In this document: piece by piece, positions 1-64,000 of the stretch
Position numbering within the stretch: position 1 is the first letter of the stretch
Layout of the letters: the number at the start of each line of letters is the position of its first letter
Assembly (NCBI GenBank): GCA_051047955.1
Contig: JBPGPT010000004.1
Span: forward strand, 62,001 to 126,000
Length of the DNA stretch: 64,000 bases
Origin: Cystobasidiomycetes sp. EMM_F5
Taxonomy: Eukaryota
Direction: 5' to 3'
The notes under the pieces: generated by a model
Databases searched by the model: none
What the model was told of the DNA's origin: nothing
What the model saw: the letters and a program-made list of their open reading frames with translations, nothing else
Made by a program: the position numbers and the translations under genes

Positions 1-837
1 TACGCCAAGACCATCAACCTCTCCGCCGAGAAGGAGCCAGAGATCTACAGTGCCATCCGCTTCGGCTCCATTCTCGAAAACGTCGTCTTTGATGGCGAGA
101 CCCGCGAACCAGATTACGATGATGTCTCTATCACTGAGAACACTAGAGTAAGCAATGTACCCGCCTACCCCGTCCGTATATGATGCTAACATCCCTCCCG
201 CTCATAGTGCGCGTACCCCATCGACTTCATTCCAAACGCCAAGATTCCCTGCATTGCCCACTCTCAGCCCAAAAACATCATCTACCTCACCTGCGATGCT
301 TTCGGTACACTGCCGCCCGTCAGCAAGCTCAACTCTGCTCAAGCTCAATACTGGTTCTTGGCTGGATACACCAGCAAAACACCAGGTACAGAAGACGGTG
401 TCACTGAGCCTATTCCTACTTTCTCGACTTGCTTCGGACAGCCATTCCTCGTCTGCAAGCCGAGCAGGTATGCATCAATGTTGGCCGAGAAGATGGAGGC
501 GTCCGGCGCTTCGTGCTGGTTGATCAATACCGGCTGGGTTGGTGGTGCTTACGGTACCGGCAAGCGATGCTCGCTCAAGTACACTCGTGCCATTATCGAT
601 GCTATCCACGACGGCTCAATTCACAAGGCCGAGTTCGGCACATTCAAGACTTTCGGCTTGCAAATTCCAAAGAGCTTGCCAGGTGTCCCTGAAGAGGTTC
701 TCAACCCGTTCTTGGCTTGGTCCGACAAGGGTGCTCTTGATGGATCCATCGCCAAACTCGCCACAATGTTTACAAAGAACTTCAAGCGATTCGAGGCAGA
801 TGCTGGTCCAGAGGTACTGGCCGCAGGACCGCAGTAA
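1..837 (+). CDS. PCK1: Phosphoenolpyruvate carboxykinase (ATP), 3' part (gene starts before window)
   Basis: Spliced reading (intron 148-207) gives [16 protein letters not shown]...[15 protein letters not shown]...[17 protein letters not shown]...AGYTSK...[11 protein letters not shown]...[10 protein letters not shown], characteristic of ATP-PEPCK. Confidence 0.96.
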
Positions 838-1067
838 ATTGGATCTGACCATTATTAAGCGGTAGTGGGTGTGTTGTATGATTAATTAACATTACCTGTA
901 TCGGTTGAAAAGCAATCAAGCGAGGAAATATCGATTTCTCAGCGATGTCTCGGCATGCAGAGCTTCGTTTAGCGAGGCCATCACAACATAAGTCTGAGTA
1001 GGGTGGTTTCAAGAGTGACTTGCATGCTAAGCCCAGCTATGTAAATACAGGGAGTCTGTCTATCGAG

Positions 1068-1911
1068 CTACGACGATTCTGTCTGTTCTGCGGAAGAGTC
1101 TCGGGATGCGTCATCCACGATTCTGGGCTTTTGAATGACATCGACTTCTCCTGGAGAGCATTGGCCATGAGCAACTGTCAGCCTTGCCCCGCATAGCCAA
1201 TCTCATTGAAAAGCACGCACTGCACAGGAGCAGTATTTGCTCGGTGATCTGTCCATTAGCATCCTTGTTGACCCGCTTCTTCAAGTCGGCTTCGACGCGA
1301 ACAAGAGTGCTATGAGTCACACGGAGGACATAGTAGTCAGTGTCGAGGCTACCGTGCCGAATTCGCGAATTGGCGCTAAAACGGATATGAATGAGAACCC
1401 ACCCTTTTGGCAGAGTAGAGAGGAAAGCTCGGCCGTTGGTTTGGTATGACAAAACTCGATGCCAAGTTGCCGTCGATTCTGCACGGCCTGCATGAAGAAG
1501 CATGCGAGACGGATGGATTGATTTGCGGTTGCATTGTCAGATCCGTATCCACCAGCAGAATAAGACACGAGCTTACTGCCGTCACTTGCTGGAGGGGCCC
1601 GCTCCGACTGGGCGATGGTGTATATGAGGATATCCCGGCCTTGCTTGTCCTTGGCCTGCTCTGGCACGAGACCCAGTCTGCCTATTATGCTTACTCTGGC
1701 CATATCCATTGCTGGCCGGGCAGTCGAAAAAGCCTGTCAAGCATGAGCCAGGGTGCGGGAAAGTGAACGGCATGAAAGAAGAGCCAATGCTAGTCAGTAT
1801 CTTACGGCAGAGTGCGAGACCGCCGTTGTTTAGGCAGCTTAATTCTCGCCTGTCCCAATATTGACTGACTTTTGCATTGCCAGCTGAGCGGAGTAGGCTG
1901 CGACCGAGCAT
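1068..1911 (-). CDS. RIM1: Mitochondrial single-stranded DNA-binding protein (SSB OB-fold), multi-exon
   Basis: Presequence-like MLGRSLLRSAGNAK; exons encode DMARVSIIGRLG, TATWHRV, LPKG..TLVRVEADL (SSB motifs); last exon EKVDVIQKPR...TESS*. Confidence 0.8.
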
Positions 1912-2107
1912 GTTTGGAGAGTATGCGTGGGCGATTAAGTGCTTGTGTGCTGTCGTTGTTTGATAAAAGGTTACAAAGAGACAAAGCAAAAATTGGCCGG
2001 GCGGAGCGAGAACCCCAGAACCACATGTGGGCAAAAGTTCCGTTATGCGGCACCCGAAGGCATGCTTCATTATGCATCTCAGGTCTGCGTACAACATTGC
2101 ATAATGA

Positions 2108-4259
2108 TCAAAGCAATTGCCTCTTTAGCCAGCGGTGTGTCCTTTTGTCTGCCGGTGGGATGTAGGGCTGTACAGCAGCCACGCATTCTTTATTTGTACG
2201 CTTGAGCCAGTCATACTCGTCCTTCGATAGCATCTTCCAGTTGATCATCTTGAGGTCGTGAGGCACCTGAACAAATGCATCTCAGTTGCCGATGATATCG
2301 CTCGACAGACTTAATACTGACTTGGGTAATGCGCTCGAACCCAAACCAATTTCCGCCAAATTGGTATCTCGTTTCAGTTTCCTTTACGAGATAGATGCTC
2401 TCTATTCGGATGCCGAAATTATTGGCAGCATACCATCCGGGTTCAATGCTGACAATCTGCCCAACTCGCAACGGGACCTGCGAGAATCCCGCTATACGAT
2501 GAGGGCCTTCGTGCACATTCAAGTAGCTTCCCACTCCATGGCCGGTACCGTGAAGATAGTTGAAGCCATCGGCCCACATAGGCTGTCGGGCAAGGGCGTC
2601 CAAAGCAGAGCCAGCGGTGCCTTCTGGAAATGTCTGCATAGCAGCTCTGATATGGCCTTGCAAGACGCGAGTATAGGCATGCCTGGTCATGAAGTCGTGA
2701 GCATAACTTTGTATAGCTCGCATACTGAGCTCACTTCTGTTCTGCAGTAGGCTTGCCAAAGTGATACGTGCGGGTAGTATCGATGGTACAGTCCAGATAC
2801 TGCGCGCCAGAGTCGTTGAGATACGGAGTGGTCAGGTCTATTGGCGCTGAGGTATCCTTGTGAGTCGCATAATGCGGCAGTGCGGCATTTGGTCCAGTTG
2901 CTGATATATCGCCGTAAGCAAGACCTTGGAATAGGGGCTGATGCCTTCTAAGGTCCGTGAGCTTCGCGGCGGCGTGCCACTCGGTGAAGGCTGCATCATA
3001 ACCATCGGACATTTTCTCCTCCAACCAGGCCATCCACTGAACCCATGCTACGGCATCTCTTAAGTAGCCTGCACGTATTCCGCTGAGCTCGGTAACATTT
3101 TTGATAGATTTTGCTAATTCGATGGGCGAATCTACGTGAATTGCGCAACTCTTTCCTTGTTCTGTTTGGAGAAGTTGATAGATGTAGTAAGACGCCGTAT
3201 GACTGATCAGCACCTGTTGTAGGAGATCAGCTGGCAGATTTGAGCTCTAAGTCAAAGGAGCTGACTCACTCTACAGCACGCTGGTGAGTCATTGACTGTC
3301 GGGCATTCCTTCAAGAACCTTAGGACATGTTCACCAAACTGAGTATACGGATGTACGTGGATTTTTAAGTCGCTCAAGTATTTGGCTACTTTCGAGTCTA
3401 TCTTCCTTTTATCGAGGAATATTTCAACAGCTTCGAGCGTAACCAACGCATAACCTTCAAAGACGGGAGAGTAAGGGATGTCTGCACCGCGAAGGTTGAG
3501 CAGCCACGCCAATTCGGACAATTCATGTACGATGAAAGCGTTGGCATTGTTGCTTCGAATGAATTCGCGCAATGCGGAAAGCTTGTCTTTACTGGATCTG
3601 CCAGCGTACTGCTCGTGAAGAGTCAATGCAACGCTGCTGCCTGCTGGTCTATCACTCCAGATTGCGTCTACCAGATTGTGCGGGCACTGTATGAGGCGTG
3701 TGGATGACTGGTCGGCCTCTTGGAGGATATTCAGAAGTGATCTCACGCTTGAGATGTCAAAAAGATTGTAATCGATGCCTACTTTGATGCTGGAGGGAAG
3801 AGCTTTGACATATTCCAGCCATGTTTTCACGCCTGGCAAGCCGACCTTCTGGACCTTCCAATTGACATCAACTTCGTCGACAGCTTGGATGTGGTAGCGG
3901 CCGTCTACGAAAAGGACAGCGTCTGAACGAGTAACGAGTATCGTACTAGCTTCACCGGTAAATCCAGAGATGTACCGCTGTCGACGATCCTTGTCCGCGA
4001 CGACTTCGCTGCCGTGTGCATCTCCGGCCGGGATGATGTACACATCGATCTGCATGGCACATTAGTGCTTTATGTTATTTGAAATTGTGCAGCCTCTTAC
4101 GCCTGCTGTGGAGATTTCCTCCCTCAAACGGCGCAGACGGTCTGTACTGTCGACCTTTGAGGATCCGGCCCCCGACGAGAAGGTGCCGTAGGACTTCTCA
4201 TCGTCCAACAGGCTGTACTTGCGTGTCTTGCCCGGTCTGCCCAGACAGCCGAACATCAT
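2108..4259 (-). CDS. Xaa-Pro aminopeptidase (M24B, aminopeptidase P / FRA1-like), multi-exon
   Basis: Motifs DAHGSE..RQRYISGFTG, FVDGRYHIQA, LNLRGADIPYSPVF, DSGAQYLDCTIDTTRT, YLHGTGHGVGSYLNVHEGP, SIEPGWY, GIRIE; spliced last exon ends ...HRWLKRQLL* at 2108. Confidence 0.93.
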
Positions 4260-4335
4260 ATCGAGCGATGTCGTCGATCAGCGCGTATTGAGCTGCAGGA
4301 ACGTATGTTGTCAGTCCATTTGTGTGTCCATAGCC

Positions 4336-5760
4336 ATGGTTGAGCTCCGACAAGCTATGGCGTCGACCTCGGCGTCTCAGATGGGAAACTGGCCAACCCG
4401 GCAGATGCGAGGTGGATGTCCGCAATGAAGCTGCGTAAAGGCCAAAACTGAGTTCGTCGGAAATATTATTGGTGCAGGTCACAGAGACAAGGTGCGTGGT
4501 CTTATCCCTCTGCAGTAACAGCTACATACTGACAGGCCTGCCAGATATTTTCTTTGGATTGGAGCTGCGATGGTCGGGCTGATGATGCATTCTGATGTAC
4601 AACGAAACTGATCTCGAGCAATCTTTAGGCAGAAGATTGGCTAGCGGATCTGCAGACAAGACTCTGGTGCGATGCATATCACATCGAGGAAGTCATATAG
4701 GGACTGATAGGCGCAACCACAAATGGACAGCGGGTCTGGAACCCAGAAAGAACAGATGCCAAATCAACGGAACTCAAAGGTCATACCGCGGGCGTGGATC
4801 AACTAAGATGGGACCCGTCAAATCCCGAACGTCTTGTTACCGCTTCGACAGATTCTACGGTCCGCTTCTGGGACATACGGCAAGGGAAACCTACGCATGT
4901 TATTCCGACTCCTGGGCAGAATATCAATCTGGCGGTCTCGCCCACCGGCAAGACTGTCGTTGTTGGCAATAAGAAGGATGTCGTCACCTTTATAGACATG
5001 GACTCTGCCAAAATAATGACCGAAATGGCAGACAAGCCGCTAGCCCCGAAGGGCATTGAAGTAATTTCTCAATGTTGCGAGTGATTACCAGCATCATCTA
5101 ATTCTCTAGCCCCTAGGTCAACGAGTTCAAGTTTAGCAACTCTGGCAACTTCTTCTTTCTGTTATTAGGGGATGGTACTATACGAACATACGAATTCCCG
5201 TCTCTGCAGTTGTATCAGAAGGTTCTGGCGCACCCAGCTCCATGCTTCTGTATCGATGTAGATCCGAGGGGAAGGTACAGAAAATATACGCCAAGATGAA
5301 AGCGCTTGCTGATGTGCAATGTATCCAGATTCATCGCCGTCGGAAGTACCGATTCTCTGGTCAGCTTGTGGGACTTGCAAGAGTGGTACTGCGTGCGTAC
5401 ATTCTCAAAACTCGAGTACGTCAGGATGTCCACAAAGACTGCATCGAGCCATGCTAAAAGTTGGCCTAGATCGCCCGTACGAACGGTTGGCTTCTCATGT
5501 GACGGTGAATTCCTCGCGAATGCTGGGGAGGATCTGACCATGGACATTGTGAGTGGTTCTACTCCTTCCGACATTGGAACTTCACTGATACTGGTCTACG
5601 TCGCCTTGCGTATCGGCAGTCGCACGTCGAAACGGGCAAGTCTCTCCACTCGCTTTCTCTTACCGCACCGTGCAATACATTAGCGTGGCATCCAACTCGG
5701 CCTTACTTGGCGTATGCATGCGATGAGCAGTCTGGAACTGCTCGCGTGTTTGGATTGTAA
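4336..5760 (+). CDS. TEX1: WD40 protein, THO/TREX complex subunit 3 (THOC3/Tex1), many short exons
   Basis: Spliced: ..MRG|HRDK|IFSLDWSCDG|RRLASGSADKTL|RVWNPERTDAKSTELKGHTAGVDQLRWDP..NINLAVSPTG..AVGSTDSLVSLWDLQEWYCVRTF..LAWHPTRPYLAYACDEQSGTARVFGL*. Start ATG 4336 or 4357. Confidence 0.88.
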
Positions 5761-5841
5761 TCGTTGCTTTGAGGAGACCTTGTGTATCGTATTAGTTCTC
5801 GTTCGCATCAACCCAATATGCCAGCAGCTGAGTAGCATGGA

Positions 5842-8800
5842 ATGGATAGCTCTTTCGCGTATGGCACGCACTTTGCGCTGTCCGTGCTGGTCCTGCCAGT
5901 ACACCCCATCAAGATATCCGAGTACCAGCTGCGGCTGAGCCTGCTGCGACAGCATACGCGCATAGCTCTTGCTGATGTACCCGCAATACCGCCGCCGGGG
6001 CTCGAGACGAGCACTGGTCAGCCTAGCTACATAGTCCCGACACTGCTGCCGACGCCAACCAGTCGAGGCAATATCAACCTCGAGTTTGTCGAGACTTGGG
6101 ACAAAGAGCTGCGATGGCTCGAAGAGTTTCAGATCCACCGGCGTGTGGTTGCCGTGATTGGAATAGTCGACTGCTCTGAATGGCACAACGAACTCAAAGA
6201 TGCAGTCGCAGCTTTCGCCGAACTCGCGCTCGAACAAGCTCCGCCAGACGTCTTTGTGCGCCGGTGCTATGGTTTCAATCCAGGCGAAGCGCAGACGGAC
6301 AATGCGGAAGGTCTAGTTCTTGTCCCTACTGTCGGCGACCCTGCCTTCTATGTCCATACTCTGCTGGCCGAAGTCTGCTCTGGACTCCTGGCCGGCTTAT
6401 CGGGAGTGGTGTGTGAGCAGACTCGAAGCTTGTCAACAACCCTGCTGATTTCTCGTCATGCTCTTGAAGATGGTTTCCTTCGATTCCAGGCAGGGTTTCA
6501 GCGCGCCAACCCAGGGAGGACTCTCTACGCCGGCTCTGCCTACAACAAACTACTTTGCAGCTGATCCGGCAGTCGAAGTCAGCGCCTCAGAGAAGCTAGC
6601 GGCATCCCTGGATCGCACTATGTCACCGAAGACAATATCCAGTCCGTCCAGGTCGGGCAGACAGAGTACAGAGGGTACAAAGAATCGCAATGTAGCTACG
6701 GGTGAATTCACCGATGCCAAATCTCGCAAAAAACTACCTGCGCGTCTCGCTAAACTGCAGGGTGATATTTACGCTCTGAGTGGCAGGACCACGGACGCCT
6801 ACTCCAAGTAAATCTGTACTGCTTCGCTAGCTCGACGAATGCTGAACATGTACCCTCAGATATACTGAGGCGGTAGCGTTGGCAAAGTCGACGGGCGACA
6901 ATCTATGGTCAGCCGCAGCTCAAGAAGCGAGTATCATACTCCAAGCTTACCAGGCTTGGCTCGGTAGTCCGCCCAATGTAAGAGGATCAGTCTGTTGTGT
7001 TCAGCTGAAAATATCTAACGAGCGTAAATGCCAACTCGTCGTCAGGGCACATCACATGCCAGACTCGATGATAATCCCTCAAGCATTGCTGCCGATACCC
7101 AATCGAAGGCCTTTGTAAATGCATCTCTCGGCAGTCAGCTGTTGAGTGCATACACACATGTCCTTTTAGGATACGCCAAATCCGGTCAGCGAAATAGTGC
7201 GGCAGCTCTGCCGACTCCAGATGGAAGTGTATCGACTCCGACGCCCGCGAGTCTTGACGGCGAAGACGCCATACATCATTTAGTCTACGTCGAGACCTGT
7301 TTACGCCTGCTGAGATTGCAGGTTGCCATCCTCTTGTGTGGTGGCTGGAATGCACGAAGCCTCTCCATGATTGTCACTCACAGCCCCGCTGAATGGCCGG
7401 AATACGACCTGCTGCGCGCTCTCTCCACAGATGGGTCAGATGTGGTCACCAGGGGAGAGGTACTTCATCTTATTAATGTGGCTTACTCTCACACCAAGCA
7501 CGCTAGTATCCGCAACAGGGATCAGATCCGCTTTCTCAACAGTTGCGCAATAGCACTAAATTGCCTGAAATATTATCGCAAGCGGGCAGTGTTTCTAAGA
7601 GAGCTTGGGGCTGTTGCAGCTACTGCTGCTGCACAAGTCACGGTACCCGACGTCCAGCCAGGAGACGTGGTGGCTAGCAAGGCGGAAGCCGCTGGCAGTC
7701 GTCGCATCATATCAATCATGGAAGAAGCATGCACTGCTTACAATGTTGACGTAGTGTCATTATCAGAAATTACATTACCGCTCGGTGGAACGCAACCAAT
7801 AACGCCCGCGGCGGATGCTTCATCATTCTTGGCATTCGGATGGCCTGACCTTCAGATAGCAGTTGTCAAGGACGCTATGACTGCAGCGGACATTCTTGCA
7901 GACTATCTCGGCGCTATTCGCTTCACAATGACGGCTCTACGAAGATTAAGCGATGCAATGTGTCCGCCTGATCAGTATAAACTGAGCCAGAACATTGTTC
8001 GATTGTTTGCGGCTGTAGCGAGACGTGCACCAGCGTACCACATGACATACTGGGGACCAGAAGACCTGGTGATGAGCATTGATGTGGCGGGAATGTCCTC
8101 AGATCGCGTCTTGACGGAGCAGGCCGAAATTATACTGGATTCCGATGGCCAGCCGCCTGTAGCGCTACAAGTGCAGAGTCCATTCGTTCACAGTACGGCA
8201 CGGCAAGTGTCACGGGCACAGACACTGGTCAGTTGGTTTCCCGGCTACAGGTCATGCTGATGCAAATCTAACGCATGCTTCAATAGCCTACGCTCGTGCA
8301 GGACGAAAGCGCGGAATTCTTCGTAACGCTGCGTAATCCATTCCTCTTCGATTTGAAAATCGACAGTATCGATATCCTGTCAGTTTAGCAGCGACTAAAT
8401 CTAATGTTCCGCTGGCTGAGCATATTCAATCTACAGCACCAAGGGCGTGACGTGCGTCGCGCACTCCGTCAAAACGGTAGTGCCTGCTGCATCGGTATCA
8501 ACAGTTCGACTCTCCTGTCTGCCGACAACTAGTGGCACATTGACAGTGCAAGGTTGTCGCATACGTCTTGCTGGATGCGAAGCGCGTTACTTTTTGGTGC
8601 CTCTTGAGACGGATGGAGAGCATTCTGGGCAGCAACAAGAGCGCTTGAATCTCGCAATGCAGTCGGAACGTCTCAAACTACCGGCCTATGGCCGGGCAGA
8701 TCGACTCCCGATGGTTGAAATGCATCGCGAGATGACCTTCCTGGAATGTGCTGTTGTTTCTCCGCAACCAATGCTAGAAGTGAGCGTCGACGGCCTTATC

Positions 8801-10414
8801 AATTCATCTATTGTGCTCCTAGAAGGCGAAAGGTACTTCGTGTTTATCTCAGCTATGCGCAACCCTGACTTCCGTGTTTCTTCCTGTTCAGTGCTTATGT
8901 CCCACTCGCAATCAGTAACATTTCGATTTTGCGCGTGGATTGGGTACGTATCAGCTTCGCAGATTCGTTTACATCGCATATGCGGGAACTCTTGTTAGAG
9001 AACGAATTTTCTCCATCGGTGACATACGACATGGAGAGCGAGATATTAGACGAGCCTGTTGTGCGTCTGGCGGACATTGCTCGGACCAGTGCGATTGAAG
9101 CGGGTCAGTCTCTTCGTCTGGTCATGCAATGTTTAGGTAAACCTGGACTGTAAGTTCAACAAAGCTCGTAATGACATTCCAGACTGATGTGTCTCATTGA
9201 AGGTCTCATATAAAAGTGCAGCTCGACTATGCTCGCACCAACACCTCTGCACCGCAAAAGACTCGCATCCTGTCGAGGCAAAGCGTGGTGCCCATCAATG
9301 TATCGGTGTATCCGTCCGTGCGATGTGTCAGCATGAGCATTATCCCTTTCAAGACCGCAACGCACAGGCGGCACGATACCAGCAAGATCGCGTCGGATGT
9401 ATCATCCACCAATCACTCGTCAATACAATCTGCACTTCGTAGTACACATTCCGCCGAATCATGTCTCCTCATTTTGGAGGTTCATAACGCCTCTGTAAGA
9501 CAGCGGTTCCGAGCAAGTCTATTTACGTCAGACAGGGGCGGCGGCGGCATAGCAGAGGATATCGCGCCGGGTGACACAATCAAGTAAGCTTCACTGCTTT
9601 TTAGAATTGACTATAATCACGAGGGGCTGACTGCCTGTCAGCCTGATTGTACCCACTCCGCGCATCTCTCTCAGTGCTGCGGTACTGCGACAGGGCATCC
9701 CTTCATTGTCAGATAAGCAGTTCATCGTGGGAAAAGAAAAGCTCTCGCCGCTGGATCTCGAATTGTTCTGGTATCGCTTAGAGCTATTGAAACGACTGCA
9801 ATTGACTTGGCGAGACGTCGGCACGCAAAAGTGCGGTGTCACCAGTCTTAAAGACATGCCACTCACCTTGAGCATGTTGCGAGCGCTTAAAGCCGACGCC
9901 ATCGACGTCCAATATACGATTACATCGAATGAAGATGATCACCCGGTATCTGAGACCGGAGACGGAGCTTTCAACGTATCAATGGGCGAGTTCTACAAGA
10001 TCAAGGTCATTGCAACCAATCGCAGCGGTAAGCGGCGCTGCTGCCACTACGTCATGATCCTGAGTGTCAATACTGATGAATTTTCCTTCAGATCGACCAA
10101 TGGCAATGACCGCTCGTCTTTCCGCTCTAATGGCTAGTCCTCAGCAGAGCGAAATCGCCGTGGTCGGACCTTCATCAAGGCAGCACGCCTTTGACCGAGG
10201 AGATCAGCTGACAATGCAAAACATGCTAATCGACGGTACTGCTGCGCGCAGACTGTCGAGCATGGAAGAATCCGAATCGTCAACGACCACATTTACAGTC
10301 TGTTTCTTATCGCAAGGCCGCTACGAGCTGGTATGTAGAGTGAACGAAGAGGGAGATGACAGTCAAGATGGATCATCGCACGCAGAGAACACTTTCATAG
10401 CGGTCGTGGCATAA
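5842..10414 (+). CDS. TRS120: TRAPP II complex subunit Trs120 (TRAPPC9), multi-exon
   Basis: N-term LSVLVLPVHPI..LADVP, LEEFQIHRRVVAVIGIVDC, RLAKLQGDIYALSGR..DNLWSAAAQE, FGWPDLQIAVVKD, VTLRNPFLFDLKI, ELFWYRLELLKRLQLTW; ~4.6 kb span. Confidence 0.88.
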
Positions 10415-10533
10415 GCAGTGCAGTGCTGTCATTGTGTTGTAACTCAATCTCGACAATGATCGAAACAATGTAGATACATAGGCAGAAACAACCGCACTTA
10501 ATTACGCTGTGCATGAGTCATATGCCGCAGTCG

Positions 10534-12597
10534 TCATCTGCGATCTACTACAACTTCAAAACTGCTCTTTGAGGGATGAAATGCTGCCGTGTCTTGTTGT
10601 TCCCACAGGCCCTGTCCAAAATCAAGTGTGGGAAGGCCCAGAGGCATAACCGGAGGAGGCGGTGCCGCTTGGCGAGGAGATCTCGCATTCGTATTTGTAG
10701 GAGTGCCAGCAATGGACTCGCTCGAGCGGTTCCGATGATAGTCGCGCTCACTCTGACGCATAGCAAAGCGATGCGCTTGCGCTGGAGAGAAACGAGCGGG
10801 GCTCTGTAGACCACCAGAGGTAGGCCGTGGCGGGGAAGTGACGTTATCTTGGTAGTATTGACCTGGTGATGCTGCTTGTTGGGTAGAGAGGGATTGAACA
10901 GCGTGCAAAGGATCGTTTGGAGACGGCGGTGACAGAAGAAGCGATGGTTCAGGAGACGCAGGAGCTGGTACAGCATCTGAATTGATCGGGTTGACGAGTG
11001 CGGTGGTTGAACGCATTGCATCCAGATTGTCCGTATCTTCGGCGTCGGCGGCACTGGCCTGTATCTTGTGTGTTACTCCAGACTGTGGAGTCTTGTCAGG
11101 ATCAATAGGAAAGCGGTCATTTTGCGGTGTGGCCAGGTTCTGTAGGTCTGTTTCCTCGACAGCAGCAGTACTCGACGGCTGTCGAGCCAGGAGCGTGCGT
11201 CCTGTATTGCTCTGGATGTCGCTCAGGGGCTGCAACTGCAGCGGAGAAGGCTTTGATTGGCGGTCAAGGGTACCTGCTCCGTTGATGCCGGCGTGGAAGG
11301 CATTGTTCTGCACCTCTCGACGACTAGGAGAATTGCCGTTGAGCACGACATTCTCATTGTCATCCTCACCCTCTTCGGTGTACATGCCGAAGTCTGCCCA
11401 ATGGCGCTTGGACCGCTCTACTAGCGCTTCTATCGTATTCATCCCGGAAAAGATGGGGGAATCGTACGTCCACTCCATGCCTTGCCGTTTTCGGTGTGTA
11501 TCTGAGCTCTCTTGACGACCACCGCTGGAATTACGGTACGCCGATTCATCGTCGTCATAATCATCAGGAGAACCATAGCCCGCCTCGTCTCGTCTACGAC
11601 TTGTAGTTGCGCTCAGATCGTCTGCAAAGCTGGCCAGGAAGCGTGCCCATCCGCCTCCGATATTTGCATCGTACGCACTGTTGTCTGCCCATCCATTCCA
11701 GAGGACAGTCTTTACGTCAATTTCTCGGCCGAATGCAATCACCTGTCCTCGGCCAGGTAGGATCCGAGGAACGCCCTGAGGGAGGGCTGCGATTTGTTCA
11801 TCGCTCAAAGTTGGCGGATCAAGATCGACGCCGATATAGTTGCCATAGCCGTCTTTCAACAGGGGTAGCCAGGAAGGATGCGAATATTCCTCTCGGACGA
11901 AACCTTCTGGACACGAAGTCATGCGTCCGCGTACAGTCCTTGGGTCCATCTCTGACCCAAACAGAAATGCGTCCGTAGATGGCATGCGTGGATTGTGTGA
12001 TTGTTGGCGGCCTTTGCCTTTGACGTCTGCAAACGGATGCGCGCGCTTGTGTACGACGGGTGAGGGCGGGGTTGAAATATCCAATCTTCGCCAGAAACGG
12101 TACTCCTCCAGGACTTCCTCTATGCTCATCCACCACAGACCGTATATGTAGCCCTGCGCGCCCTCGACTTCCTCATTCTCGCCAGATCCGGGAACGCTGA
12201 AGGAATCCTGGCCGTCTGCGACTTGGTAGGCCTCGACGACATCCCTTGGGAGAATATAATCTTTGAGTGCCTGCTGCAGCTCGGCTATGGACTGCTTGCT
12301 GGCACCGTACGATAGGGTATCGTTGAGTTCTGGTCTGATCTTGCGGACGAGCGAGCGTATCCTAGCCAGCGAGTGCTTTGCGCGCGGAGCTGGCGCATTG
12401 AGCGGCACCACCAGGTCTGGCCTGCTCGCATATGAGTGCTGCCCTCCGCTTCTCGGGGGATACGATGCTCCAGCTCCACTCTCGACGTCGCCAGCGTCAA
12501 CCTGATATGACGAGGTCGCTGCAGCCTGGCGGTGCTGCCCAGACGGTGTCGCAGAAGTGCTGCTGCGGCCAAACAGCGCTCCGAGTGAGCTCAGCAT
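10534..12597 (-). CDS. SMI1: SMI1/KNR4 (SUKH) cell-wall glucan synthesis regulator, single exon, 687 aa
   Basis: PELNDTLSYGAS..LPRDVVEAYQVADGQ..GYIYGLWWMSIEEVLEEYRFW..SCPEGFVREEYSHPSWLPLLKDGYGNYIGVDLDP..GQVIAFGREIDVKTVLW is the Knr4 core; disordered tail. Confidence 0.9.
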   Translation of the reverse strand: MLSSLGALFGRSSTSATPSGQHRQAAATSSYQVDAGDVESGAGASYPPRSGGQHSYASRPDLVVPLNAPAPRAKHSLARIRSLVRKIRPELNDTLSYGASKQSIAELQQALKDYILPRDVVEAYQVADGQDSFSVPGSGENEEVEGAQGYIYGLWWMSIEEVLEEYRFWRRLDISTPPSPVVHKRAHPFADVKGKGRQQSHNPRMPSTDAFLFGSEMDPRTVRGRMTSCPEGFVREEYSHPSWLPLLKDGYGNYIGVDLDPPTLSDEQIAALPQGVPRILPGRGQVIAFGREIDVKTVLWNGWADNSAYDANIGGGWARFLASFADDLSATTSRRRDEAGYGSPDDYDDDESAYRNSSGGRQESSDTHRKRQGMEWTYDSPIFSGMNTIEALVERSKRHWADFGMYTEEGEDDNENVVLNGNSPSRREVQNNAFHAGINGAGTLDRQSKPSPLQLQPLSDIQSNTGRTLLARQPSSTAAVEETDLQNLATPQNDRFPIDPDKTPQSGVTHKIQASAADAEDTDNLDAMRSTTALVNPINSDAVPAPASPEPSLLLSPPSPNDPLHAVQSLSTQQAASPGQYYQDNVTSPPRPTSGGLQSPARFSPAQAHRFAMRQSERDYHRNRSSESIAGTPTNTNARSPRQAAPPPPVMPLGLPTLDFGQGLWEQQDTAAFHPSKSSFEVVVDRR

Positions 12598-12753
12598 CTC
12601 AGCGATTGGCAGCGTTTGCAGGGCTCGTTGAATTGGTCAACAGCAGGTTATATTGCAACGAGCTGCAGTTTGGTCATTTCAGGCACAGAAAATGGATCAT
12701 TTGGCGTAAATTGAGGGGATTTGGTTTGCAGGCGACAGGACTGCAACGAGTCG

Positions 12754-15737
12754 TTAATCTACCATGTCACTAGTCTGACTCGCGTCCATCACGGCACTCT
12801 CTTCAAACGACTCCTCGTTTTCAATTTCATTCTGCTCCTGTGCCACGCGCGACGCTGCAGATTGCCTACGAAGGCTGTATCTGCTCGAAGATCGCGTCAT
12901 CCTCCGACCTGTGCTGCTCAAGCCACTCCCGCTTGCCGTCATCTCGCTAGATTCTAACCGAGTATCGCCTGCGGGATGTCCCCGATATCCAGTGTTTTGC
13001 CCTGCATTAATGGCCAAAACTCTGCCGTAGTGTTCCATCTCATCCCTCCTCACCCTCTCGTCTAGTTCTTGGCTGATGATGGGGGATAGCTGCGCAAAGT
13101 GCAGCGCGTCCGTCGATGCATTCGCGTCTTGCGCTAGCGCGTCCTGGAGCGCAATTCGTAAAATTGAAGTAACGGTAGGCTCCCCTGGCTGCAAAGACAG
13201 TGATCGATGGAGAGCTTCGATCGCAGCGTTGCTGTTGCCATTCATGAGGTGGCTCAGACCCAGACTCGAGTATGCGCTGGCAGAAGTAGGGTGTAATTGC
13301 AAAACTCTTTCGAAGCATGCAATAGCATCATCAAAATTGCCCAGCTTGTGGTGAGCTTGACCCATATTGAGATGAGTGGCCGACCACGCTGTTGGTGAGG
13401 ATTGCACGCTTTCTGCGCAGTGCAAAGCTCGCGTAAAGAAGTCGGTAGCCTCGGCATATCGTTCGTTGTAGTAGGCAGCGACGCCCTTTTCATTCAGTAG
13501 GAGAGGATCCGTCTGACACATGGAGTAAGCAGCGTCGAGATACTCGTCTGCTGCCTTGATGTTAGACAGCAAAATATACTGCATGCCGACAAACATTATT
13601 GGGAGATGTGATCTGATGTGCAGTTGGCAGAAACTTAATCTTTATACGTAGCCGCTAGAAAAGACCGCTCTCACCCTTGCAGATGCCGCTGCGCAGTCGA
13701 GTAAGCTGTAATAGCCTGATCGTGCTCGCCCTCGAGAGCAAAAGAGTGCGCAAAGCTGATCCAAGCTGGCCCAAAGCGATTATCGATGAGTAAAGCCTTG
13801 CCAAAATATCGTCTCGCTTCCTCCCATTTTTGCCCAACATAGTACCACAACCCTACAGCATACCACGATAGCACACTTTCGGGTTCTCGATCCACCAGCT
13901 CGTGTGCCAGGAGAAACAGCTGAGACCGCAAGTGAGGCAGGTGCTGCATACATGCTAGATGTAGCGATAGAGATGCAGCATGGGAGTCGTGTTCTCGCAT
14001 GATTCTTAGCAGACGTTGTCAGTACACGCGTGGGCACGTATGACGTCCTGATACTTACTTTGTAGTAATCTGAAAACAATCGGCATACCGCATTGACGTA
14101 TACAGCTCGTCCGCCAACCCAAAGAGGACATCCGCATCGTTTGACAGACCATACTCGTTCATGAGTGTATTGCTGCAACGTTCTATCTCTTCTCGATGCG
14201 CAAGCTGCCCATGGCTGCGTAAGCGAATGTGTCCGTCTCGGTAACGAGAATATAGCTTGCCTTCTTCAGCCGTATAGTGTACATCATACGGATAAATTCT
14301 GCATCATCTGGAGTCTGCTGTGCGTACTGAAGTCCCTGGATGAACGCCCATTCTGCCGATCCCGCACTCAGTTGGATATACGAGCAAGCCCATGGCAATT
14401 TCCTGCTCACCTTCTTGCACATCCATCATATTACCGCTTACAAGCGCATCAAAGCTCTCGTAGCATTTGACATCTATACTAAGTGCTTCAATAAAACATT
14501 CTTTGGCACGGTCCATCGAATTGAGGTGTAATTGCACTAAGCCTCGCAGATGACACATGGACGCTTCAAACTGGATTTGCGACCGACATCAGCTGTTCTA
14601 TTCATTCGAAAACGCGAGATTGACAAACCTTGATGCCACCATCGCCACGCGCGCTGTTCGACCTATCTCCTGCAGCCTTGCCTTTTTGTTGTTCTCGGAA
14701 AGGATTCACCTCGCCGAGTATGTCCATAGCGTTCGACCACTTTTCTTGCCGGATCATTGCTTGTGCTGCTAAATATCTGCAGGCTACGCTAATATCGATC
14801 AAGCGAACGCAGGCAGTGTCGGCGTCGTGGCGCCCATTACCGTTGAGCTGATTGGCGTTCGTTGGACGAATAGTAGACGGCGCAGTCTGTAGTGTCGAAG
14901 TCTGACTCTCTGCAAAGGTCGCATGTTCTGACCCGCTGCTGCTCGGTTGAAGTGGTTGCCTTGGGTGAGTGTGCTGGGTCTGATCGACATGTCCAATGCC
15001 AGTGCTGTGCTGCTTTGCGCCAGCCTGGGTATGTGCCTGCTGCGGCATGTTCTCTTCGGACTCCATATCCCAAGACGACGTGAGGACCCGCTCAGCACGG
15101 CTGAACATGCCGCCTGCAAAATAGCTCTGCGCCAGCCAGAAACCGTCGTTGGGATCCCGGGTCTTTGTAAAGACTTTGCTGCCCCAGAAAATGGCAGTGG
15201 TGTACAGATGTTGGTTGAGGGCGTCGTTTCGCCATATTCTCATTCGGTCAGTCAACGTCCAGGTTGCGGCAGAGGAGGATGCTAGCGAGCTGTCTGATAA
15301 CATGTCATCCTCGACGTCTTCATCTACGAGTAAGAGATAGCTGTAAGAATTGAATAGTCATCGGAGCGATCAGACCTACTCGTAGTGAACGCGCCGGATG
15401 TCGAGGCGGTATTGTCATCGGGAAAGAGGGAGGTATTGTCGACAAAGGTAGACACGCCATCGGATGGCCCACTCGATCCAATCCTTGTCTGCAGAGGTGT
15501 GGAGATGACCCTCTTTCCAGTTCGAACGCTGGCCAGCTGTGGAGGTTGTGTGCCTGAAGAGTGTGATACATCCTGTGATGCCCCAGCTACGCCGTCAAGT
15601 CCGCTATCCGCAGCATTCGACAAAGAGGCTGATGTCGACCGTTCTACTCTGCTTGACCCGTGCCTTTTACGCGTTCTTGGATCCGTCCTTGGACTCAGAG
15701 TCAATGAGGATGTGTTGTGTTGGTCGAGGCGAAGCAT
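12754..15737 (-). CDS. CDC16: Anaphase-promoting complex subunit Cdc16/Cut9 (TPR), multi-exon; 5' end uncertain (frame stays open to ~16000)
   Basis: RMRIWRNDALNQHLYTTAIFWGSKV, ACRYLAAQAMIRQEKW, SMCHLRGLVQL..AKECFIEALSIDVKCYESFD, SWYAVGLWYY, FGPAWISFAHSFALEGEHDQAITAYSTA, DPLLLNEKGV. Confidence 0.92.
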
Positions 15738-16210
15738 GACGGAAGGACTGGGTACTCCAAACGCAGCAGGAGTACTTGCGGCATTGCTATTGTACGCAGC
15801 TGCAGCACGAGCCTGCCTGAACTGGGAAGCTCCTGCGGCGGCACTTGAAGTTCGCGTATTGGTTTGACCATCTCTGGGACGGCGTTGATTCCTTGATCCA
15901 TTCAGCAGCGTTGGCGGGGCTGGCGTCGACGTGGAAGCTATCGCATTCTGGCCTGGCTGGCTTCCAGCTGTTGCTGCTGCCCGACGGTCAGTACGGCGAG
16001 GAAGCGGCTAAGTGGTCGATGTTTTTGCAAGAGTCATTCAGAGCGAGTGTAGCATCAATTAGCACTTGAACATTCATTGCATGTCCAGACCTACAAGCGC
16101 AGGTCTCCCGCTGGCCATTTGCCAAAGATTGGACAGATTGCAAGCAATTTAGAAACTCGAAATCAGGTTGGCTTCCTACTTGCACGAATTACAAACCAAC
16201 AACTGCTACC

Positions 16211-16933
16211 ATGTCTTCAGAAGCTGGCCCATCGTCCACTCCAGTCAGAGCCAATAAAGTCGTCTACTGCGAGAGTCAGTCTACTTTGCAATGATCACTT
16301 GCCCGCAAATATGCTGACTTTAAACCACCGCCAGTCTGCACGTATCCACCCGAGTACTGCTCGTACGGCTCCCGTCTCTCTAAATGCAAGCAATGGCTGT
16401 CCAAGGCCCATCCCAGCCTCTTCTCGCAATACTACGGCAATGACGACACAGAAGCATCCTCGAGTGCTCCGACCAACGGAGCGACAGCGGACGATGACGG
16501 ACAAGTCACTGCTACAACCGAGAAGCTCAAAGGAATGAGCGTCGACGAGGAGAAAGAAGCTGCTAAAAAGGAAGCAAAGGCCGAACGCAAGGCGGCAAAG
16601 GAGGAGGAAAGGCGTCTGAGCTCCAAAGTAATCATCAAGAGAGTGGAAAGAACAAAACGCAAGATGACGACAAGCGTGCAAGGCTTGGAAGCATTCGGTA
16701 TCGACCTCAAGAAGTCATCAAAAATGTTTGCCAATAAATTCGCTACCGGTGCGAGCGTGAGCAAGAATGCAGCAGGCGAGGACGAGATTGTCATTCAGGG
16801 CGACGTTGCGTACGAGGTTGAGGAGATGCTGCTCAAGACGACAGGCAAAGAGGGAGACCTCTTCAAGGGCGCGGTGCCAGAAGACAATATCGAGGTAGTC
16901 GATGTCAAGATGAAGAAGAAGGCGGAAGAGTGA
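16211..16933 (+). CDS. TMA22: Translation machinery-associated protein 22 (DENR, SUI1 domain)
   Basis: KVVYCE|VCTYPPEYCSYG..CKQWL N-terminal Zn motif; VIIKRVERTKRKMTTSVQGLEAFGIDLKKSSKMFANKFATGASVSKNAAGEDEIVIQGD. Confidence 0.93.
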
Positions 16934-17004
16934 TCAGTGACTTTGCAATACGATTCGTTTGATGCCGCCTGCAAGCTATCTACCAACGAGAAAAACTAAT
17001 GACA

Positions 17005-17104
17005 GACAAAGTGCGAAGAGGATGAAGAAATACGCTACGATGGCAAAACCTGACGACAATGTGCAAAGAGGCTGAAGAAGTACGCTATGACCTCAAAAGC
17101 TGCT
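17005..17104. repeat. Imperfect 2-copy tandem repeat, 50-bp period
   Basis: gacaaagtgcgaagaggatgaagaaatacgctacga... at 17005 vs gacaatgtgcaaagaggctgaagaagtacgctatga... at 17055. Confidence 0.8.
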
Positions 17105-17171
17105 GATTGATCCTGGCTGGACAGCTGATCGTCTCTCCACCTAAGTACTCCCCCATAGCTGACAGGCCAGA

Positions 17172-17860
17172 CTAAAGGCGGACAGTGCGACCTCTGATGA
17201 ACCGCGGGTGATATACATGATTCTGTCGATGGCGTTGAGCTTGGATGGAGGCGATCATTTCGTGACCAACGTAAATGAAGACGATGATTGGGACCACGAC
17301 ACCAATCCCGAGGACAGTGGCAGTGCCATACAAGGCAGCCTTGCCGGTGACGACGGCAACCTTGCCGGCAGCCTTCTTTGGATTGCTTTTGGCGCGCAGT
17401 AGAGCATCCTTGATCCGTTCATGCATTGGGAGGAATTTGCGGAGATCTCGTTCGGCAATAATCATTTCGTCCCTCTGCCAGCCGTCGGAATCCTTCTCAA
17501 AAGTAATAAGTGTCCGCTCGTCACCAGCGTCCGTTCCTTTGCAGAAAAACTCCATGTGCATTTCACCGGGAATGACGGCGTGCAGGTGGTTGAGGGCGGC
17601 TATGAGCTCGTTGCTGTCGACATGGCGGAGCTGATGGACAATGTCGTCGTACGACAGACGTGCATATGGCGAGACCTCGACGAATGGGTTCTTTACGGTC
17701 TTGACTGCACATTCGCGTAATGTGGTGACGAGGTGTCGAGCTGCGCGAGGCAGTTCGTTCAGCGCTGCTTCAGTGCTGCAGAACAAACATAAGACATCAG
17801 TGTCTCGATCTCACGTGCTGAGATCTTTCTGACTGACCCTGGAGCAGCCTTGCTCTCCAT
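17172..17860 (-). CDS. Hypothetical protein, local paralog family A member 1 (208 aa, C-terminal TM segment)
   Basis: Exon1 17860-17838 (MESKAAPG), intron 17837-17776 (gtcagt..ctgat..tgcag), exon2 17775-17172; total 627 nt in frame; similar to genes at 18589 and 22501. Confidence 0.8.
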
Positions 17861-18588
17861 CTTGACGTTGGTAGATCGATGGACGTTGCAGATACTGAAT
17901 GCTAGAGCACAGCGACTGGAGCGCTCAGTTGAAAGTTAGGTGAGATCTGATAGAAGCAGAAGCAACAACGAAGATTGCGACGGCTCGCCATCAATTCAGT
18001 GCGAAGGCGGGCGCTCTCGAATGGCAAGCCGATACACGGGACCTGAAAGGAGGGCACGGAGTGCCGAAGGGATGACTCTACTTGCGCGGCAAGAATGGCC
18101 AGCTGAACTTCTTTGCAGCTTCCCCCTGCATCATTCTCAGACAACGGTAATGTAAGAATCGATATTGCATCCATTCAGCAGGCTAGGAGACGAGCCGGCT
18201 GGCTAGTGGTCTGCCAGGCACAAAGTCGCGGACAAGCTTATTGCGATATATAGGCCATGCTAGCAGATGTATGGTGAAACTTGAAGAGTAGAGCTCGTGA
18301 ACAACAATTGTAGATAAGCTAGCACTCAGATCAACAACAAACAAAGATGAAATTGGCAGGAAAGCCAGAATCCCATGTATCTAATTGCGAAGAACCCGTA
18401 CCATCATTGGTGACAGTCGTCCGTATGCAGAGTGAGGGAATACGGCTTCGCGTTGGCGTGCTGCGAGGCAGATGCATTCTCAGTCTCATGGACAATGTGG
18501 CGAAGCGGAAAGGAAGTAGATGTCGCAAGGGGTTCGAAGCCAAGGCTGAATACTAGGCGAAACTGCAACAAAGCCAGACCTGCGCACG

Positions 18589-19414
18589 TTATCGACGTCG
18601 TCTTGTGTTGTTCGGCTGTGACCACGTCGGAAGGAGGATGGACATCGGAACATGTCGATGCGGGTGCTCTCGAGAGTTGCTCATTTGATTGATATTGTGG
18701 ATGGAGTATCCGAACATCGCGATAAGTGGAGCGGCAAATACATAGCCTAAGCCTACCCTGAGACCGTCGCATGTTGCGGTTGTCACACGGCCGGCATGAC
18801 GGAAACCGCCGTTGAAGGCAGCTGCAAGCCACTTCATCGCGGGTGAGCAAGGATCCTTGAGGATGTACCAGTGGGGAAAGACATCGTCCGGGCCCGTTTT
18901 GCCAATGACTTTGCCACCGAATGCTGCAAAGAAAGCAATCCATTCCGATTCCGAGTGGTCGAGTCCCATTGCGCGTTCTCTTTCATGTCCGTCGGTGTCA
19001 GGACCGAAGCAAATATAAGCGATATATCCTCCTCCTTCCTGTGGCTCTGGTCCATTCGGACCCAGACGCGAATTGTGCGACAGTTCCATGTGGAGCCGGA
19101 CCTGGACCGCGCGCAGATGGGCCACTGCGTCTTTGACGGTTTGTCGATCTGCAGTATCGTATAGCTGCATTACTTTTTTGACTGACAGACGATGGTATGC
19201 ATGACCGGTCTTGTGAGCGCAGTCGGCTAGTTTGGTGAGGGGAGAGTATCGCAATGCTTCGACCAGCTCCTGTGCGGGCTGAGAAAGGGATTCGAGATGC
19301 GCCCGCTCTCTGCAAGAAGAGTGAGCTTGCTATGTTCTCGTGTCTGCGAGTCGCGTAAATAAAATGCTCTCGGACTTACCCCTTGACGGTTGATGGGTGT
19401 TTTGGGCGGCGCAT
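18589..19414 (-). CDS. Hypothetical protein, local paralog family A member 2 (251 aa)
   Basis: Exon1 19414-19380 (MRRPKHPSTVKG), intron 19379-19310 (gtaagt..ttgcag), exon2 19309-18589; 756 nt in frame; HLRAV..HME, FGPDTDGHERE, hydrophobic VGLGYVFAAPLIAMFGY. Confidence 0.8.
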
Positions 19415-19748
19415 GACGAAGATGCGGGGATGAGGTGTCTAGCTGTTAATGAGATTCGAGATGCGTGATGGATAGAGAGAGGTTATTGAACGTGTGAGCA
19501 GAAGGTAACCTGCAACAGCCCCTCTAATCGCAGATTCTGCAGGGCATTCATGCAAAAAGTAGGCAGGCACATCAGCGGCGGGTCAAAACATCTCTGACGT
19601 CCAGCCTGTCTGCGTTGGAAGTTTGATGCTTTTCAGCCTCCATTTCGACCACTGCCAGTGCTGACGCGCCCTCCAAACCTGGTGCTCTCGACGAATATCG
19701 ACATTTGAACCATCGTCCTGCGAGTTGTTTTAAAGACAGACGGTTGTC

Positions 19749-21061
19749 ATGTTTGGCTTCTTCAGCAGTCATGGTCCCAAGTATGTCACACCTGCACCTT
19801 CGCTCAAGGGCAAGACGGCTATCGTGACCGGTCAGTCGCGGTTCAGGTTGAGCTTGGATCAGTCTCGTCATCAAGCTGGAAAACAGCTGAGTCTGTTTAA
19901 ATGCAGGATCCAACGCCGGCATTGGCTACGGTATAGCGCTGTATCTGGTGAGTGCTGAGCATATGTGCCAGCAGATCATCAGGCTCATGCAGCGTCCATC
20001 GTCATCAGGCCTCGTTGGATAGTCGGGTCATCCTGGCTTGTCGTAATGCGCAGAAAGCCGAAGCTGCAAAAGAGAGCATATTGAAGGATCATCCACATGC
20101 TCAGGTAGAGGTTATGCAGCTGGATCTAGCATCGCTGGCCAGTGCGCATCGTTTCGCGGAAGAGTGGGCGAAGCAAGATCGCGCTCACACACCAGGCAAG
20201 TCGAAACATACAGCCATTCAGATGATTCGACCATGTCTAACCCTTCCTTACACAGTCGACCTTCTGTTTTGCAATGGTGGCGGAACATTCATTTCACTCG
20301 CTAAAACCGACGATGGTTTTGAAAACAGTTATCAAGTGCGTCTCAACAATAGACTCCCAGCTGCAGGGTGCTTGACGCTAATGTACATTACCTTCTCTTT
20401 GTCTAGATAAACTATCTCACCCACTTTCTGCTCCTTCGATTGCTGCTGCCGTTTCTGCGGATTGCGGAGACACCGCGAACCGTATTCACCAGTAGCAATG
20501 CTGCGTCATGGGGTAGAGTGGCTCTAGACAACCTCAACTGCGAAAGTATACCCGAATCTAGCTGGTCAGGCTTGGCGAGGCTTAAGACGGGCATGCAAGT
20601 TTACGGAAACAGCAAAGCGATGCAGATGCTCTGCGTAGTCTACCTGCAACGACTGCTGCAAGCCTCGTCAATAGCAGAAGATCACAAGATTGCCATTCAC
20701 GCAGTCTATCCAGGCGCTGTTGCATCCGATATGGCTAAGGCGGATCATCTCGGTGTTTCCAAGCTGATAGCCTTGCCAGCGCATTACGGAATGAAGGCCT
20801 TTGCCAGGTGTAAGTAGCTATATACATCGCTGAATACACGACAACGTTGATCGTTCTGCTTCAGCTATCCATACTGGTGCGATGCCATCACTTTGGGCCG
20901 GACTCAGTAACGAAGCCGGGCAGCGCGAGAATTACGGAAGCTACTGGGACGAGAACTGCGCCAAGCACGATTGGATAAATGATGGTTGCAAGGATGACGA
21001 TTTGATGCAGACTTTTTACGAGCGTAGCTGTAAGGATGCTGGAATTTCAACACAGCTGTAG
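19749..21061 (+). CDS. Short-chain dehydrogenase/reductase (retinol-DH-like), multi-exon
   Basis: KTAIVTG|SNAGIG (TGxxxGxG), VILACRN, QLDLASL, NYLTHFLL, VFTSS, YGNSK (YxxxK), HAVYPGAVAS; last exon ends ...GISTQL* at 21061. Confidence 0.92.
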
Positions 21062-21076
21062 GAACGCCTCGACGCC

Positions 21077-22158
21077 TTACTGTACACAACAATCTTTGCT
21101 GTCTTTCCCCGACTTGCCTCCTCTTGCTTCTATCGCCTGGAGCGTCGCATACCTGACCTTTTCGTCGTCCGTCAAGAGCCTACGGTAATGCGCCATCAGC
21201 GCTGTATCCTGACTGTGTTTCAAAACAACACAAACCCTTTATCCGCACGTCGCTTCAGCGCTGCGGCTGCACTCTCTCGCTCTTTGGCCGCCCGCTTAGA
21301 TGTCGTCCGCTCTTCTTTCATGCCCTTTATTGATGCTTCTAACCTGTTTTCGGTCGGTTCTTTCGCACGCGTTGGGCTCGTAGCTGTCACACGTAGAGTC
21401 TTGCTTTGATGTACCGGTGATGTGGGCGATGTTAATGCGCTTGAACTTCTTGTCGGATTCGAAGATGGTTTGATTGCAGTCTTGATTGACCTAAACACAT
21501 TTTGCGATGACGAAGGAGGAGACGAAGGTGTGTTACTGCTTGTTGAGGCAACTGTACCGCCCTGGGTAGCGTGTGGAACAGGACTGGGCGTACGACTCGG
21601 GAGCATGCTGCATCTATGCTGTTTCGGATCACGATGAGACGGGCAGTGCGAGATGTTGCACTTTTCACACGGTAGCGAGATCACCATCCGGATCTTGCAG
21701 GGTGGGTACGGACATGTTGTTGGGCTCTTTTGCGCTTTGAGCTTCTGGGCTTGTGCGGGACGAAGCAGGCCGTTCTGCTCGTTGACGATACTGCACTTGC
21801 CGCCGTCAATATGCGCAGTCATGGCATCGTTAACATCTACGCTGGTCTGGCCGTCGGCCTTCTTGAGCAAGTCGACAATGGGAAGGACTACCCCACACAA
21901 TGGGCACGTAGTTGCCCGGACGTCATCTCTGCTAAAGTCGTACTTTTCGCAAGCGTGTCCGTCTGGTGTGCGGTGAGAGGAGCAGTATGGCTTGTTGCAG
22001 TGTTGACAGCTGAATGGCAGCAGGTCGGCGACATTGCAGTAAGGGTATGCACAGTGCTGGCCGAAGGCTTCCAGGTGCGTTGGATGAGAGTAATCCGCGT
22101 TGTTATCATCCTTCAGCGTCAGCTTTGCCAGACTTGGTGTCAAAACAGATGTCGACAT
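21077..22158 (-). CDS. AN1-type zinc finger protein (Cuz1/ZFAND-like) with spliced C-terminal CaaX (CCVQ)
   Basis: GQHCAYPYCNVADLLPFSCQHCNKPYCSSHRTPDGHAC and CPYPPC..CEKCNISHCPSHR..HRC; intron 21235-21180 adds exon GLLTDDEKVRYA...KDSKDCCVQ*. Confidence 0.88.
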
Positions 22159-22500
22159 TCTTCAATGCTTGGCACGAAGGGGACAGCGCAAAGGAGACGT
22201 GACAGATGGACAGTAAGGGCAGGTTCAAGAGATCCAGAGTAATTGATGGAGGTGAGTGACTAATATGGCTGCACAGTCCGAGCTTGCGTGGATGCCTTGG
22301 AATCTTCGAGGTTGACAGGCGCTTACGAATACAGACTGCGCTCGACCATGCGGGTTCCGTATGTACTCATAACATGACATGCAGGTCGTGGTCTGCAATG
22401 TCAGAGTGAAAATCAAACAGCCAAGTCATCTTGGCCGCGAGAGGAGACCTGCCACTTCTAAACGACCCAACAACACCGTTCGAAAATGTGCGCACAAGGG

Positions 22501-23405
22501 TCAATTGACATGGACAACATGTATATTAGGGGAGAGACCAGCTATAAGAAATAGAAGGAGACGTCGTCCCAGACGAAGTGTCATCTGGCGAAACACATGG
22601 CGAGCTCGCAGTCCCATCCAGCGGGGCAGCTGGACTAAAGTCCCAATAGCGTTACGTCCCTCTGGAAGCCAGCTGCGGCTGAGGAGCCTACTGATGAGCC
22701 TGTAGAGGAACAGCTCCACATGGTGTAAAGGCAGAGTAGGCAGTCGGTTGTTGCGAACGTGGTTATCGCTCAGAGTGAGGCTGATATATACGAGAATAAC
22801 GATTGGAGCAATTGCAATGGTCCCAACGACGTTGAAGGGGATGACAATAGCCATCTTGGCGACCTTTGCGGCCTTTCGTCCTACTGTGCGCGCAGTCTGT
22901 ATCGGCTGATGACGGGCACGAAGTATTGCCAGCTTGATACGCTCAGATCTCGGAAGCGTAAGAGACTCGAAATGCTGCAGCGTGATGGCATTCTCTGTAC
23001 GCTGCCATCCGTCCGAGTCGGGACGGAAGCTGATGCGGACCCATATGACCGCGATGCTGTTGTGGCCGTTGCTAGTGGTGTAGGTGGCAGTGGGATACAT
23101 CGACCCGGGCGTCACGGCACGTATGTGTTCAGTTGCGCGTCGTGCAGCCCGCTGTTGAAGTGCATTGAAGCGGCAGCTTGGAGCAAACTCGACACTCGAA
23201 TACAGCTTCTTGTTGTCGACTTGTTTCCCGACGCGCGCAATCGCGGCGGTCCGGAGAAGCGCAACAAATGCTTGGGCAGCGGGGCATAGCGTCTCGAGAT
23301 GCTGTCTGGACCTGCCAAGGTGACGGATAATCAGTCTTTGGACCAAGCAGCACCAGCAGCAGCGGTATCTCTTTACCCTGGGACAGTCGACGGTTCCACA
23401 TCCAT
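22501..23405 (-). CDS. Hypothetical protein, local paralog family A member 3 (279 aa)
   Basis: Exon1 23405-23377 (MDVEPSTVPG), intron 23376-23312 (gtaaag..actgat..ggcag), exon2 23311-22501; 840 nt in frame; HIRAVTPGSM, FRPDSDGWQRTE, ERIKLAILRA, TM VIPFNVVGTIAIAPIVILVYISL. Confidence 0.8.
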
Positions 23406-23996
23406 GCCCAAAAGCGAGCCGAGAAGCTGCAGAACAGAGAGGCTGGTGAATCATGATTCCAAATTCCAAGTGTTGTGAATCAGCCGATGTTAGTCTGAAG
23501 GAGGTTAGGTTTGCTGTGTGAGGAGGCGTGGATGTTTGAATGAGGTACAGTACGAGGCAGCACAGATGGAACAGACGGAAGCATGACGTTGACAGCTCCC
23601 GTTGCAGTGTCTGTGGAATGAAGTTGGATATTAAACACCATTGCTGTCGATTAAAGGCGAGGACTTCTGCTCGCCTTTTTGACCGCTGTGCCGGTATGGA
23701 CGCGATCGTGTAAAGCTTCGGCTATCCATCCAATACGAGACAAGTTGCGATACTATCGCTTGCTGCATCACATCTTGCACTCTGCCAGCGTATACCCACA
23801 GATCTGCTTCATCGGGGTTTTTGGCAAACATCACTATTCCTGCTGCCACTTTGCGTCACTCATCATCACGGAGGTCGTCAAGCAATTCTTTGCGAGACAG
23901 GCGAGGCGGACTCTACCATTCGCAACTGCAACATCCCCAATTGCAACATCGCTCTGGGCAAGACTGTGGAACAGCAAAGATAATCTACCTCCGGGA

Positions 23997-25880
23997 ATGT
24001 CGTTGACACTGACGCTCGTTCGTCATGGCGAGTCTACCGATAACCTCAAAGCGCTGTGGGCAGGTAAGTGGGACTGAGTCTCGTGAAATTGCCATGTGGA
24101 GACTGATGCAGATTGCTCTGTGATTACCAGGCCATCGAGATGCTCCGCTGACTGTGCACGGTGAGCTCCCATCTTGTAGCAGGCTAGGCAAACATACGAC
24201 TTGATTGACGAGTCTCTCACGACAACAGGAATGAACCAAGCACGACGTCTAGGGAAATCGTTTGAGAACGTAGCCATTACCAAAATATACGCTTCTGATT
24301 TGAAGCGGGCGCACTGGACGTCCCTACAGATCGCTACGCAAAACAAGGGTCTACAAGCGCAGTTTGCGTCATATGTTTCCTCTTGTTCACACGACGCACA
24401 AACGTCGAGTACATCGACGTCTCTGTCGTCACCTCTTGCGGGTCTTGGGCGAAGGAACGGCACTGATGAGTCGACACCACTATCGACGCCTGTCAAACAG
24501 ACGGCTAGTAGGAGTTCGTCGATGAGGAACAACGGTGATGATGCACCGAATCCAGCGGAGGTCGCGGATACGACTGCTGGACCGCGCAGTATAGTCTCAA
24601 CGGACCGCGTGCCGGAAGATGCGAGTGAATCTGCGTCGCATTGTGAGGGAATGAGATGAGATTGATGCGTACGTTTGCTCTTTACTGACTGACATTGGCG
24701 TCGGCACTTGCAGCTCCCATTGTTTCACCACCTCTCCACAGCCATAATGACGAAAACGAAATGTACGACGACGATTTCACACTATCTTCCTCATCCGCCG
24801 CTTCCTCCTCTGCCATTCAATCTTTCTCTCCATCCACATCCACCTCTCTAACAGAGATAGTCACTACGACTCCACTACTTCGCGAACAATTTTTTGGGCT
24901 CGCCGAGGGACAGTCGTGGAAGACGGGGTACGCTACTTCTGCCAATGCGCACCATAACCGGTCGTACAAGTTTGAAGGAGGAGAATCGTTGCAGGACGTA
25001 CATTCGCGTGCTGATGAGGTCGTCAAGAGATGTGTCGTGCCGTGGTTGGTCCGTGCTGTGAGGCGGAGTGTGAGAGGGCGCGCTGATGATAGTAGGAGGA
25101 GGGGTGAGAGTACGAGTACGAGTGGGGAGGATGATGCGGATGCACCACTCCATGTCGTGCTCGTAGCTCATGGTATCATGATTAGCGAATTGTTATACGC
25201 CATCAGCAAATTGCAGGATCCGAGAGCGAGCTGTGAGTCGACGAGGACTTGAGTCAAGATGCGTACGTGGTCTGATGGTTGGATTGTTCATGACAGACAT
25301 GCGCCAGTCTGGGCATACAAACACCGGATGGACACGTTTTTCACTACGTCTTGATTCGAGTGTCGATATTTCTACACTCTCAGATCCTACACTTCCGCCT
25401 CTGATTTCCCAAGAACTACCTGCGGCGTATACTCCCAGTTTATCAAGCGGCAAGAATAACAGTATAGTCGGCCATGTGATTGTGTCAAAAACGCATGGCA
25501 ACATGACCACGCACCTGAATGGGCTGAAGCGGACCAAAGGGGGCGTAGGATCTTCTGGATTTGACAGTAAACAGAGGGGACTTTCTGATTTCTTTGCTGG
25601 GGGAGGGTCATGTGCACCGGCGGACGATGGAGCGGCTACTCAGACTCACGGCGGAAAGAAGGAGAGTAATGGAGCGGCGACTGAGACTCACGGCGGAAAG
25701 AAGGAGAGTAATGAAACGACGTGGAAGGTGAATGCGAAAACAACGCACACGCCAGTGATTGACCTGACTAGCGCTGATGATGCGGAGAGCGAGGGCAAGC
25801 ACTCGAAGCGAGAGCACACTGCCAGACAGAGGTTTGTCTCCCCGCCCTCCCCGTCGCCCAAGAAGGGGAGGTTGTCGTAG
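23997..25880 (+). CDS. Histidine phosphatase (phosphoglycerate mutase/TIGAR-like) with Ser-rich insertion, multi-exon
   Basis: LTLVRHGESTDN..WAG|HRDAPLTVHG|MNQA..IYASDLKRAHWT..LREQFFGLAEG..GESLQDVHSRA..VVLVAHGIMISE; catalytic RHG and AHG present. Confidence 0.9.
25627..25713. repeat. In-frame 42-bp tandem duplication (GAAT[QE]THGGKKESN x2)
   Basis: atggagcggctactcagactcacggcggaaagaaggagagta followed by atggagcggcgactgagactcacggcggaaagaaggagagta. Confidence 0.9.
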
Positions 25881-26630
25881 GCGGGTCGTGTCAATGTATC
25901 ATCTGCTTATTTGCCTGGTCCAATTGCCTGGACGCGTCCTTGCCACTCACGCGTCTTTGCAATTGACGCGTCTCATTTTCTCGGGGCCTGGATTCAGAAG
26001 AGCGAGACGAGGAGGGAGATGGAGGAGAGCATTGACCACACCACACACATACCACACGCTGCTTGGAAGGAATATACACGAATACAAGCAGGGGATAAAT
26101 CACAAACCCGCTCTCTGGCAGAGTGAGGGAGAAGAGACGGCGCAGCAGGATACACGCAGCAGATTACACGACCCGCAGCTGGAGTACTGAGAGGCAGGAA
26201 CAAAAGCAGCACACCGACCCGTCACCACGACACTCACTACAGCACCATTCTCTCACCTTCCTGTCCTCATCTCCCGCACCGACTTTCGAGGTCTGTGCGC
26301 GCAATTATTGCAATTCGTTTGGGGGATTGTAACTTGAGCACACGCTGACATTGTATGCCAATATCTCACTTCAATATCACCCTCCCATCCTCTCAACTGC
26401 ACCTCCTTGCCCCCATTCATGCAACTTTCCACTCCCCCTCTGGCACCCCTCGCCCGTTCAACAGCCCGTCTCACATCAATTTCAAACATCCACTCGGAGC
26501 AAATCTCTCTTCTCGCTCTCCCTCTCTCTCTCTCTACTTTGGATAGCAGCTCATCCCTATCCCTCTTTCAAGGCTCACTCAAGACTCGCTCACTCACACT
26601 CTGCCCCTCGATCGCGTGCAGTGATTAAAT

Positions 26631-29600
26631 ATGGCAGCGACATTTCACCCTCAGGTCTACAGAGGACAGCAGCAGCACACCCACAATCAAAAGAGTGGAG
26701 ATGTGTCCATCAATGGCACTTTTAACACCCACGCCCAGCAAACTCCCTCCGCGCCGTCATCGTCGGACATTGCCGTCTCGCAGAAACAACCTTCATACGC
26801 TCAATCCAGCCATAACGCAAGTTATGCCAGCGAACCATCCGCCTCTCCCTCGTTTGGGCTACAGCATCCTCAGTCCTACGTCTATCCTCCACATCCAGCG
26901 TCGACGCAACAGCTGCAGTTCAAGAGGATGAGTGTAAAGCAGTATGCAGAGCTGGCAAGGGGTTATGCGGGAGTCAAGTGCAGGGAAGAGGTCTTATTTC
27001 CGTGGCTGCACGGCGCAGATTTTGCGGGGACTCAGCAGGCGGCAAATTTTGGGTTTGTTAATGGGAATAGGGCGAGGGCGCCGAGGTGAGCATTGAAGCA
27101 AGCGAGACGGACGGCGGTCGGCGAGCGGTGCTGATGTTTGCTCTCTTCTGTCTCTGTCTCTCTGTGTCGTTCTTCCGTCTTCTTTTTCCCTCTTCCTCTT
27201 TCTCCCTCTGTTTCTCCTTCTTCGTCTTTCTGTCTCTGTGCCTCTGTGCCTCTGTGTCTCTGTGTCTCTGTGTCTTTATGTTTCTGTATCTCTGTATCTC
27301 TGTGTCTCTCTTTCTCCCCCTCTATTTTTCCCTCTTTCATCCTTTCATTCAATCATCCTTTCTTTCTATATCTCCACAGATTCCGCGCCTTGACAACCAT
27401 TGCAGCTCACGGCATCCGTCCAGAGCTCGAACTCCGCGACGCCCAACAGCAAGCCAGCATTCCTCACCGTCCCAGAGTCCCCACTTCCACCTCCAGCATC
27501 TCTACCCGATCATCGACAGACTCGCTCTCCTCGTCTGGTACAGGAGTATCACGGTCTCTGTCTGCATCCTCGTCGACCGATTCGTCTGAATCGGCATCGA
27601 GTGACGGGCTGTCATCCGCTGCCTCTTCTGCTCCATCGAGCGTGCACAGCAGTGAAGTTGGGCACAAGGACGGAAACAATGTACAATTGCCAGCGCATAC
27701 TGGTCCAGAACCACACCCAGCCCTCTTGACTTCTGCATGGTTGCCGAGTGAACTGATTGTCCATATCCCCTCTGCCTCAATCGAGCAAAGCCTTCTCGAA
27801 TCTCGCTTTCACACGCCAGTCCTCCCTACGCCCGGTATCTCGTTTCGCCACTATCGACTACAAGCAAACAAGATGGCAAGCATTTCCGATATTGTCGTTT
27901 ATGCCGACAAGGGCGGATTCTGCAGAGAGGCTATCGAGGTCGCAAAGAGGTGTAGAGCGGCATTGAATAATTGCGAGAGGGCACGACGTGTTGCCGGAGA
28001 GTGTCAAGTACTGTCGTATGATGTCTATGTCATTGATGGTGAGTATTTGCGTGTGTGGAGAGGTCCTGACGACGGCTGATGGAGTGTGTGATGTGCTGTA
28101 GAGCCATTTCACGTCTTTGAGGAGGAGTACCCGTACCTCGTCGGCGTCGATTCTGCAGGGTACGCCAAGAACAATATCAACTTTGCAGAGCGCGAACACG
28201 AAGAAATGCAAGCTTTCACGGGAGCTATAGAGATTTGCGAAAATGTCTTTCTGGGAAACTCCTTCGATGTTCCTTTGCCCCTAGACGAACGGGCAGCTAT
28301 GAGCCCGAATCTATCTGCCGGTGACAAGGCCGCAAACAATCCGTTCAAGTTTAGCGTTTGTGTTGAAGCGAGGGATATGGCTCATATGGCCGATCTTGGA
28401 CAGCTGAGAGCGAGGGAACGGCATCTTGATGACGTGCAGCAGAAGAGGGTCGTAGAAGCTCAAGAGGCTCAGAGGCTTGAAATGTTGACTGGGGCTCGTA
28501 AATACACCAATCACCAGTCCGGCGCCTCGTACTGGTACTCGTCGTCTGACGACTCGTCGTATGAAGGCACTTCGAGCAGCGGTTCCACTTCATCTACCCC
28601 TACTTCATCGGACAGCGAAATGACAGACGACGACGATGGACAGCTTGCTCGAGATTTGAGCATAGCGACAGCCATTCGTCATTCTCCTCGAAAACAACCA
28701 ACATCGCGACATTACGATGTTGACGAAGACACGTCGGACTATGAAGAGTTTTTCGATGCATCAGACAAGGAAAATTTTACCACCGATGTCAGATGCGGTA
28801 ACAATGGTATTCGTTCTCCCCCACGTTCACCCGGGAAATCTGCAGGGAGATTGGCACGCGCAGCACCTTCTCTCGCACTCTCGTCGTATGTCCAGAATGC
28901 GAGACTGGATGATGCACCCTCCAAAATACAGTTGAAGCGACATTCGAGGACGTTGTCTGCCTTGGCAAGTAATGCGGCATCTGCGCTGCATGCTTCCATT
29001 ACTGGCCCCAAGTCGCCTTCAGGCAGATCTGCAAAATCATCACAAGCAGCAGCAAAGTCCCTGGCTTCTGCTCAGCGACGTCATGAAAAGCGAGCACGGC
29101 GGACACTCGACAAAGCCGCACGATCAGCAGCCCGCAGAGTCGAGCGACAGGAAGCTGCAGAAGCAACCATCAAGCAAGCCGAGCCCGAGCAGCCGGAAGC
29201 TCAGGTACTGCATGCAAATCTGGAAGAGATTGTTCATCTGGAAACCATGTCGACCGGGCAGAGTCTACCGAATCCAATGACCCAGACCGTTCTACTTGTC
29301 GATGCGATTGTCGAACATGTCGTCTGGCTTCGTACTCAAGCAAGACCACACTTACGAAGCTCCCTCGAGCAGCGTGCAAGCTCTCTGAGGACGAGCGGAC
29401 CGAATGCGGGTGCCTCAAAACCTGATGCAGTCGCTGGAGGAAAGATTCTGCCAAGACGTATCCTCATCCATTGCGTTGATGGATATACCGACTCCTCCCT
29501 CCTCGCACTCGCATACATCATGTATGACCGGGTCGTATCACTTCCTCAAGCGTACCTCTACCTACAAAATGACCGACAGCGTTCCTTCTTTGTCTATCCT

Positions 29601-30695
29601 TCGGATGTTGCGATCCTCGGCGCCCTCGAGAAGCGATTGCTTAGCATCGCACGATTGCAGGGACGTGCAAAGTACAATGACGATTTGACAGTTGAGCAGA
29701 TTGCGGAGATTGATCGTAGAGACCGAGAGGAGCGAGAACGAGCCAATATGGCCACGGCTGTAGCAGCTGCTGTCAGCGTCCGCGCAAACGGTAGCGGGGT
29801 TAGCGCAGTCAGTCAAGCAAAATCTGCAATGACTGCATTCCTTCCGCGTCCTTCACTCTTTTCGAGGTCGAGCAGTAACGTCAGCGCTGCAACTATTCGA
29901 GCAGGCGTACCACTTCAACCTTCACATGCTGCGCCAGCTGCCAATGCATATCACAACGCGAGCTTGCCTGATGGACGAGTTCTGCATCCCTGGTTTTATG
30001 ACTCGAAATGGGATGGACACTTTCCATCCCGCATCCTCGACCATGTCTATCTCGGCAATCTCGACCACGCTGGCAATCCTGGGATGCTCAAGGAATTGGG
30101 CATTACCCATGTTCTGTCGATCGGCGAAAGTGCCCTCACTCCACCTAGCGCAGCTGCATCCTTGATGGGCAGTCGCGCAGCGACACCTGCCAACTCGCTC
30201 TGGCATGAACACCGCCAAGGCAGAATCAACGTACTCGATGTACAAGATATTCAAGATGATGGTGTTGACTCGATCCTCCCGCATATCGTCAATGCGGTAG
30301 AATATATTGAGGCTGCTCAACGCTCTGGCAGCAAAGTACTGGTACACTGTCGTGTGGGCGTGTCTCGTTCGGCAACACTCGTCGTCGCCTACGTTATGCA
30401 TGCCCTCGACAAGTCGTTGGCGGACGCGTACTTGATGGTCCGTGCACGACGACTCAATATCTTGATCCAGCCGACCATCCTCTTCATGTGGACACTGCAT
30501 ACCTGGGAAGAGGAGATTCGCGGATCAGCAATCGACGAACAAAATAACTTACACCCAACCAGGGCAGCAAGACTGACTTGGCCAATCCTGGCAACAGAGA
30601 TTGCCGACCTGAATCAGAAATGTGAGAGCTCTTGCGCTCTTTTCTGCGGTCACATACTGAACGAATCCAATCATTACTCAGATCTCGGATGCTGA
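26631..30695 (+). CDS. PPS1: Dual-specificity phosphatase Pps1-like, multi-exon
   Basis: EEVLFPWLHG N-terminal motif, ASISDIVVY, EICENVFLGN, degenerate IHCVDGYTDSS, FPSRILDHVYLGNL, active VHCRVGVSRSA, RARRLNILIQP. Confidence 0.88.
27137..27380 (+). repeat. Pyrimidine-rich degenerate (TCTCTG)n microsatellite inside PPS1 intron 1 (27086-27380)
   Basis: Runs of tctctg/tctgtg/tctgta, almost A-free on the + strand, between donor gtgagc (27086) and acceptor cacag (27380). Confidence 0.85.
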
Positions 30696-31417
30696 GCGTC
30701 ATTAACCGAGAATCGTCACGGTCTTCCACACCATCGCGGCGGCGGGCGGAGTTGACCTCCTTCTGCTACTGCACAGCAGCCATCATAGAAGACCGCCATG
30801 TTTGTCATGCTACATAGGACAGCAGCGACATGGCACTCACTTCATACAGCATTCAAGCATTCAATAAGCATTTTAATTTGTCAAATGGTCGCCCTTCTTC
30901 ACAAGGGTCCTTCGAAGTCGGAAACAAACTCATTCAGTCCGGAAATAAGTGAAGGGAATGCTACTCGACAGTCTGAAGGAGTAGGAAACTGCTCTCGTAG
31001 CTGGCAATCCAGTACGAGGAAGGCAGATGTGTATCCGTGTCATTTCTGCTACTACGTTTCCTTTGCGTGATTCGTCTTTTCACCCAATATTACGTTTTCG
31101 TGAGGTGTTCAAGCTAGATTTTGTGTCTGCTCTGATGCGTGTAATGCTAATCATGGTGCATTGCAACTCATTTGTAAATGCATACTGCGTGTCTCATTGC
31201 GTTGCGCTGTGAAACGACCATAGAGGCACTGATCAAACGAGACAGGCTGAATGGGTGCAGTCTCATACGACAACACGTTGAGCCACCCTACTTTAAACAA
31301 TCTCGCAGAAAATTGCAGTCACCCAGCCACGCAGCAGCCTGAAATGGGATCGCAGGGAATTCGCATGCGGGAGGTGTGAGAAGAGTAAAGGAAATGTATG
31401 TTGATCTTGCCTCTCGC

Positions 31418-32930
31418 TCAGGCTTTACCCTTCTTGGATTTCTTGCTGCTAGTAGCGGTTTGCTGAGTACCTCCTTTCTTTGCCTTGTTGGCTTTGACAG
31501 CCGTAGCGGGACTAGAAGCTTGAGCCATGACTTGCTTCTGGTCCTTCTCGACCTGCATCTCCAACTTTTTCGCAGCTTCTCTTGCTTCCTTTTCGTGCTT
31601 CTTGTCCTCTTCCTGCTTTTCGGGCAGCGTCTTTACATAACCGTCAAAGTCGTACTCGATGCCCAACTCCCGAAGCTTGCGACGCTTCTTTGACTCCCTC
31701 TTGACTAATCTGTTTGCAATGCTGTCTTTCTGCTCTTGCGTCTTTGGCTGTACCGATTGAAAAGCAGTGATTAGCTGAAGAGCATATCGATCTGGAGAAC
31801 ACAGTGCCTGCATACCGCATTATGTTTCATCCGCTCAATCCTGCCTTTGGGTACTGGCCTGAAGGTCTTGTTTGCGCCGATCCACATCTTGGGATGAATT
31901 TCGTCCGAAGGGACAACTTTGCATTGGAGGATGTGGCCATGTAGGAGGTAGTTGTCCATCGTCTCGCTGACAATCTGCGCAACGGAGTCGTGTTCGAATT
32001 CGATGAATGCATAATGTCTCGATGACCCGGTCTGTGCGGGCAAAGTGAGAATCATGTCGACCGAGATTATCTGATTGTCAGGCTCACCTTCTTGTTGCGG
32101 GCTAGTCTCAATCGTATAACTGTCCCGAATTGCGTAAAGTACGACCGCATCTCATCTTCGTGGAAACCGTGTGGTATTCTTCCAAGGTAAATTACTCCTG
32201 GCGTAGACTTCTATAGGCGACTACTATGTCAGCCAGGTTCTGCGGGATCAACACGACCGAGACATGCCTTGTCCTTCTTGCCCGACTTTGTAGCTACAGC
32301 TTTACCACTCGACTTTGGTTCTGGCAATTCCTTTGCCGTGACGACCTGGCCGTCTTGTTCCTCGTCAGAGCTGTCTTGCCCGTCCTCATCATCATCCTCA
32401 TCAGACCCGCTTTCGAAGCCTGCAAGGAAGTCAATTTCTCCTTCATCTGCGTTATCAGCAGCCTTTGATGTGCTAGCTGATGTTGAAGACTCGGCATGTG
32501 GCTCGTTGTCGATATTTTCAGTATCGACATCTTCATCTTCATCCACGTCGGATGCTTTACGCTTCTTGCTCGCTGCCTTGCCTTTGCTACTGCCATTTGA
32601 CGTCTTGAGCAGGCTCTTCTCTGGCTTGACCTTGCTATCTTTATGTTTTGGCGAAAACTTTTTGCTGCCATTCACCTCGTCCTCGTCAAAGACTTCGGTT
32701 GTGACTTGGCCAGTCTTGCCGTTCGTCTTGGATCCAGATGCTGCACGCCTGCCTCTGACGGGGCTGCCTTTGCTGGCTGGACCAGGAGACCCAGTCGAAA
32801 TTCGGACTTTGCGGTTGCTGCTCGTCACGACGCCGTCTACGCTCAGCTCACTCCGTTGGGCTGCGGAAGGTGTCCCGTCCTGGCTCATTGCCAGCTCGTC
32901 CTTTGGTGCCCGCTTCCCTGCTTTTGCCAT
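31418..32930 (-). CDS. NOP15: Nucleolar RRM protein Nop15/NIFK (60S biogenesis), multi-exon
   Basis: [95 protein letters not shown]. Confidence 0.93.
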
Positions 32931-33327
32931 GATTGTCGGGTTTGGATTAAACGCAAGATATGGTCTGCAAGATTAGCATACTTCTACTGGAACCCGTACG
33001 GCGAAAGTACATTGATGCAAGCTGATGTTTCGCAAGGTTCAGTCAAGATTGGTCCTTGGTCGCGCTATGATACTCAGGAAATGCGTGTGAATTGCTGCCG
33101 CTGACGTCCTTTGGTTGCTATGTACAGGCTAATGTCGAGTGACCGCCAATACTGACATTCCGACAGTAGAAGACTGACTCTGACGTTGACTTCACACCTG
33201 GACGGCTTCCGGGGTGACTTGTATCCCTTTCAACGGATATCTTGCTCGAAGGCGCTGCAGCTATCCATCCCAGAGGTGCCATCAAACGTTGCACAATCCA
33301 TGAACGCGCTGCAACGTCGACACTAAA

Positions 33328-34086
33328 ATGCTGACAGCTCGCAAAAGGTTGACAGCAAGAAGCGCAGCTATTCTGTCCCTTCTGACGTTTTTGCTACCTT
33401 CAATCCTCGGTAAGTCCTGCTGATTCGGCAAAGCCAGTCGAAGAGACGGTACTAAGATGGTGTCTGTTAGCATACCTACTCACAGTAATACCTCTTTCAC
33501 AACACCCGCAATCTGCGAACACGTACTCCGACATACTGAGTTGGTTGATCCAGCTTACGGTAGGGTCGCATACCCTCCCGGATCATCACAGCTATCTCCA
33601 CAGGCGGAAAACCGACTCCACTCCTCCAACAGTGATCGAGCAATGTACATGGACAAGTCCCATAGAACAAGGCCAAAGGCCAATCCCCTTAAAGTACGCT
33701 TCATCGACTGTTCATCGATCAAGATAACGAAAGCTGACATTCACATTGCGGGCAACTCTTTGCAGCATAGTCATAGGCCTCTCAGTGGGCGGAGCGGCGG
33801 GAAGTGGGTTGATTCTATTTGACAGTTTGCCCTGATGGAAGCTAATCTAATTCTCGGCAATAGTGGTTGTACGTGCTAACTGTAGCCCCATACGGGCCCA
33901 ATTCTTTATCAGCTGACATAGATTTTACCTAGATCTTCTCGTTTGCCGCTTTCAAGGTGAGCTCTGGTCCTTTTTAGTACGTCTACGGCTGCTGATGTCG
34001 CGCACGCTTAGACTGGTGCAGCCCATCGAAACCGAATGATGGGCGGAGGCGGGATGATGGGTGGTGGCATGATGGGTGGATACTAA
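33328..34086 (+). CDS. Hypothetical small type-I membrane protein, family B member 1 (148 aa; 6 exons incl. 5-nt microexon)
   Basis: Exons 33328-33409, 33471-33693, 33766-33803, 33864-33868, 33933-33956, 34012-34086 (447 nt), all GT-AG; MLTARKRLTARSAAILSLLTFLLPSILA...LHRRK...CTWTSPIEQGQRPIPLNIVIGLSVGGAAGMVIFSFAAFKTG...MMGGGMMGGY*. Confidence 0.72.
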
Positions 34087-34287
34087 TATGTATACCAATC
34101 GTGCCTAAACATGTCATGTCGCTCAAAAACATCAAGCAACTGTATCCGTTTGAGCGGAGGCCATATTACCATAATTCCGTGCTCTATTCATCGCTGCTCT
34201 ACATACGGGCGTAGGCCTCCAAACCATACTTCTGCGTGATACAGACTGAACTCTGACAAGCCGGACACGAACGGAATGTCGTGCATC

Positions 34288-34891
34288 TCACCGGCGGCTC
34301 CATTCCGGCTTCGGCATGGAGACCGTCTGTGGGGATGCAGAAACCGGTGCTGAGCTGTACATCTCCAGCTGTCCCAAGATGATGCGTAACGGGGCATGTT
34401 GTGAACGCTTGAGTGTATCGATCTTGGGTTGTTCACGCAGGCAGGCTCTTCGACTTTTACTGTCCAGGCAGGGTCGCTCGGTCATGGGTTCAGATACTTG
34501 GGAGCTCCTTGAGCTACTTCTTGGCCTTTTCGACGTAGTAGAAAGTCCGCTTGGCGATATTTTCAGCTACGATCATCGTTTGGCAAGCAGCTGGATGACC
34601 GAGGTGAGTTACTTCGACATCTGAACTCACATACTCTATACGTCGTAGATTCGAGACGTCGGGCTGTGGGATGGTTTCGAACACTGGATTAGCGGTATCC
34701 TCATTGGAAACTGAATCTGGATGCGATATTCCGCGCGTGACAATGTCCCAGATACGCGAAAGCAACTGCTGAAATGGACGTGTATCTATCTCTTCTGCGA
34801 CGTAGCGCTTGCTTTCGCCACGGTGAAGTTTGGCGATGCCATTGAGCTTTGAGTAGCATCGCCACAGCGCTTCCGGGGTAATGTCGGACAT
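34288..34891 (-). CDS. Possible orphan gene between the family B paralogs (structure uncertain)
   Basis: 125-aa ORF 34891-34514 (MSDITPEALWRCYSKL..FQQLLSRIWDIV) can be joined by a gtatgt..aag intron to the 34288-34485 frame; no recognisable motif. Confidence 0.3.
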
Positions 34892-35147
34892 AGTGCGCAG
34901 CCTTCACCGAATTACGGTCGGATACGTCTGGCATGCTAGTCACGGCATCGGCTCTTGCTCGCTCACCGACTGTCCCGTCTCCGGTCCTTGTCCCTTCCTC
35001 CCTTTCCCCTCTCAGCGTATATATTTGTCTAAAGACCATCATCCCGGTCCTCATCATCGTATCTATACCTCACGACCTTCAGAATCTTGTTCTATACACT
35101 GATCGACTTGTACAACCTGGACCGCAATATACATTAACACCTTAAAA

Positions 35148-36056
35148 ATGCCAAAATACCAAATGACAGCTCGCAGAGCCGCAGTGATGACTGCAATGGC
35201 ATTTGCTGTACCTATACTATTCTGTGAGCAATAAACTCTCCAGATGGAGCTGGTCGTTCTGACATCCATGCGCAGCTTTGTCTGTCCACTCACATCTTCA
35301 TCAACGCCATCAATCGCATCTAGTCAAATTCTCTCAAACATCATCAGCTGTGATATCACCTTTCGAGGTCCCTTTTGCAGCTCGACAAGTACTTCGACGA
35401 AGTCCCAAAGATGACAGCAGCGACGACTCTGATAAAAAGGACGGAAAAGATTCTGAGAACGCCAAGGATGACAAAACGAAAGACGAAAAGGACAGCAAAG
35501 ACGGGGAAAAGGGAAAAGATGACAAGGGTTCGGAAGACGATTCAAAAACAGACGATAAAAAGGGCGCCAAATCGTCCGATGACAAAGAAACATCCGATAA
35601 AAAGGGCGACAAATCGTCCGATGACAAAGAAACATCCAAACTTTCAAGCAACGACAAGCCAAGTAGTACCAAAGAGGGTGCTTCGCCGACTGGAACAGCT
35701 AGTTCGAGCAAAGCGACCAGCACGTCCACCGCAGCCGATACATGCGGGTGGAACGATGTGATCGAAGGGACGTACACAAAGCCTCTTTGGTAAGCTATCT
35801 CGACTTAGCCGTGGCATCAACATGTAGCTAATTGGCTCGACTGGCTTGACAGGCTTACTATCGGTATCAGCGCTGCCGGAATTTTTGGCATGCTGGTAAG
35901 CGAACTTCTCCGTCTTAGACGTGACTCCGTCCTAATTGCCCTTTTATGTTGCAGTTCACCGCCTTCACTGCTTTCCAGTACGGAAAGAGTAAGAACCCAG
36001 CTGGTGCCGGTGGTATGGGAGGCATGGGTGGCGCACCACCTCCACCAGGCTACTAA
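35148..36056 (+). CDS. Hypothetical type-I membrane protein, family B member 2 (244 aa; Asp/Lys-rich ectodomain)
   Basis: Exons 35148-35223, 35276-35789, 35853-35895, 35955-36056 (735 nt); MPKYQMTARRAAVMTAMAFAVPILFS...VLRRSPKDDS(D/K repeats)...CGWNDVIEGTYTKPLWLTIGISAAGIFGMLFTAFTAFQYG...GGMGGMGGAPPPPGY*. Confidence 0.8.
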
Positions 36057-36142
36057 AAGGAACAAGGCTGGCATAGTAGAATCGGCCTAGGCTACATTTA
36101 CGACAGTGAAGACGATTTCGACGATTTTCATGTAATGGTAGC

Positions 36143-36215
36143 ACTTTTGAACGGAGAAATGACTACTGTGCATTATAACGACTTTTGAACGAAGAGATGA
36201 CTACTCTGCATATAA
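36143..36215. repeat. Imperfect 2-copy tandem repeat, 38-bp period
   Basis: acttttgaacggagaaatgactactgtgcat at 36143 vs acttttgaacgaagagatgactactctgcat at 36181. Confidence 0.8.
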
Positions 36216-36285
36216 AGGATACGATGACGTGACCAATCTTGAGAGCAAATGTCGACACTATGTCTGCAACACCGCGTTTATGCAA

Positions 36286-37408
36286 TCATTTCCAGCTGAG
36301 ATCATACTGCTGTGTCGTGGGCACCTTGTCGTGCCATGCCTGTAAAGCTTGTAAGGCGGCTTCGCCCCAATCGAAGTCACTACCAGCGTTACCCTCAGAT
36401 GCCGAAGTTGGCTTATCGACGTAAATGATGATGTCGCCATTTTCTTTGCGGATGAACCCAGCATCTATAGCTCCTTTGACCATGTCTCGTAAAGGCGAGT
36501 AGAAGTTGTTTATATTGATTAGAACTACCGGCAGGGTGTGTATACGAAGCTGAGTCCAAGTAGTCATTTCAAGAATCTCCTCGAACGTCTGGTGGTCTGG
36601 ATCAGAGCGTGCTAAAGTGACGCCTGATGATGCGTATTCAAAATCACACTCACTCCGAAGCCACCGGGTAGTGCTACAAACCCTCGCTCTGCATATCTAG
36701 CCATCTCTTGCTTGCGCTCGTGCATCGTCTTGACTATCGAGACAATGCAGCGATCATTCTCGCTCGCCTCATCGGCTGAGGTTGGGTCATGGATGCCTTG
36801 ACCGTTGCTTTCACTCTTCGCAGCTCTGCTCTTCACAGCACGCTCGTGTGACATGAGTGCTTTTGGAATGATGCCTAGCACTCTGCCACCGGCCTCGTAC
36901 GTAGATTCGGCAACCGCGCCCATCTATGTACGTTTCAGCTTTATGTAGGTATATCACATTCGCGAAAGACGTACAAGGCCCCATGTTCCGCCGCCGTACA
37001 CTCTGTAATTTGGTAAGACAAGGATAAGATGAGATATAACATTTAGCAAGAAATCAAGATCGGGATAAAAGGGCATTAGTGATTGTATCAGTTGACGCAA
37101 TCTTCGCGTAACTTGCAGTGGGTATTGATGTTTGGCCAAGGCTTTTCCGACTTGTTGAGCCGCCAGCTTCGAAGATCATCATCGTAACACGAACACGTCA
37201 AGCTCTGCAGCCAACCCAAACGGCACTTCTCTCTCACCTCGAATTCTGGATCATTGCCAGTGCTGCTTCCACAGAAGACGCACACTGCGCCTCTCCATGA
37301 CTGGCTCGTCAGGATTCCTGCCGATGGAGGGCCGACGTCGACTTTGTGCTCGGAAGCCTTTTCGTCAACGACGCTTCTCGGAATTTCGGAGCTCTCCGCT
37401 GAGACCAT
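36286..37408 (-). CDS. LOG family nucleotide phosphoribohydrolase (YJL055W-like), multi-exon
   Basis: AVCVFCGSSTG, LVYGGGTWGL|MGAVA, GIIPKAL, TMHERKQEM, FVALPGGFG|TFEEILEMTTWTQL (PGGxGTxxE). Confidence 0.93.
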
Positions 37409-37578
37409 GTTGTCTGCAAATGGACTATGAGAATGTAGTTGGAGCAGAGGCAAGCCCAAAAGCTGCTCGACGACTTTACGCGAGAAATGGCGGTTAGACT
37501 GCCGTCTTTCCAACCGACATGGATGTTGGCGACTGACTGCCAGAACTGACTGATGCCGCTGCTCACATCCTGACAAAC

Positions 37579-40157
37579 ATGCCAGTCATAAATGCGACTC
37601 CGCGTACGCCCACGGACGCCAATAAAAAAGAGGCAGCTCAGAACTGCTCATCACCGCCGCTGCCCAGTGCTGAAAAGCGAGCTGCCAAAGAGCAGGCTTG
37701 GCTGGATAGGATATCATCTGGGACATCGAAGAGCAAGCATTCAAGAGCTGCCAGCAATGGTAATGGCGTGTCCATCAAGCTGGGCCCGGCAGCCGTCGAG
37801 TACATCAGGCCTTCAGACAGGGGCAGTTGCAGTGGCAAGACCTCCGAATCCGCATTCTTCGGGTTATGGCCTTCCAGTGAGCGTCAGAAGCGTCACAGTC
37901 GACAACCAAAGGATGATAGTGGTCCCTCTAGGGATTCCATTCGAGCTGCCAAGTCGTCCAAATCGCCTAGCGCTACGACCGCTGGCAATAATTCGCTGTT
38001 GATAGTACCTGAAATACTTACGCAGCAATCGTCAGGATCTACGAGGACGATGAATTCGTCTATACGCGCAGGATTCTCAGCAATCAGATGGCGGATCTCG
38101 AAAACCCATGACAATGCGTTCACTACCCGAGGCAAAGGGGATAGCGATCTTCCAAGCTCTGGCAAGCTTGGGCCAGAACGACACGCATATGCTGCTCCCT
38201 CATTCACTGCCGTGCCAGCCTCGCCCTATGCACTTAGGCCGCAGGATGATACTCCTTTTGCATCATCATCGTACGTGCACCTTCCGTCCCCTCGCTGGGA
38301 AACCAGTGAGCAACCAAGCCCCACAAGGATCAAGCAATCAATTACTCAGACGACGACGTCCCATGACCGCTCGCACAAAGCAGCTTCGACCATGGCGCAG
38401 CAACTGCAAGCCTTGGAATCAGCAAATACAGCTGGCATCCTGAGCGACGATGATTATCGGGCGTTGAAGCAGAATATCTTTAAGCATTCAGTGAAACAGC
38501 AAGCAAATCCAATCGTCTCGGCCGAGACGGTCGTCAGATCGACGGACATGCAGCGGCACCCATACAACGTAGCTGAATTCCAGGAGGCGGAGAATGCCAT
38601 TGGTCATACTGGTACTTTGCTTGGGCTGCCAAGGTTACAGCCTGCTGGTGCAACGACTAGAGCTAGTAAGTCCGTGCTTAGCTACATCGAAGCAATGGTA
38701 TGACTGACAATGACCTTACCGAACTTCATTTAGATGTAACCTTTGCAGCCGAGCCGAAAAGAAGTCGGACAAGAACGACTGAGGAACAGCCCCACAAGTC
38801 GTCGAAACCGCCAATCGCCGTGCATCTGTCCAAATCTACTCCATCGCTTCGATCTCAGAAGTCTACCAGCGTGACCTCTTTGCTGTCACGCAAATCCAGT
38901 AAACCTACCTTTCTCGCCAGCATGTTTGGCAGAAAAGATCAGGATCAAATAGAGAATGACGTGCAAGATGAGGCAGATGAAGCCGGCTCCGTTACGCATG
39001 ATGGTCCACATATTGCGCAGGGACTCAATGCTTCAGTGCCACAGGACTGGAAGATGCTGCATATACAGGACGCCCGAGCAGACCACTCGACGCCATTTAG
39101 CACATTCTTACCTACAAATACTCCGCAGCTTGCGTTACAGCCTGCAGCGATGGCCAAAGCGGATGGGAAGGATGCATTTACATCGAACCATCCTGCAGGT
39201 GTGCTGCAGCATCAGCACAGTCGCCCGAGTCCCGAAGAATGTAACGAAGTCATAAGCAGGCGGAGTGAGCCTGACAAGGGCTTCACGCCATCACTACTTT
39301 CGCCCCCAATGTCGCCTAGCATTATACGGCATGCATCTCAAGCAAGTACGGCCTCATCATTCGGGTTTTCGGCAACGACCGTGAACAGTACACCTGGTTC
39401 TCCAATCCTGGCAGGTACGCTGGCTGTCGACACCAGCGGTTCCAACTTCTTGTCCTTTTCATCTTCATCGTCATCTTCTACGTCAATTGTATCGCCAACG
39501 CTGCCTGCCGATTACGATCAATTCCAGCGCAATCCAGCGGAGAATTGGTCCTCTGCACCATTCTCCGTAATTCAGCCTGGTGACGAGCATTTGAGCGCAG
39601 ATGAGCTTAAAAGAGCCATCCAGGCGACAATTGCTCAAAAACAGGCTATGACGGCTCAATTTGCTTCCTTTGAGGCGGCCATGGAGGCCGACACGGCTTC
39701 AGCTGGCGTATTTCCGCGAAGAAAGCAGTCAACTCGCGAACATCCGCCAGCTCGTCACGACGTACAGTCATATTTGAGCACTTCGACGCGTGAAGGACAG
39801 ACAGGACCTTCTCGACAGCCTTCGATAATGGGCAGCATCCGGTCTTCTTTCTCGCGCAGAACGGCAAGGAACGACGTGCATTCTGTGCAAGAAGGGACGA
39901 GACCCAGTGATGGTGTGACGATATCTAGCCGCATGTCTCACCCTTGGTACGCCTCGACGGAAGGCGATGATCATCACGATCTGAGCCCGAGTGGGGCACC
40001 GCAGCTGCCGCCACCTCTCTCTGCCAGTAGTCTCCTGTCTTCATCCTCGCAGCTATCACAACGCGCTGATCTGGTATCAAAGCGGTATGATGCTCGTATC
40101 GAGTATCTGGAGTTACAGCTGCAGAGCAGGCTCATCAAGGATGCCTTACGGCGATGA
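37579..40157 (+). CDS. Hypothetical Ser-rich, mostly disordered protein with SHOCT-like helix pair and C-terminal coiled coil
   Basis: Two long ORFs joined by an intron (~38666-38733, gtaagt..ttag); QQLQALESANTAGILSDDDYRALKQNIF; end KRYDARIEYLELQLQSRLIKDALRR*. Confidence 0.7.
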
Positions 40158-40387
40158 GAATAGCATTACGGGAGAGATGACTCGGACAAACGATGTCAGC
40201 GCAGTATGATACAGCGTCTATGTAGCCATAGTTTGTGTTTGTCGAAGCCATGTTGACACGTTCGGTTCGGCCTCAGCATGGACTACGGAGCTAGCGGCGG
40301 CGAAGAGCGTAATGACTTTCTTTCGAGTCAACGCAAACATACTACTACAGCCTCTAAATAGACGCGGCATCAGCTCTGTCCACAATT

Positions 40388-41844
40388 ATGGTACAGCTCA
40401 GCGATGTCAGCCTCCGCCTTGACCTCCAGCACTACCTGTGCTTCCTGTACCCTTCCAAACCGCCGACTGATGTGAGAGAGAAGCTCCGCACTTTGTTGAA
40501 GCGGAACTCATATATTATGCTTCTACCAGGACACGGTAATTACTGGCGAGTTGATTGTAAATGTGAGAGCCGCAAAGAAGATCAAGCGCCTGTCTGTCGA
40601 GTTTGTGAGTTTCGAGTGGACACCTGTTTCGCTAATCAAGACTGACTGAGGGATGACTCGCGTATAGATTGGAAGGCAAAAGCTATTGATCTTGGGACAG
40701 TTGGACGAGTATGAGACTGTGCACAACACCATCGACATCAGTCCCGGACAGCTGCAGCCAGGCGAACACCGTTTCGAATTCTCGTTTGTCGTGTCGGCAA
40801 ATACAGCGTAAGTCGACGACGCACACATGCCAATTCGCGCCATACTGAATCGCAGCTGTCCACAACTCATCTCAGTCCATGGGAACTATGCTATTACGGC
40901 GGGACTCAGCATTACTTGAAAGCCACTGCTTACGGTGCAGGATTGTTTGGAAGTGATGTCTCCATCACCCGCGAAATCGATGTAGCGTCCAATACCGCTG
41001 GAGACGTGGGGCCTAGCGAAGGGTTCTCCGAGATTAGCGAATCTCTTCACGATGTGCTTGGTCCGTTGCGGGTACATTTCAGCACACGCTATCTTTTGCG
41101 GGGAGGGTACCTCCGCATGGCCCTCAATATGCCTTCGGTATCCAAGAATGTCCGCATTGACAACATCTCGGCAGTGCTCAAGCAGGATACCATCTTGCAG
41201 AATATCAAGAAGCCCGAACGTACAGAGCGCAAGACACAGGACATCACGTTGTGGAGCCTGTCACAAGAGAATAGTCAGCCAACAGAACTCAAGGAAGGAG
41301 AGGATCTCTCGCTCGTCAGACAGATGAGATTACAAACGAGTCGGGATGAGAGAGTCTTACTTCGACCGTCTATAAATGAGAATTCAGTCACCGGTATAAG
41401 GCATACGCATACCATCATGGTAGTCATACGCTTTCGCGCGCAGGATGACAATAATACACGCGAGATGAAGATCAAATTTCCTGCAAACATTGGCAGCTGT
41501 GCATGCAGCGTCGAGAACCTCCAGTAGGCTTCCCTAATGCTATGGCCTCGTTACATGAGGCATGTTTCTTGACTGATCTTGCACTCTTTGCCTACAGACT
41601 TCCCAATTACGAGAGCACTTCAGGCTCGGCCCAGGAGAAATCCAAGTCAATCGAACAGCTGCGTAGCGAGTGCCTGTGTCACAGGCCGTCAGATGAGGAA
41701 CTTGACAAGATTTACGCTTCGGACCCAGAAGCAGTCAATTTCGATGACCAATATGGCGCGGAGAAGAGCAGACGGCCCGCTTGGATGATCAAAGCGGAAG
41801 ATACGCAGGGGCAGGAATACATGGATGATCTCATGAGGAGGTGA
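40388..41844 (+). CDS. Arrestin-like (alpha-arrestin fold) protein with LPxY motif, multi-exon
   Basis: Spliced: DTVITGELIVNVRAAKKIKRLSVEF|IGRQKL..LQPGEHRFEFSFVVSANTA..YGGTQHYLKATA; IRHTHTIMVVIRF; SCACSVENLQ|LPNY. Confidence 0.72.
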
Positions 41845-42401
41845 CACGACTTGCGTGGGTGGGAGCGTCAAAGTCGTCACCTATATCTACATCCTGCTTC
41901 GCCGTAGCTGCTGAGTCACATAGATCGGCGCTGACAAGGAGGCGGCAACCTCCTCTCATGTCCATGACGACTGCGACTTCGATGCAGCAATCGGGCCAGG
42001 AGCGGTGTACACTCCAAATCATGTCCGCTCGATGGGGCCTAGGCTAGCGGCATTGCTTGCGGCCGTCCCGATAGCCTTCAGAGCATCGCATTGGACATCG
42101 TGACACAGCGGAAAGTGCAGAAAGTCGTCCCCCATATCTAAAGCACGTCAGTCAAAAAGCGGGGCGTCCGCATACGGTAAAATGCTAGGCGATCGCAGGA
42201 CTCGGGGCGACCATGCGTGCGCTGCTCCAACAAGCTTCCCTGTACCGCGTTGTGCTCCTACTAGCCATAGCAGATCGATAGCCGCTGTCAGCACATGAAA
42301 TCGATTACTGCTATGTTTTTGCGAATTACAAATTTCTAATTGCCCGCCGGGTCCCGCCTCCAGGTGGGTAAGACGCCTACCAAGTCAGTCATCCAGCCAT
42401 C

Positions 42402-44761
42402 ATGGGACAAACGCTGAGCGAGCCAGAGACGACAAAGCACACGACGCACGGCGAGGATGACAGGCTCGCGTTTGCAGTATCGGAGATGCAGGGCTGGCGG
42501 CTGTGTAGGTTTCCCAAATGATTTGCGACGTTTGACTGGGCACACTTCGAACGGGCATCGGGCAACATCCTGGAGCTCGCGAGAGCACGACAATTAACTG
42601 TGGACACGGTCGTCGTAACGCGAGCCGCCAGCAGAAACGACGGTGGGCTTTCAGCAACGGGAGGCGACATTGTCGTCACCCTCGTCGACTTATCAGTATT
42701 GCTTTATCGGAATCAGAGTACAGCGATGCGATACTCTACGATACATCCAATGCTCTCGGTGTGATTATCGACACGATTCTCCAGCGCTAGCTGCGGTTTC
42801 CAGCGACTTCAGCCCAGCTCTGGAAACTCGTTTCGATGGGCACCAGGGCCAAATCGATAGCATAGAAAGGAATGCAAAGCACATCGACTCCACTATCCCG
42901 AACACAGTCACTTACGCTGTCGACCTCGCTACTACGTCAAGTCCAGCCGCACTCATGCCCTGGGCGCTTTTCAAGGGAGATGCCCGATTCCTGCCCTCCT
43001 GCGCACTCTAGTCACAATGAATCGTAGGGAAAATATGCTGACGCCCTTTGCATCTACGTTTTGCTACGCCCATCATCATCGTCTTTTCGCATGTGCTCTC
43101 CCTTCACGACAAATACAGCCATGGAGGATGCGCATGCAACCATTCTCGATTTAGACAATCCAGACGATTCTGCTGCCGCGCAGACAGGGCCGGGAAAGAA
43201 GGGCAAAAGATCGTTCTTTGCAGTCTTTGATGGTCATGGCGGTGAGCTGCAGTTCGTGAAGTTGGTTTGCGAGGACCAGATACTAACTTCTGATAATTTC
43301 GACCACGCCTTTCGATAACGCCTATGCACTCCATTAGGCTCTACCGTTGCACGATATGCTGGAGAGACCGTCCACGGCCGACTGCGAGACACTGAACTTT
43401 ACAAAAAGCAGGACTACCCTGCAGCCTTAAAGAGAACCTTCCTCAAGACTGATGAAGATTTACGTGCGAGTCAGTAGTTGCTGAAATCAAATACTTGCAA
43501 TGTCGTATTATTGAATACTCTGCTCATTGCAGATCCCGATTATGCGCACGATACATCCGGGTGTACTGCGGTTGCTACACTCATCCTGGAAGATGGAACC
43601 ATCATTTGTGCGAATGCTGGCGACTCTCGATCCGTCTTGTCCCTTAACGGAGAAGTAAAGCCCATGTCTTACGACCACAAGCCTGGCAACAAGATTGAGA
43701 ATACTCGTATCGTTGCTGGCGGAGGGTTCGTCGAATTCGGCAGGGTGAATGGCAACCTTGCCCTCTCTCGCGCGCTCGGTGATTTCGAATTTAAGCAAAA
43801 TTCGACCCTCGAGGCGGAACGACAGATAGTGACTGCCGATCCAGACATCATCACACACACCCCTACCGGCGAAGAGGAGTTCTTGATCATTGCATGTGAC
43901 GGCATCTGGGATGTGCTAAAGAATCAGGAAGTGGTCGACTATACGCGGCGATGCATCGCCGATGGGAAGGAGCTGCACGAGATTTCCGAATCCATCATCG
44001 AAACCTGCCTAGCGCCAGATTCCGACTTGGGCGGCGTCGGATGTGATAATATGACTTTCCTTGTCATTGCTATCCTCGGCAACCGGACGAAGCAGGAATG
44101 GTACGATTGGGTCAGACAACGTGTCGAGTCGGGTTCAGGGTACCAGACGTAAGTGCTACAGACTGAATGTGTAGAGGAAGTCTAGAGCTGATGACAAGGA
44201 CAAACTCTGTTCAGTCCACAAGAGTTGGCCAAGCCTTTTGCAAACAGGCAGACACCTGGACCACGACCTGGCTTACTCGGCGGAGGATCATTGTCTGGGC
44301 CTGCGCAGATGATTCACAATGCCATCAATAATGGTACCTTACGGTTTGGCCGTGGGAACGATGACGACATGGATGCGGAAGATCAATACAATCCTGCTCC
44401 AAGTTCTGCTTCTGCATCAAGCAATACTTATAATACTGGGGCTGCTTCAGCTACTTCCCCCTCGTCCGCACCACAATCAGCTGGCGGCCAGCCTACCAAG
44501 ACTGTTCCAGCCGATATCGCTGGTGCGCCGCCTGTAGACATCAACTCGTCTGCCGCTGCAGACAAGCTTTCGCCAAATAACATGGCAGTCAATCACGCAC
44601 TCTCCCCACCTTCCGCATTGATGGGCGTGCAGAGCTCTCACCCTGTTCCGTCAAAGCCAAACTCTGATGCAGCAGATAGAGCAAAGGACGATGAGATTGC
44701 TCACCCAGCAGTACAAGCCGATGGCCTGATGGACAGCAGTGAGAATCCCCTCAGCGGATGA
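42402..44761 (+). CDS. PTC2: Protein phosphatase 2C (Ptc2/Ptc3-like), multi-exon
   Basis: MGQTLSEP..SEMQGWRL|SMEDAH, FFAVFDGHGG, SGCTA, CANAGDSR, DHKP, RVNGNLALSRALGDFEFK, IIACDGIWD, GCDNMT. Confidence 0.95.
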
Positions 44762-45179
44762 TCTGGATCTTTCCGCAATAGGATTTTTAAATGAAACGCA
44801 GCAGTCTGGTGAAAGACTAGCAAACTTCAGTTCCGTATGGTGGTGTCAGTTTGGCATAATCTCTATTGCTCTTCACGATTGTCTGTCCGCTATCGCTCTG
44901 TCTCACCCGCCTTCCCGATCTCATGTCGGACGCGGCCACTCCTCCCGTGATCTCTTTCGTGTGGTCCGTGTCTGGACAATCAATCTCCTTTACTTGCGAC
45001 ATCCCTAGTTGTTTACGAATGCATGCTGGCGAATTGTCTATAGCGTGCTATGTATAGTAGGTCTCATCTCAAGACTCAGATACCCATTTCAATCCAGCAA
45101 ATCAGAGTATGTGACATGCCCATATCGATGACTTAACTTTTGCACAGAATCTTATCATTGCTCCCTGAATTGTACACTT

Positions 45180-45974
45180 CTACTTGTCGACTCTGAATGT
45201 CAGGCTCACTCTTCTCCAACCTGCAGGCTTGACTCTGCCTCTAACAATTTCATGCTGCCATGAAGATCTCGAAGGCCCTCTTAGGACAATCAAGCTTCCT
45301 CTATCCATCTGCACGTCGACCTTTCTGCCCGTCTTTGGCGCTTTTGCAGCTTTGCCAGATCTGACACTGCCATCGAAAGCGTATTCCAGCTCGTGGAATC
45401 GCATAGCATCGGCTCCTGCCAGTGTCAACGAGCATACGGGCTCACCAAATTTGAAGTTTTCGATATGCGCAGAGATGCCGTGTTTTGAGCGGTACTCATT
45501 CACGATAATGTAAGCGGGCCGTGCATTGTCATTGTACAAGCCGTGCTCGACGAGCCTGTCGATGATAAAGTCTAGCTGTGGCGGAATAGGTGGAGCTTGA
45601 ATGACTTCGCTGGCATTACTGGACGACTTTGCCTGACTTTTCGGAGGCATGAGACAGTAAGTCCCTCCGAAATGCATTGTCCGTCGCGATAGGTCTGTCC
45701 GCCATGGTTGTGCGTCTAGAAAGTCGAGAATGAACTGCTCTTCTTCTGGGGTAACGAATGTGCGGACGAGGCTCAGACCCGGCGGCGATGAGAGAATTTC
45801 CTCGATACAATCAGATGTCGACGGTTTGGCGTGGTTACTGCTGGGAAGTCTCGCTGTAAGGGATTTGTCGGCAGTACAATCGGCTTTCAAACCAGTTCCA
45901 GCACCAACGACAGTCTTGGTCCTCTTGCTCGACACGACAGCCTTCGAAAAATAGTCGTCTAGCTTGCGCTTCAT
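45180..45974 (-). CDS. AlkB-like 2OG-Fe(II) dioxygenase, single exon, 264 aa
   Basis: PPGLSLVRTFVTPEEE, RRTMHFGG, IIVNEY..GISAHIE, VCSLTL, SLIVLRGPSRSSWQHEI, RRVSLTFR. Confidence 0.85.
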   Translation of the reverse strand: MKRKLDDYFSKAVVSSKRTKTVVGAGTGLKADCTADKSLTARLPSSNHAKPSTSDCIEEILSSPPGLSLVRTFVTPEEEQFILDFLDAQPWRTDLSRRTMHFGGTYCLMPPKSQAKSSSNASEVIQAPPIPPQLDFIIDRLVEHGLYNDNARPAYIIVNEYRSKHGISAHIENFKFGEPVCSLTLAGADAMRFHELEYAFDGSVRSGKAAKAPKTGRKVDVQMDRGSLIVLRGPSRSSWQHEIVRGRVKPAGWRRVSLTFRVDK

Positions 45975-46140
45975 CGTCGGACTCTTTAGCCTGCATGTGG
46001 TGTCATTGTCTGGCCATTAACCACAATCCAAGAAGCCATAAGCTAAAAGGCCTCCGACAGGCAAAGTCATATACAAGGTATCTATAGGATACAGGTTCTA
46101 CGCTGACATCTCCAACACATACAGACATGACTGCAGGAAT

Positions 46141-46928
46141 TCAATACTCTTCTCGACGATGATGATGATGACGCTGTTGACGCCTAACTTAGCTCTGCGA
46201 GCGCCATCACGGACATAATTCGCACTCACTTCTTCTTCTCGTTCGTGCTTGTGCTTTTCGTGTTCATACAATTCGAAAGCCCCGAGTGCGGCACCTCCAC
46301 CCAACACCGTTTTTCCTAGTCCGCTGCTGAGGAATCCTCCTCCTTGCTGCTGTTGCTGCTGCGGGTAGTACTGCTGCTGAAACTGCTGCTGATACTGCTG
46401 CTGATACTGACCCTGCGGAGGCCCTTGATTGTAGTACTGCTGTTGCTGCTGAGGCTGATTTTGGGAATATTGATGATTCTTTCGCTCTTCATACTTTATA
46501 AACTCGTTTACTCCGAATGCCGCACCGCCAGCAAAGAGGGCGTCTTCTACGTGATGTACGCGTCCGCCGTCCTCTCGCTGCTCGTGTTCCATGAATTCGT
46601 ATGTAGCGAGGGCTGCCCCACCTTCTGCTGCAAACTTGCCCATCCCTCCCATATTGCCAATCATTCCACCGAATCCTGGTCGGCTGCCGTTTGAACCGCC
46701 TTGGTAGCTGTTGTTGTTACTGCTACCGCCAAACAAGCTGCGGTCTTCACTGCCGTAACCTGATTGTTGTGGTGGCGGAGGACCAGCCGGAGGACCATAG
46801 TTGTGTCCACTGACTGGATGAGTCCACGTTCTTTCGCCCGTCTGCGTATTTACGTAGTAGTATGCCTGGTAGTTTGGGTCAAATTCGCTGATCCAGGGAT
46901 ACGACAGATCAGTAGGTGGTCCCGACAT
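46141..46928 (-). CDS. WW-domain protein with Gly/Gln-rich low-complexity region (Wwm1-like)
   Basis: PWISEFDPNYQAYYYVNTQTGERTWTHP (WW); intron 46229-46174 gives final exon RHHHHRREEY*. Confidence 0.82.
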
Positions 46929-47291
46929 GGTGTCAAGGCGGAGAAGAGAATGAGAAGAATATGTGAATGTATTTAATTGGCAGAAGCAAAAGAAGCAGAC
47001 GGGCTGTCGAGCGAGTGAGCTTCCATTCCACTTCCGAGAATAGCTATCATCGCATCGCCCGAGCGAGCGAGGCGAAGTCCGTACCTTTTCGCACGTGTGT
47101 CTAGACCTGCCATCAGCCTGGACGCGTATACTCTGTTAGCGAGGACATTATGGAACAATGTCAGTAGTATTTATTAGTTGTCGTTGTAAAACAATGATGG
47201 TACATCCCAAAAGCGCCCAAAAGGCCTTGGACGCACTCAACGCGTCCTCATTCAAATAGATTTGTTTACATCTTCCCTAAATGCCGTATCG

Positions 47292-49144
47292 ATGACTTCC
47301 AAGTATGCTGGACTGCCCGATATCGTGAGCTGGTGATGAGGAGCAGACTGACAACCCTCTGCCATCATTTGAAGGGACTCGTATCAGAAAGTGCTGATGT
47401 CTGTGCACCGTGACGCCTGCAGGACACGCAGCAGCCAGACGTTTACGAGACGGCAGACGTGCCATCGGCATACTCACGCAGCGTATGGCAGCGTATACTC
47501 ATGATATTCAAACACGACACTGACCATAATACTCTAGCTCGAATCCGACAGCGATAGTGACGATGGCAACGCTGGCAATCCAAGTACAAGCGCACTCAAC
47601 AGTAAGCGTGCAAGCGCAAACCAAGACGCTTCCAGGAAGATAGACGGAGCTCTTGACGAGTCTAGGCTAGACGCTGGACAAGCCCGAAACAAGTTTATTC
47701 AAAGCAATGCAAACGTCAACGCAGCCAGTGCCGGTGCGAAAATGCTTGGGTCGCTCATTCCACATAAGTCGACACCACTGACTCGTCTTCGCTTATATTT
47801 ATAGACTTCTCCTCTTCTCTCGTCCACTCGCGCAAACACCGCTTGCCAAATTATATGCTCCCCGAAACATCGTCATACGCCATCAATGGCCACACAAGTC
47901 AGCGAGGTCTATCGTCAACTGCCACTCGACAGCTACGGACACTGGCTGCACTTTCGAACGACGGAGGCCAAGTTGTAATTCCGGAAACGCCTACAGAGCG
48001 TCTCAGGCGATTACGCTATGAGATGGAAGAGCTACAGACCCAAATGGAGCAAGACGAGACTATGGATGACAATGTCCAACAAGGAGAAGAGGACGCTAAG
48101 CCAGAACTGTCTAGACGAGACGATGCAGACAAGACGCGTCCAGTTGGTCGACCCAAGAAGCGAAAGACGCTCGACAAAGACGGAGAACTCTTGCCGTCCA
48201 TTGTCCTATCCGAATTACAGCGCTTGAAGCGGAATCTTGTTCAGCTTTCTGAGCATGTCGATACGGATGGCACGTCGAATACACCGGGTATAGCTACAGA
48301 TATGCAAGCAAGAAGTAATGCCCTGGTCCAACAATTGACTACACTGCAGATTACTGCAGATTCTCACAACGCGTCGGAAGAGTCTCAGTCTGTCGAACTG
48401 GCGACTGCCAACGGAAGCGCCTTGACTCCAACACGGCTTGACGAACGTTTACAGCTGCTGGAGAGTTATATCGGCGCAACACGTACCGAAAGTGACGAAG
48501 TGGGTTGTGTCGAATCCTTGTGCCCGCACATAGGTGTCTCTGACCTCGTGCACATACAGTCTCACCCGCTTCCTCCGCCTTTACTATCTACGTTAAGCAA
48601 AATGGAGCACCAGCTCCAACTTCTGACACAACCACGCCATCTGGACACCATCAGTCGGCGCGTCAGAATGCTCGTCACTGATCTAGAAAGGGTGCACGAA
48701 GCGCGTCGCAAGATTGGAGATAATCGTCCACTCAACGTCGCGCTCTCGAGCGGTATTACCATTTCCACAGGGCCAGCTCCTATCGTCCCTGCTCCAGCCG
48801 CCAACAATGTCGAACAGCACCTGTCGCCTGATTCGCTACAAAAAATTGATAGCCTCTTTGTGCTCGTCCCGCGAATCGACCCGCTTTTGCCAATGGCTCC
48901 ACATCTTCTGACGAGACTCCAGTCCCTCTCGACGTTACATTCCGAAAGCGCAACGTTTTCGACAAATCTACAAGACGCCGAAGATGGACTGGGTCAGCTG
49001 AAACAATCGGAAGAGATGCTGCAGGATTTGCTAAACGGACTCGAGGAGAGCTTGAAGAGTAATCAGAATATAGTCACCAAGAATATCGAAGTATTGCAGA
49101 GCCGCATGGAGCAATTGTTGGAAAGAGTAGCAAAGTTGGATTGA
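47292..49144 (+). CDS. Dynamitin (dynactin p50, DCTN2), multi-exon
   Basis: MTSKYAGLPDI|DTQQPDVYETADVP, ETPTERLRRLRYEMEEL, LDERLQLLESYIG, LPPPLL..QLQLLTQPRHLD, LLTRLQSLSTLH, NIEVLQSRM. Confidence 0.9.
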
Positions 49145-49397
49145 GTCGGCAGCCCAATGACTAATTATGTCGAGTGTGATGTTTCAGCTGGCAGCTTTTA
49201 CATTACACTGACTAGCATACTGATCAAGAAAAGACAGAGATCGCCAACCTTGACGGTATCAGCTACATGACAGAATAGTATTACACATTTTTTGCGAATT
49301 CGGGAAAGGACAAAGCAACTCAGCATGATGGAAAATAGTAGGTAACCAGAAACGGCGTATGAAAAAACTTGGACTCTTGCTTGGGCAGAGGCATATG

Positions 49398-51703
49398 CTA
49401 CAGCACCATCTGATCGCCATTCTGCCAGTCGTCTACATTGGTGCCATTAAGCAGCCTTGCAAGACTTGCACATGAGCCAGACGAGGATGAATTGGACGAA
49501 TGAGTCGCAAATCGCGAAGCATCCATCATGGAGGCCGAAGCGAACCGGTTCGAAGTCAGCATTGGTCGTGGCAGCTGCTCCATGGACGTGTATGGAACTA
49601 AGCTCGTCGTATTGCGCAGAGGGATGCGCGGTCTAGGTTGCCTGATTTGGCTGACCTTGATGTCATCCGCGTCGTCGAGGTCCATCGCGTTGGACGGCCC
49701 TGCGGCAGGTGCGGAAGAGCGAGTAAGGCGCGAGGACAGACGAGGAATTGGCAGCCGTCCAGGAGCGTTGAAGCCCAATGGCGGTTGCAGCTTGTCTGTG
49801 TTCCTCAGGGCCAAGCGAGTATCGGTATTGCTTCTACCCACCAACGGAAATGACGCATGGAGAGACGGAGGAGGGGTCCGTGTATATTCCTCTGGAGATT
49901 CTGGGCTGATGCGGGGAGTATCCGTTGGGGTGAGTGGGTACGGTACTTTTGAACGAGGCGAAGGGTACTTGAGCATATCATGCAAGTCTGGAGGTGGAAG
50001 ATAGTCGCTATGAGCTCGAAGGACGCCATCTCGTGGGATGCTGAGCTTCAGATGTGGTCGTGACATACTGTCTGTTGGCGGTCGAGGAGGCTGCTTTCTA
50101 TCGGTTCTTTCTGGGAATTCTGGACCTCGCTTCGTCCCTTTGCGTTCTGCGAGCTCAGACAAGCGCCGCGTCCCTTCATCCAGCAACGAATCAGCTGAAG
50201 TCCAGGCATCAGGTGAGAGAAGGTACTGACAGCTCCTGAACACCTCAGAGTTGACAAAGAGGTTGTAATCCATGACCTCGAGGAAAGCCTTCTCGTTAGC
50301 ATTGATGACTTGGACAGGGAGGCTGGAGATCTTGGACCAGGCTTGGTTCGAGTATGTTCGGTCTTGCAAAAACTTGGACGCACATACAAGTGCGGAGAGA
50401 AACATTTCCCGACCTCGACCCATAGGGTCTTGCTCTCGAGCGAGCAAGGCCGCCCGCGAAGTAGGCGACATGAGATCTGCGATATTATATCGCTCATACG
50501 AGGGGCTGGGCAGCAGACCTGTAGGGTCCCAGCTCTGGTGGGCTTGCGAACTCCGTTGCATGCGCTGCACCTCCGCCTTTGCTTCATTGACAAGACGAAC
50601 TCGCTCTCTGATAGCATCGCGGGATCTATGTATATAGTAGAGCGCAACTTGCAAGGTGGAGCAGGTTGACCGTGACCTTCGAAGGAGCTCCTTGACGAAC
50701 TGATATAGCTTGATATGATGATTTTGCTGATCCTGCTCAGACGTCCATAGCACTTGAATGGCAGTAACAGCGGCATAGACGAGTCCTTCGACAAGCTTGG
50801 CCTTATCAGCTTCGCTTGTCGGCGCAGAAGTGCGTGGATGTCCTGGAGCATTTCGGCTTGTCGGGGCGGGGTAACTGCTGCGGGCTCGTTCTGGACTACG
50901 GGATGCAGACCTGTCAAGTCCCCGTCCATGTCGTATAGACGGCAGCAACACAGACTGCGATCGACCTCGCTGAAGTTGAGGGGGAGGTTCTGGGTTCCAT
51001 GGACGCATCGAAGGGGGCAGACCAGCACCATCAGCTTCATCTGCAGCCATTGCATCAAAAGACAAGGGTGCAAATGGGTCTTGCACCCTCGGCGGTTCCA
51101 TGTTTGACGACCACCGGCTCGGGACATTGACTGAACCCGAGAGGGCATCAATGTCTGGACCAAGGCTGCCTCTGCGAGCACGTAGATGGCGAGAGTGAGA
51201 GAGACCCAGTTCGTCTGATGCGCCAAGCTTTGACGCGAGGTGACTTGCTAGGAGATGCTGCTGATCCAACTTTGACAATGTGGCGGGAGAGTCTGTCAGA
51301 AGATGGGCAGACGAAGGCGCAGTCGAGACGGATGAATGTGACAACGTAGAAAGTGATTTGTAAGAGCCGTCTGAGCCAGCCGACAAAGGTTTGCGGCTAT
51401 AAAGACTGGTGGGAGACAAATCTTGGTAGTCGAGACCGATACGAGCCAAAGCACTGTGCTCGTCTATATGAATAGCACAAAAAGATGCATTCAGTAAGAA
51501 AGACTGCGTGCAGCAATATGCAAAGCAGTCTTACGGCTACGTCTTGGCAGACCACTGCCGATGCCGACGGCCCCACTGGCTTCGTGTAGTGAAGTCGTAC
51601 GCTGACGTGTGGCGGATCGGGTGCGTGTGTATGGAGCAGCGTTCCAGGAGGTTGGCGATGAGTGCTCCCAACTGCTGTGGTGAGTGGAAGAGATTGGGGG
51701 CAT
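49398..51703 (-). CDS. Pho85-type (PCL/Pas1-like) cyclin, multi-exon
   Basis: FVKELLRRSRSTCSTLQVALYYI...MFLSALVCASKFLQDRTYSNQAWSKISSLPVQVINANEKAFLEVMDYNLFV; first exon from ATG 51703 joined by a phase-1 gtaaga..atag intron. Confidence 0.88.
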
Positions 51704-54347
51704 AGTTGAAGGAAGAAAGAATATGGAGTCGTTGATGGGGTTGGCCGATGGGTCGGTGCTGACGAGGGCGTAACAATGGTCACAATACGTGCTGGGCGGT
51801 GGGTCTGTGCAACTTACCGGTTCAACGGGAAGTGGAGGTCGACCGAGAACCGATACTCACGCAATCACAGTTTCTTGACGACGTCTGCGGACGCCAACGA
51901 TGCTAAACTGGCAGCCGGAACAGCGTCAAACACATCATCAGACCATGCGAGCGACTGCGACAATAAATCGCGCATAGTAGAATCCGCGTACCGTTTTGTG
52001 CGCGTAATCAGTATCTCCAGCTGAGCCTGCTCTGGACAAAGGTAGCTTAGCCCGAGACAGGCGAGAGCCAGTCTTCGTGTGGCAACAACGTCCGACAGAT
52101 GTTGGCTGCCGGGAGATATTTCCGCCGAGGGTCGAAGGTTGTACAGTGAGTGTGTACCTACACGATCGCGTGCAGCAGGTCTTGTGGGATATCGGGTGAG
52201 TTGCGCTGGAGTTTAGGATTCAGCTGCAGCCAACGGTGCCGCCTCGGTTCGAATGACGGTGAGTGTCTGACGCACAAGTTGAAGCAGGAAGATTTGCAAG
52301 CCGGCGTTGAGGATGTGATGACTATGACACACCACAACCCAGCTTGCTTTCGTATGGCGAAATATATAAAGGGTTGGATGGCGTAGTAGGGCGATCCAGA
52401 TAGCCGTCTCAGCTGATACGTTTGACAAAGATCTTGCAAAAAGTATGGCTCCCAGACTGATTGATAGTTGTGATCTGACTGAAGCAGTATCCTCTGTTGC
52501 AGCTTCTTCGTGCTAGGCGCTGAGCGTCCTCGATCCGGGCTATCTGAAAAGGTGTAGAAATACGCGCGACAGGTTGGAGATGATTAGGATGAAGTGAACA
52601 GGTGTAAATAACGTATTACAATGCAGCCTTTGCGATGGCTGGATTGTGCGTGGCAGGCTGATAGATGGTTGACAGAGGCTTTCCAATATCTTTGCAGTGG
52701 CGAGAGAATGCGTACGACAGGTCCAAAAGGCTTGACCTAGCGTGGTAGACTTGCAGAGTTCGGCAACCTTCAGAGGGCATTCGCAGCAATCTTCTCGATG
52801 ATGCAGTGTGTAGATGGATCCATTTTGGCTGTTGTAGTGATGATATGAATTTCCCTCGACCAGGTTGCTGAGTTGTCCAACAAGTATCGCTGCGCCCACC
52901 AACAAAGAGGATACGGGATTATTTAGCGCCGTACAATGGTAGCGTCAGGTGATGTGTGTTTGTAGCTTACTGCTTTGGCCTTGATGTGGGCTTGGACGGG
53001 CAGCTGCCGTCGAATGTGATGGCAGTTCGGTGCTGGTGCGTTGTGGCGCAGACGGCTGAGACCCAAAGGCGAGGACGTTTACGGGCAGCACGGCGAGCTG
53101 TCGAGTATTAATATATTGCCCAATTGACAAGAAATGGAGGGAGAGAGTCCCACAGCGTCAGCGGCTACACTTCGCTTAATCCAATGCAACGACATACGAA
53201 TCAGACCAGAGGCTCGAGCTTTGGTTAATAGGAATTTGCCAGACAATGACGACGTCAAGGGAAGATCTCTTGATAATATCGTAGGATGGGTGTATTGCCG
53301 TATATCCTGTTCGTTGTATTGCAGGGTTTTCTTGCACCTCTTTGCAGGCCAAGTTTGCGGATTTGAGCTTGATTCGACTAGTCTTGTAGAGTAAGGAAAC
53401 CGCAAGAAGAGTATAGAGCTTCTTCAACCTTCACGGAAAGAGAACCCCGTTTGATGTCTGCGCTTCTTGACTCGAGTTCCCCTCAATTGCTTGCTTGCGA
53501 ATGCTCAAGCTCCTCTGCTACCAACCGGTGTTGGACGGTCTTTCGAATAACGGCACAGAGCAGCTTTTCCTCTTTGTATTTCTCTGCTTTCAGTTCATAA
53601 TCCAAGATTGCATCTTTCCTTTGACGCAAGCTTTCGTCGAGGTGCGCCCGCGTATGACTTGGACAAGTGTAGCTCGCGAATGTGGCGTAATTTTGCAAGC
53701 GAGAGTGGCAAAAGAATAACGCAGCAGACATACAAACGGAAGAGCATGAGCTTTCTGCTAAATAAAGTTGACTACCTATCAGGCTGTGGTCTCGCCGTTC
53801 GGTGGCACGCTGTGAAAGAAAAGTCCTTTGCGAGTCATCAGTCGCTTTGCGGAGACTATGTCGATAGATCATCGAATATTGACCTCTGAGGGCTCTTGGT
53901 CTCTCACTGCACCGCCTCAAGTAACACGCGCTCGTGCAACCTGCGACATGCGTCCAACTGATGCGGTCACTTTTCGACGCTGGAAATCGTGGCGCAAAAA
54001 TCCGAGACACACGACCTTCCAGGTCATGGGCGACGGTCACCTAAACGGAAGGAGCTTTGAGAGGCGGCGGATTGACGAAGGAGTGGGCTGAGAACATCCG
54101 AGATGTGTCTTTCGTGTGCATGATGTGTTGGTGGGACGGTCTGTGCGTCAATCGTGTAGGAATGAGAATATCCGAGAGTGCGCTGACACTACGGAACATG
54201 CACACGTCATTCTGAACGTCAGAACGATATGGACAGTCCGAGAATGCTGCAGGAAAAGCTAGTGTTGAGTAAAGCAGCTATACGGTCTACTAAGAGTCAG
54301 CATATCATGATTGTACTAGAAGTATCCCTGAGAGTGCTTGGAAATGC

Positions 54348-54405
54348 TCAAGAACAGATGGTAGCACTCAGTTTGATCAAGAACAGATGGTTGCACTCAG
54401 TATCG
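54348..54405. repeat. Imperfect 2-copy tandem repeat, 29-bp period
   Basis: tcaagaacagatggtagcactcagt at 54348 vs tcaagaacagatggttgcactcagt at 54377. Confidence 0.8.
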
Positions 54406-54492
54406 CCTGTATTGCGAATATTGTCGACCCGCAGTCAGTAAGGTGTGGCTTATGGGCTCCTTTTGGCATCAAGCGGTCAATCTATACACCCT

Positions 54493-56152
54493 TCAACTCC
54501 ACACGCCTGGCTGTGTCATCTTCTCAACTACTCGAGGCTCACTTTGCATAGCTACCTGATCGGCCTTCCTTTCCGCATCCGCGATTTGAGCGGACGAAGT
54601 CATCGCTTCTTCCGACTCGAATGCCGAGTTGTCCAAGTCTTCGTCCATATTATTATGCTGCATCCTCAGGTGTTCGCTCGAGCTACGCATACCCTGCATT
54701 CCCCATCTCCCTAGAAGCGCGTTGTCCTCGTCCCATCCGCTCGTTGGAGTCGTGAGCATACGTTCGCCAGTAAAGATGGCGTTGGCTCCAGCCATAAAGC
54801 ACATTGCCTGCTCCGACTCTGAATAGCTTATACGACCCGCTGCGAGTCGAATGATGCTTGTTGGCAGAACAATTCGAGCAGTCGCAATCGTCCGAAGCAT
54901 AGTGTGAATTGTAGTGAATTCGTTCTTAGACAGTGGAGTACCCTCGATGGGTACCAGCGCATTCACAGGAAACGACTCGGGAGGAGAAGGCAATTGCGAC
55001 ATTTCCCATATCAACCCTACCCGGTCTTCGGCGGACTCGCCGAGACCGATGATACCGCCGCTGCAGACGGAGATTCCCGCATCTCGGACATTCTTGATAG
55101 TCTCTAGCCGTTCATCGTACGATCGTGTTGTGATGACTTTGGGATAGTACTGTTTAAAGACCACGAAAATCAGCTTCATACGTCGCCGTTATTGGGGGAC
55201 CGGCGAACCTCTCTCGATGTGTCCAGATTATGATTATATGCCGTCAGGCCCGCTTCTTTCAGCTGCACCGCCTGCTCAGCATTGAGCATCCCAAGGGTGG
55301 TGCACACTTCCAGGCCCATTCCGCTGTGGAGATAGTCAGAAGCTGTTAGTATACGTGATACGCGCGACAGGATAGCTAATGAAAACACACTTGATCTCCT
55401 TTACCATTTCCAAGATGCGCTTAAAGTTTGTTTTCCGCCCGTTCAAGTCTCTCCACGCTGCACCCATGCAGAACCGGGTTGAGCCATTCTCTTTCGCTCG
55501 TCGTGCTTCCCTGCGACACATTGCCAGTCAGATATGTGTAGGACAGCGACTCTACGGACAGCGACTCTACCGAGACATACTTGAGAACTGGCTCAATGTC
55601 CATGAGCTTTGTAGCTTTCAGCCCTGTCGGATTCTTCGAGGATTGTGAGCAGTACGAGCAGTCTTCTGAGCATCCTCCGGTTCTGCAAAGTACCGATGCG
55701 TGTCAGTGTCATAGTGGTAGGAAAGAATACTTCACTACTCACTTGATATTCAAGAGGGTACACAGTTGCACTTTGGACGGGTCATGATGCTGCCTGTGCA
55801 CCTGAGCAGCCTTGAAGACGAGCTCCATCAATGGTCCATCGTAAATCTTTTGAATCTCGCTACGTCTCCAAATCTTGCGCTTCAGTCCGCGTATACCGAG
55901 ACCATTCGCAATACTCGGATTCGACGGGGACGGCTCCTCAACCGTTGTAGCTAGTGACGAGCGGGATGAAGAATGTAATGCAGCGGAGGCTGAGGATTGT
56001 CGAGGAGCTGCGTTCAAAGTAGCCGAGTTTGCTGCAGCTATTGACAGTAGTCTGCCCGTATGCCGGGCATGTCGCGCTATCACCCGTCCGGATTGTCCGA
56101 CCAAAGTGCGACGAGCTGGCAAGGCAGCTGCAGCCAACGTCGAGCTGGCCAT
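54493..56152 (-). CDS. BIO2: Biotin synthase (radical SAM), mitochondrial, multi-exon
   Basis: [24 protein letters not shown] (CxxxCxxC), [75 protein letters not shown]-terminal presequence. Confidence 0.97.
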
Positions 56153-57165
56153 AGTCTGCGCAGCTGTGGACGGGGTAGTTGGGCAGCCTGGTGTTAGATC
56201 CTGCTATACTCTGCAGAATATTGAATGGACAAGTCTCAAAAACATCCCAAGAAAGCGGACGCGGAGCACAATGCGAAACTCTGGATTTCAAATTATCTGG
56301 ACGACATGAGCGCATTTCTAAGGTATTGCCATCTAACTCTGCTCGGTCTGATAGCCTCATGCTCGACTGTCAGAAAGAAGCGGGCCCCACTTGACGGGAC
56401 CAACTTTGAAGTTTGCCGTTATTGCGACTATCGCTCTTGAAGCCTGCTCCAAAGCAATAAAATGTCGCGCAAGCCACGTCTATTCCTGCACGTCGTCTGC
56501 GGATACCGAGCGAGATAACGTGGCTTTTTGAGGGTTTTGCGTCAAAAGACTCTTTTTCGTTGCGCATCTTCCTAGAGGATCCCGAGACCCAGGCATGTCG
56601 GGCGCAGAGGCTGATGCGGATACTCCAAATCCAAGTCGATGTCCGTCGAGGGTCGAGCCAGCTGATCTTATCACTTCGCAATTACGGGTAATTTAGACGG
56701 GATGCGATATAGTTAAATTGGTGCATTTGGGGCCGGTCGGGATTCGGATTGTGGGTAAGAACGATAAATGGACTTGAATGCATTCACGCTTTAGAGCTGA
56801 CGCGGGTTTATATCTCCTCGACAGACGTCTATCCCAACTGCCAGCTGCTGACCGTTTGCCGTTTGCCGTTCGTCCAGTTTACACCAGAGCGGTGTCACGC
56901 GTATAACCGACGGAAGAACCACTCAAACCAGGCAGCCAAATCGAAACATCCAAGCTCACTTTCATCCACCAATCCTTCCATACACTGACTATCCTCACCT
57001 TGCACTGTATCCGCATCGTCGGCAACGCTCCAATACCTTGCACCGCGAACCCTCCTACCCCTTTTTTGGTGGGGGCCCAGGTAAGCGCTCGAACGTACTA
57101 CCCACTCAAAGCCAACGCAACTGACTGAGTACACATCCACGCTCATTCAATACTGATACTCAATC

Positions 57166-60100
57166 ATGCCGTGCACAGTCATGCACTCGTCTCCCACTCG
57201 AGCTGAAAAGCTGCAGCCAGATCAGCAGCAGCAGCAGCAGCAGACCACGCAATCGTCCGACAATGCAGATCCATCAAGCTCGCCGGTTCTGTCTGCAACG
57301 CAACATCATGCGCTCGCTGTTGCTGTTGCTCAACATCACAGAGGATCTCGCTCCTCGAGCTGCAGCAGTGCCGTATCAACAATCTCCACGTCATCTACTA
57401 TATCCAACGATGCAGCATCTTCCACTTCCAAGAAGCGCAAAGCTCGGGCTTGTACCTCTATCAATGACGATTATGCAGTCGGTATACGTTTGTCAACAAC
57501 TACTGCCGCACTGCCACCGTTGAGCAGGTCAACGGTCCCCGGTCTCGAGCCATGCGTTTCGTCATATGCTCCGTCAACCTCGATACGGCACAATCATTTC
57601 ATTCAAGTTCCAAGCAGTAAGATCTCGGACACGAACAGTGTATCTCACGATATCCTCCTTCCTCCTTTCAAACGGACTCGTGTACAGGATGCGGCACACA
57701 ATGAACACTTCATAAAGGTCATTGAAGACCCGGACGCCCAGATGGCCACCGTTCCGGATACAAACGAAACGCACCCTCCTATATCTCCTGCACAACCAGC
57801 ATATTCAGCAGACTCGACGGCGTTTGGACGGAATCTGCCACTATTGCTTCGAGAGGAGATCGATGCCAGTAGGGCGCCTAGAACATCTCTACAGACACTC
57901 AGCGACAACGCGTCGCGGCAAAGCTGTAGTGACACGCTCGACCGACGTCACGTCGTACACGCCTTCGCAGATGACTCGACCATCAGAGAGGACTATCCTA
58001 GGAAGCGAGCATCGTCGTTACCTCTACAGGATGAAATCTATATCTTTGGTCGATCAAGGCGACCCAAACGGGATTTACGAAGGCAGATGGGGTCCATGGC
58101 ACACCGCACCAGTGAGACCCAGCCTATGTCAAATGGTATGCAACGACAATCTGGTGCCGCTATTCCCGTATCTCGCAAACAGATCAGCCAAGGTGATAAA
58201 GCTGGACTCGAGCGTGAGGAAGCGATTCAAATCGACATCCACGATTGTCCTCGTCGCGCGTCAGCTAATCCTAGTGGCATTCAAGCTGGCGCCCGTGGGA
58301 GTGCAGCAGTGCCTTCAACCAGTGCAGAGATCGCCGGGTATGCGCAATCCCAGAGAGTCTGCCACGCCAGTACATCGAAAGCGGCCGGTATGGGCTGTGG
58401 CAATGCCGCTCTCGAGCAGCCTCTGTCCCATACACAACTTGTCGCCCTTCATCAACTCAATCTACCTAGGCCTCCACTCCTTTTAACTTCATCCGCATCC
58501 AGTAGCGCTTCATCCGCTGCCTGCAATCAACCTCACTCGCGATCGCTATCACGGCATAGTATTCACGCGCGTAAAGCGTCAAATCTGCCGGGAGCGAACC
58601 AAGCATTGCGAGCGGTTGCTGCGACGTCAAATGCGCGCTCGCATGCTGTCACTATATCGAGTACTACGTTGAGCGTTCCTTCTCTCAATCCACCCATCAC
58701 GAAAGAGACGATGAAGGAGCTTGATCTGAGCGAGGTTTTGCAATGTCGTCAGTTAAGGCACGATGTGGTCTTTGATGTCAACCTAGCATTCCGCCCCAAC
58801 CTCGATGGAGACCGGTACGAATTTCCACCGCCTACTTGCTACTATCCAGCTGACTTTAAGAATAGTGGAGATCGAAAGCGAGAAGCCGCAGACCGATATT
58901 GGGAGGCTCTAGCCCGTGAACTGGACACCGGATGTAGGTGTACGACCTATCCGCACCCGCCGTCTGCTGCCGCTCTTCATCTCGGTAAGAAATCGCTATC
59001 ACTACCGTGCATATGCCGTCCCGCGATATCACCTGCGTCCATTGCTATGACAGTACCGGCCGGCCTGGCTACGCGTTTGCCGTCGCGAGTACATGCGCTT
59101 GTCGTTGCGCTGCGTGATATTTTACTGTCCATCGTGCCATCGAACGACGATACGGCAACTTCGACAACACCTGGCAAGGGCACACATGAACTTTTGAAGG
59201 ACACGCTCGATGCGGATCTCATCGCGCAAGAAGTGGCTCATGGTGTATACGACATCAGCGCGCTTGCACTATACTTGGGTCACCTTTTGAAGACACATTG
59301 CGCGCCTATGCGGGACGAAATGATCGATAACATGGTGCAAGCCATTCAGTGCGGCCAGCAGAAGAACGACTCTATTGCTGTTGCGACTGGCCTCCGGAAA
59401 TGCTTCAGTGTCCTGGAACTCATGAAACTTGACATTGCAAACCATCAGCTTCGAACGCTCAGGCCCTGGCTTTTGGAAACTGCTGCAGAATTTCAGTTGA
59501 ATAGCTTCTGCGAGTCTGCTATGGCTAAGGACTTCTCGGAAACGACGAAGCGAACGTCTGACTGGATTCGGAAAGCGATACAGAGTGCTACGACGCAAGA
59601 AGAAACAGCAAGCTACGCCTCAGACAACCTGCTTGATATTGTGTCCTGTGGAATTATGGACCTATTGTTCAGTGCGGAGGCATATGACCCGGCCGCAAGG
59701 CTCGAAGAGAAGACTGCGTCGTCAGGGCTTCATGCGTCGAGGACAGCTGAACAAGTAGCCAATGCACAACGTCGAAGTCGAGATAGGCGAGCACGTGTGC
59801 CACCGCTGCTATCGGCATCACAGATACCGGAGACGTTATCCCTCGATTCCGCTCGCCTACAAGCGCTACATGCAGACATCGTGGAAGCATGTGTCATCCA
59901 CCTCCTAGTCCTACTTTATCGACAGTTACGAGCATCCGCCCATCGTGGTCCTGCAAGTGTGGTCGAGATCGACAAGCTTCACGCCGAGATCCGTGTCATA
60001 GTGACAGACCTCAACATCAACGCGGCTTCGTTACCGACTGACATCCGCAAGCTTCGCCATAGCACGTGGCAGGAGAGCATGAAGCCTGCTCTTCTCCACC

Positions 60101-60519
60101 TAGCGAATCGAGCAGCTCCGCCGGATTCGCCCACAGTACCAGACCAAGCAACGCTCGACCTGCTCTACTCGTGGTGGAACAAAAATGTAGATCCAGACGG
60201 GAGTTTGGTGAGGTAGTCAGTAGATAGAAGCAGTCATGAGTGCTAATCACCTTTTCGATAGTTCCAGCTAGTAAAGATGCGCATTCGTGCCACAGTAGCC
60301 GGGCTGGTTCGTGGATATCTGGAATCTATACGGAAAATCAAGTGCTCTAGCGTCTCAAATTCCGGGCCACTCCACGCTGTGGAGCGCACGGAGCGCGCTG
60401 CAGCGCTGCCTGATCTACATGGCCACATCCGACCGATTGCGGAACGCATCGCAAACATCGTCGAATTTAACGAGCGCGCTTACCGCACCCTGTATCTGAC
60501 TTTGCTCAATTCTAATTAG
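57166..60519 (+). CDS. SOK1: T-complex 11 (Tcp11) family protein, Sok1-like; start 57166 or 57181 (possible 5' intron 57081-57178)
   Basis: PPITKETMKELDLSEVLQCRQLRHDVVFDVNLAFRPNLDG..RKREAADRYW, LDADLIAQEV, LLKTHCAPMRD, FSVLELMKLDIANHQLRTLRP, IPETLSLDSARL, FNERAYRTLY. Confidence 0.9.
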
Positions 60520-61061
60520 CTGTGAGCCGACGAACATGCGTTGCGAAGAAGAGCATGACTGCATTGTAGCTATACGACAAATACTTGCGATATTAGCAGA
60601 CTACACGCGTTCACCCACGTGCACATTCGAGATTGTTTGTCAGGGAAGTGGCCTCTTGTCTGTGCGTCTGTGCGTCAACCTTGCATCTCCATGCTCCGCA
60701 TAAATCTGACCGGAAGTCTATCATCACGCACGCCGGGTTTGCAGTTTTGGTGGATACGGAAGGCTATGCATGCTGTGTTTTGTGCCATACCATATGCATA
60801 TATGATATATGCTGCAGCGCTACGATATGAACAATCTCCGTTCCTATCTGTCCACTCAGTATGCGCGGAAGAAGATCAAATTCGCTGACGGGTGCACGTA
60901 CACGGCCATCACAAAACTCTACAGCGGCCTCAGTAGACTGTCAACGGTCAGCATCTCTGACCAGACTTGACCCGAACAAAGGAAGAAAGTGCATGATGCA
61001 AGATGTGTAATGTGATAGGATTGTTGATTCGCCGACGTCGCATTTCAGGCCACTCCATTTC

Positions 61062-61403
61062 GTGCGCTTCAAATTGCCCAGCCAGGCGGCCGAAGAAGCA
61101 TCTGCAGACAGTCAACAAGCTGGTCAGCAACAGAGGACGCGCACAACATCTAGTCAGAGGCTTGACATTGCGTCGACGTCGTACGGAACAATGACTGACG
61201 GTCCAAATGCACGCATTACGGAGTCTCAGCATCGCTGGAGGCGAACTACTGCAGCGGTCGCCGCCTGCTTAGATGGGTGCTGCGTTGATGATTCGGCTTC
61301 TTCGGAGGAGGAAGAGCTATTACGTGGCAGACCTTTCATAGAACATGCGCAGATACGTCGCCGGCCTGTCATGCTTTACAGAGCCGGCGGCAGACACACC
61401 TAA
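61062..61403 (+). CDS. Hypothetical small protein, family C member 1 (5' end uncertain)
   Basis: ORF ends WRRTTAAVAACLDGCCVDDSASSEEEELLRGRPF...VMLY...*; shares this module with the next gene. Confidence 0.5.
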   Translation: MRFKLPSQAAEEASADSQQAGQQQRTRTTSSQRLDIASTSYGTMTDGPNARITESQHRWRRTTAAVAACLDGCCVDDSASSEEEELLRGRPFIEHAQIRRRPVMLYRAGGRHT

Positions 61404-61693
61404 AGCGCGCCAGGAGATTATAAGCATTCACGTATGTGCAAATTCGAAAGTTTGCCGCTAGAAGAGTGATTTGTGTGATGTAGTGCTGAAGGAGCGTTTA
61501 TGATTCCATCTATTCATCTCGATGCTTTGCATATATTCTACCGGAAGTCATGCCGTCGTGCGGGCCTTTTTTGCGGGGTTTTAGGCAGATCGAGAAGGCT
61601 ATGCCATGCTGTGTTTCAGCTGTACCGTTCGCATATGCCACAGCGCTACTAGCTGCTGAGCGATCTACTGATCTGCCGATCCACTCATCTACA

Positions 61694-62268
61694 ATGAGCA
61701 CGAATCAAAGCAAGCCGGTCCAGCCAGATGTGACCGGGCAGGGCTCGCGCCCTCGGGTTTATGCGCATACGAACACATTACCTATTCCGCACAATCCACA
61801 CAGGTCAGCCATCTGTAAGACTATCATGTAAACGAAGAATCGACTGCTGACACACATGGTACTTTGCGCTCTGAAAGTCCTGCAGGACAGTCAGTCAAAA
61901 CCCCAAGGACTTCAAGCTCAAGCCCAAGCAGGAAAGGTACGCCGTCCTTGTCCGCTGACATAAGGGCGTCTGAGATACGTGTCGCTTCTGTGACTCGCAG
62001 GCGCAGTCTTTCGCCGCAAGATCGTTCGCCAAGCCCTGTTCGGATTCAAGCATTGAGTATGTTAGGGCGGGCAGGACGCCGCATTAGCGGATGCGCAACT
62101 GCTTGCATGGACTGCATTATAGTCGAAGATTCAGCGGATCAAGAAGGTCAGGATCGGGAACCGCTCCTTGCCAGACGAAACCGCATTTTAGTCACTCGCG
62201 GATATGTCGCACAGCAAAGGGGAATGGCATACGAGCAATCCAGAGCAGAGAGAAGAGAAGCTTCATAG
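61694..62268 (+). CDS. Hypothetical small protein, family C member 2 (166 aa, 2 exons)
   Basis: Exons 61694-61803 and 61878-62268 (intron gtcagc..gctgac..aaag), 501 nt in frame; GRRISGCATACMDCIIVEDSADQEGQDREPLLARR...GMAY. Confidence 0.6.
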
Positions 62269-62484
62269 CATGTTGTAGACACGGCATGTTCGTCAGAATG
62301 TCTTTCGTTCGTCGTTGTGCTCTAGCGGTGCCTTCCGTCTGCATAAGCCAACGTCAGCCACCAGGCGGTAAAGGCGATGCCTTGCATACCACCCACAATC
62401 CCCCAAAGCACGTCCTTTTGGATGCTACACGCTTGGCTCCTACTACCTCGACCAATTTCTTCAGTTCAACCCGACAACCTCACC

Positions 62485-63339
62485 ATGCCTCTTACCACGA
62501 CTACCAACGCTCGCAAGGATTCCATGACAGGCGGTCAAGTCCTGAGTCAATTCAAAAACGCTCTGGAACGTCGACGATCCCTCGTATCCGACCCATCCGA
62601 TCGTTCGGCAAATGTCCTGCCAGCGCTGCCAGCGCAACCGACACCGACAAAGCCAAGCCTGAAGATGCCAAACTTCTCTTCAGATGGCGCTTCTTTTCAG
62701 ATATCCGGAAATGCCTCACCAGCTCAGGGGCGTAGCGGTTCTCCTGCCTCGGTAACCTCCATGAGTGCATCTCAGCAGAACTTGGCTTTTTCGCTGGCGG
62801 GTTTGCCCTGGGTAGACCGTCCGCAGCATGTAGCTGGCCTGCGGACCGGTCAGAGCACACCACTGCGCTCAAAGACTTCAGATGCAAGTCTAAGCTCACA
62901 GATCCGCGCGTCCAACTCAGGAAGTCCTGCCACAATGGCTCCTACAGCTGGCAAGACCCGCCGTAGACCTAACTCGATAAGCGCAGCCTCCCGGTCCTCG
63001 TCGCAAGGGCCAGTCAACACTGTTAGAAGTCGACCTTCGATCGGCAGCATTGCCGAATTAGAGGCGTCCATTGCAAGATTGCCGTCTAACCTCGGCACAC
63101 CCCTCGCCCTAACCCCAGGAGGATCGCGAAGTGGCACTCCTAGACAAGATATGTCACGACGTGGCAGCGGTGATCAGGGTGCGGAGGTGACGCAACGCGG
63201 CCGAGGCAGTGTCAGTGATCTGCGAGCTAGCAGCACAAGCAGACCATCATCCAAAAGCAGAGGGAACCCGGAAGAATCCGACATGACCTCCAGCGCGTAT
63301 TGGGGCATGATTCAGCGTGCTGCAGATGGCGGACGGTAG
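62485..63339 (+). CDS. Hypothetical Ser/Arg-rich disordered protein
   Basis: Long ORF (320 codons from 62377; likelier ATG 62485 MPLTTTT); RRxS motifs; ends SAYWGMIQRAADGGR*. Confidence 0.6.
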   Translation: MPLTTTTNARKDSMTGGQVLSQFKNALERRRSLVSDPSDRSANVLPALPAQPTPTKPSLKMPNFSSDGASFQISGNASPAQGRSGSPASVTSMSASQQNLAFSLAGLPWVDRPQHVAGLRTGQSTPLRSKTSDASLSSQIRASNSGSPATMAPTAGKTRRRPNSISAASRSSSQGPVNTVRSRPSIGSIAELEASIARLPSNLGTPLALTPGGSRSGTPRQDMSRRGSGDQGAEVTQRGRGSVSDLRASSTSRPSSKSRGNPEESDMTSSAYWGMIQRAADGGR

Positions 63340-63380
63340 AAGAAGTAAGCCGAAAATCAGCCTATGCTTCGCCAAGAATG

Positions 63381-63939
63381 TCATTTCCACCCACCTTCCC
63401 CGTCGCTAATCCTGCCGTAAGATAGATCTATCTTGCACTGTATCTTGTAGCTATATTGTACCGTCTTACTTCTGTCCGCAAGGTTCGCATAGAATCTTGA
63501 TGAAATGTGCGTTGATACTGTGACATCTGTATGTCGCTACATGAGTGCATAAAGAGCTGGCCCAACCTTCTGCACTGTGAAGACATACTGATTTACTGAT
63601 TTGGGATCCAGCATATCGGAGAATGTCAACAGCTCAGCATCTAGCCGCTTCCTTTCGCCCTCAAGCGGCTCGAACAGATCTAACTCCTCGCAGCGTATTG
63701 AGTAGCTGCAGAGTGTCTCCGCTGAGAGTGCGTCTGCTGATTTATTTTTGTGTTAGATAGTGCGTCGAAATTATCCGTTTCATGACTGGGCCTAGACCTT
63801 TCATTGCAGTACAGCCTGGACAAAACGCAATGCCCACGTCGCTAGACGCCCTCCATTTCTTGCAGTGAAGATCGTCGTTCTGATATCTAACGCGAAGGGG
63901 AGAAGTACCCATAAAGTGGTGGCAATTTCGCACCGGCAT
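63381..63939 (-). CDS. Possible small Cys-containing hypothetical protein (spliced model, uncertain)
   Basis: MPVRNCHHF..HCKKW..AFCPGCTAMK joins via gtctag..ctaac..tcag to an open frame (ADALSAETLCSYSIRCEE...); no recognisable family. Confidence 0.25.
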
Positions 63940-64000
63940 TTGGCCTTTGTCTTAAAGGCAGTGTTATAAGACGCGGCGAGGTCCCCCGGTCAGACGTCGT

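Follow-up and report, generated by a model that had tools for sequence, protein, structure and literature searches.

The closest described class to the three genes reported here is that of the tail-anchored proteins, an architectural class and not a homologous family, of which Pex26/Pex15, Fis1 and cytochrome b5 are examples. According to PMC5450235, the tails of mammalian tail-anchored proteins have a mean charge of 6.03 in peroxisomal members, 1.12 in mitochondrial ones and 0.21 in those of the ER, and the transmembrane domains (TMDs) of yeast ER tail-anchored proteins have a GRAVY of >1.75. The three genes (g1, g2 and g3) lie in a 64,000 nucleotide stretch of the genome of Cystobasidiomycetes sp. 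EMM_F5, a leaf-surface yeast; this whole stretch is referred to as the window. Like tail-anchored proteins, their predicted products lack a signal peptide and would have a soluble N-terminal domain ahead of one putative membrane segment towards the C-terminus, but no sequence or fold likeness to members of the class was found. The trio also resembles fungal orphan families in that no homolog was found outside one genome and in forming a small local family, tandem or dispersed, but differs from them in not being young, as its synonymous sites are saturated and an intron is common to all copies. On balance, we consider it somewhat more probable than not that the trio is an old family that arose by local duplication and encodes small membrane proteins with a single span, through which they are anchored close to the C-terminus.

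Each gene was modelled as a very short first exon and a long second exon separated by a single intron (Table 1). The original prediction had described tiny first exons ending in GG, an intron in phase 2 of the interrupted Gly codon and spliced lengths that are multiples of 3, and all of this was found in the three genes. The predicted introns occupy the same alignment position, one codon ahead of column 1, and CTGAT or CTCAC branch-point-like motifs (read by eye) were present 12–25 nt upstream of each acceptor. The spliced exon 1 is required in g1 and g2, as the first in-frame Met of the exon 2 open reading frame is 71 and 46 residues in, respectively, which is past the conserved N-terminal helix. 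In both g2 and g3 the exon 1 peptide has P-S-T-V before the Gly, and three of these four codons differ synonymously only. A 56-nt intron (21235-21180) of the neighbouring AN1 zinc-finger gene, read against its NCBI model, is also a phase-2 Gly-codon intron, so this type of intron is not special in itself; judged from the predicted gene models, the informative point is the identical intron position across the three genes. Compared with g1 and g3, exon 2 of g2 contained ~50 additional aa as an insertion. A hidden intron that would remove it was sought by eye, and the sole GT..AG candidate (47 nt) was rejected as it caused a frameshift and the loss of the conserved membrane segment. The 3′-end of the g3 model is uncertain, since its last ~89 codons (22504-22770) carry no codon-usage signal; candidate introns in this part are 22691-22630 or 22691-22635.

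Table 1. Predicted gene models and hydrophobic segments of g1, g2 and g3.
Feature	Position in window	Strand	Length	Details
g1	17172-17860	minus	627 nt spliced, 208 aa	
g1 exon 1	17838-17860	minus	23 nt	ATG..GG; MESKAAP + 2 nt of Gly
g1 intron	17776-17837	minus	62 nt	GTCAGT..CAG, phase 2
g1 exon 2	17172-17775	minus	200 aa	P0001; stop codon included
g1 hydrophobic segment	17268-17339	minus		P0001 residues 146-169, GRAVY 2.18
g2	18589-19414	minus	756 nt spliced, 251 aa	
g2 exon 1	19380-19414	minus	35 nt	MRRPKHPSTVK + 2 nt of Gly
g2 intron	19310-19379	minus	70 nt	GTAAGT..CAG, phase 2
g2 exon 2	18589-19309	minus	239 aa	P0002; stop codon included
g2 hydrophobic segment	18700-18756	minus		P0002 residues 185-203, GRAVY 1.67, borderline
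g3	22501-23405	minus	840 nt spliced, 279 aa	
g3 exon 1	23377-23405	minus	29 nt	MDVEPSTVP + 2 nt of Gly
g3 intron	23312-23376	minus	65 nt	GTAAAG..CAG, phase 2
g3 exon 2	22501-23311	minus	269 aa	P0003; stop codon included
g3 hydrophobic segment	22777-22851	minus		P0003 residues 154-178, GRAVY 2.34

Pairwise BLASTP comparison gave E values of 4e-17 for g1 and g3 (33% identity over 119 aa), 1e-5 for g2 and g3 and 5e-4 for g1 and g2, with 24–33% identity between copies. An HMM built from g1 and g3 and run against 1627 window ORFs recovered the g2 ORF at 26.5 bits (E 3e-7); the runner-up scored 4.2 bits, and none of 2000 shuffles of g2 reached the g2 score (best shuffle, 7.9 bits). The motifs that had been quoted in predicting three divergent paralogs were also located: LxxLxxxAxxxVxxLR, H[LI][HR]AV and F..D[ST]DG[WH][QE]R in the family, with PGxM and ERIKxAxLRA in g1 and g3. 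Judged by these comparisons the three genes are true paralogs, as predicted, and their homology together with the shared ancestral intron position points to an origin by duplication at the DNA level. Between paralogs pS was 0.68–0.83 and pN 0.50–0.54, so that pN was below pS, and identity at the first, second and third codon positions was ~0.43, 0.54 and 0.28, with third positions ranging from 0.24 to 0.31. Synonymous sites are saturated, which makes the duplications old; dN/dS between paralogs was not estimable, as the Jukes-Cantor correction of pS failed for two of the three pairs. From the saturation and the common intron we infer that the copies are old, in agreement with the earlier description, and that the family is not young and predates much of the divergence inside its lineage.

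In the three predicted proteins an N-terminal domain of ~145–185 residues precedes the hydrophobic segment. All segment calls were based on a Kyte-Doolittle scan with 19-residue windows and a listing threshold of 1.2. For all three, the original prediction had described a hydrophobic segment centred on a Pro and then a His/Arg-rich tail, and both were located; the segment was strongly hydrophobic in g1 and g3 (peaks of 2.46 and 2.43) and borderline in g2 (1.67). Additional short hydrophobic stretches were present in g2, and the extreme C-terminus of g3 contained a weak second one (1.53). Within the membrane segment Gly, Pro and Tyr were invariant (Gly-x5-Pro-x5/6-Tyr). The tails that follow are basic and His/Arg-rich: that of g1 has 31 aa, a net charge of +5 and 4 His, that of g2 has 36 aa, a net charge of +5 and 4 His, and that of g3 has, under the present model, 91 aa and a net charge of +10. 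With a limit of ~30–40 residues between the segment and the C-terminus, g1 and g2 fall within the tail-anchored range, having the short, basic tails of that class, and g3, its 3′-end being uncertain, falls outside; its tail, a stretch without coding signal, is too long for a classical anchor. No signal peptide was found: the exon 1 peptides of all three are polar, no N-terminal Kyte-Doolittle window exceeded 1.2 in g1 or g2, and the single such window in g3 (peak 1.42, residues 7-27) was read as an amphipathic helix. Two AlphaFold models were of low confidence (mean pLDDT 46.4 and 53.0) and disagreed over residues 24-50; both placed a beta-like stretch ahead of the D-x-D-G-W-x-R motif. Taken together, the predicted architecture fits a C-terminally anchored protein best.

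If this is correct, the proteins would enter the membrane of an organelle post-translationally, by the tail-anchored route; this would be the ER, the peroxisome or the mitochondrial outer membrane, the latter two being considered on account of the +5 tails. The N-terminal domain would then lie on the cytosolic side, where, tethered to the membrane, it would probably serve for binding or as an adaptor. The Gly-x5-Pro-x5/6-Tyr pattern suggests that the anchor may pack against other helices and serve as more than a passive tether. Tail-anchored insertion, a cytosolic N-terminal domain, an adaptor role and a packing anchor, taken together, are a plausible combination to which we would give slightly less than even weight. 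The organelle cues conflict: by the yeast rule the ER would be favoured for g1 and g3, whose GRAVY is >1.75, and by tail charge peroxisomes, a +5 tail falling within the peroxisomal/shared tail-anchored range of PMC5450235. A bolder version, in which a new tail-anchored fold or family has paralogs that hetero-oligomerise through Gly-x5-Pro-x5/6-Tyr and the His/Arg tail within an organelle membrane to form a lineage-specific organelle tether or channel, or a selfish killer/immunity set, is improbable.

A search for relatives was made in several collections. An HMMER profile run against 1,835,955,588 representative proteins gave four matches at E<=0.001, each of which proved to be a gene model from the three loci themselves, and revealed no further annotated family member among public proteins. 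Word-indexed protein searches likewise returned these gene models only (1 of 296 candidates and 3 of 8000 scored candidates), which are annotated in the database merely as hypothetical proteins. As had been stated at the outset, there was no recognised domain: Pfam gave no family at E<=1 for any of the three exon 2 proteins. Queries of the ESM Atlas with P0001 and P0004 returned no usable match and no stored model. Metagenome scans confirmed none of 268 pattern matches with the family alignment and none of 124 with the AN1 neighbour as synteny anchor. Fold searches with the two AlphaFold models found no family, but do not count, as the models are too poor. The sole PDB profile match, the HEAT-like alphaRep 6ft5, was treated as a motif coincidence; the D-x-D-G-W-x-R ... 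A-x-A-L of the family resembles its repeat consensus, but the family has no Pfam repeat match (E<=1), and the whole-chain E of 8.3e-5 arises from the summing of identical designed repeats, the four matched repeats scoring 2.5–7.5 bits each (independent E 32 to 1100). The family thus appears to be confined to the EMM_F5 genome in every collection searched, in line with the predicted lineage specificity.

These results bear on whether the trio could be a very divergent branch of a characterised family, for example an organelle adaptor or a tail-anchored protein, whose homology is masked by the isolation of the lineage and by there being only three sequences. The genome announcement found no sister taxon for EMM_F5 among 27 class genomes, leaving one genome for the lineage (PMC12697161), and even for the conserved AN1 neighbour the word-indexed search listed just one relative from outside, its nearest, at 47% identity. 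A three-sequence profile is also shallow, and the AlphaFold models gave fold searches little to work with. Set against the lack of a match in the HMMER profile search, Pfam (E<=1) and the ESM Atlas, and a PDB match reducible to a repeat-summed motif, this explanation is unlikely, although it survives better than the others. In a lineage without a sequenced close relative orphan status is to be expected, and that of the trio may simply reflect this lack.

The topology could also be the reverse of that favoured here, with the His/Arg tail cytosolic and the N-terminal domain translocated (type III, N-out) to become lumenal or surface-exposed. The strongly positive tails (+5, +5 and +10) agree with the positive-inside rule, as does the long C-terminal extension of g3 with such an arrangement, but the 20 residues ahead of the segment are also basic, with a net charge of +6 in g1, +2 in g2 and +5 in g3. 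With basic flanks on both sides the rule cannot fix the orientation, and the flank on the N-terminal side is as basic in g1 and g3. An N-terminal domain of this size is large for translocation without a signal, and no signal peptide was found, so we regard this topology as rather unlikely, marginally more so than a divergent branch.

The three genes lie among housekeeping genes. Of those between g2 and g3, one is SDR-like and on the plus strand, with an adh_short match that was sub-threshold only (17.7 bits, cut-off 26.6; E 0.0026), and the other encodes two AN1 zinc fingers (Pfam 4.8e-17); a DENR gene lies just past g1. A Pfam scan of 125 of the 152 window ORFs of >=110 aa, from which 27 were omitted because they lay inside the region already examined or overlapped larger scanned ORFs, identified ordinary housekeeping domains only; domains of the mating-type, NLR/HET or transposon kind were absent. 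The window yielded neither a further copy nor a pseudogene of the family, and no transposon-like repeats were found around the three genes. The original prediction had raised a rapidly diversifying family of the allorecognition, defence or poison/antidote kind. Orphan status, local multi-copy layout, 24–33% identity and the conserved membrane segment agree with it circumstantially, but age accounts for the divergence (saturated synonymous sites, pN < pS), and neither the neighbours nor the content of the window gave any pointer to such a function. Rapid diversification itself was indistinguishable from plain old divergence, with dS saturated and one genome in the lineage, and this reading is best considered a long shot. 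Additionally, an 8-mer, AGCAGAAG (and its complement), was shared by all three 5′ flanks, and was set aside as not robust (shuffle mean 0.07, maximum 6).

Codon-usage scoring showed protein-coding signatures in all three predicted genes. The annotated frame scored 0.185 bits per codon in g1, 0.135 in g2 and 0.056 in g3, compared with 0.04–0.29 for the 12 reference ORFs used as a yardstick, and in each gene the other five frames scored below it. The codon usage matches that of host genes, the exception being the long g3 tail, which scored -0.019 when taken alone. That one or more of the trio are non-functional, as decaying copies or chance ORFs, is very improbable even for g3, the weakest with the lowest score, as the ORFs are intact (208–279 codons), the proteins are conserved despite randomised third positions, the intron and exon 1 are conserved and the scores of g1 and g2 resemble those of host genes.

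The trio is a real yet ordinary lineage-restricted family. If the reading of C-terminally anchored proteins is right, it would add one more lineage-restricted family of small membrane proteins of this type, from an isolated yeast lineage of which this is the first genome to be sequenced, and would offer a defined target of three genes at one locus for localisation and knockout work once the strain is tractable. It opens no long-standing question, orphan families being not unusual in a poorly sampled fungal lineage. The first main use of the finding is correction of the annotation, which was published for the EMM_F5 genome without RNA data (PMC12697161). Judged by homology among the paralogs, errors are probable in two of the three deposited models: that of g3 runs together with the AN1 zinc-finger gene, and that of g2 has a 5′ exon (around 19600-19771) which leaves out the conserved start. 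The NCBI model KAL7009006 (P0004, 208 aa) is identical to g1, and the N-terminus of NCBI model P0006 is that encoded by g3 exon 1.

Family A, the minus-strand genes g1, g2 and g3, is a real and old family of three that encodes small membrane-anchored proteins and is known only from the genome of Cystobasidiomycetes sp. EMM_F5. Recomputation of the gene structures revealed in all three the tiny first exon ending in GG, and the phase-2 intron within a Gly codon, that had been predicted. This intron lies one codon ahead of column 1 of the protein alignment, begins with GT, ends with CAG and has a branch-point-like motif (CTGAT or CTCAC) 12–25 nt upstream of the acceptor. The spliced lengths were 627, 756 and 840 nt, all multiples of 3 as claimed, and encoded 208, 251 and 279 amino acids for g1, g2 and g3 respectively. 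Both g1 and g2 need the small first exon to start, because their long ORFs offer no in-frame Met until 71 and 46 residues, respectively, into exon 2, past the conserved N-terminal helix. Exon 1 of both g2 and g3 encodes P-S-T-V directly ahead of the split Gly; three of the four codons differ only synonymously between the two genes, and PSTV looks like a translated, selected peptide. Reading the sequence of the neighbouring AN1 zinc-finger gene against its deposited model showed that its 56-nt intron (21180–21235, minus strand) is likewise phase 2 and splits a Gly codon (GG|GT..AG|G), so introns of this kind are common in the genome rather than a special mark of family A.

Exons and introns of the family A genes, and the antisense overlap in one deposited model
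Feature	Position	Strand	Basis
g1 exon 1	17860–17838	−	sequence reading, recomputed
g1 intron (62 nt)	17837–17776	−	sequence reading, recomputed
g1 exon 2	17775–17172	−	sequence reading, recomputed
g2 exon 1	19414–19380	−	sequence reading, recomputed
g2 intron (70 nt)	19379–19310	−	sequence reading, recomputed
g2 exon 2	19309–18589	−	sequence reading, recomputed
g3 exon 1	23405–23377	−	sequence reading, recomputed
g3 intron (65 nt)	23376–23312	−	sequence reading, recomputed
g3 exon 2	23311–22501	−	sequence reading, recomputed
KAL7009007 5′ exon / SDR-like gene start	19572–19925 and 19734–19800	− and +	model against sequence

By sequence comparison, the likeness of the three copies exceeds chance, which upholds their description as divergent paralogs. 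BLASTP of the exon-2 proteins gave E values of 4e-17 for g1 and g3 (33% identity over 119 aa), 1e-5 for g2 and g3 and 5e-4 for g1 and g2. An HMM built from g1 and g3 alone retrieved the g2 ORF from 1627 six-frame window ORFs (26.5 bits, E 3e-7), with a runner-up at 4.2 bits; none of 2000 shuffles of g2 came near this score (best 7.9 bits). When all window ORFs of 60 aa or more were compared with one another by BLASTP, g1 and g3 formed the sole non-overlapping pair at E<1e-3, and no fourth copy or relic was detectable within the window.

Codon-usage log-odds in the annotated frame were 0.185 (g1), 0.135 (g2) and 0.056 (g3) bits per codon, compared to a range of 0.04–0.29 for the reference set of twelve conserved window ORFs, and the remaining five frames scored below the annotated frame in each gene. 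Identity between the paralogs was about 0.43, 0.54 and 0.28 at codon positions 1, 2 and 3. Synonymous differences (proportion 0.68–0.83) were saturated and non-synonymous differences stood at 0.50–0.54; the copies are therefore old, as originally proposed, and have been kept as proteins. These substitution data do not distinguish the proposed rapid diversification from simple age. The g3 tail, approximately 89 codons after the membrane segment (22504–22770, minus strand), lacked a codon-usage signal (−0.019 bits per codon, versus 0.094 in the rest of g3), so the true 3′-end of g3 may differ from the model. The tail could be made shorter or different by either of two candidate GT..AG introns: 22691–22630 (62 nt), which would shift the frame and give a Ser/Thr/Pro-rich ending, and 22691–22635 (57 nt), which would keep the frame.

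The finding is of immediate use for correcting two of the three deposited gene models. The published EMM_F5 annotation relied on ab initio prediction and used no RNA data (PMC12697161). KAL7009006 is identical to the predicted g1. The deposited g2 model, KAL7009007 (287 aa), differs from that predicted: its 5′ exon lies opposite the start of the adjoining SDR-like gene, in antisense orientation, and the conserved start of exon 2, with its ERAHLESLSQ stretch, which aligns with g3, is spliced out. Paralog alignment favours the short-exon model. In KAL7009009 (492 aa; 21077–23405, minus strand), an intron of ~730 nt connects g3 with the AN1 gene, and the model lacks most of the first AN1 finger. 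The annotation has very probably merged two separate genes by mistake, because P0008, a 316-aa relative of the AN1 protein that is not fused, aligns with 47% identity from residue 24 through both fingers.

A three-protein HMMER profile searched against 1,835,955,588 representative proteins gave four matches at E<=0.001, all of them models of these same loci: three come from NCBI and one is an unnamed ORF call. Word-indexed protein searches likewise returned nothing beyond models of these loci, and no Pfam family was found in the three proteins at E<=1; thus the original prediction of a lineage-specific family with no known domain stands. None of 268 pattern matches to family A in JGI metagenomes was confirmed, nor were any of 124 in a scan for syntenic loci anchored on the conserved AN1 neighbour, and an ESM Atlas search gave no usable result. 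The sole match in a PDB profile search was a designed HEAT-like repeat protein (E 8.3e-5); kinship was rejected, since this value arises by adding up four repeat matches that score 2.5–7.5 bits each, and the match was taken to reflect chance resemblance in the short motif D-x-D-G-W-x-R. Family A occurs in a genome without sequenced relatives: EMM_F5 has no sister taxon among 27 genomes of its class and could be the first member of its taxonomic family to have its genome sequenced (PMC12697161). The AN1 neighbour, used as a control, also showed the database isolation of this lineage; the orphan status of family A is therefore real but expected. The family is new in that no database describes it, but it is of a well-known kind.

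Alignment and two predicted structure models (low confidence) place a conserved amphipathic helix (LxxLxxxAxxxVxxLR) at the N-terminal end, followed by a variable stretch, a helix that closes with H[LI][HR]AV and a beta-hairpin-like stretch with F..D[ST]DG[WH][QE]R at its end. Next, g1 and g3 have a helix (ERIKxAxLRA) and a Lys/Arg-rich linker; g2 has an insertion of ~50 residues ahead of the hydrophobic segment. Every motif quoted in the original prediction was present. The hydrophobic segment (GRAVY 2.18, 1.67 and 2.34 for g1, g2 and g3) precedes a His/Arg-rich tail of 31 residues (net charge +5), 36 residues (+5) and 91 residues (+10), respectively. No signal peptide was found in the three proteins. 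The data best fit a single-pass protein with a C-terminal anchor, probably a tail anchor, whose N-domain would face the cytosol and whose single C-terminal segment would hold it in the membrane. Since the segment is basic on both sides, the reverse orientation, which would leave the basic tail in the cytosol, is a live alternative. For a tail anchor, g1 and g2 show the usual features, whereas g3, with its 91-residue tail, does not unless that tail is mis-modelled. Published mean tail charges for mammalian tail-anchored proteins are 6.03 (peroxisomal, highly charged), 1.12 (mitochondrial) and 0.21 (ER), and those of the yeast ER have a TMD GRAVY >1.75 (PMC5450235). We name no organelle, since the high GRAVY of g1 and g3 conflicts with the +5 tails. 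Gly, Pro and Tyr are invariant within the segment, which suggests a role beyond anchoring; the segment might, for example, contribute to helix packing or oligomerisation.

An allorecognition, defence or poison/antidote function, as first suggested, is very improbable. The 64-kb surroundings hold ordinary genes, encoding PEPCK, an M24 peptidase, THOC3, Trs120, SMI1/KNR4, an APC3-type TPR protein, DENR, AN1, histidine and dual-specificity phosphatases, PP2C, dynamitin, Tcp11 and others, and no transposon-like repeats were found around the three genes. The observations behind the original prediction were confirmed, and its view of an old, lineage-restricted, membrane-anchored family was supported, but its functional idea found no support. 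Two tandem copies of a 50-nt unit (17000–17102, 81% matching) are present in the g1 3′ flank, in the convergent gap between g1 and the DENR gene. Additionally, 19442–19465 in the g2 5′ flank is a 24-nt near-copy (20/24 bases, including a 13-nt exact run) of 19278–19301, 164 nt downstream at the start of g2 exon 2, which encodes AHLESLSQ. It could be chance, the rough expectation for exact 13-mers in 6.9 kb being about 0.4, or a relic of a small duplication. Several long window ORFs, none resembling family A, had no Pfam match at E<=1e-5 (within 25182–28076, 31291–35800, 37537–41841 and 61011–63336) and may be further lineage-restricted genes.

Follow-up and report, generated by a model that had tools for sequence, protein, structure and literature searches.

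Splicing of canonical GT..AG introns of 52 to 72 nt yields two predicted plus-strand genes, g1 and g2, in the 64,000-nucleotide stretch of DNA analyzed here (the window). Comparison of their products supports true paralogy within one small protein family that has a conserved module around a C-terminal hydrophobic helix. They are most likely lineage-restricted type I membrane proteins that would act via this juxtamembrane-transmembrane (TM)-tail module. A sequence-only reading of the region had noted that neither gene is intact as an open reading frame (ORF), and indeed the longest pieces are the exon 2 ORFs of 113 (g1) and 176 (g2) codons. All of the features that it described were located in the sequence (Table 1).

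Table 1. Predicted features of the two genes, in window coordinates
Feature	Coordinates	Strand	Description
g1	33328-34086	+	148 aa, 5 introns, 5-nt micro-exon included
g1 exon 1	33328-33409	+	Start codon, basic n-region with two TAR, hydrophobic leader; ends in phase 1
g1 intron 1	33410-33470	+	61 nt, GTAAGT..TAG
g1 exon 2	33471-33693	+	Pro-region; His cluster 33569-33601; RR 33602-33607; ends in phase 2
g1 CxW..IE..PL motif	from 33644	+	In exon 2
g1 intron 2	33694-33765	+	72 nt, GTACGC..CAG, CTGAC branch site 28 nt from 3' end
g1 exon 3	33766-33803	+	TM helix residues 1-12; ends in phase 1
g1 intron 3	33804-33863	+	60 nt, GTGGGT..TAG, CTAAT 13 and 18 nt from 3' end; g1-specific
g1 putative micro-exon	33864-33868	+	5 nt; finishes Met codon, adds Val, restores GM[VL]
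g1 intron 4	33869-33932	+	64 nt, GTACGT..TAG, CTGAC 16 nt from 3' end
g1 exon 5	33933-33956	+	End of TM helix and first basic residue of tail
g1 intron 5	33957-34011	+	55 nt, GTGAGC..TAG, CTGAT 16 nt from 3' end; g1-specific
g1 exon 6	34012-34086	+	Basic stretch, Gly/Met tail, GY, TAA stop
g1 tail repeat	34036-34074		18-nt unit, 2.2 copies
g2	35148-36056	+	244 aa, 3 introns
g2 exon 1	35148-35223	+	Start codon, second in-frame ATG at 35163, TAR, hydrophobic leader; ends in phase 1
g2 intron 1	35224-35275	+	52 nt, GTGAGC..CAG, CTGAC 13 nt from 3' end
g2 exon 2	35276-35789	+	His cluster 35287-35319; RR 35395-35400; ends in phase 2
g2 stalk	35401-35742	+	114 aa, D/K/S-rich, then S/T-rich
g2 tandem repeat	35546-35637	+	42-nt unit, 2.2 copies, in-frame, 94% matches, inside stalk
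g2 CxW..IE..PL motif	from 35743	+	In exon 2
g2 intron 2	35790-35852	+	63 nt, GTAAGC..CAG, CTAAT 21 nt from 3' end
g2 exon 3	35853-35895	+	TM helix residues 1-14, IGxSxxGxxGM; ends in phase 0
g2 intron 3	35896-35954	+	59 nt, GTAAGC..CAG, CTAAT 19 nt from 3' end
g2 exon 4	35955-36056	+	End of TM helix, two Lys, 26-aa Gly/Met/Pro tail, PPPPGY, TAA stop

Gene structure and paralogy

Our exon models are based on splice signals and on guidance from the paralog, above all for the micro-exon, and after splicing they leave stop-free frames of 447 nt (g1) and 735 nt (g2). All eight proposed introns run from GT to AG within the 52- to 72-nt size range, and seven of the eight carry a CTRAY motif 13 to 28 nt from the 3' end. 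The exception, g1 intron 1, has CTAAG instead, about 14 nt from its 3' end as judged by eye; a second in-frame acceptor for this intron, at 33485, would drop 5 residues. Among 99 intron-like candidates in the window, 40 cluster at 43 to 75 nt, and the others are distributed flatly up to 238 nt. The g1 model packs five introns into 759 nt, two more than the g2 set. The g2 reading frame has the top codon-usage score of the six frames (0.176), and this value lies among those of the long training ORFs used as controls (five ORFs, 0.034 to 0.194), and the g1 frame is not singled out by codon usage (0.024 versus 0.040 for another frame). Based on these signals and on the shared features described below, both are very probably genuine protein-coding genes.

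The common architecture that had been proposed for the pair was recovered. Both genes encode a TAR-containing leader followed by a phase-1 intron four residues past a Pro, a lone Cys in a 17-aa juxtamembrane CxW..IE..PL motif with a phase-2 intron directly after PL, and xAFxxG ahead of a Gly/Met tail with a terminal GY and stop. Three intron positions and phases are common to the two genes, with g1 intron 4 matching g2 intron 3 in both respects, and tail length is kept at 25 aa (g1) and 26 aa (g2). The g1 tail, which starts in exon 5, contains 10 Gly, 6 Met, and no Pro, and the g2 tail has only 2 Met. As had been noted, the region before CxW is short in g1 and long in g2, with RR-to-Cys distances of 12 and 114 aa. 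The long insert of g2 is not a binding domain but a D/K/S-rich, low-complexity stalk, with Asp (26) and Lys (25) as its dominant residues alongside 24 Ser and 11 Thr, and it carries the recent 42-nt in-frame repeat. A single-sequence fold of g1 exon 2 gave one helix and no domain, at a mean pLDDT of 53.7.

The paralogy claimed by the sequence-only reading is borne out by a local alignment score of 100, compared with 29.2 ± 4.7 in shuffles, none of 2,000 of which reached it (z of 15, or 8.7 with the micro-exon omitted). The blastp alignment of the two proteins spans 62 aa at 39% identity. Over 56 aligned codons, pN is 0.50 and pS has reached saturation at 0.83, and at the nucleotide level, the loci resemble each other in just one 12-mer. 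Judged from these values, the protein motifs have outlasted neutral decay. Because synonymous sites are saturated, the duplication must be old and both copies must have been retained under selection. A motif scan and tblastn of the window recovered only g1 and g2 as copies. We rejected a block duplication that included the minus-strand neighbors, since tblastx gave nothing below an E value of 0.69, and a 7-residue match between g2 and g1 intron 5 (E value of 40) was judged to be due to chance.

Predicted membrane topology

Each protein has two hydrophobic peaks, with mean Kyte-Doolittle (KD) values of 1.8 to 2.2 over 19 aa. Hydropathy and manual reading place the leader cores at residues 13 to 31 in g1 (mean KD, 2.23) and 11 to 29 in g2 (mean KD, 2.06). 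The C-terminal helix is followed by three (g1) or two (g2) Lys/Arg and no Asp/Glu and is preceded by one Lys/Arg and one or two Asp/Glu, a charge asymmetry that would place the tail in the cytosol under the positive-inside rule. Only 10 to 12 residues precede the first hydrophobic stretch, a lead-in that fits an endoplasmic reticulum (ER) signal better than a mitochondrial presequence. Based on these features, g1 and g2 are probably membrane proteins of the secretory pathway with a cytosolic tail. GPI-anchored and tail-anchored forms were rejected; the former have a hydrophobic stretch at the extreme C terminus and the latter lack an N-terminal signal, whereas g1 and g2 start with a hydrophobic leader and extend 25 or 26 polar residues past the helix.

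It is unlikely that the leaders are instead uncleaved N-terminal anchors, making hairpins that span the membrane twice and have cytosolic N and C termini, or that the proteins reside in the mitochondrial inner membrane with a bipartite presequence, in either case with unprocessed RR sites. The leaders do start Arg/Lys-rich and acid-free (+4 in 12 residues for g1 and +3 in 10 for g2), the hydrophobic stretch of g1 has a TM-like length of 25 residues if the first acceptor is used and would also suit an uncleaved anchor, and many small membrane proteins of mitochondria have Gly-rich TM helices. However, a matrix-targeting signal would be expected to have a longer basic stretch ahead of the hydrophobic core, and a core mean KD of 2.1 to 2.2 favors the signal recognition particle and the ER. 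In both genes, the Pro located 4 residues before the end of exon 1 is followed by small residues, which fits a cleavage region under the −3/−1 rule, and O-glycosylated surface proteins of fungi typically have a Ser/Thr-rich stalk ahead of the TM helix.

The putative micro-exon of g1

Two of the proposed shared features hold for g2 outright and for g1 on condition. The IGxSxxGxxGM motif is present in the Gly-zipper-like TM helix of g2, and the GM of g1 appears only with the 5-nt micro-exon spliced in; the phase-0 intron directly after GM[VL], also found in g2, is conditional in g1 on the same exon. The micro-exon model was chosen for its best fit to g2 over 56 alternative stop-free models, ranking first of the 57 with a score of 91 against the g2 module (the next scored 75, and g1 without the micro-exon scored 60). 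One report describes micro-exons of 1 and 8 nt in fungi and takes an apparent "intron" of more than twice the median length as the telltale sign (PMC12940212).

The micro-exon may be an artifact of fitting, with only g2 functional and g1 a decaying copy or a gene of another exon structure, for example, one with a single 148-nt intron (33785 to 33932) and a TM helix 8 residues shorter. Selection of the model by likeness to g2, the uninformative codon usage of g1, the donor of g1 intron 3 (GTGGGT, the weakest of the eight), and the number of introns needed in so short a gene would all be in keeping with this alternative. We nevertheless consider it unlikely. The g1 frame is open across six exons down to the shared GY-stop, and an unconstrained copy should have lost its open frame by the time that synonymous sites were saturated. 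The introns flanking the micro-exon are typical in length (60 and 64 nt) and have branch-site motifs in place, whereas a 148-nt intron would be atypical and outside the main size cluster of the window. Without the micro-exon, the hydrophobic stretch would measure only ∼13 to 17 residues, which is short for a membrane span.

RR sites, comparisons, and possible role

Each protein has exactly one [KR]R on its predicted luminal side, at residues 72 and 73 in g1 and 66 and 67 in g2, and a His cluster, at residues 61 to 71 and 30 to 40, respectively. Both carry the suggested His-containing segment that ends in a dibasic site, but the alignment weakens part of the reading built on it. The sole local similarity around the g1 RR is between HSYLHRR and HSHLHQR at g2 residues 30 to 36, which is not the g2 RR; thus, the RR sites agree in position (72 versus 66) and not in alignment. 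The predicted signal peptide, the short pro-region closed by a dibasic site, and an aliphatic P4 residue (L in g1 and V in g2) recall Kex2-processed fungal secretory precursors. Unlike in such precursors, there is a single site, there are no repeats, and the product would stay membrane bound. Moreover, the RR present here is a weaker target for Kex2 than KR.

The outer His cluster and inner Met-rich tail raise the idea of a function in handling or sensing metal or oxidative stress, by binding Cu, Zn, or Ag or by providing a sink of oxidizable Met at the membrane, which we regard as improbable. Both proteins have 4 or 5 His within 11 residues (HxHxHxxHxxH in g2 and HxxxxHHxxxH in g1) and Met in their tails (6 in g1 and 2 in g2); Met and His motifs are copper transporter ligands, and Met-rich low-complexity regions can be redox sensitive. 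Yet the His clusters precede RR and would be lost if the site were used, they align poorly except for one 7-mer at different positions, and the g2 tail is poor in Met. Furthermore, Met-based Cu(I) sites are typical of oxidizing compartments rather than the cytosol, and the exon-wise Pfam scan matched no metal-binding family. A long shot would be an unseen family of processed single-pass membrane proteins in which a kexin releases the His-rich peptide outside the cell, the remaining membrane stub pairs with its paralog through a juxtamembrane disulfide and a glycine zipper, and the membrane-tethered, chaperonin-like GGM tail senses a hydrophobic client, redox state, or metal in the cytosol. If true, the pair would be a small two-sided device for signaling or quality control, with none like it known from model fungi.

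Several known systems resemble the pair in part. Bitopic proteins of the glycophorin A or syndecan type begin with a signal peptide and have an ectodomain that is disordered, prone to glycosylation, and free in length; a basic site lies outside the membrane, a small-xxx-small TM face drives dimerization, and the cytosolic tail is short and conserved and ends with an aromatic residue. The corresponding TM face is G-xxx-G-xxx-G in g1 (under the micro-exon model) and G-xxx-A-xxx-G in g2. However, these are animal families with no sequence relationship shown or expected, and the GGM-like tail and lone conserved Cys-x-Trp just outside the membrane set g1 and g2 apart. The fungal Mid2, Wsc, and SKG6-TM sensors share a signal peptide, Ser/Thr-rich stalk, single Gly-rich TM helix, and cytosolic tail, an outline that g2 fits, whereas g1 is nearly stalkless and the 25- and 26-aa tails have no known signaling motif. 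There is also no Cys-rich WSC domain, and the four longest exon translations, between which introns split the TM region, gave no Pfam match. The long Ser/Thr-rich ectodomain of Mid2 and SKG6 proteins was found in neither product, given the Asp/Lys-dominated spacer of g2 and the 12-aa spacer of g1. The PPPPGY end of g2, on the predicted cytosolic side, contains the PPxY of Rsp5/Nedd4 ligase adaptors such as yeast Sna3 and Bsd2; the g1 tail has no Pro, and PPxY therefore lies outside the conserved core and is not a family-wide feature.

In GroEL and its organellar homologs, GGM repeats form flexible tails whose exposed Met side chains make weak hydrophobic contacts (PMC12571646). The likeness of g1 and g2 to GroEL, mitochondrial Hsp60, and Cpn60 is in composition only, as a C-terminal run of Gly-Gly-Met-like repeats. 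In contrast to chaperonin tails, the run hangs from a membrane helix, is irregular (MMGGGG.. and GGMGGMGG), and ends in Tyr, with four Pro after the repeat in g2. Gly/Met tails are present in both proteins, but the exon-wise Pfam scan found no Cpn60 or other domain, and the combination of a GGM-like tail with a membrane anchor was not found in the literature searched.

The impression that the pair belongs to no recognized family held across exon-wise Pfam, PDB, and homolog searches. Exon-by-exon Pfam scanning of the four longest exon translations, in which the TM helix is split over two to four exons, gave no family with a meaningful score. A word-index homolog search with g2 exon 2 returned 158 candidates, none at an E value of ≤0.01, and residues 1 to 60 of that exon returned one candidate, not reaching an E value of ≤1; of these two queries, just the one with the whole of exon 2 covered the CxW end of g2. 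A phmmer search of 1.84 billion representatives with g1 exon 2 gave no match at an E value of ≤0.001, and the same query gave no usable match in the ESM Atlas. Among metagenome contigs, 0 of 206 pattern matches to g1 exon 2 and 0 of 344 to a neighboring LOG exon were confirmed, and exon queries of PDB sequences gave one chance-level match (E value of 0.73) and, for the other query, none. These null results weigh little, as a 73-aa query cannot attain significance on a 16-aa motif, the g1 exon 2 query would miss even g2, and the nearest named relative of a conserved neighbor is only 41% identical in a conserved domain. That both genes are chance open frames built by free choice of splice sites, as the lack of homologs found outside the window might suggest, is very unlikely given that the two loci agree in the order of their motifs, in three intron phases, in the length of the tail, and in the terminal GY-stop, and given similarity z values of 8.7 to 15 over shuffles, the coding-type codon score of g2, and its need for just three strong introns around a 176-codon ORF.

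We propose that an ancient duplication in a Pucciniomycotina fungus most likely gave rise to g1 and g2 as small type I membrane proteins of the secretory pathway. Exon 1 would supply an ER signal of ∼27 residues, followed by a luminal or extracellular, His-rich pro-region of ∼40 aa with RR at its end and by a spacer of free length, negligible in g1 and forming the charged, Ser/Thr-rich stalk in g2. The conserved core would then comprise the lone-Cys juxtamembrane motif and a TM helix with a small residue at every fourth position (G/A-xxx-G), and the cytosolic tail of fixed length would be basic and then GGM-like, with a Tyr end. This core may be a self-association or partner-binding unit in which helices pack via their small-residue faces, the Cys on the outer side may hold a dimer together, and the Met-bearing, flexible tail may take part in weak hydrophobic contacts in the cytosol. 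In this model, both proteins would be small accessory or scaffold subunits, not enzymes or adhesins. The post-RR ectodomain of g1 consists of 12 aa plus the juxtamembrane motif, which argues against the adhesin role that had been suggested. We hold the overall explanation, type I membrane paralogs with a self-association or partner-binding core, at slightly less than even confidence, and the mechanism of an oligomerizing accessory subunit is more tentative.

The practical value of the finding lies chiefly in the annotation of small, intron-dense genes and micro-exons, and its importance is modest because no function or phenotype is at stake so far. If confirmed, the models would add two genes absent from the searched protein collections, from a poorly sampled fungal lineage, one of them probably missed by gene callers because of its 5-nt micro-exon. 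They would also add a family of small, lineage-restricted membrane proteins in which a membrane anchor bears a chaperonin-like GGM tail, and the pair would offer a tractable case for what conserved juxtamembrane-TM-tail modules do.

Gene models of the pair

Read on the plus strand with canonical introns, region 33328-36056 yields two intron-split genes, here called g1 and g2 (table). All eight introns run from GT to AG and measure 52 to 72 nt, and seven carry CTRAY 13 to 28 nt from the 3′ end; the exception, g1 intron 1, has CTAAG instead, about 14 nt from its 3′ end by manual reading. A heuristic scan of the window gave 99 frame-joining intron candidates, 40 of which clustered at 43 to 75 nt, so that ∼60 nt can be taken as the local norm; the other 59 were spread evenly over 83 to 238 nt, like noise. 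A second in-frame acceptor for g1 intron 1, at 33485, would shorten the leader by five residues. The g2 frame scored best of six for codon usage (0.176; the control values given for five long training ORFs were 0.034 to 0.194), and codon usage was uninformative for the g1 frame. Inside g1 intron 5, positions 33976-33996 read in one frame as a 7-residue string identical to the stretch that immediately precedes the Cys of g2 (tblastn E 40); this Ser/Thr/Ala-rich match was judged to be chance.

At the nucleotide level the two loci are dissimilar except for an identical 12-mer right where the coding regions begin, TGACAGCTCGCA, which spans the TAR codons at 33332-33343 (g1) and 35164-35175 (g2). 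It directly follows the start codon in g1 and the second in-frame ATG in g2, which may point to a true g2 start at 35163 or to an RNA-level constraint near the start.

Coordinates of the paralog pair and of other features in the window
Feature	Positions	Strand	Details
g1	33328-33409, 33471-33693, 33766-33803, 33864-33868, 33933-33956, 34012-34086	+	CDS 447 nt, 148 aa
g2	35148-35223, 35276-35789, 35853-35895, 35955-36056	+	CDS 735 nt, 244 aa
Gene between g1 and g2	34188-34891	-	First exon ORF 34514-34891, begins at ATG
Lys/Asp/Ser-rich ORF	32229-32930	-	Divergent from g1
LOG / "possible lysine decarboxylase" family exon	36286-36696	-	PF03641, E 4.7e-15; convergent with g2
Tcp11/SOK1-like ORF	57157-60216		Identical entry in protein collection (P0001, 1016 aa)

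Shared architecture and topology

The common order of features described in the sequence-only reading held throughout, with every listed element present in both spliced products. Each protein begins with a basic start containing TAR and a hydrophobic leader, which a phase-1 intron splits four residues past a Pro. Next come a His cluster, one luminal RR (residues 72-73 in g1, 66-67 in g2), and a lone Cys inside CxW...IE..PL, with a phase-2 intron immediately past PL. The second hydrophobic helix carries IGxSxxGxxGM, a phase-0 intron follows GM[VL] and precedes xAFxxG (in g1, only under the micro-exon model discussed below), and a Gly/Met-rich tail of 25 (g1) or 26 (g2) residues ends in GY and a stop. 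The region before CxW, put at ∼10 versus ∼120 residues, measures 12 residues in g1 and 114 in g2 from RR to Cys. The g2 spacer contains 26 Asp, 25 Lys, and 24 Ser, and its in-frame 42-nt repeat (2.2 copies, 94% identity) is a sign of recent growth. The g2 C terminus is PPxY-like; g1 lacks such a motif, which is thus not part of the conserved core.

A short basic start and a very hydrophobic core, as in both leaders, suit an ER signal; the Pro with small residues close to where exon 1 ends suits a cleavage region, and a K/R-biased, acid-free side of a helix suits cytosolic placement. One K/R precedes the second helix, three (g1) and two (g2) follow it, and acidic residues after it are absent. 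Taken as a set, these features point to type I membrane proteins with a cytosolic tail as the most likely reading. The rival is a two-transmembrane hairpin or a mitochondrial membrane protein, in which the leader would stay uncleaved. The RR sites may be cut by a Kex2-type protease: each has an aliphatic P4, and they lie at similar positions, but the sole local similarity near the g1 RR pairs it with a His-rich part of g2 that lacks a dibasic site. Dimerization and a receptor role, as proposed in the sequence-only reading, are further possibilities.

The shared phase-0 intron and GM claimed for the g1 transmembrane helix stand if 33864-33868 is spliced in, as a putative five-base micro-exon flanked by a 60-nt and a 64-nt intron, and are absent otherwise. 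We scored all 57 stop-free GT[AG]..[CTA]AG models from the g1 Cys codon to the stop against the g2 module (the Cys motif, helix, and tail). The micro-exon model was best at 91, followed by a runner-up at 75; a single 148-nt intron, more than twice the local norm, scored 60 and would leave a hydrophobic stretch below membrane-span length. Micro-exons of 1 nt and of 8 nt have been published for fungi, along with the same argument from an over-long intron (PMC12940212). Picked by likeness to g2, the putative micro-exon is the weak point of the pair description, and the rival here is that g1 is in decay or is spliced in another way.

The pair conserves the juxtamembrane Cys motif, the small-residue helix face, and the length and ending of the tail; the spacer is free to vary, as is most of the pro-region. 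We therefore interpret the module as one for self-association or partner binding, possibly in a small accessory subunit; the stalk of g2 would then act as a spacer and the GGM-like tail as a flexible element that presents Met. A competing explanation gives the His and Met clusters a role in metal or redox chemistry. The only known analogue of the tail, by composition only, is the chaperonin C-terminal tail (PMC12571646).

Paralogy, setting, and relatives

By blastp, the C-terminal modules are 39% identical over 62 residues and the leaders match at 14 of 36. The local alignment score was 100, against 29.2 ± 4.7 in shuffles, none of 2000 reaching 100; that both genes are chance frames is very unlikely. 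With the micro-exon left out, z is 8.7, so paralogy does not depend on it. Over 56 aligned codons, pN is 0.50 and pS is 0.83, a saturated synonymous difference that makes the duplication old. The motifs, the length of the tail, the place of the stop, and three intron positions survive in both copies; selection therefore held both for most of that time.

The surrounding sequence is ordinary fungal chromosomal DNA, with housekeeping Pfam domains on window ORFs (PEPCK, prolidase, TRAPPC9, APC3, DENR, dual-specificity phosphatase, LOG, PP2C, dynamitin, biotin synthase, and Tcp11). The Tcp11 ORF places the organism in Pucciniomycotina. Its best named match, Cystobasidium minutum, is only 41% identical and the best unnamed matches are 42 to 44%, so the lineage is poorly sampled and has no close relative in the collections. 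The paralogs are not adjacent: between them lies a minus-strand gene of no recognizable family (start near 34891), whose first-exon ORF drew neither a Pfam match nor a usable one in the Atlas. Each paralog has a divergent upstream region with a different minus-strand gene; compared directly, these two neighbors, the intervening gene and the Lys/Asp/Ser-rich ORF, are not paralogs of one another, and the latter has no Pfam match. Downstream of g2, and ahead of the convergent LOG-family gene, is a 38-nt tandem repeat (36143-36215; 1.9 copies, 88% matches).

The suggestion that the pair belongs to no recognized family agrees with the searches, in which exon translations had no Pfam match and, among PDB sequences, none beyond a single one at E 0.73; exon 2 of either gene recovered no homologues. 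Queries were single-exon translations and the module spans several exons, and these nulls mean only that the collections contain no close orthologue; the pair may yet belong to a profile family, for example the Mid2/SKG6 transmembrane families. Predicted from its sequence alone, the fold of g1 exon 2 (mean pLDDT 53.7, one helix) is weakly consistent with the lack of a globular ectodomain. We conclude that g1 and g2 are genuine paralogs, old and diverged, that encode small membrane proteins and to which nothing in the searched protein collections corresponds. Their layout appears generically bitopic, and their GGM tail is unusual.
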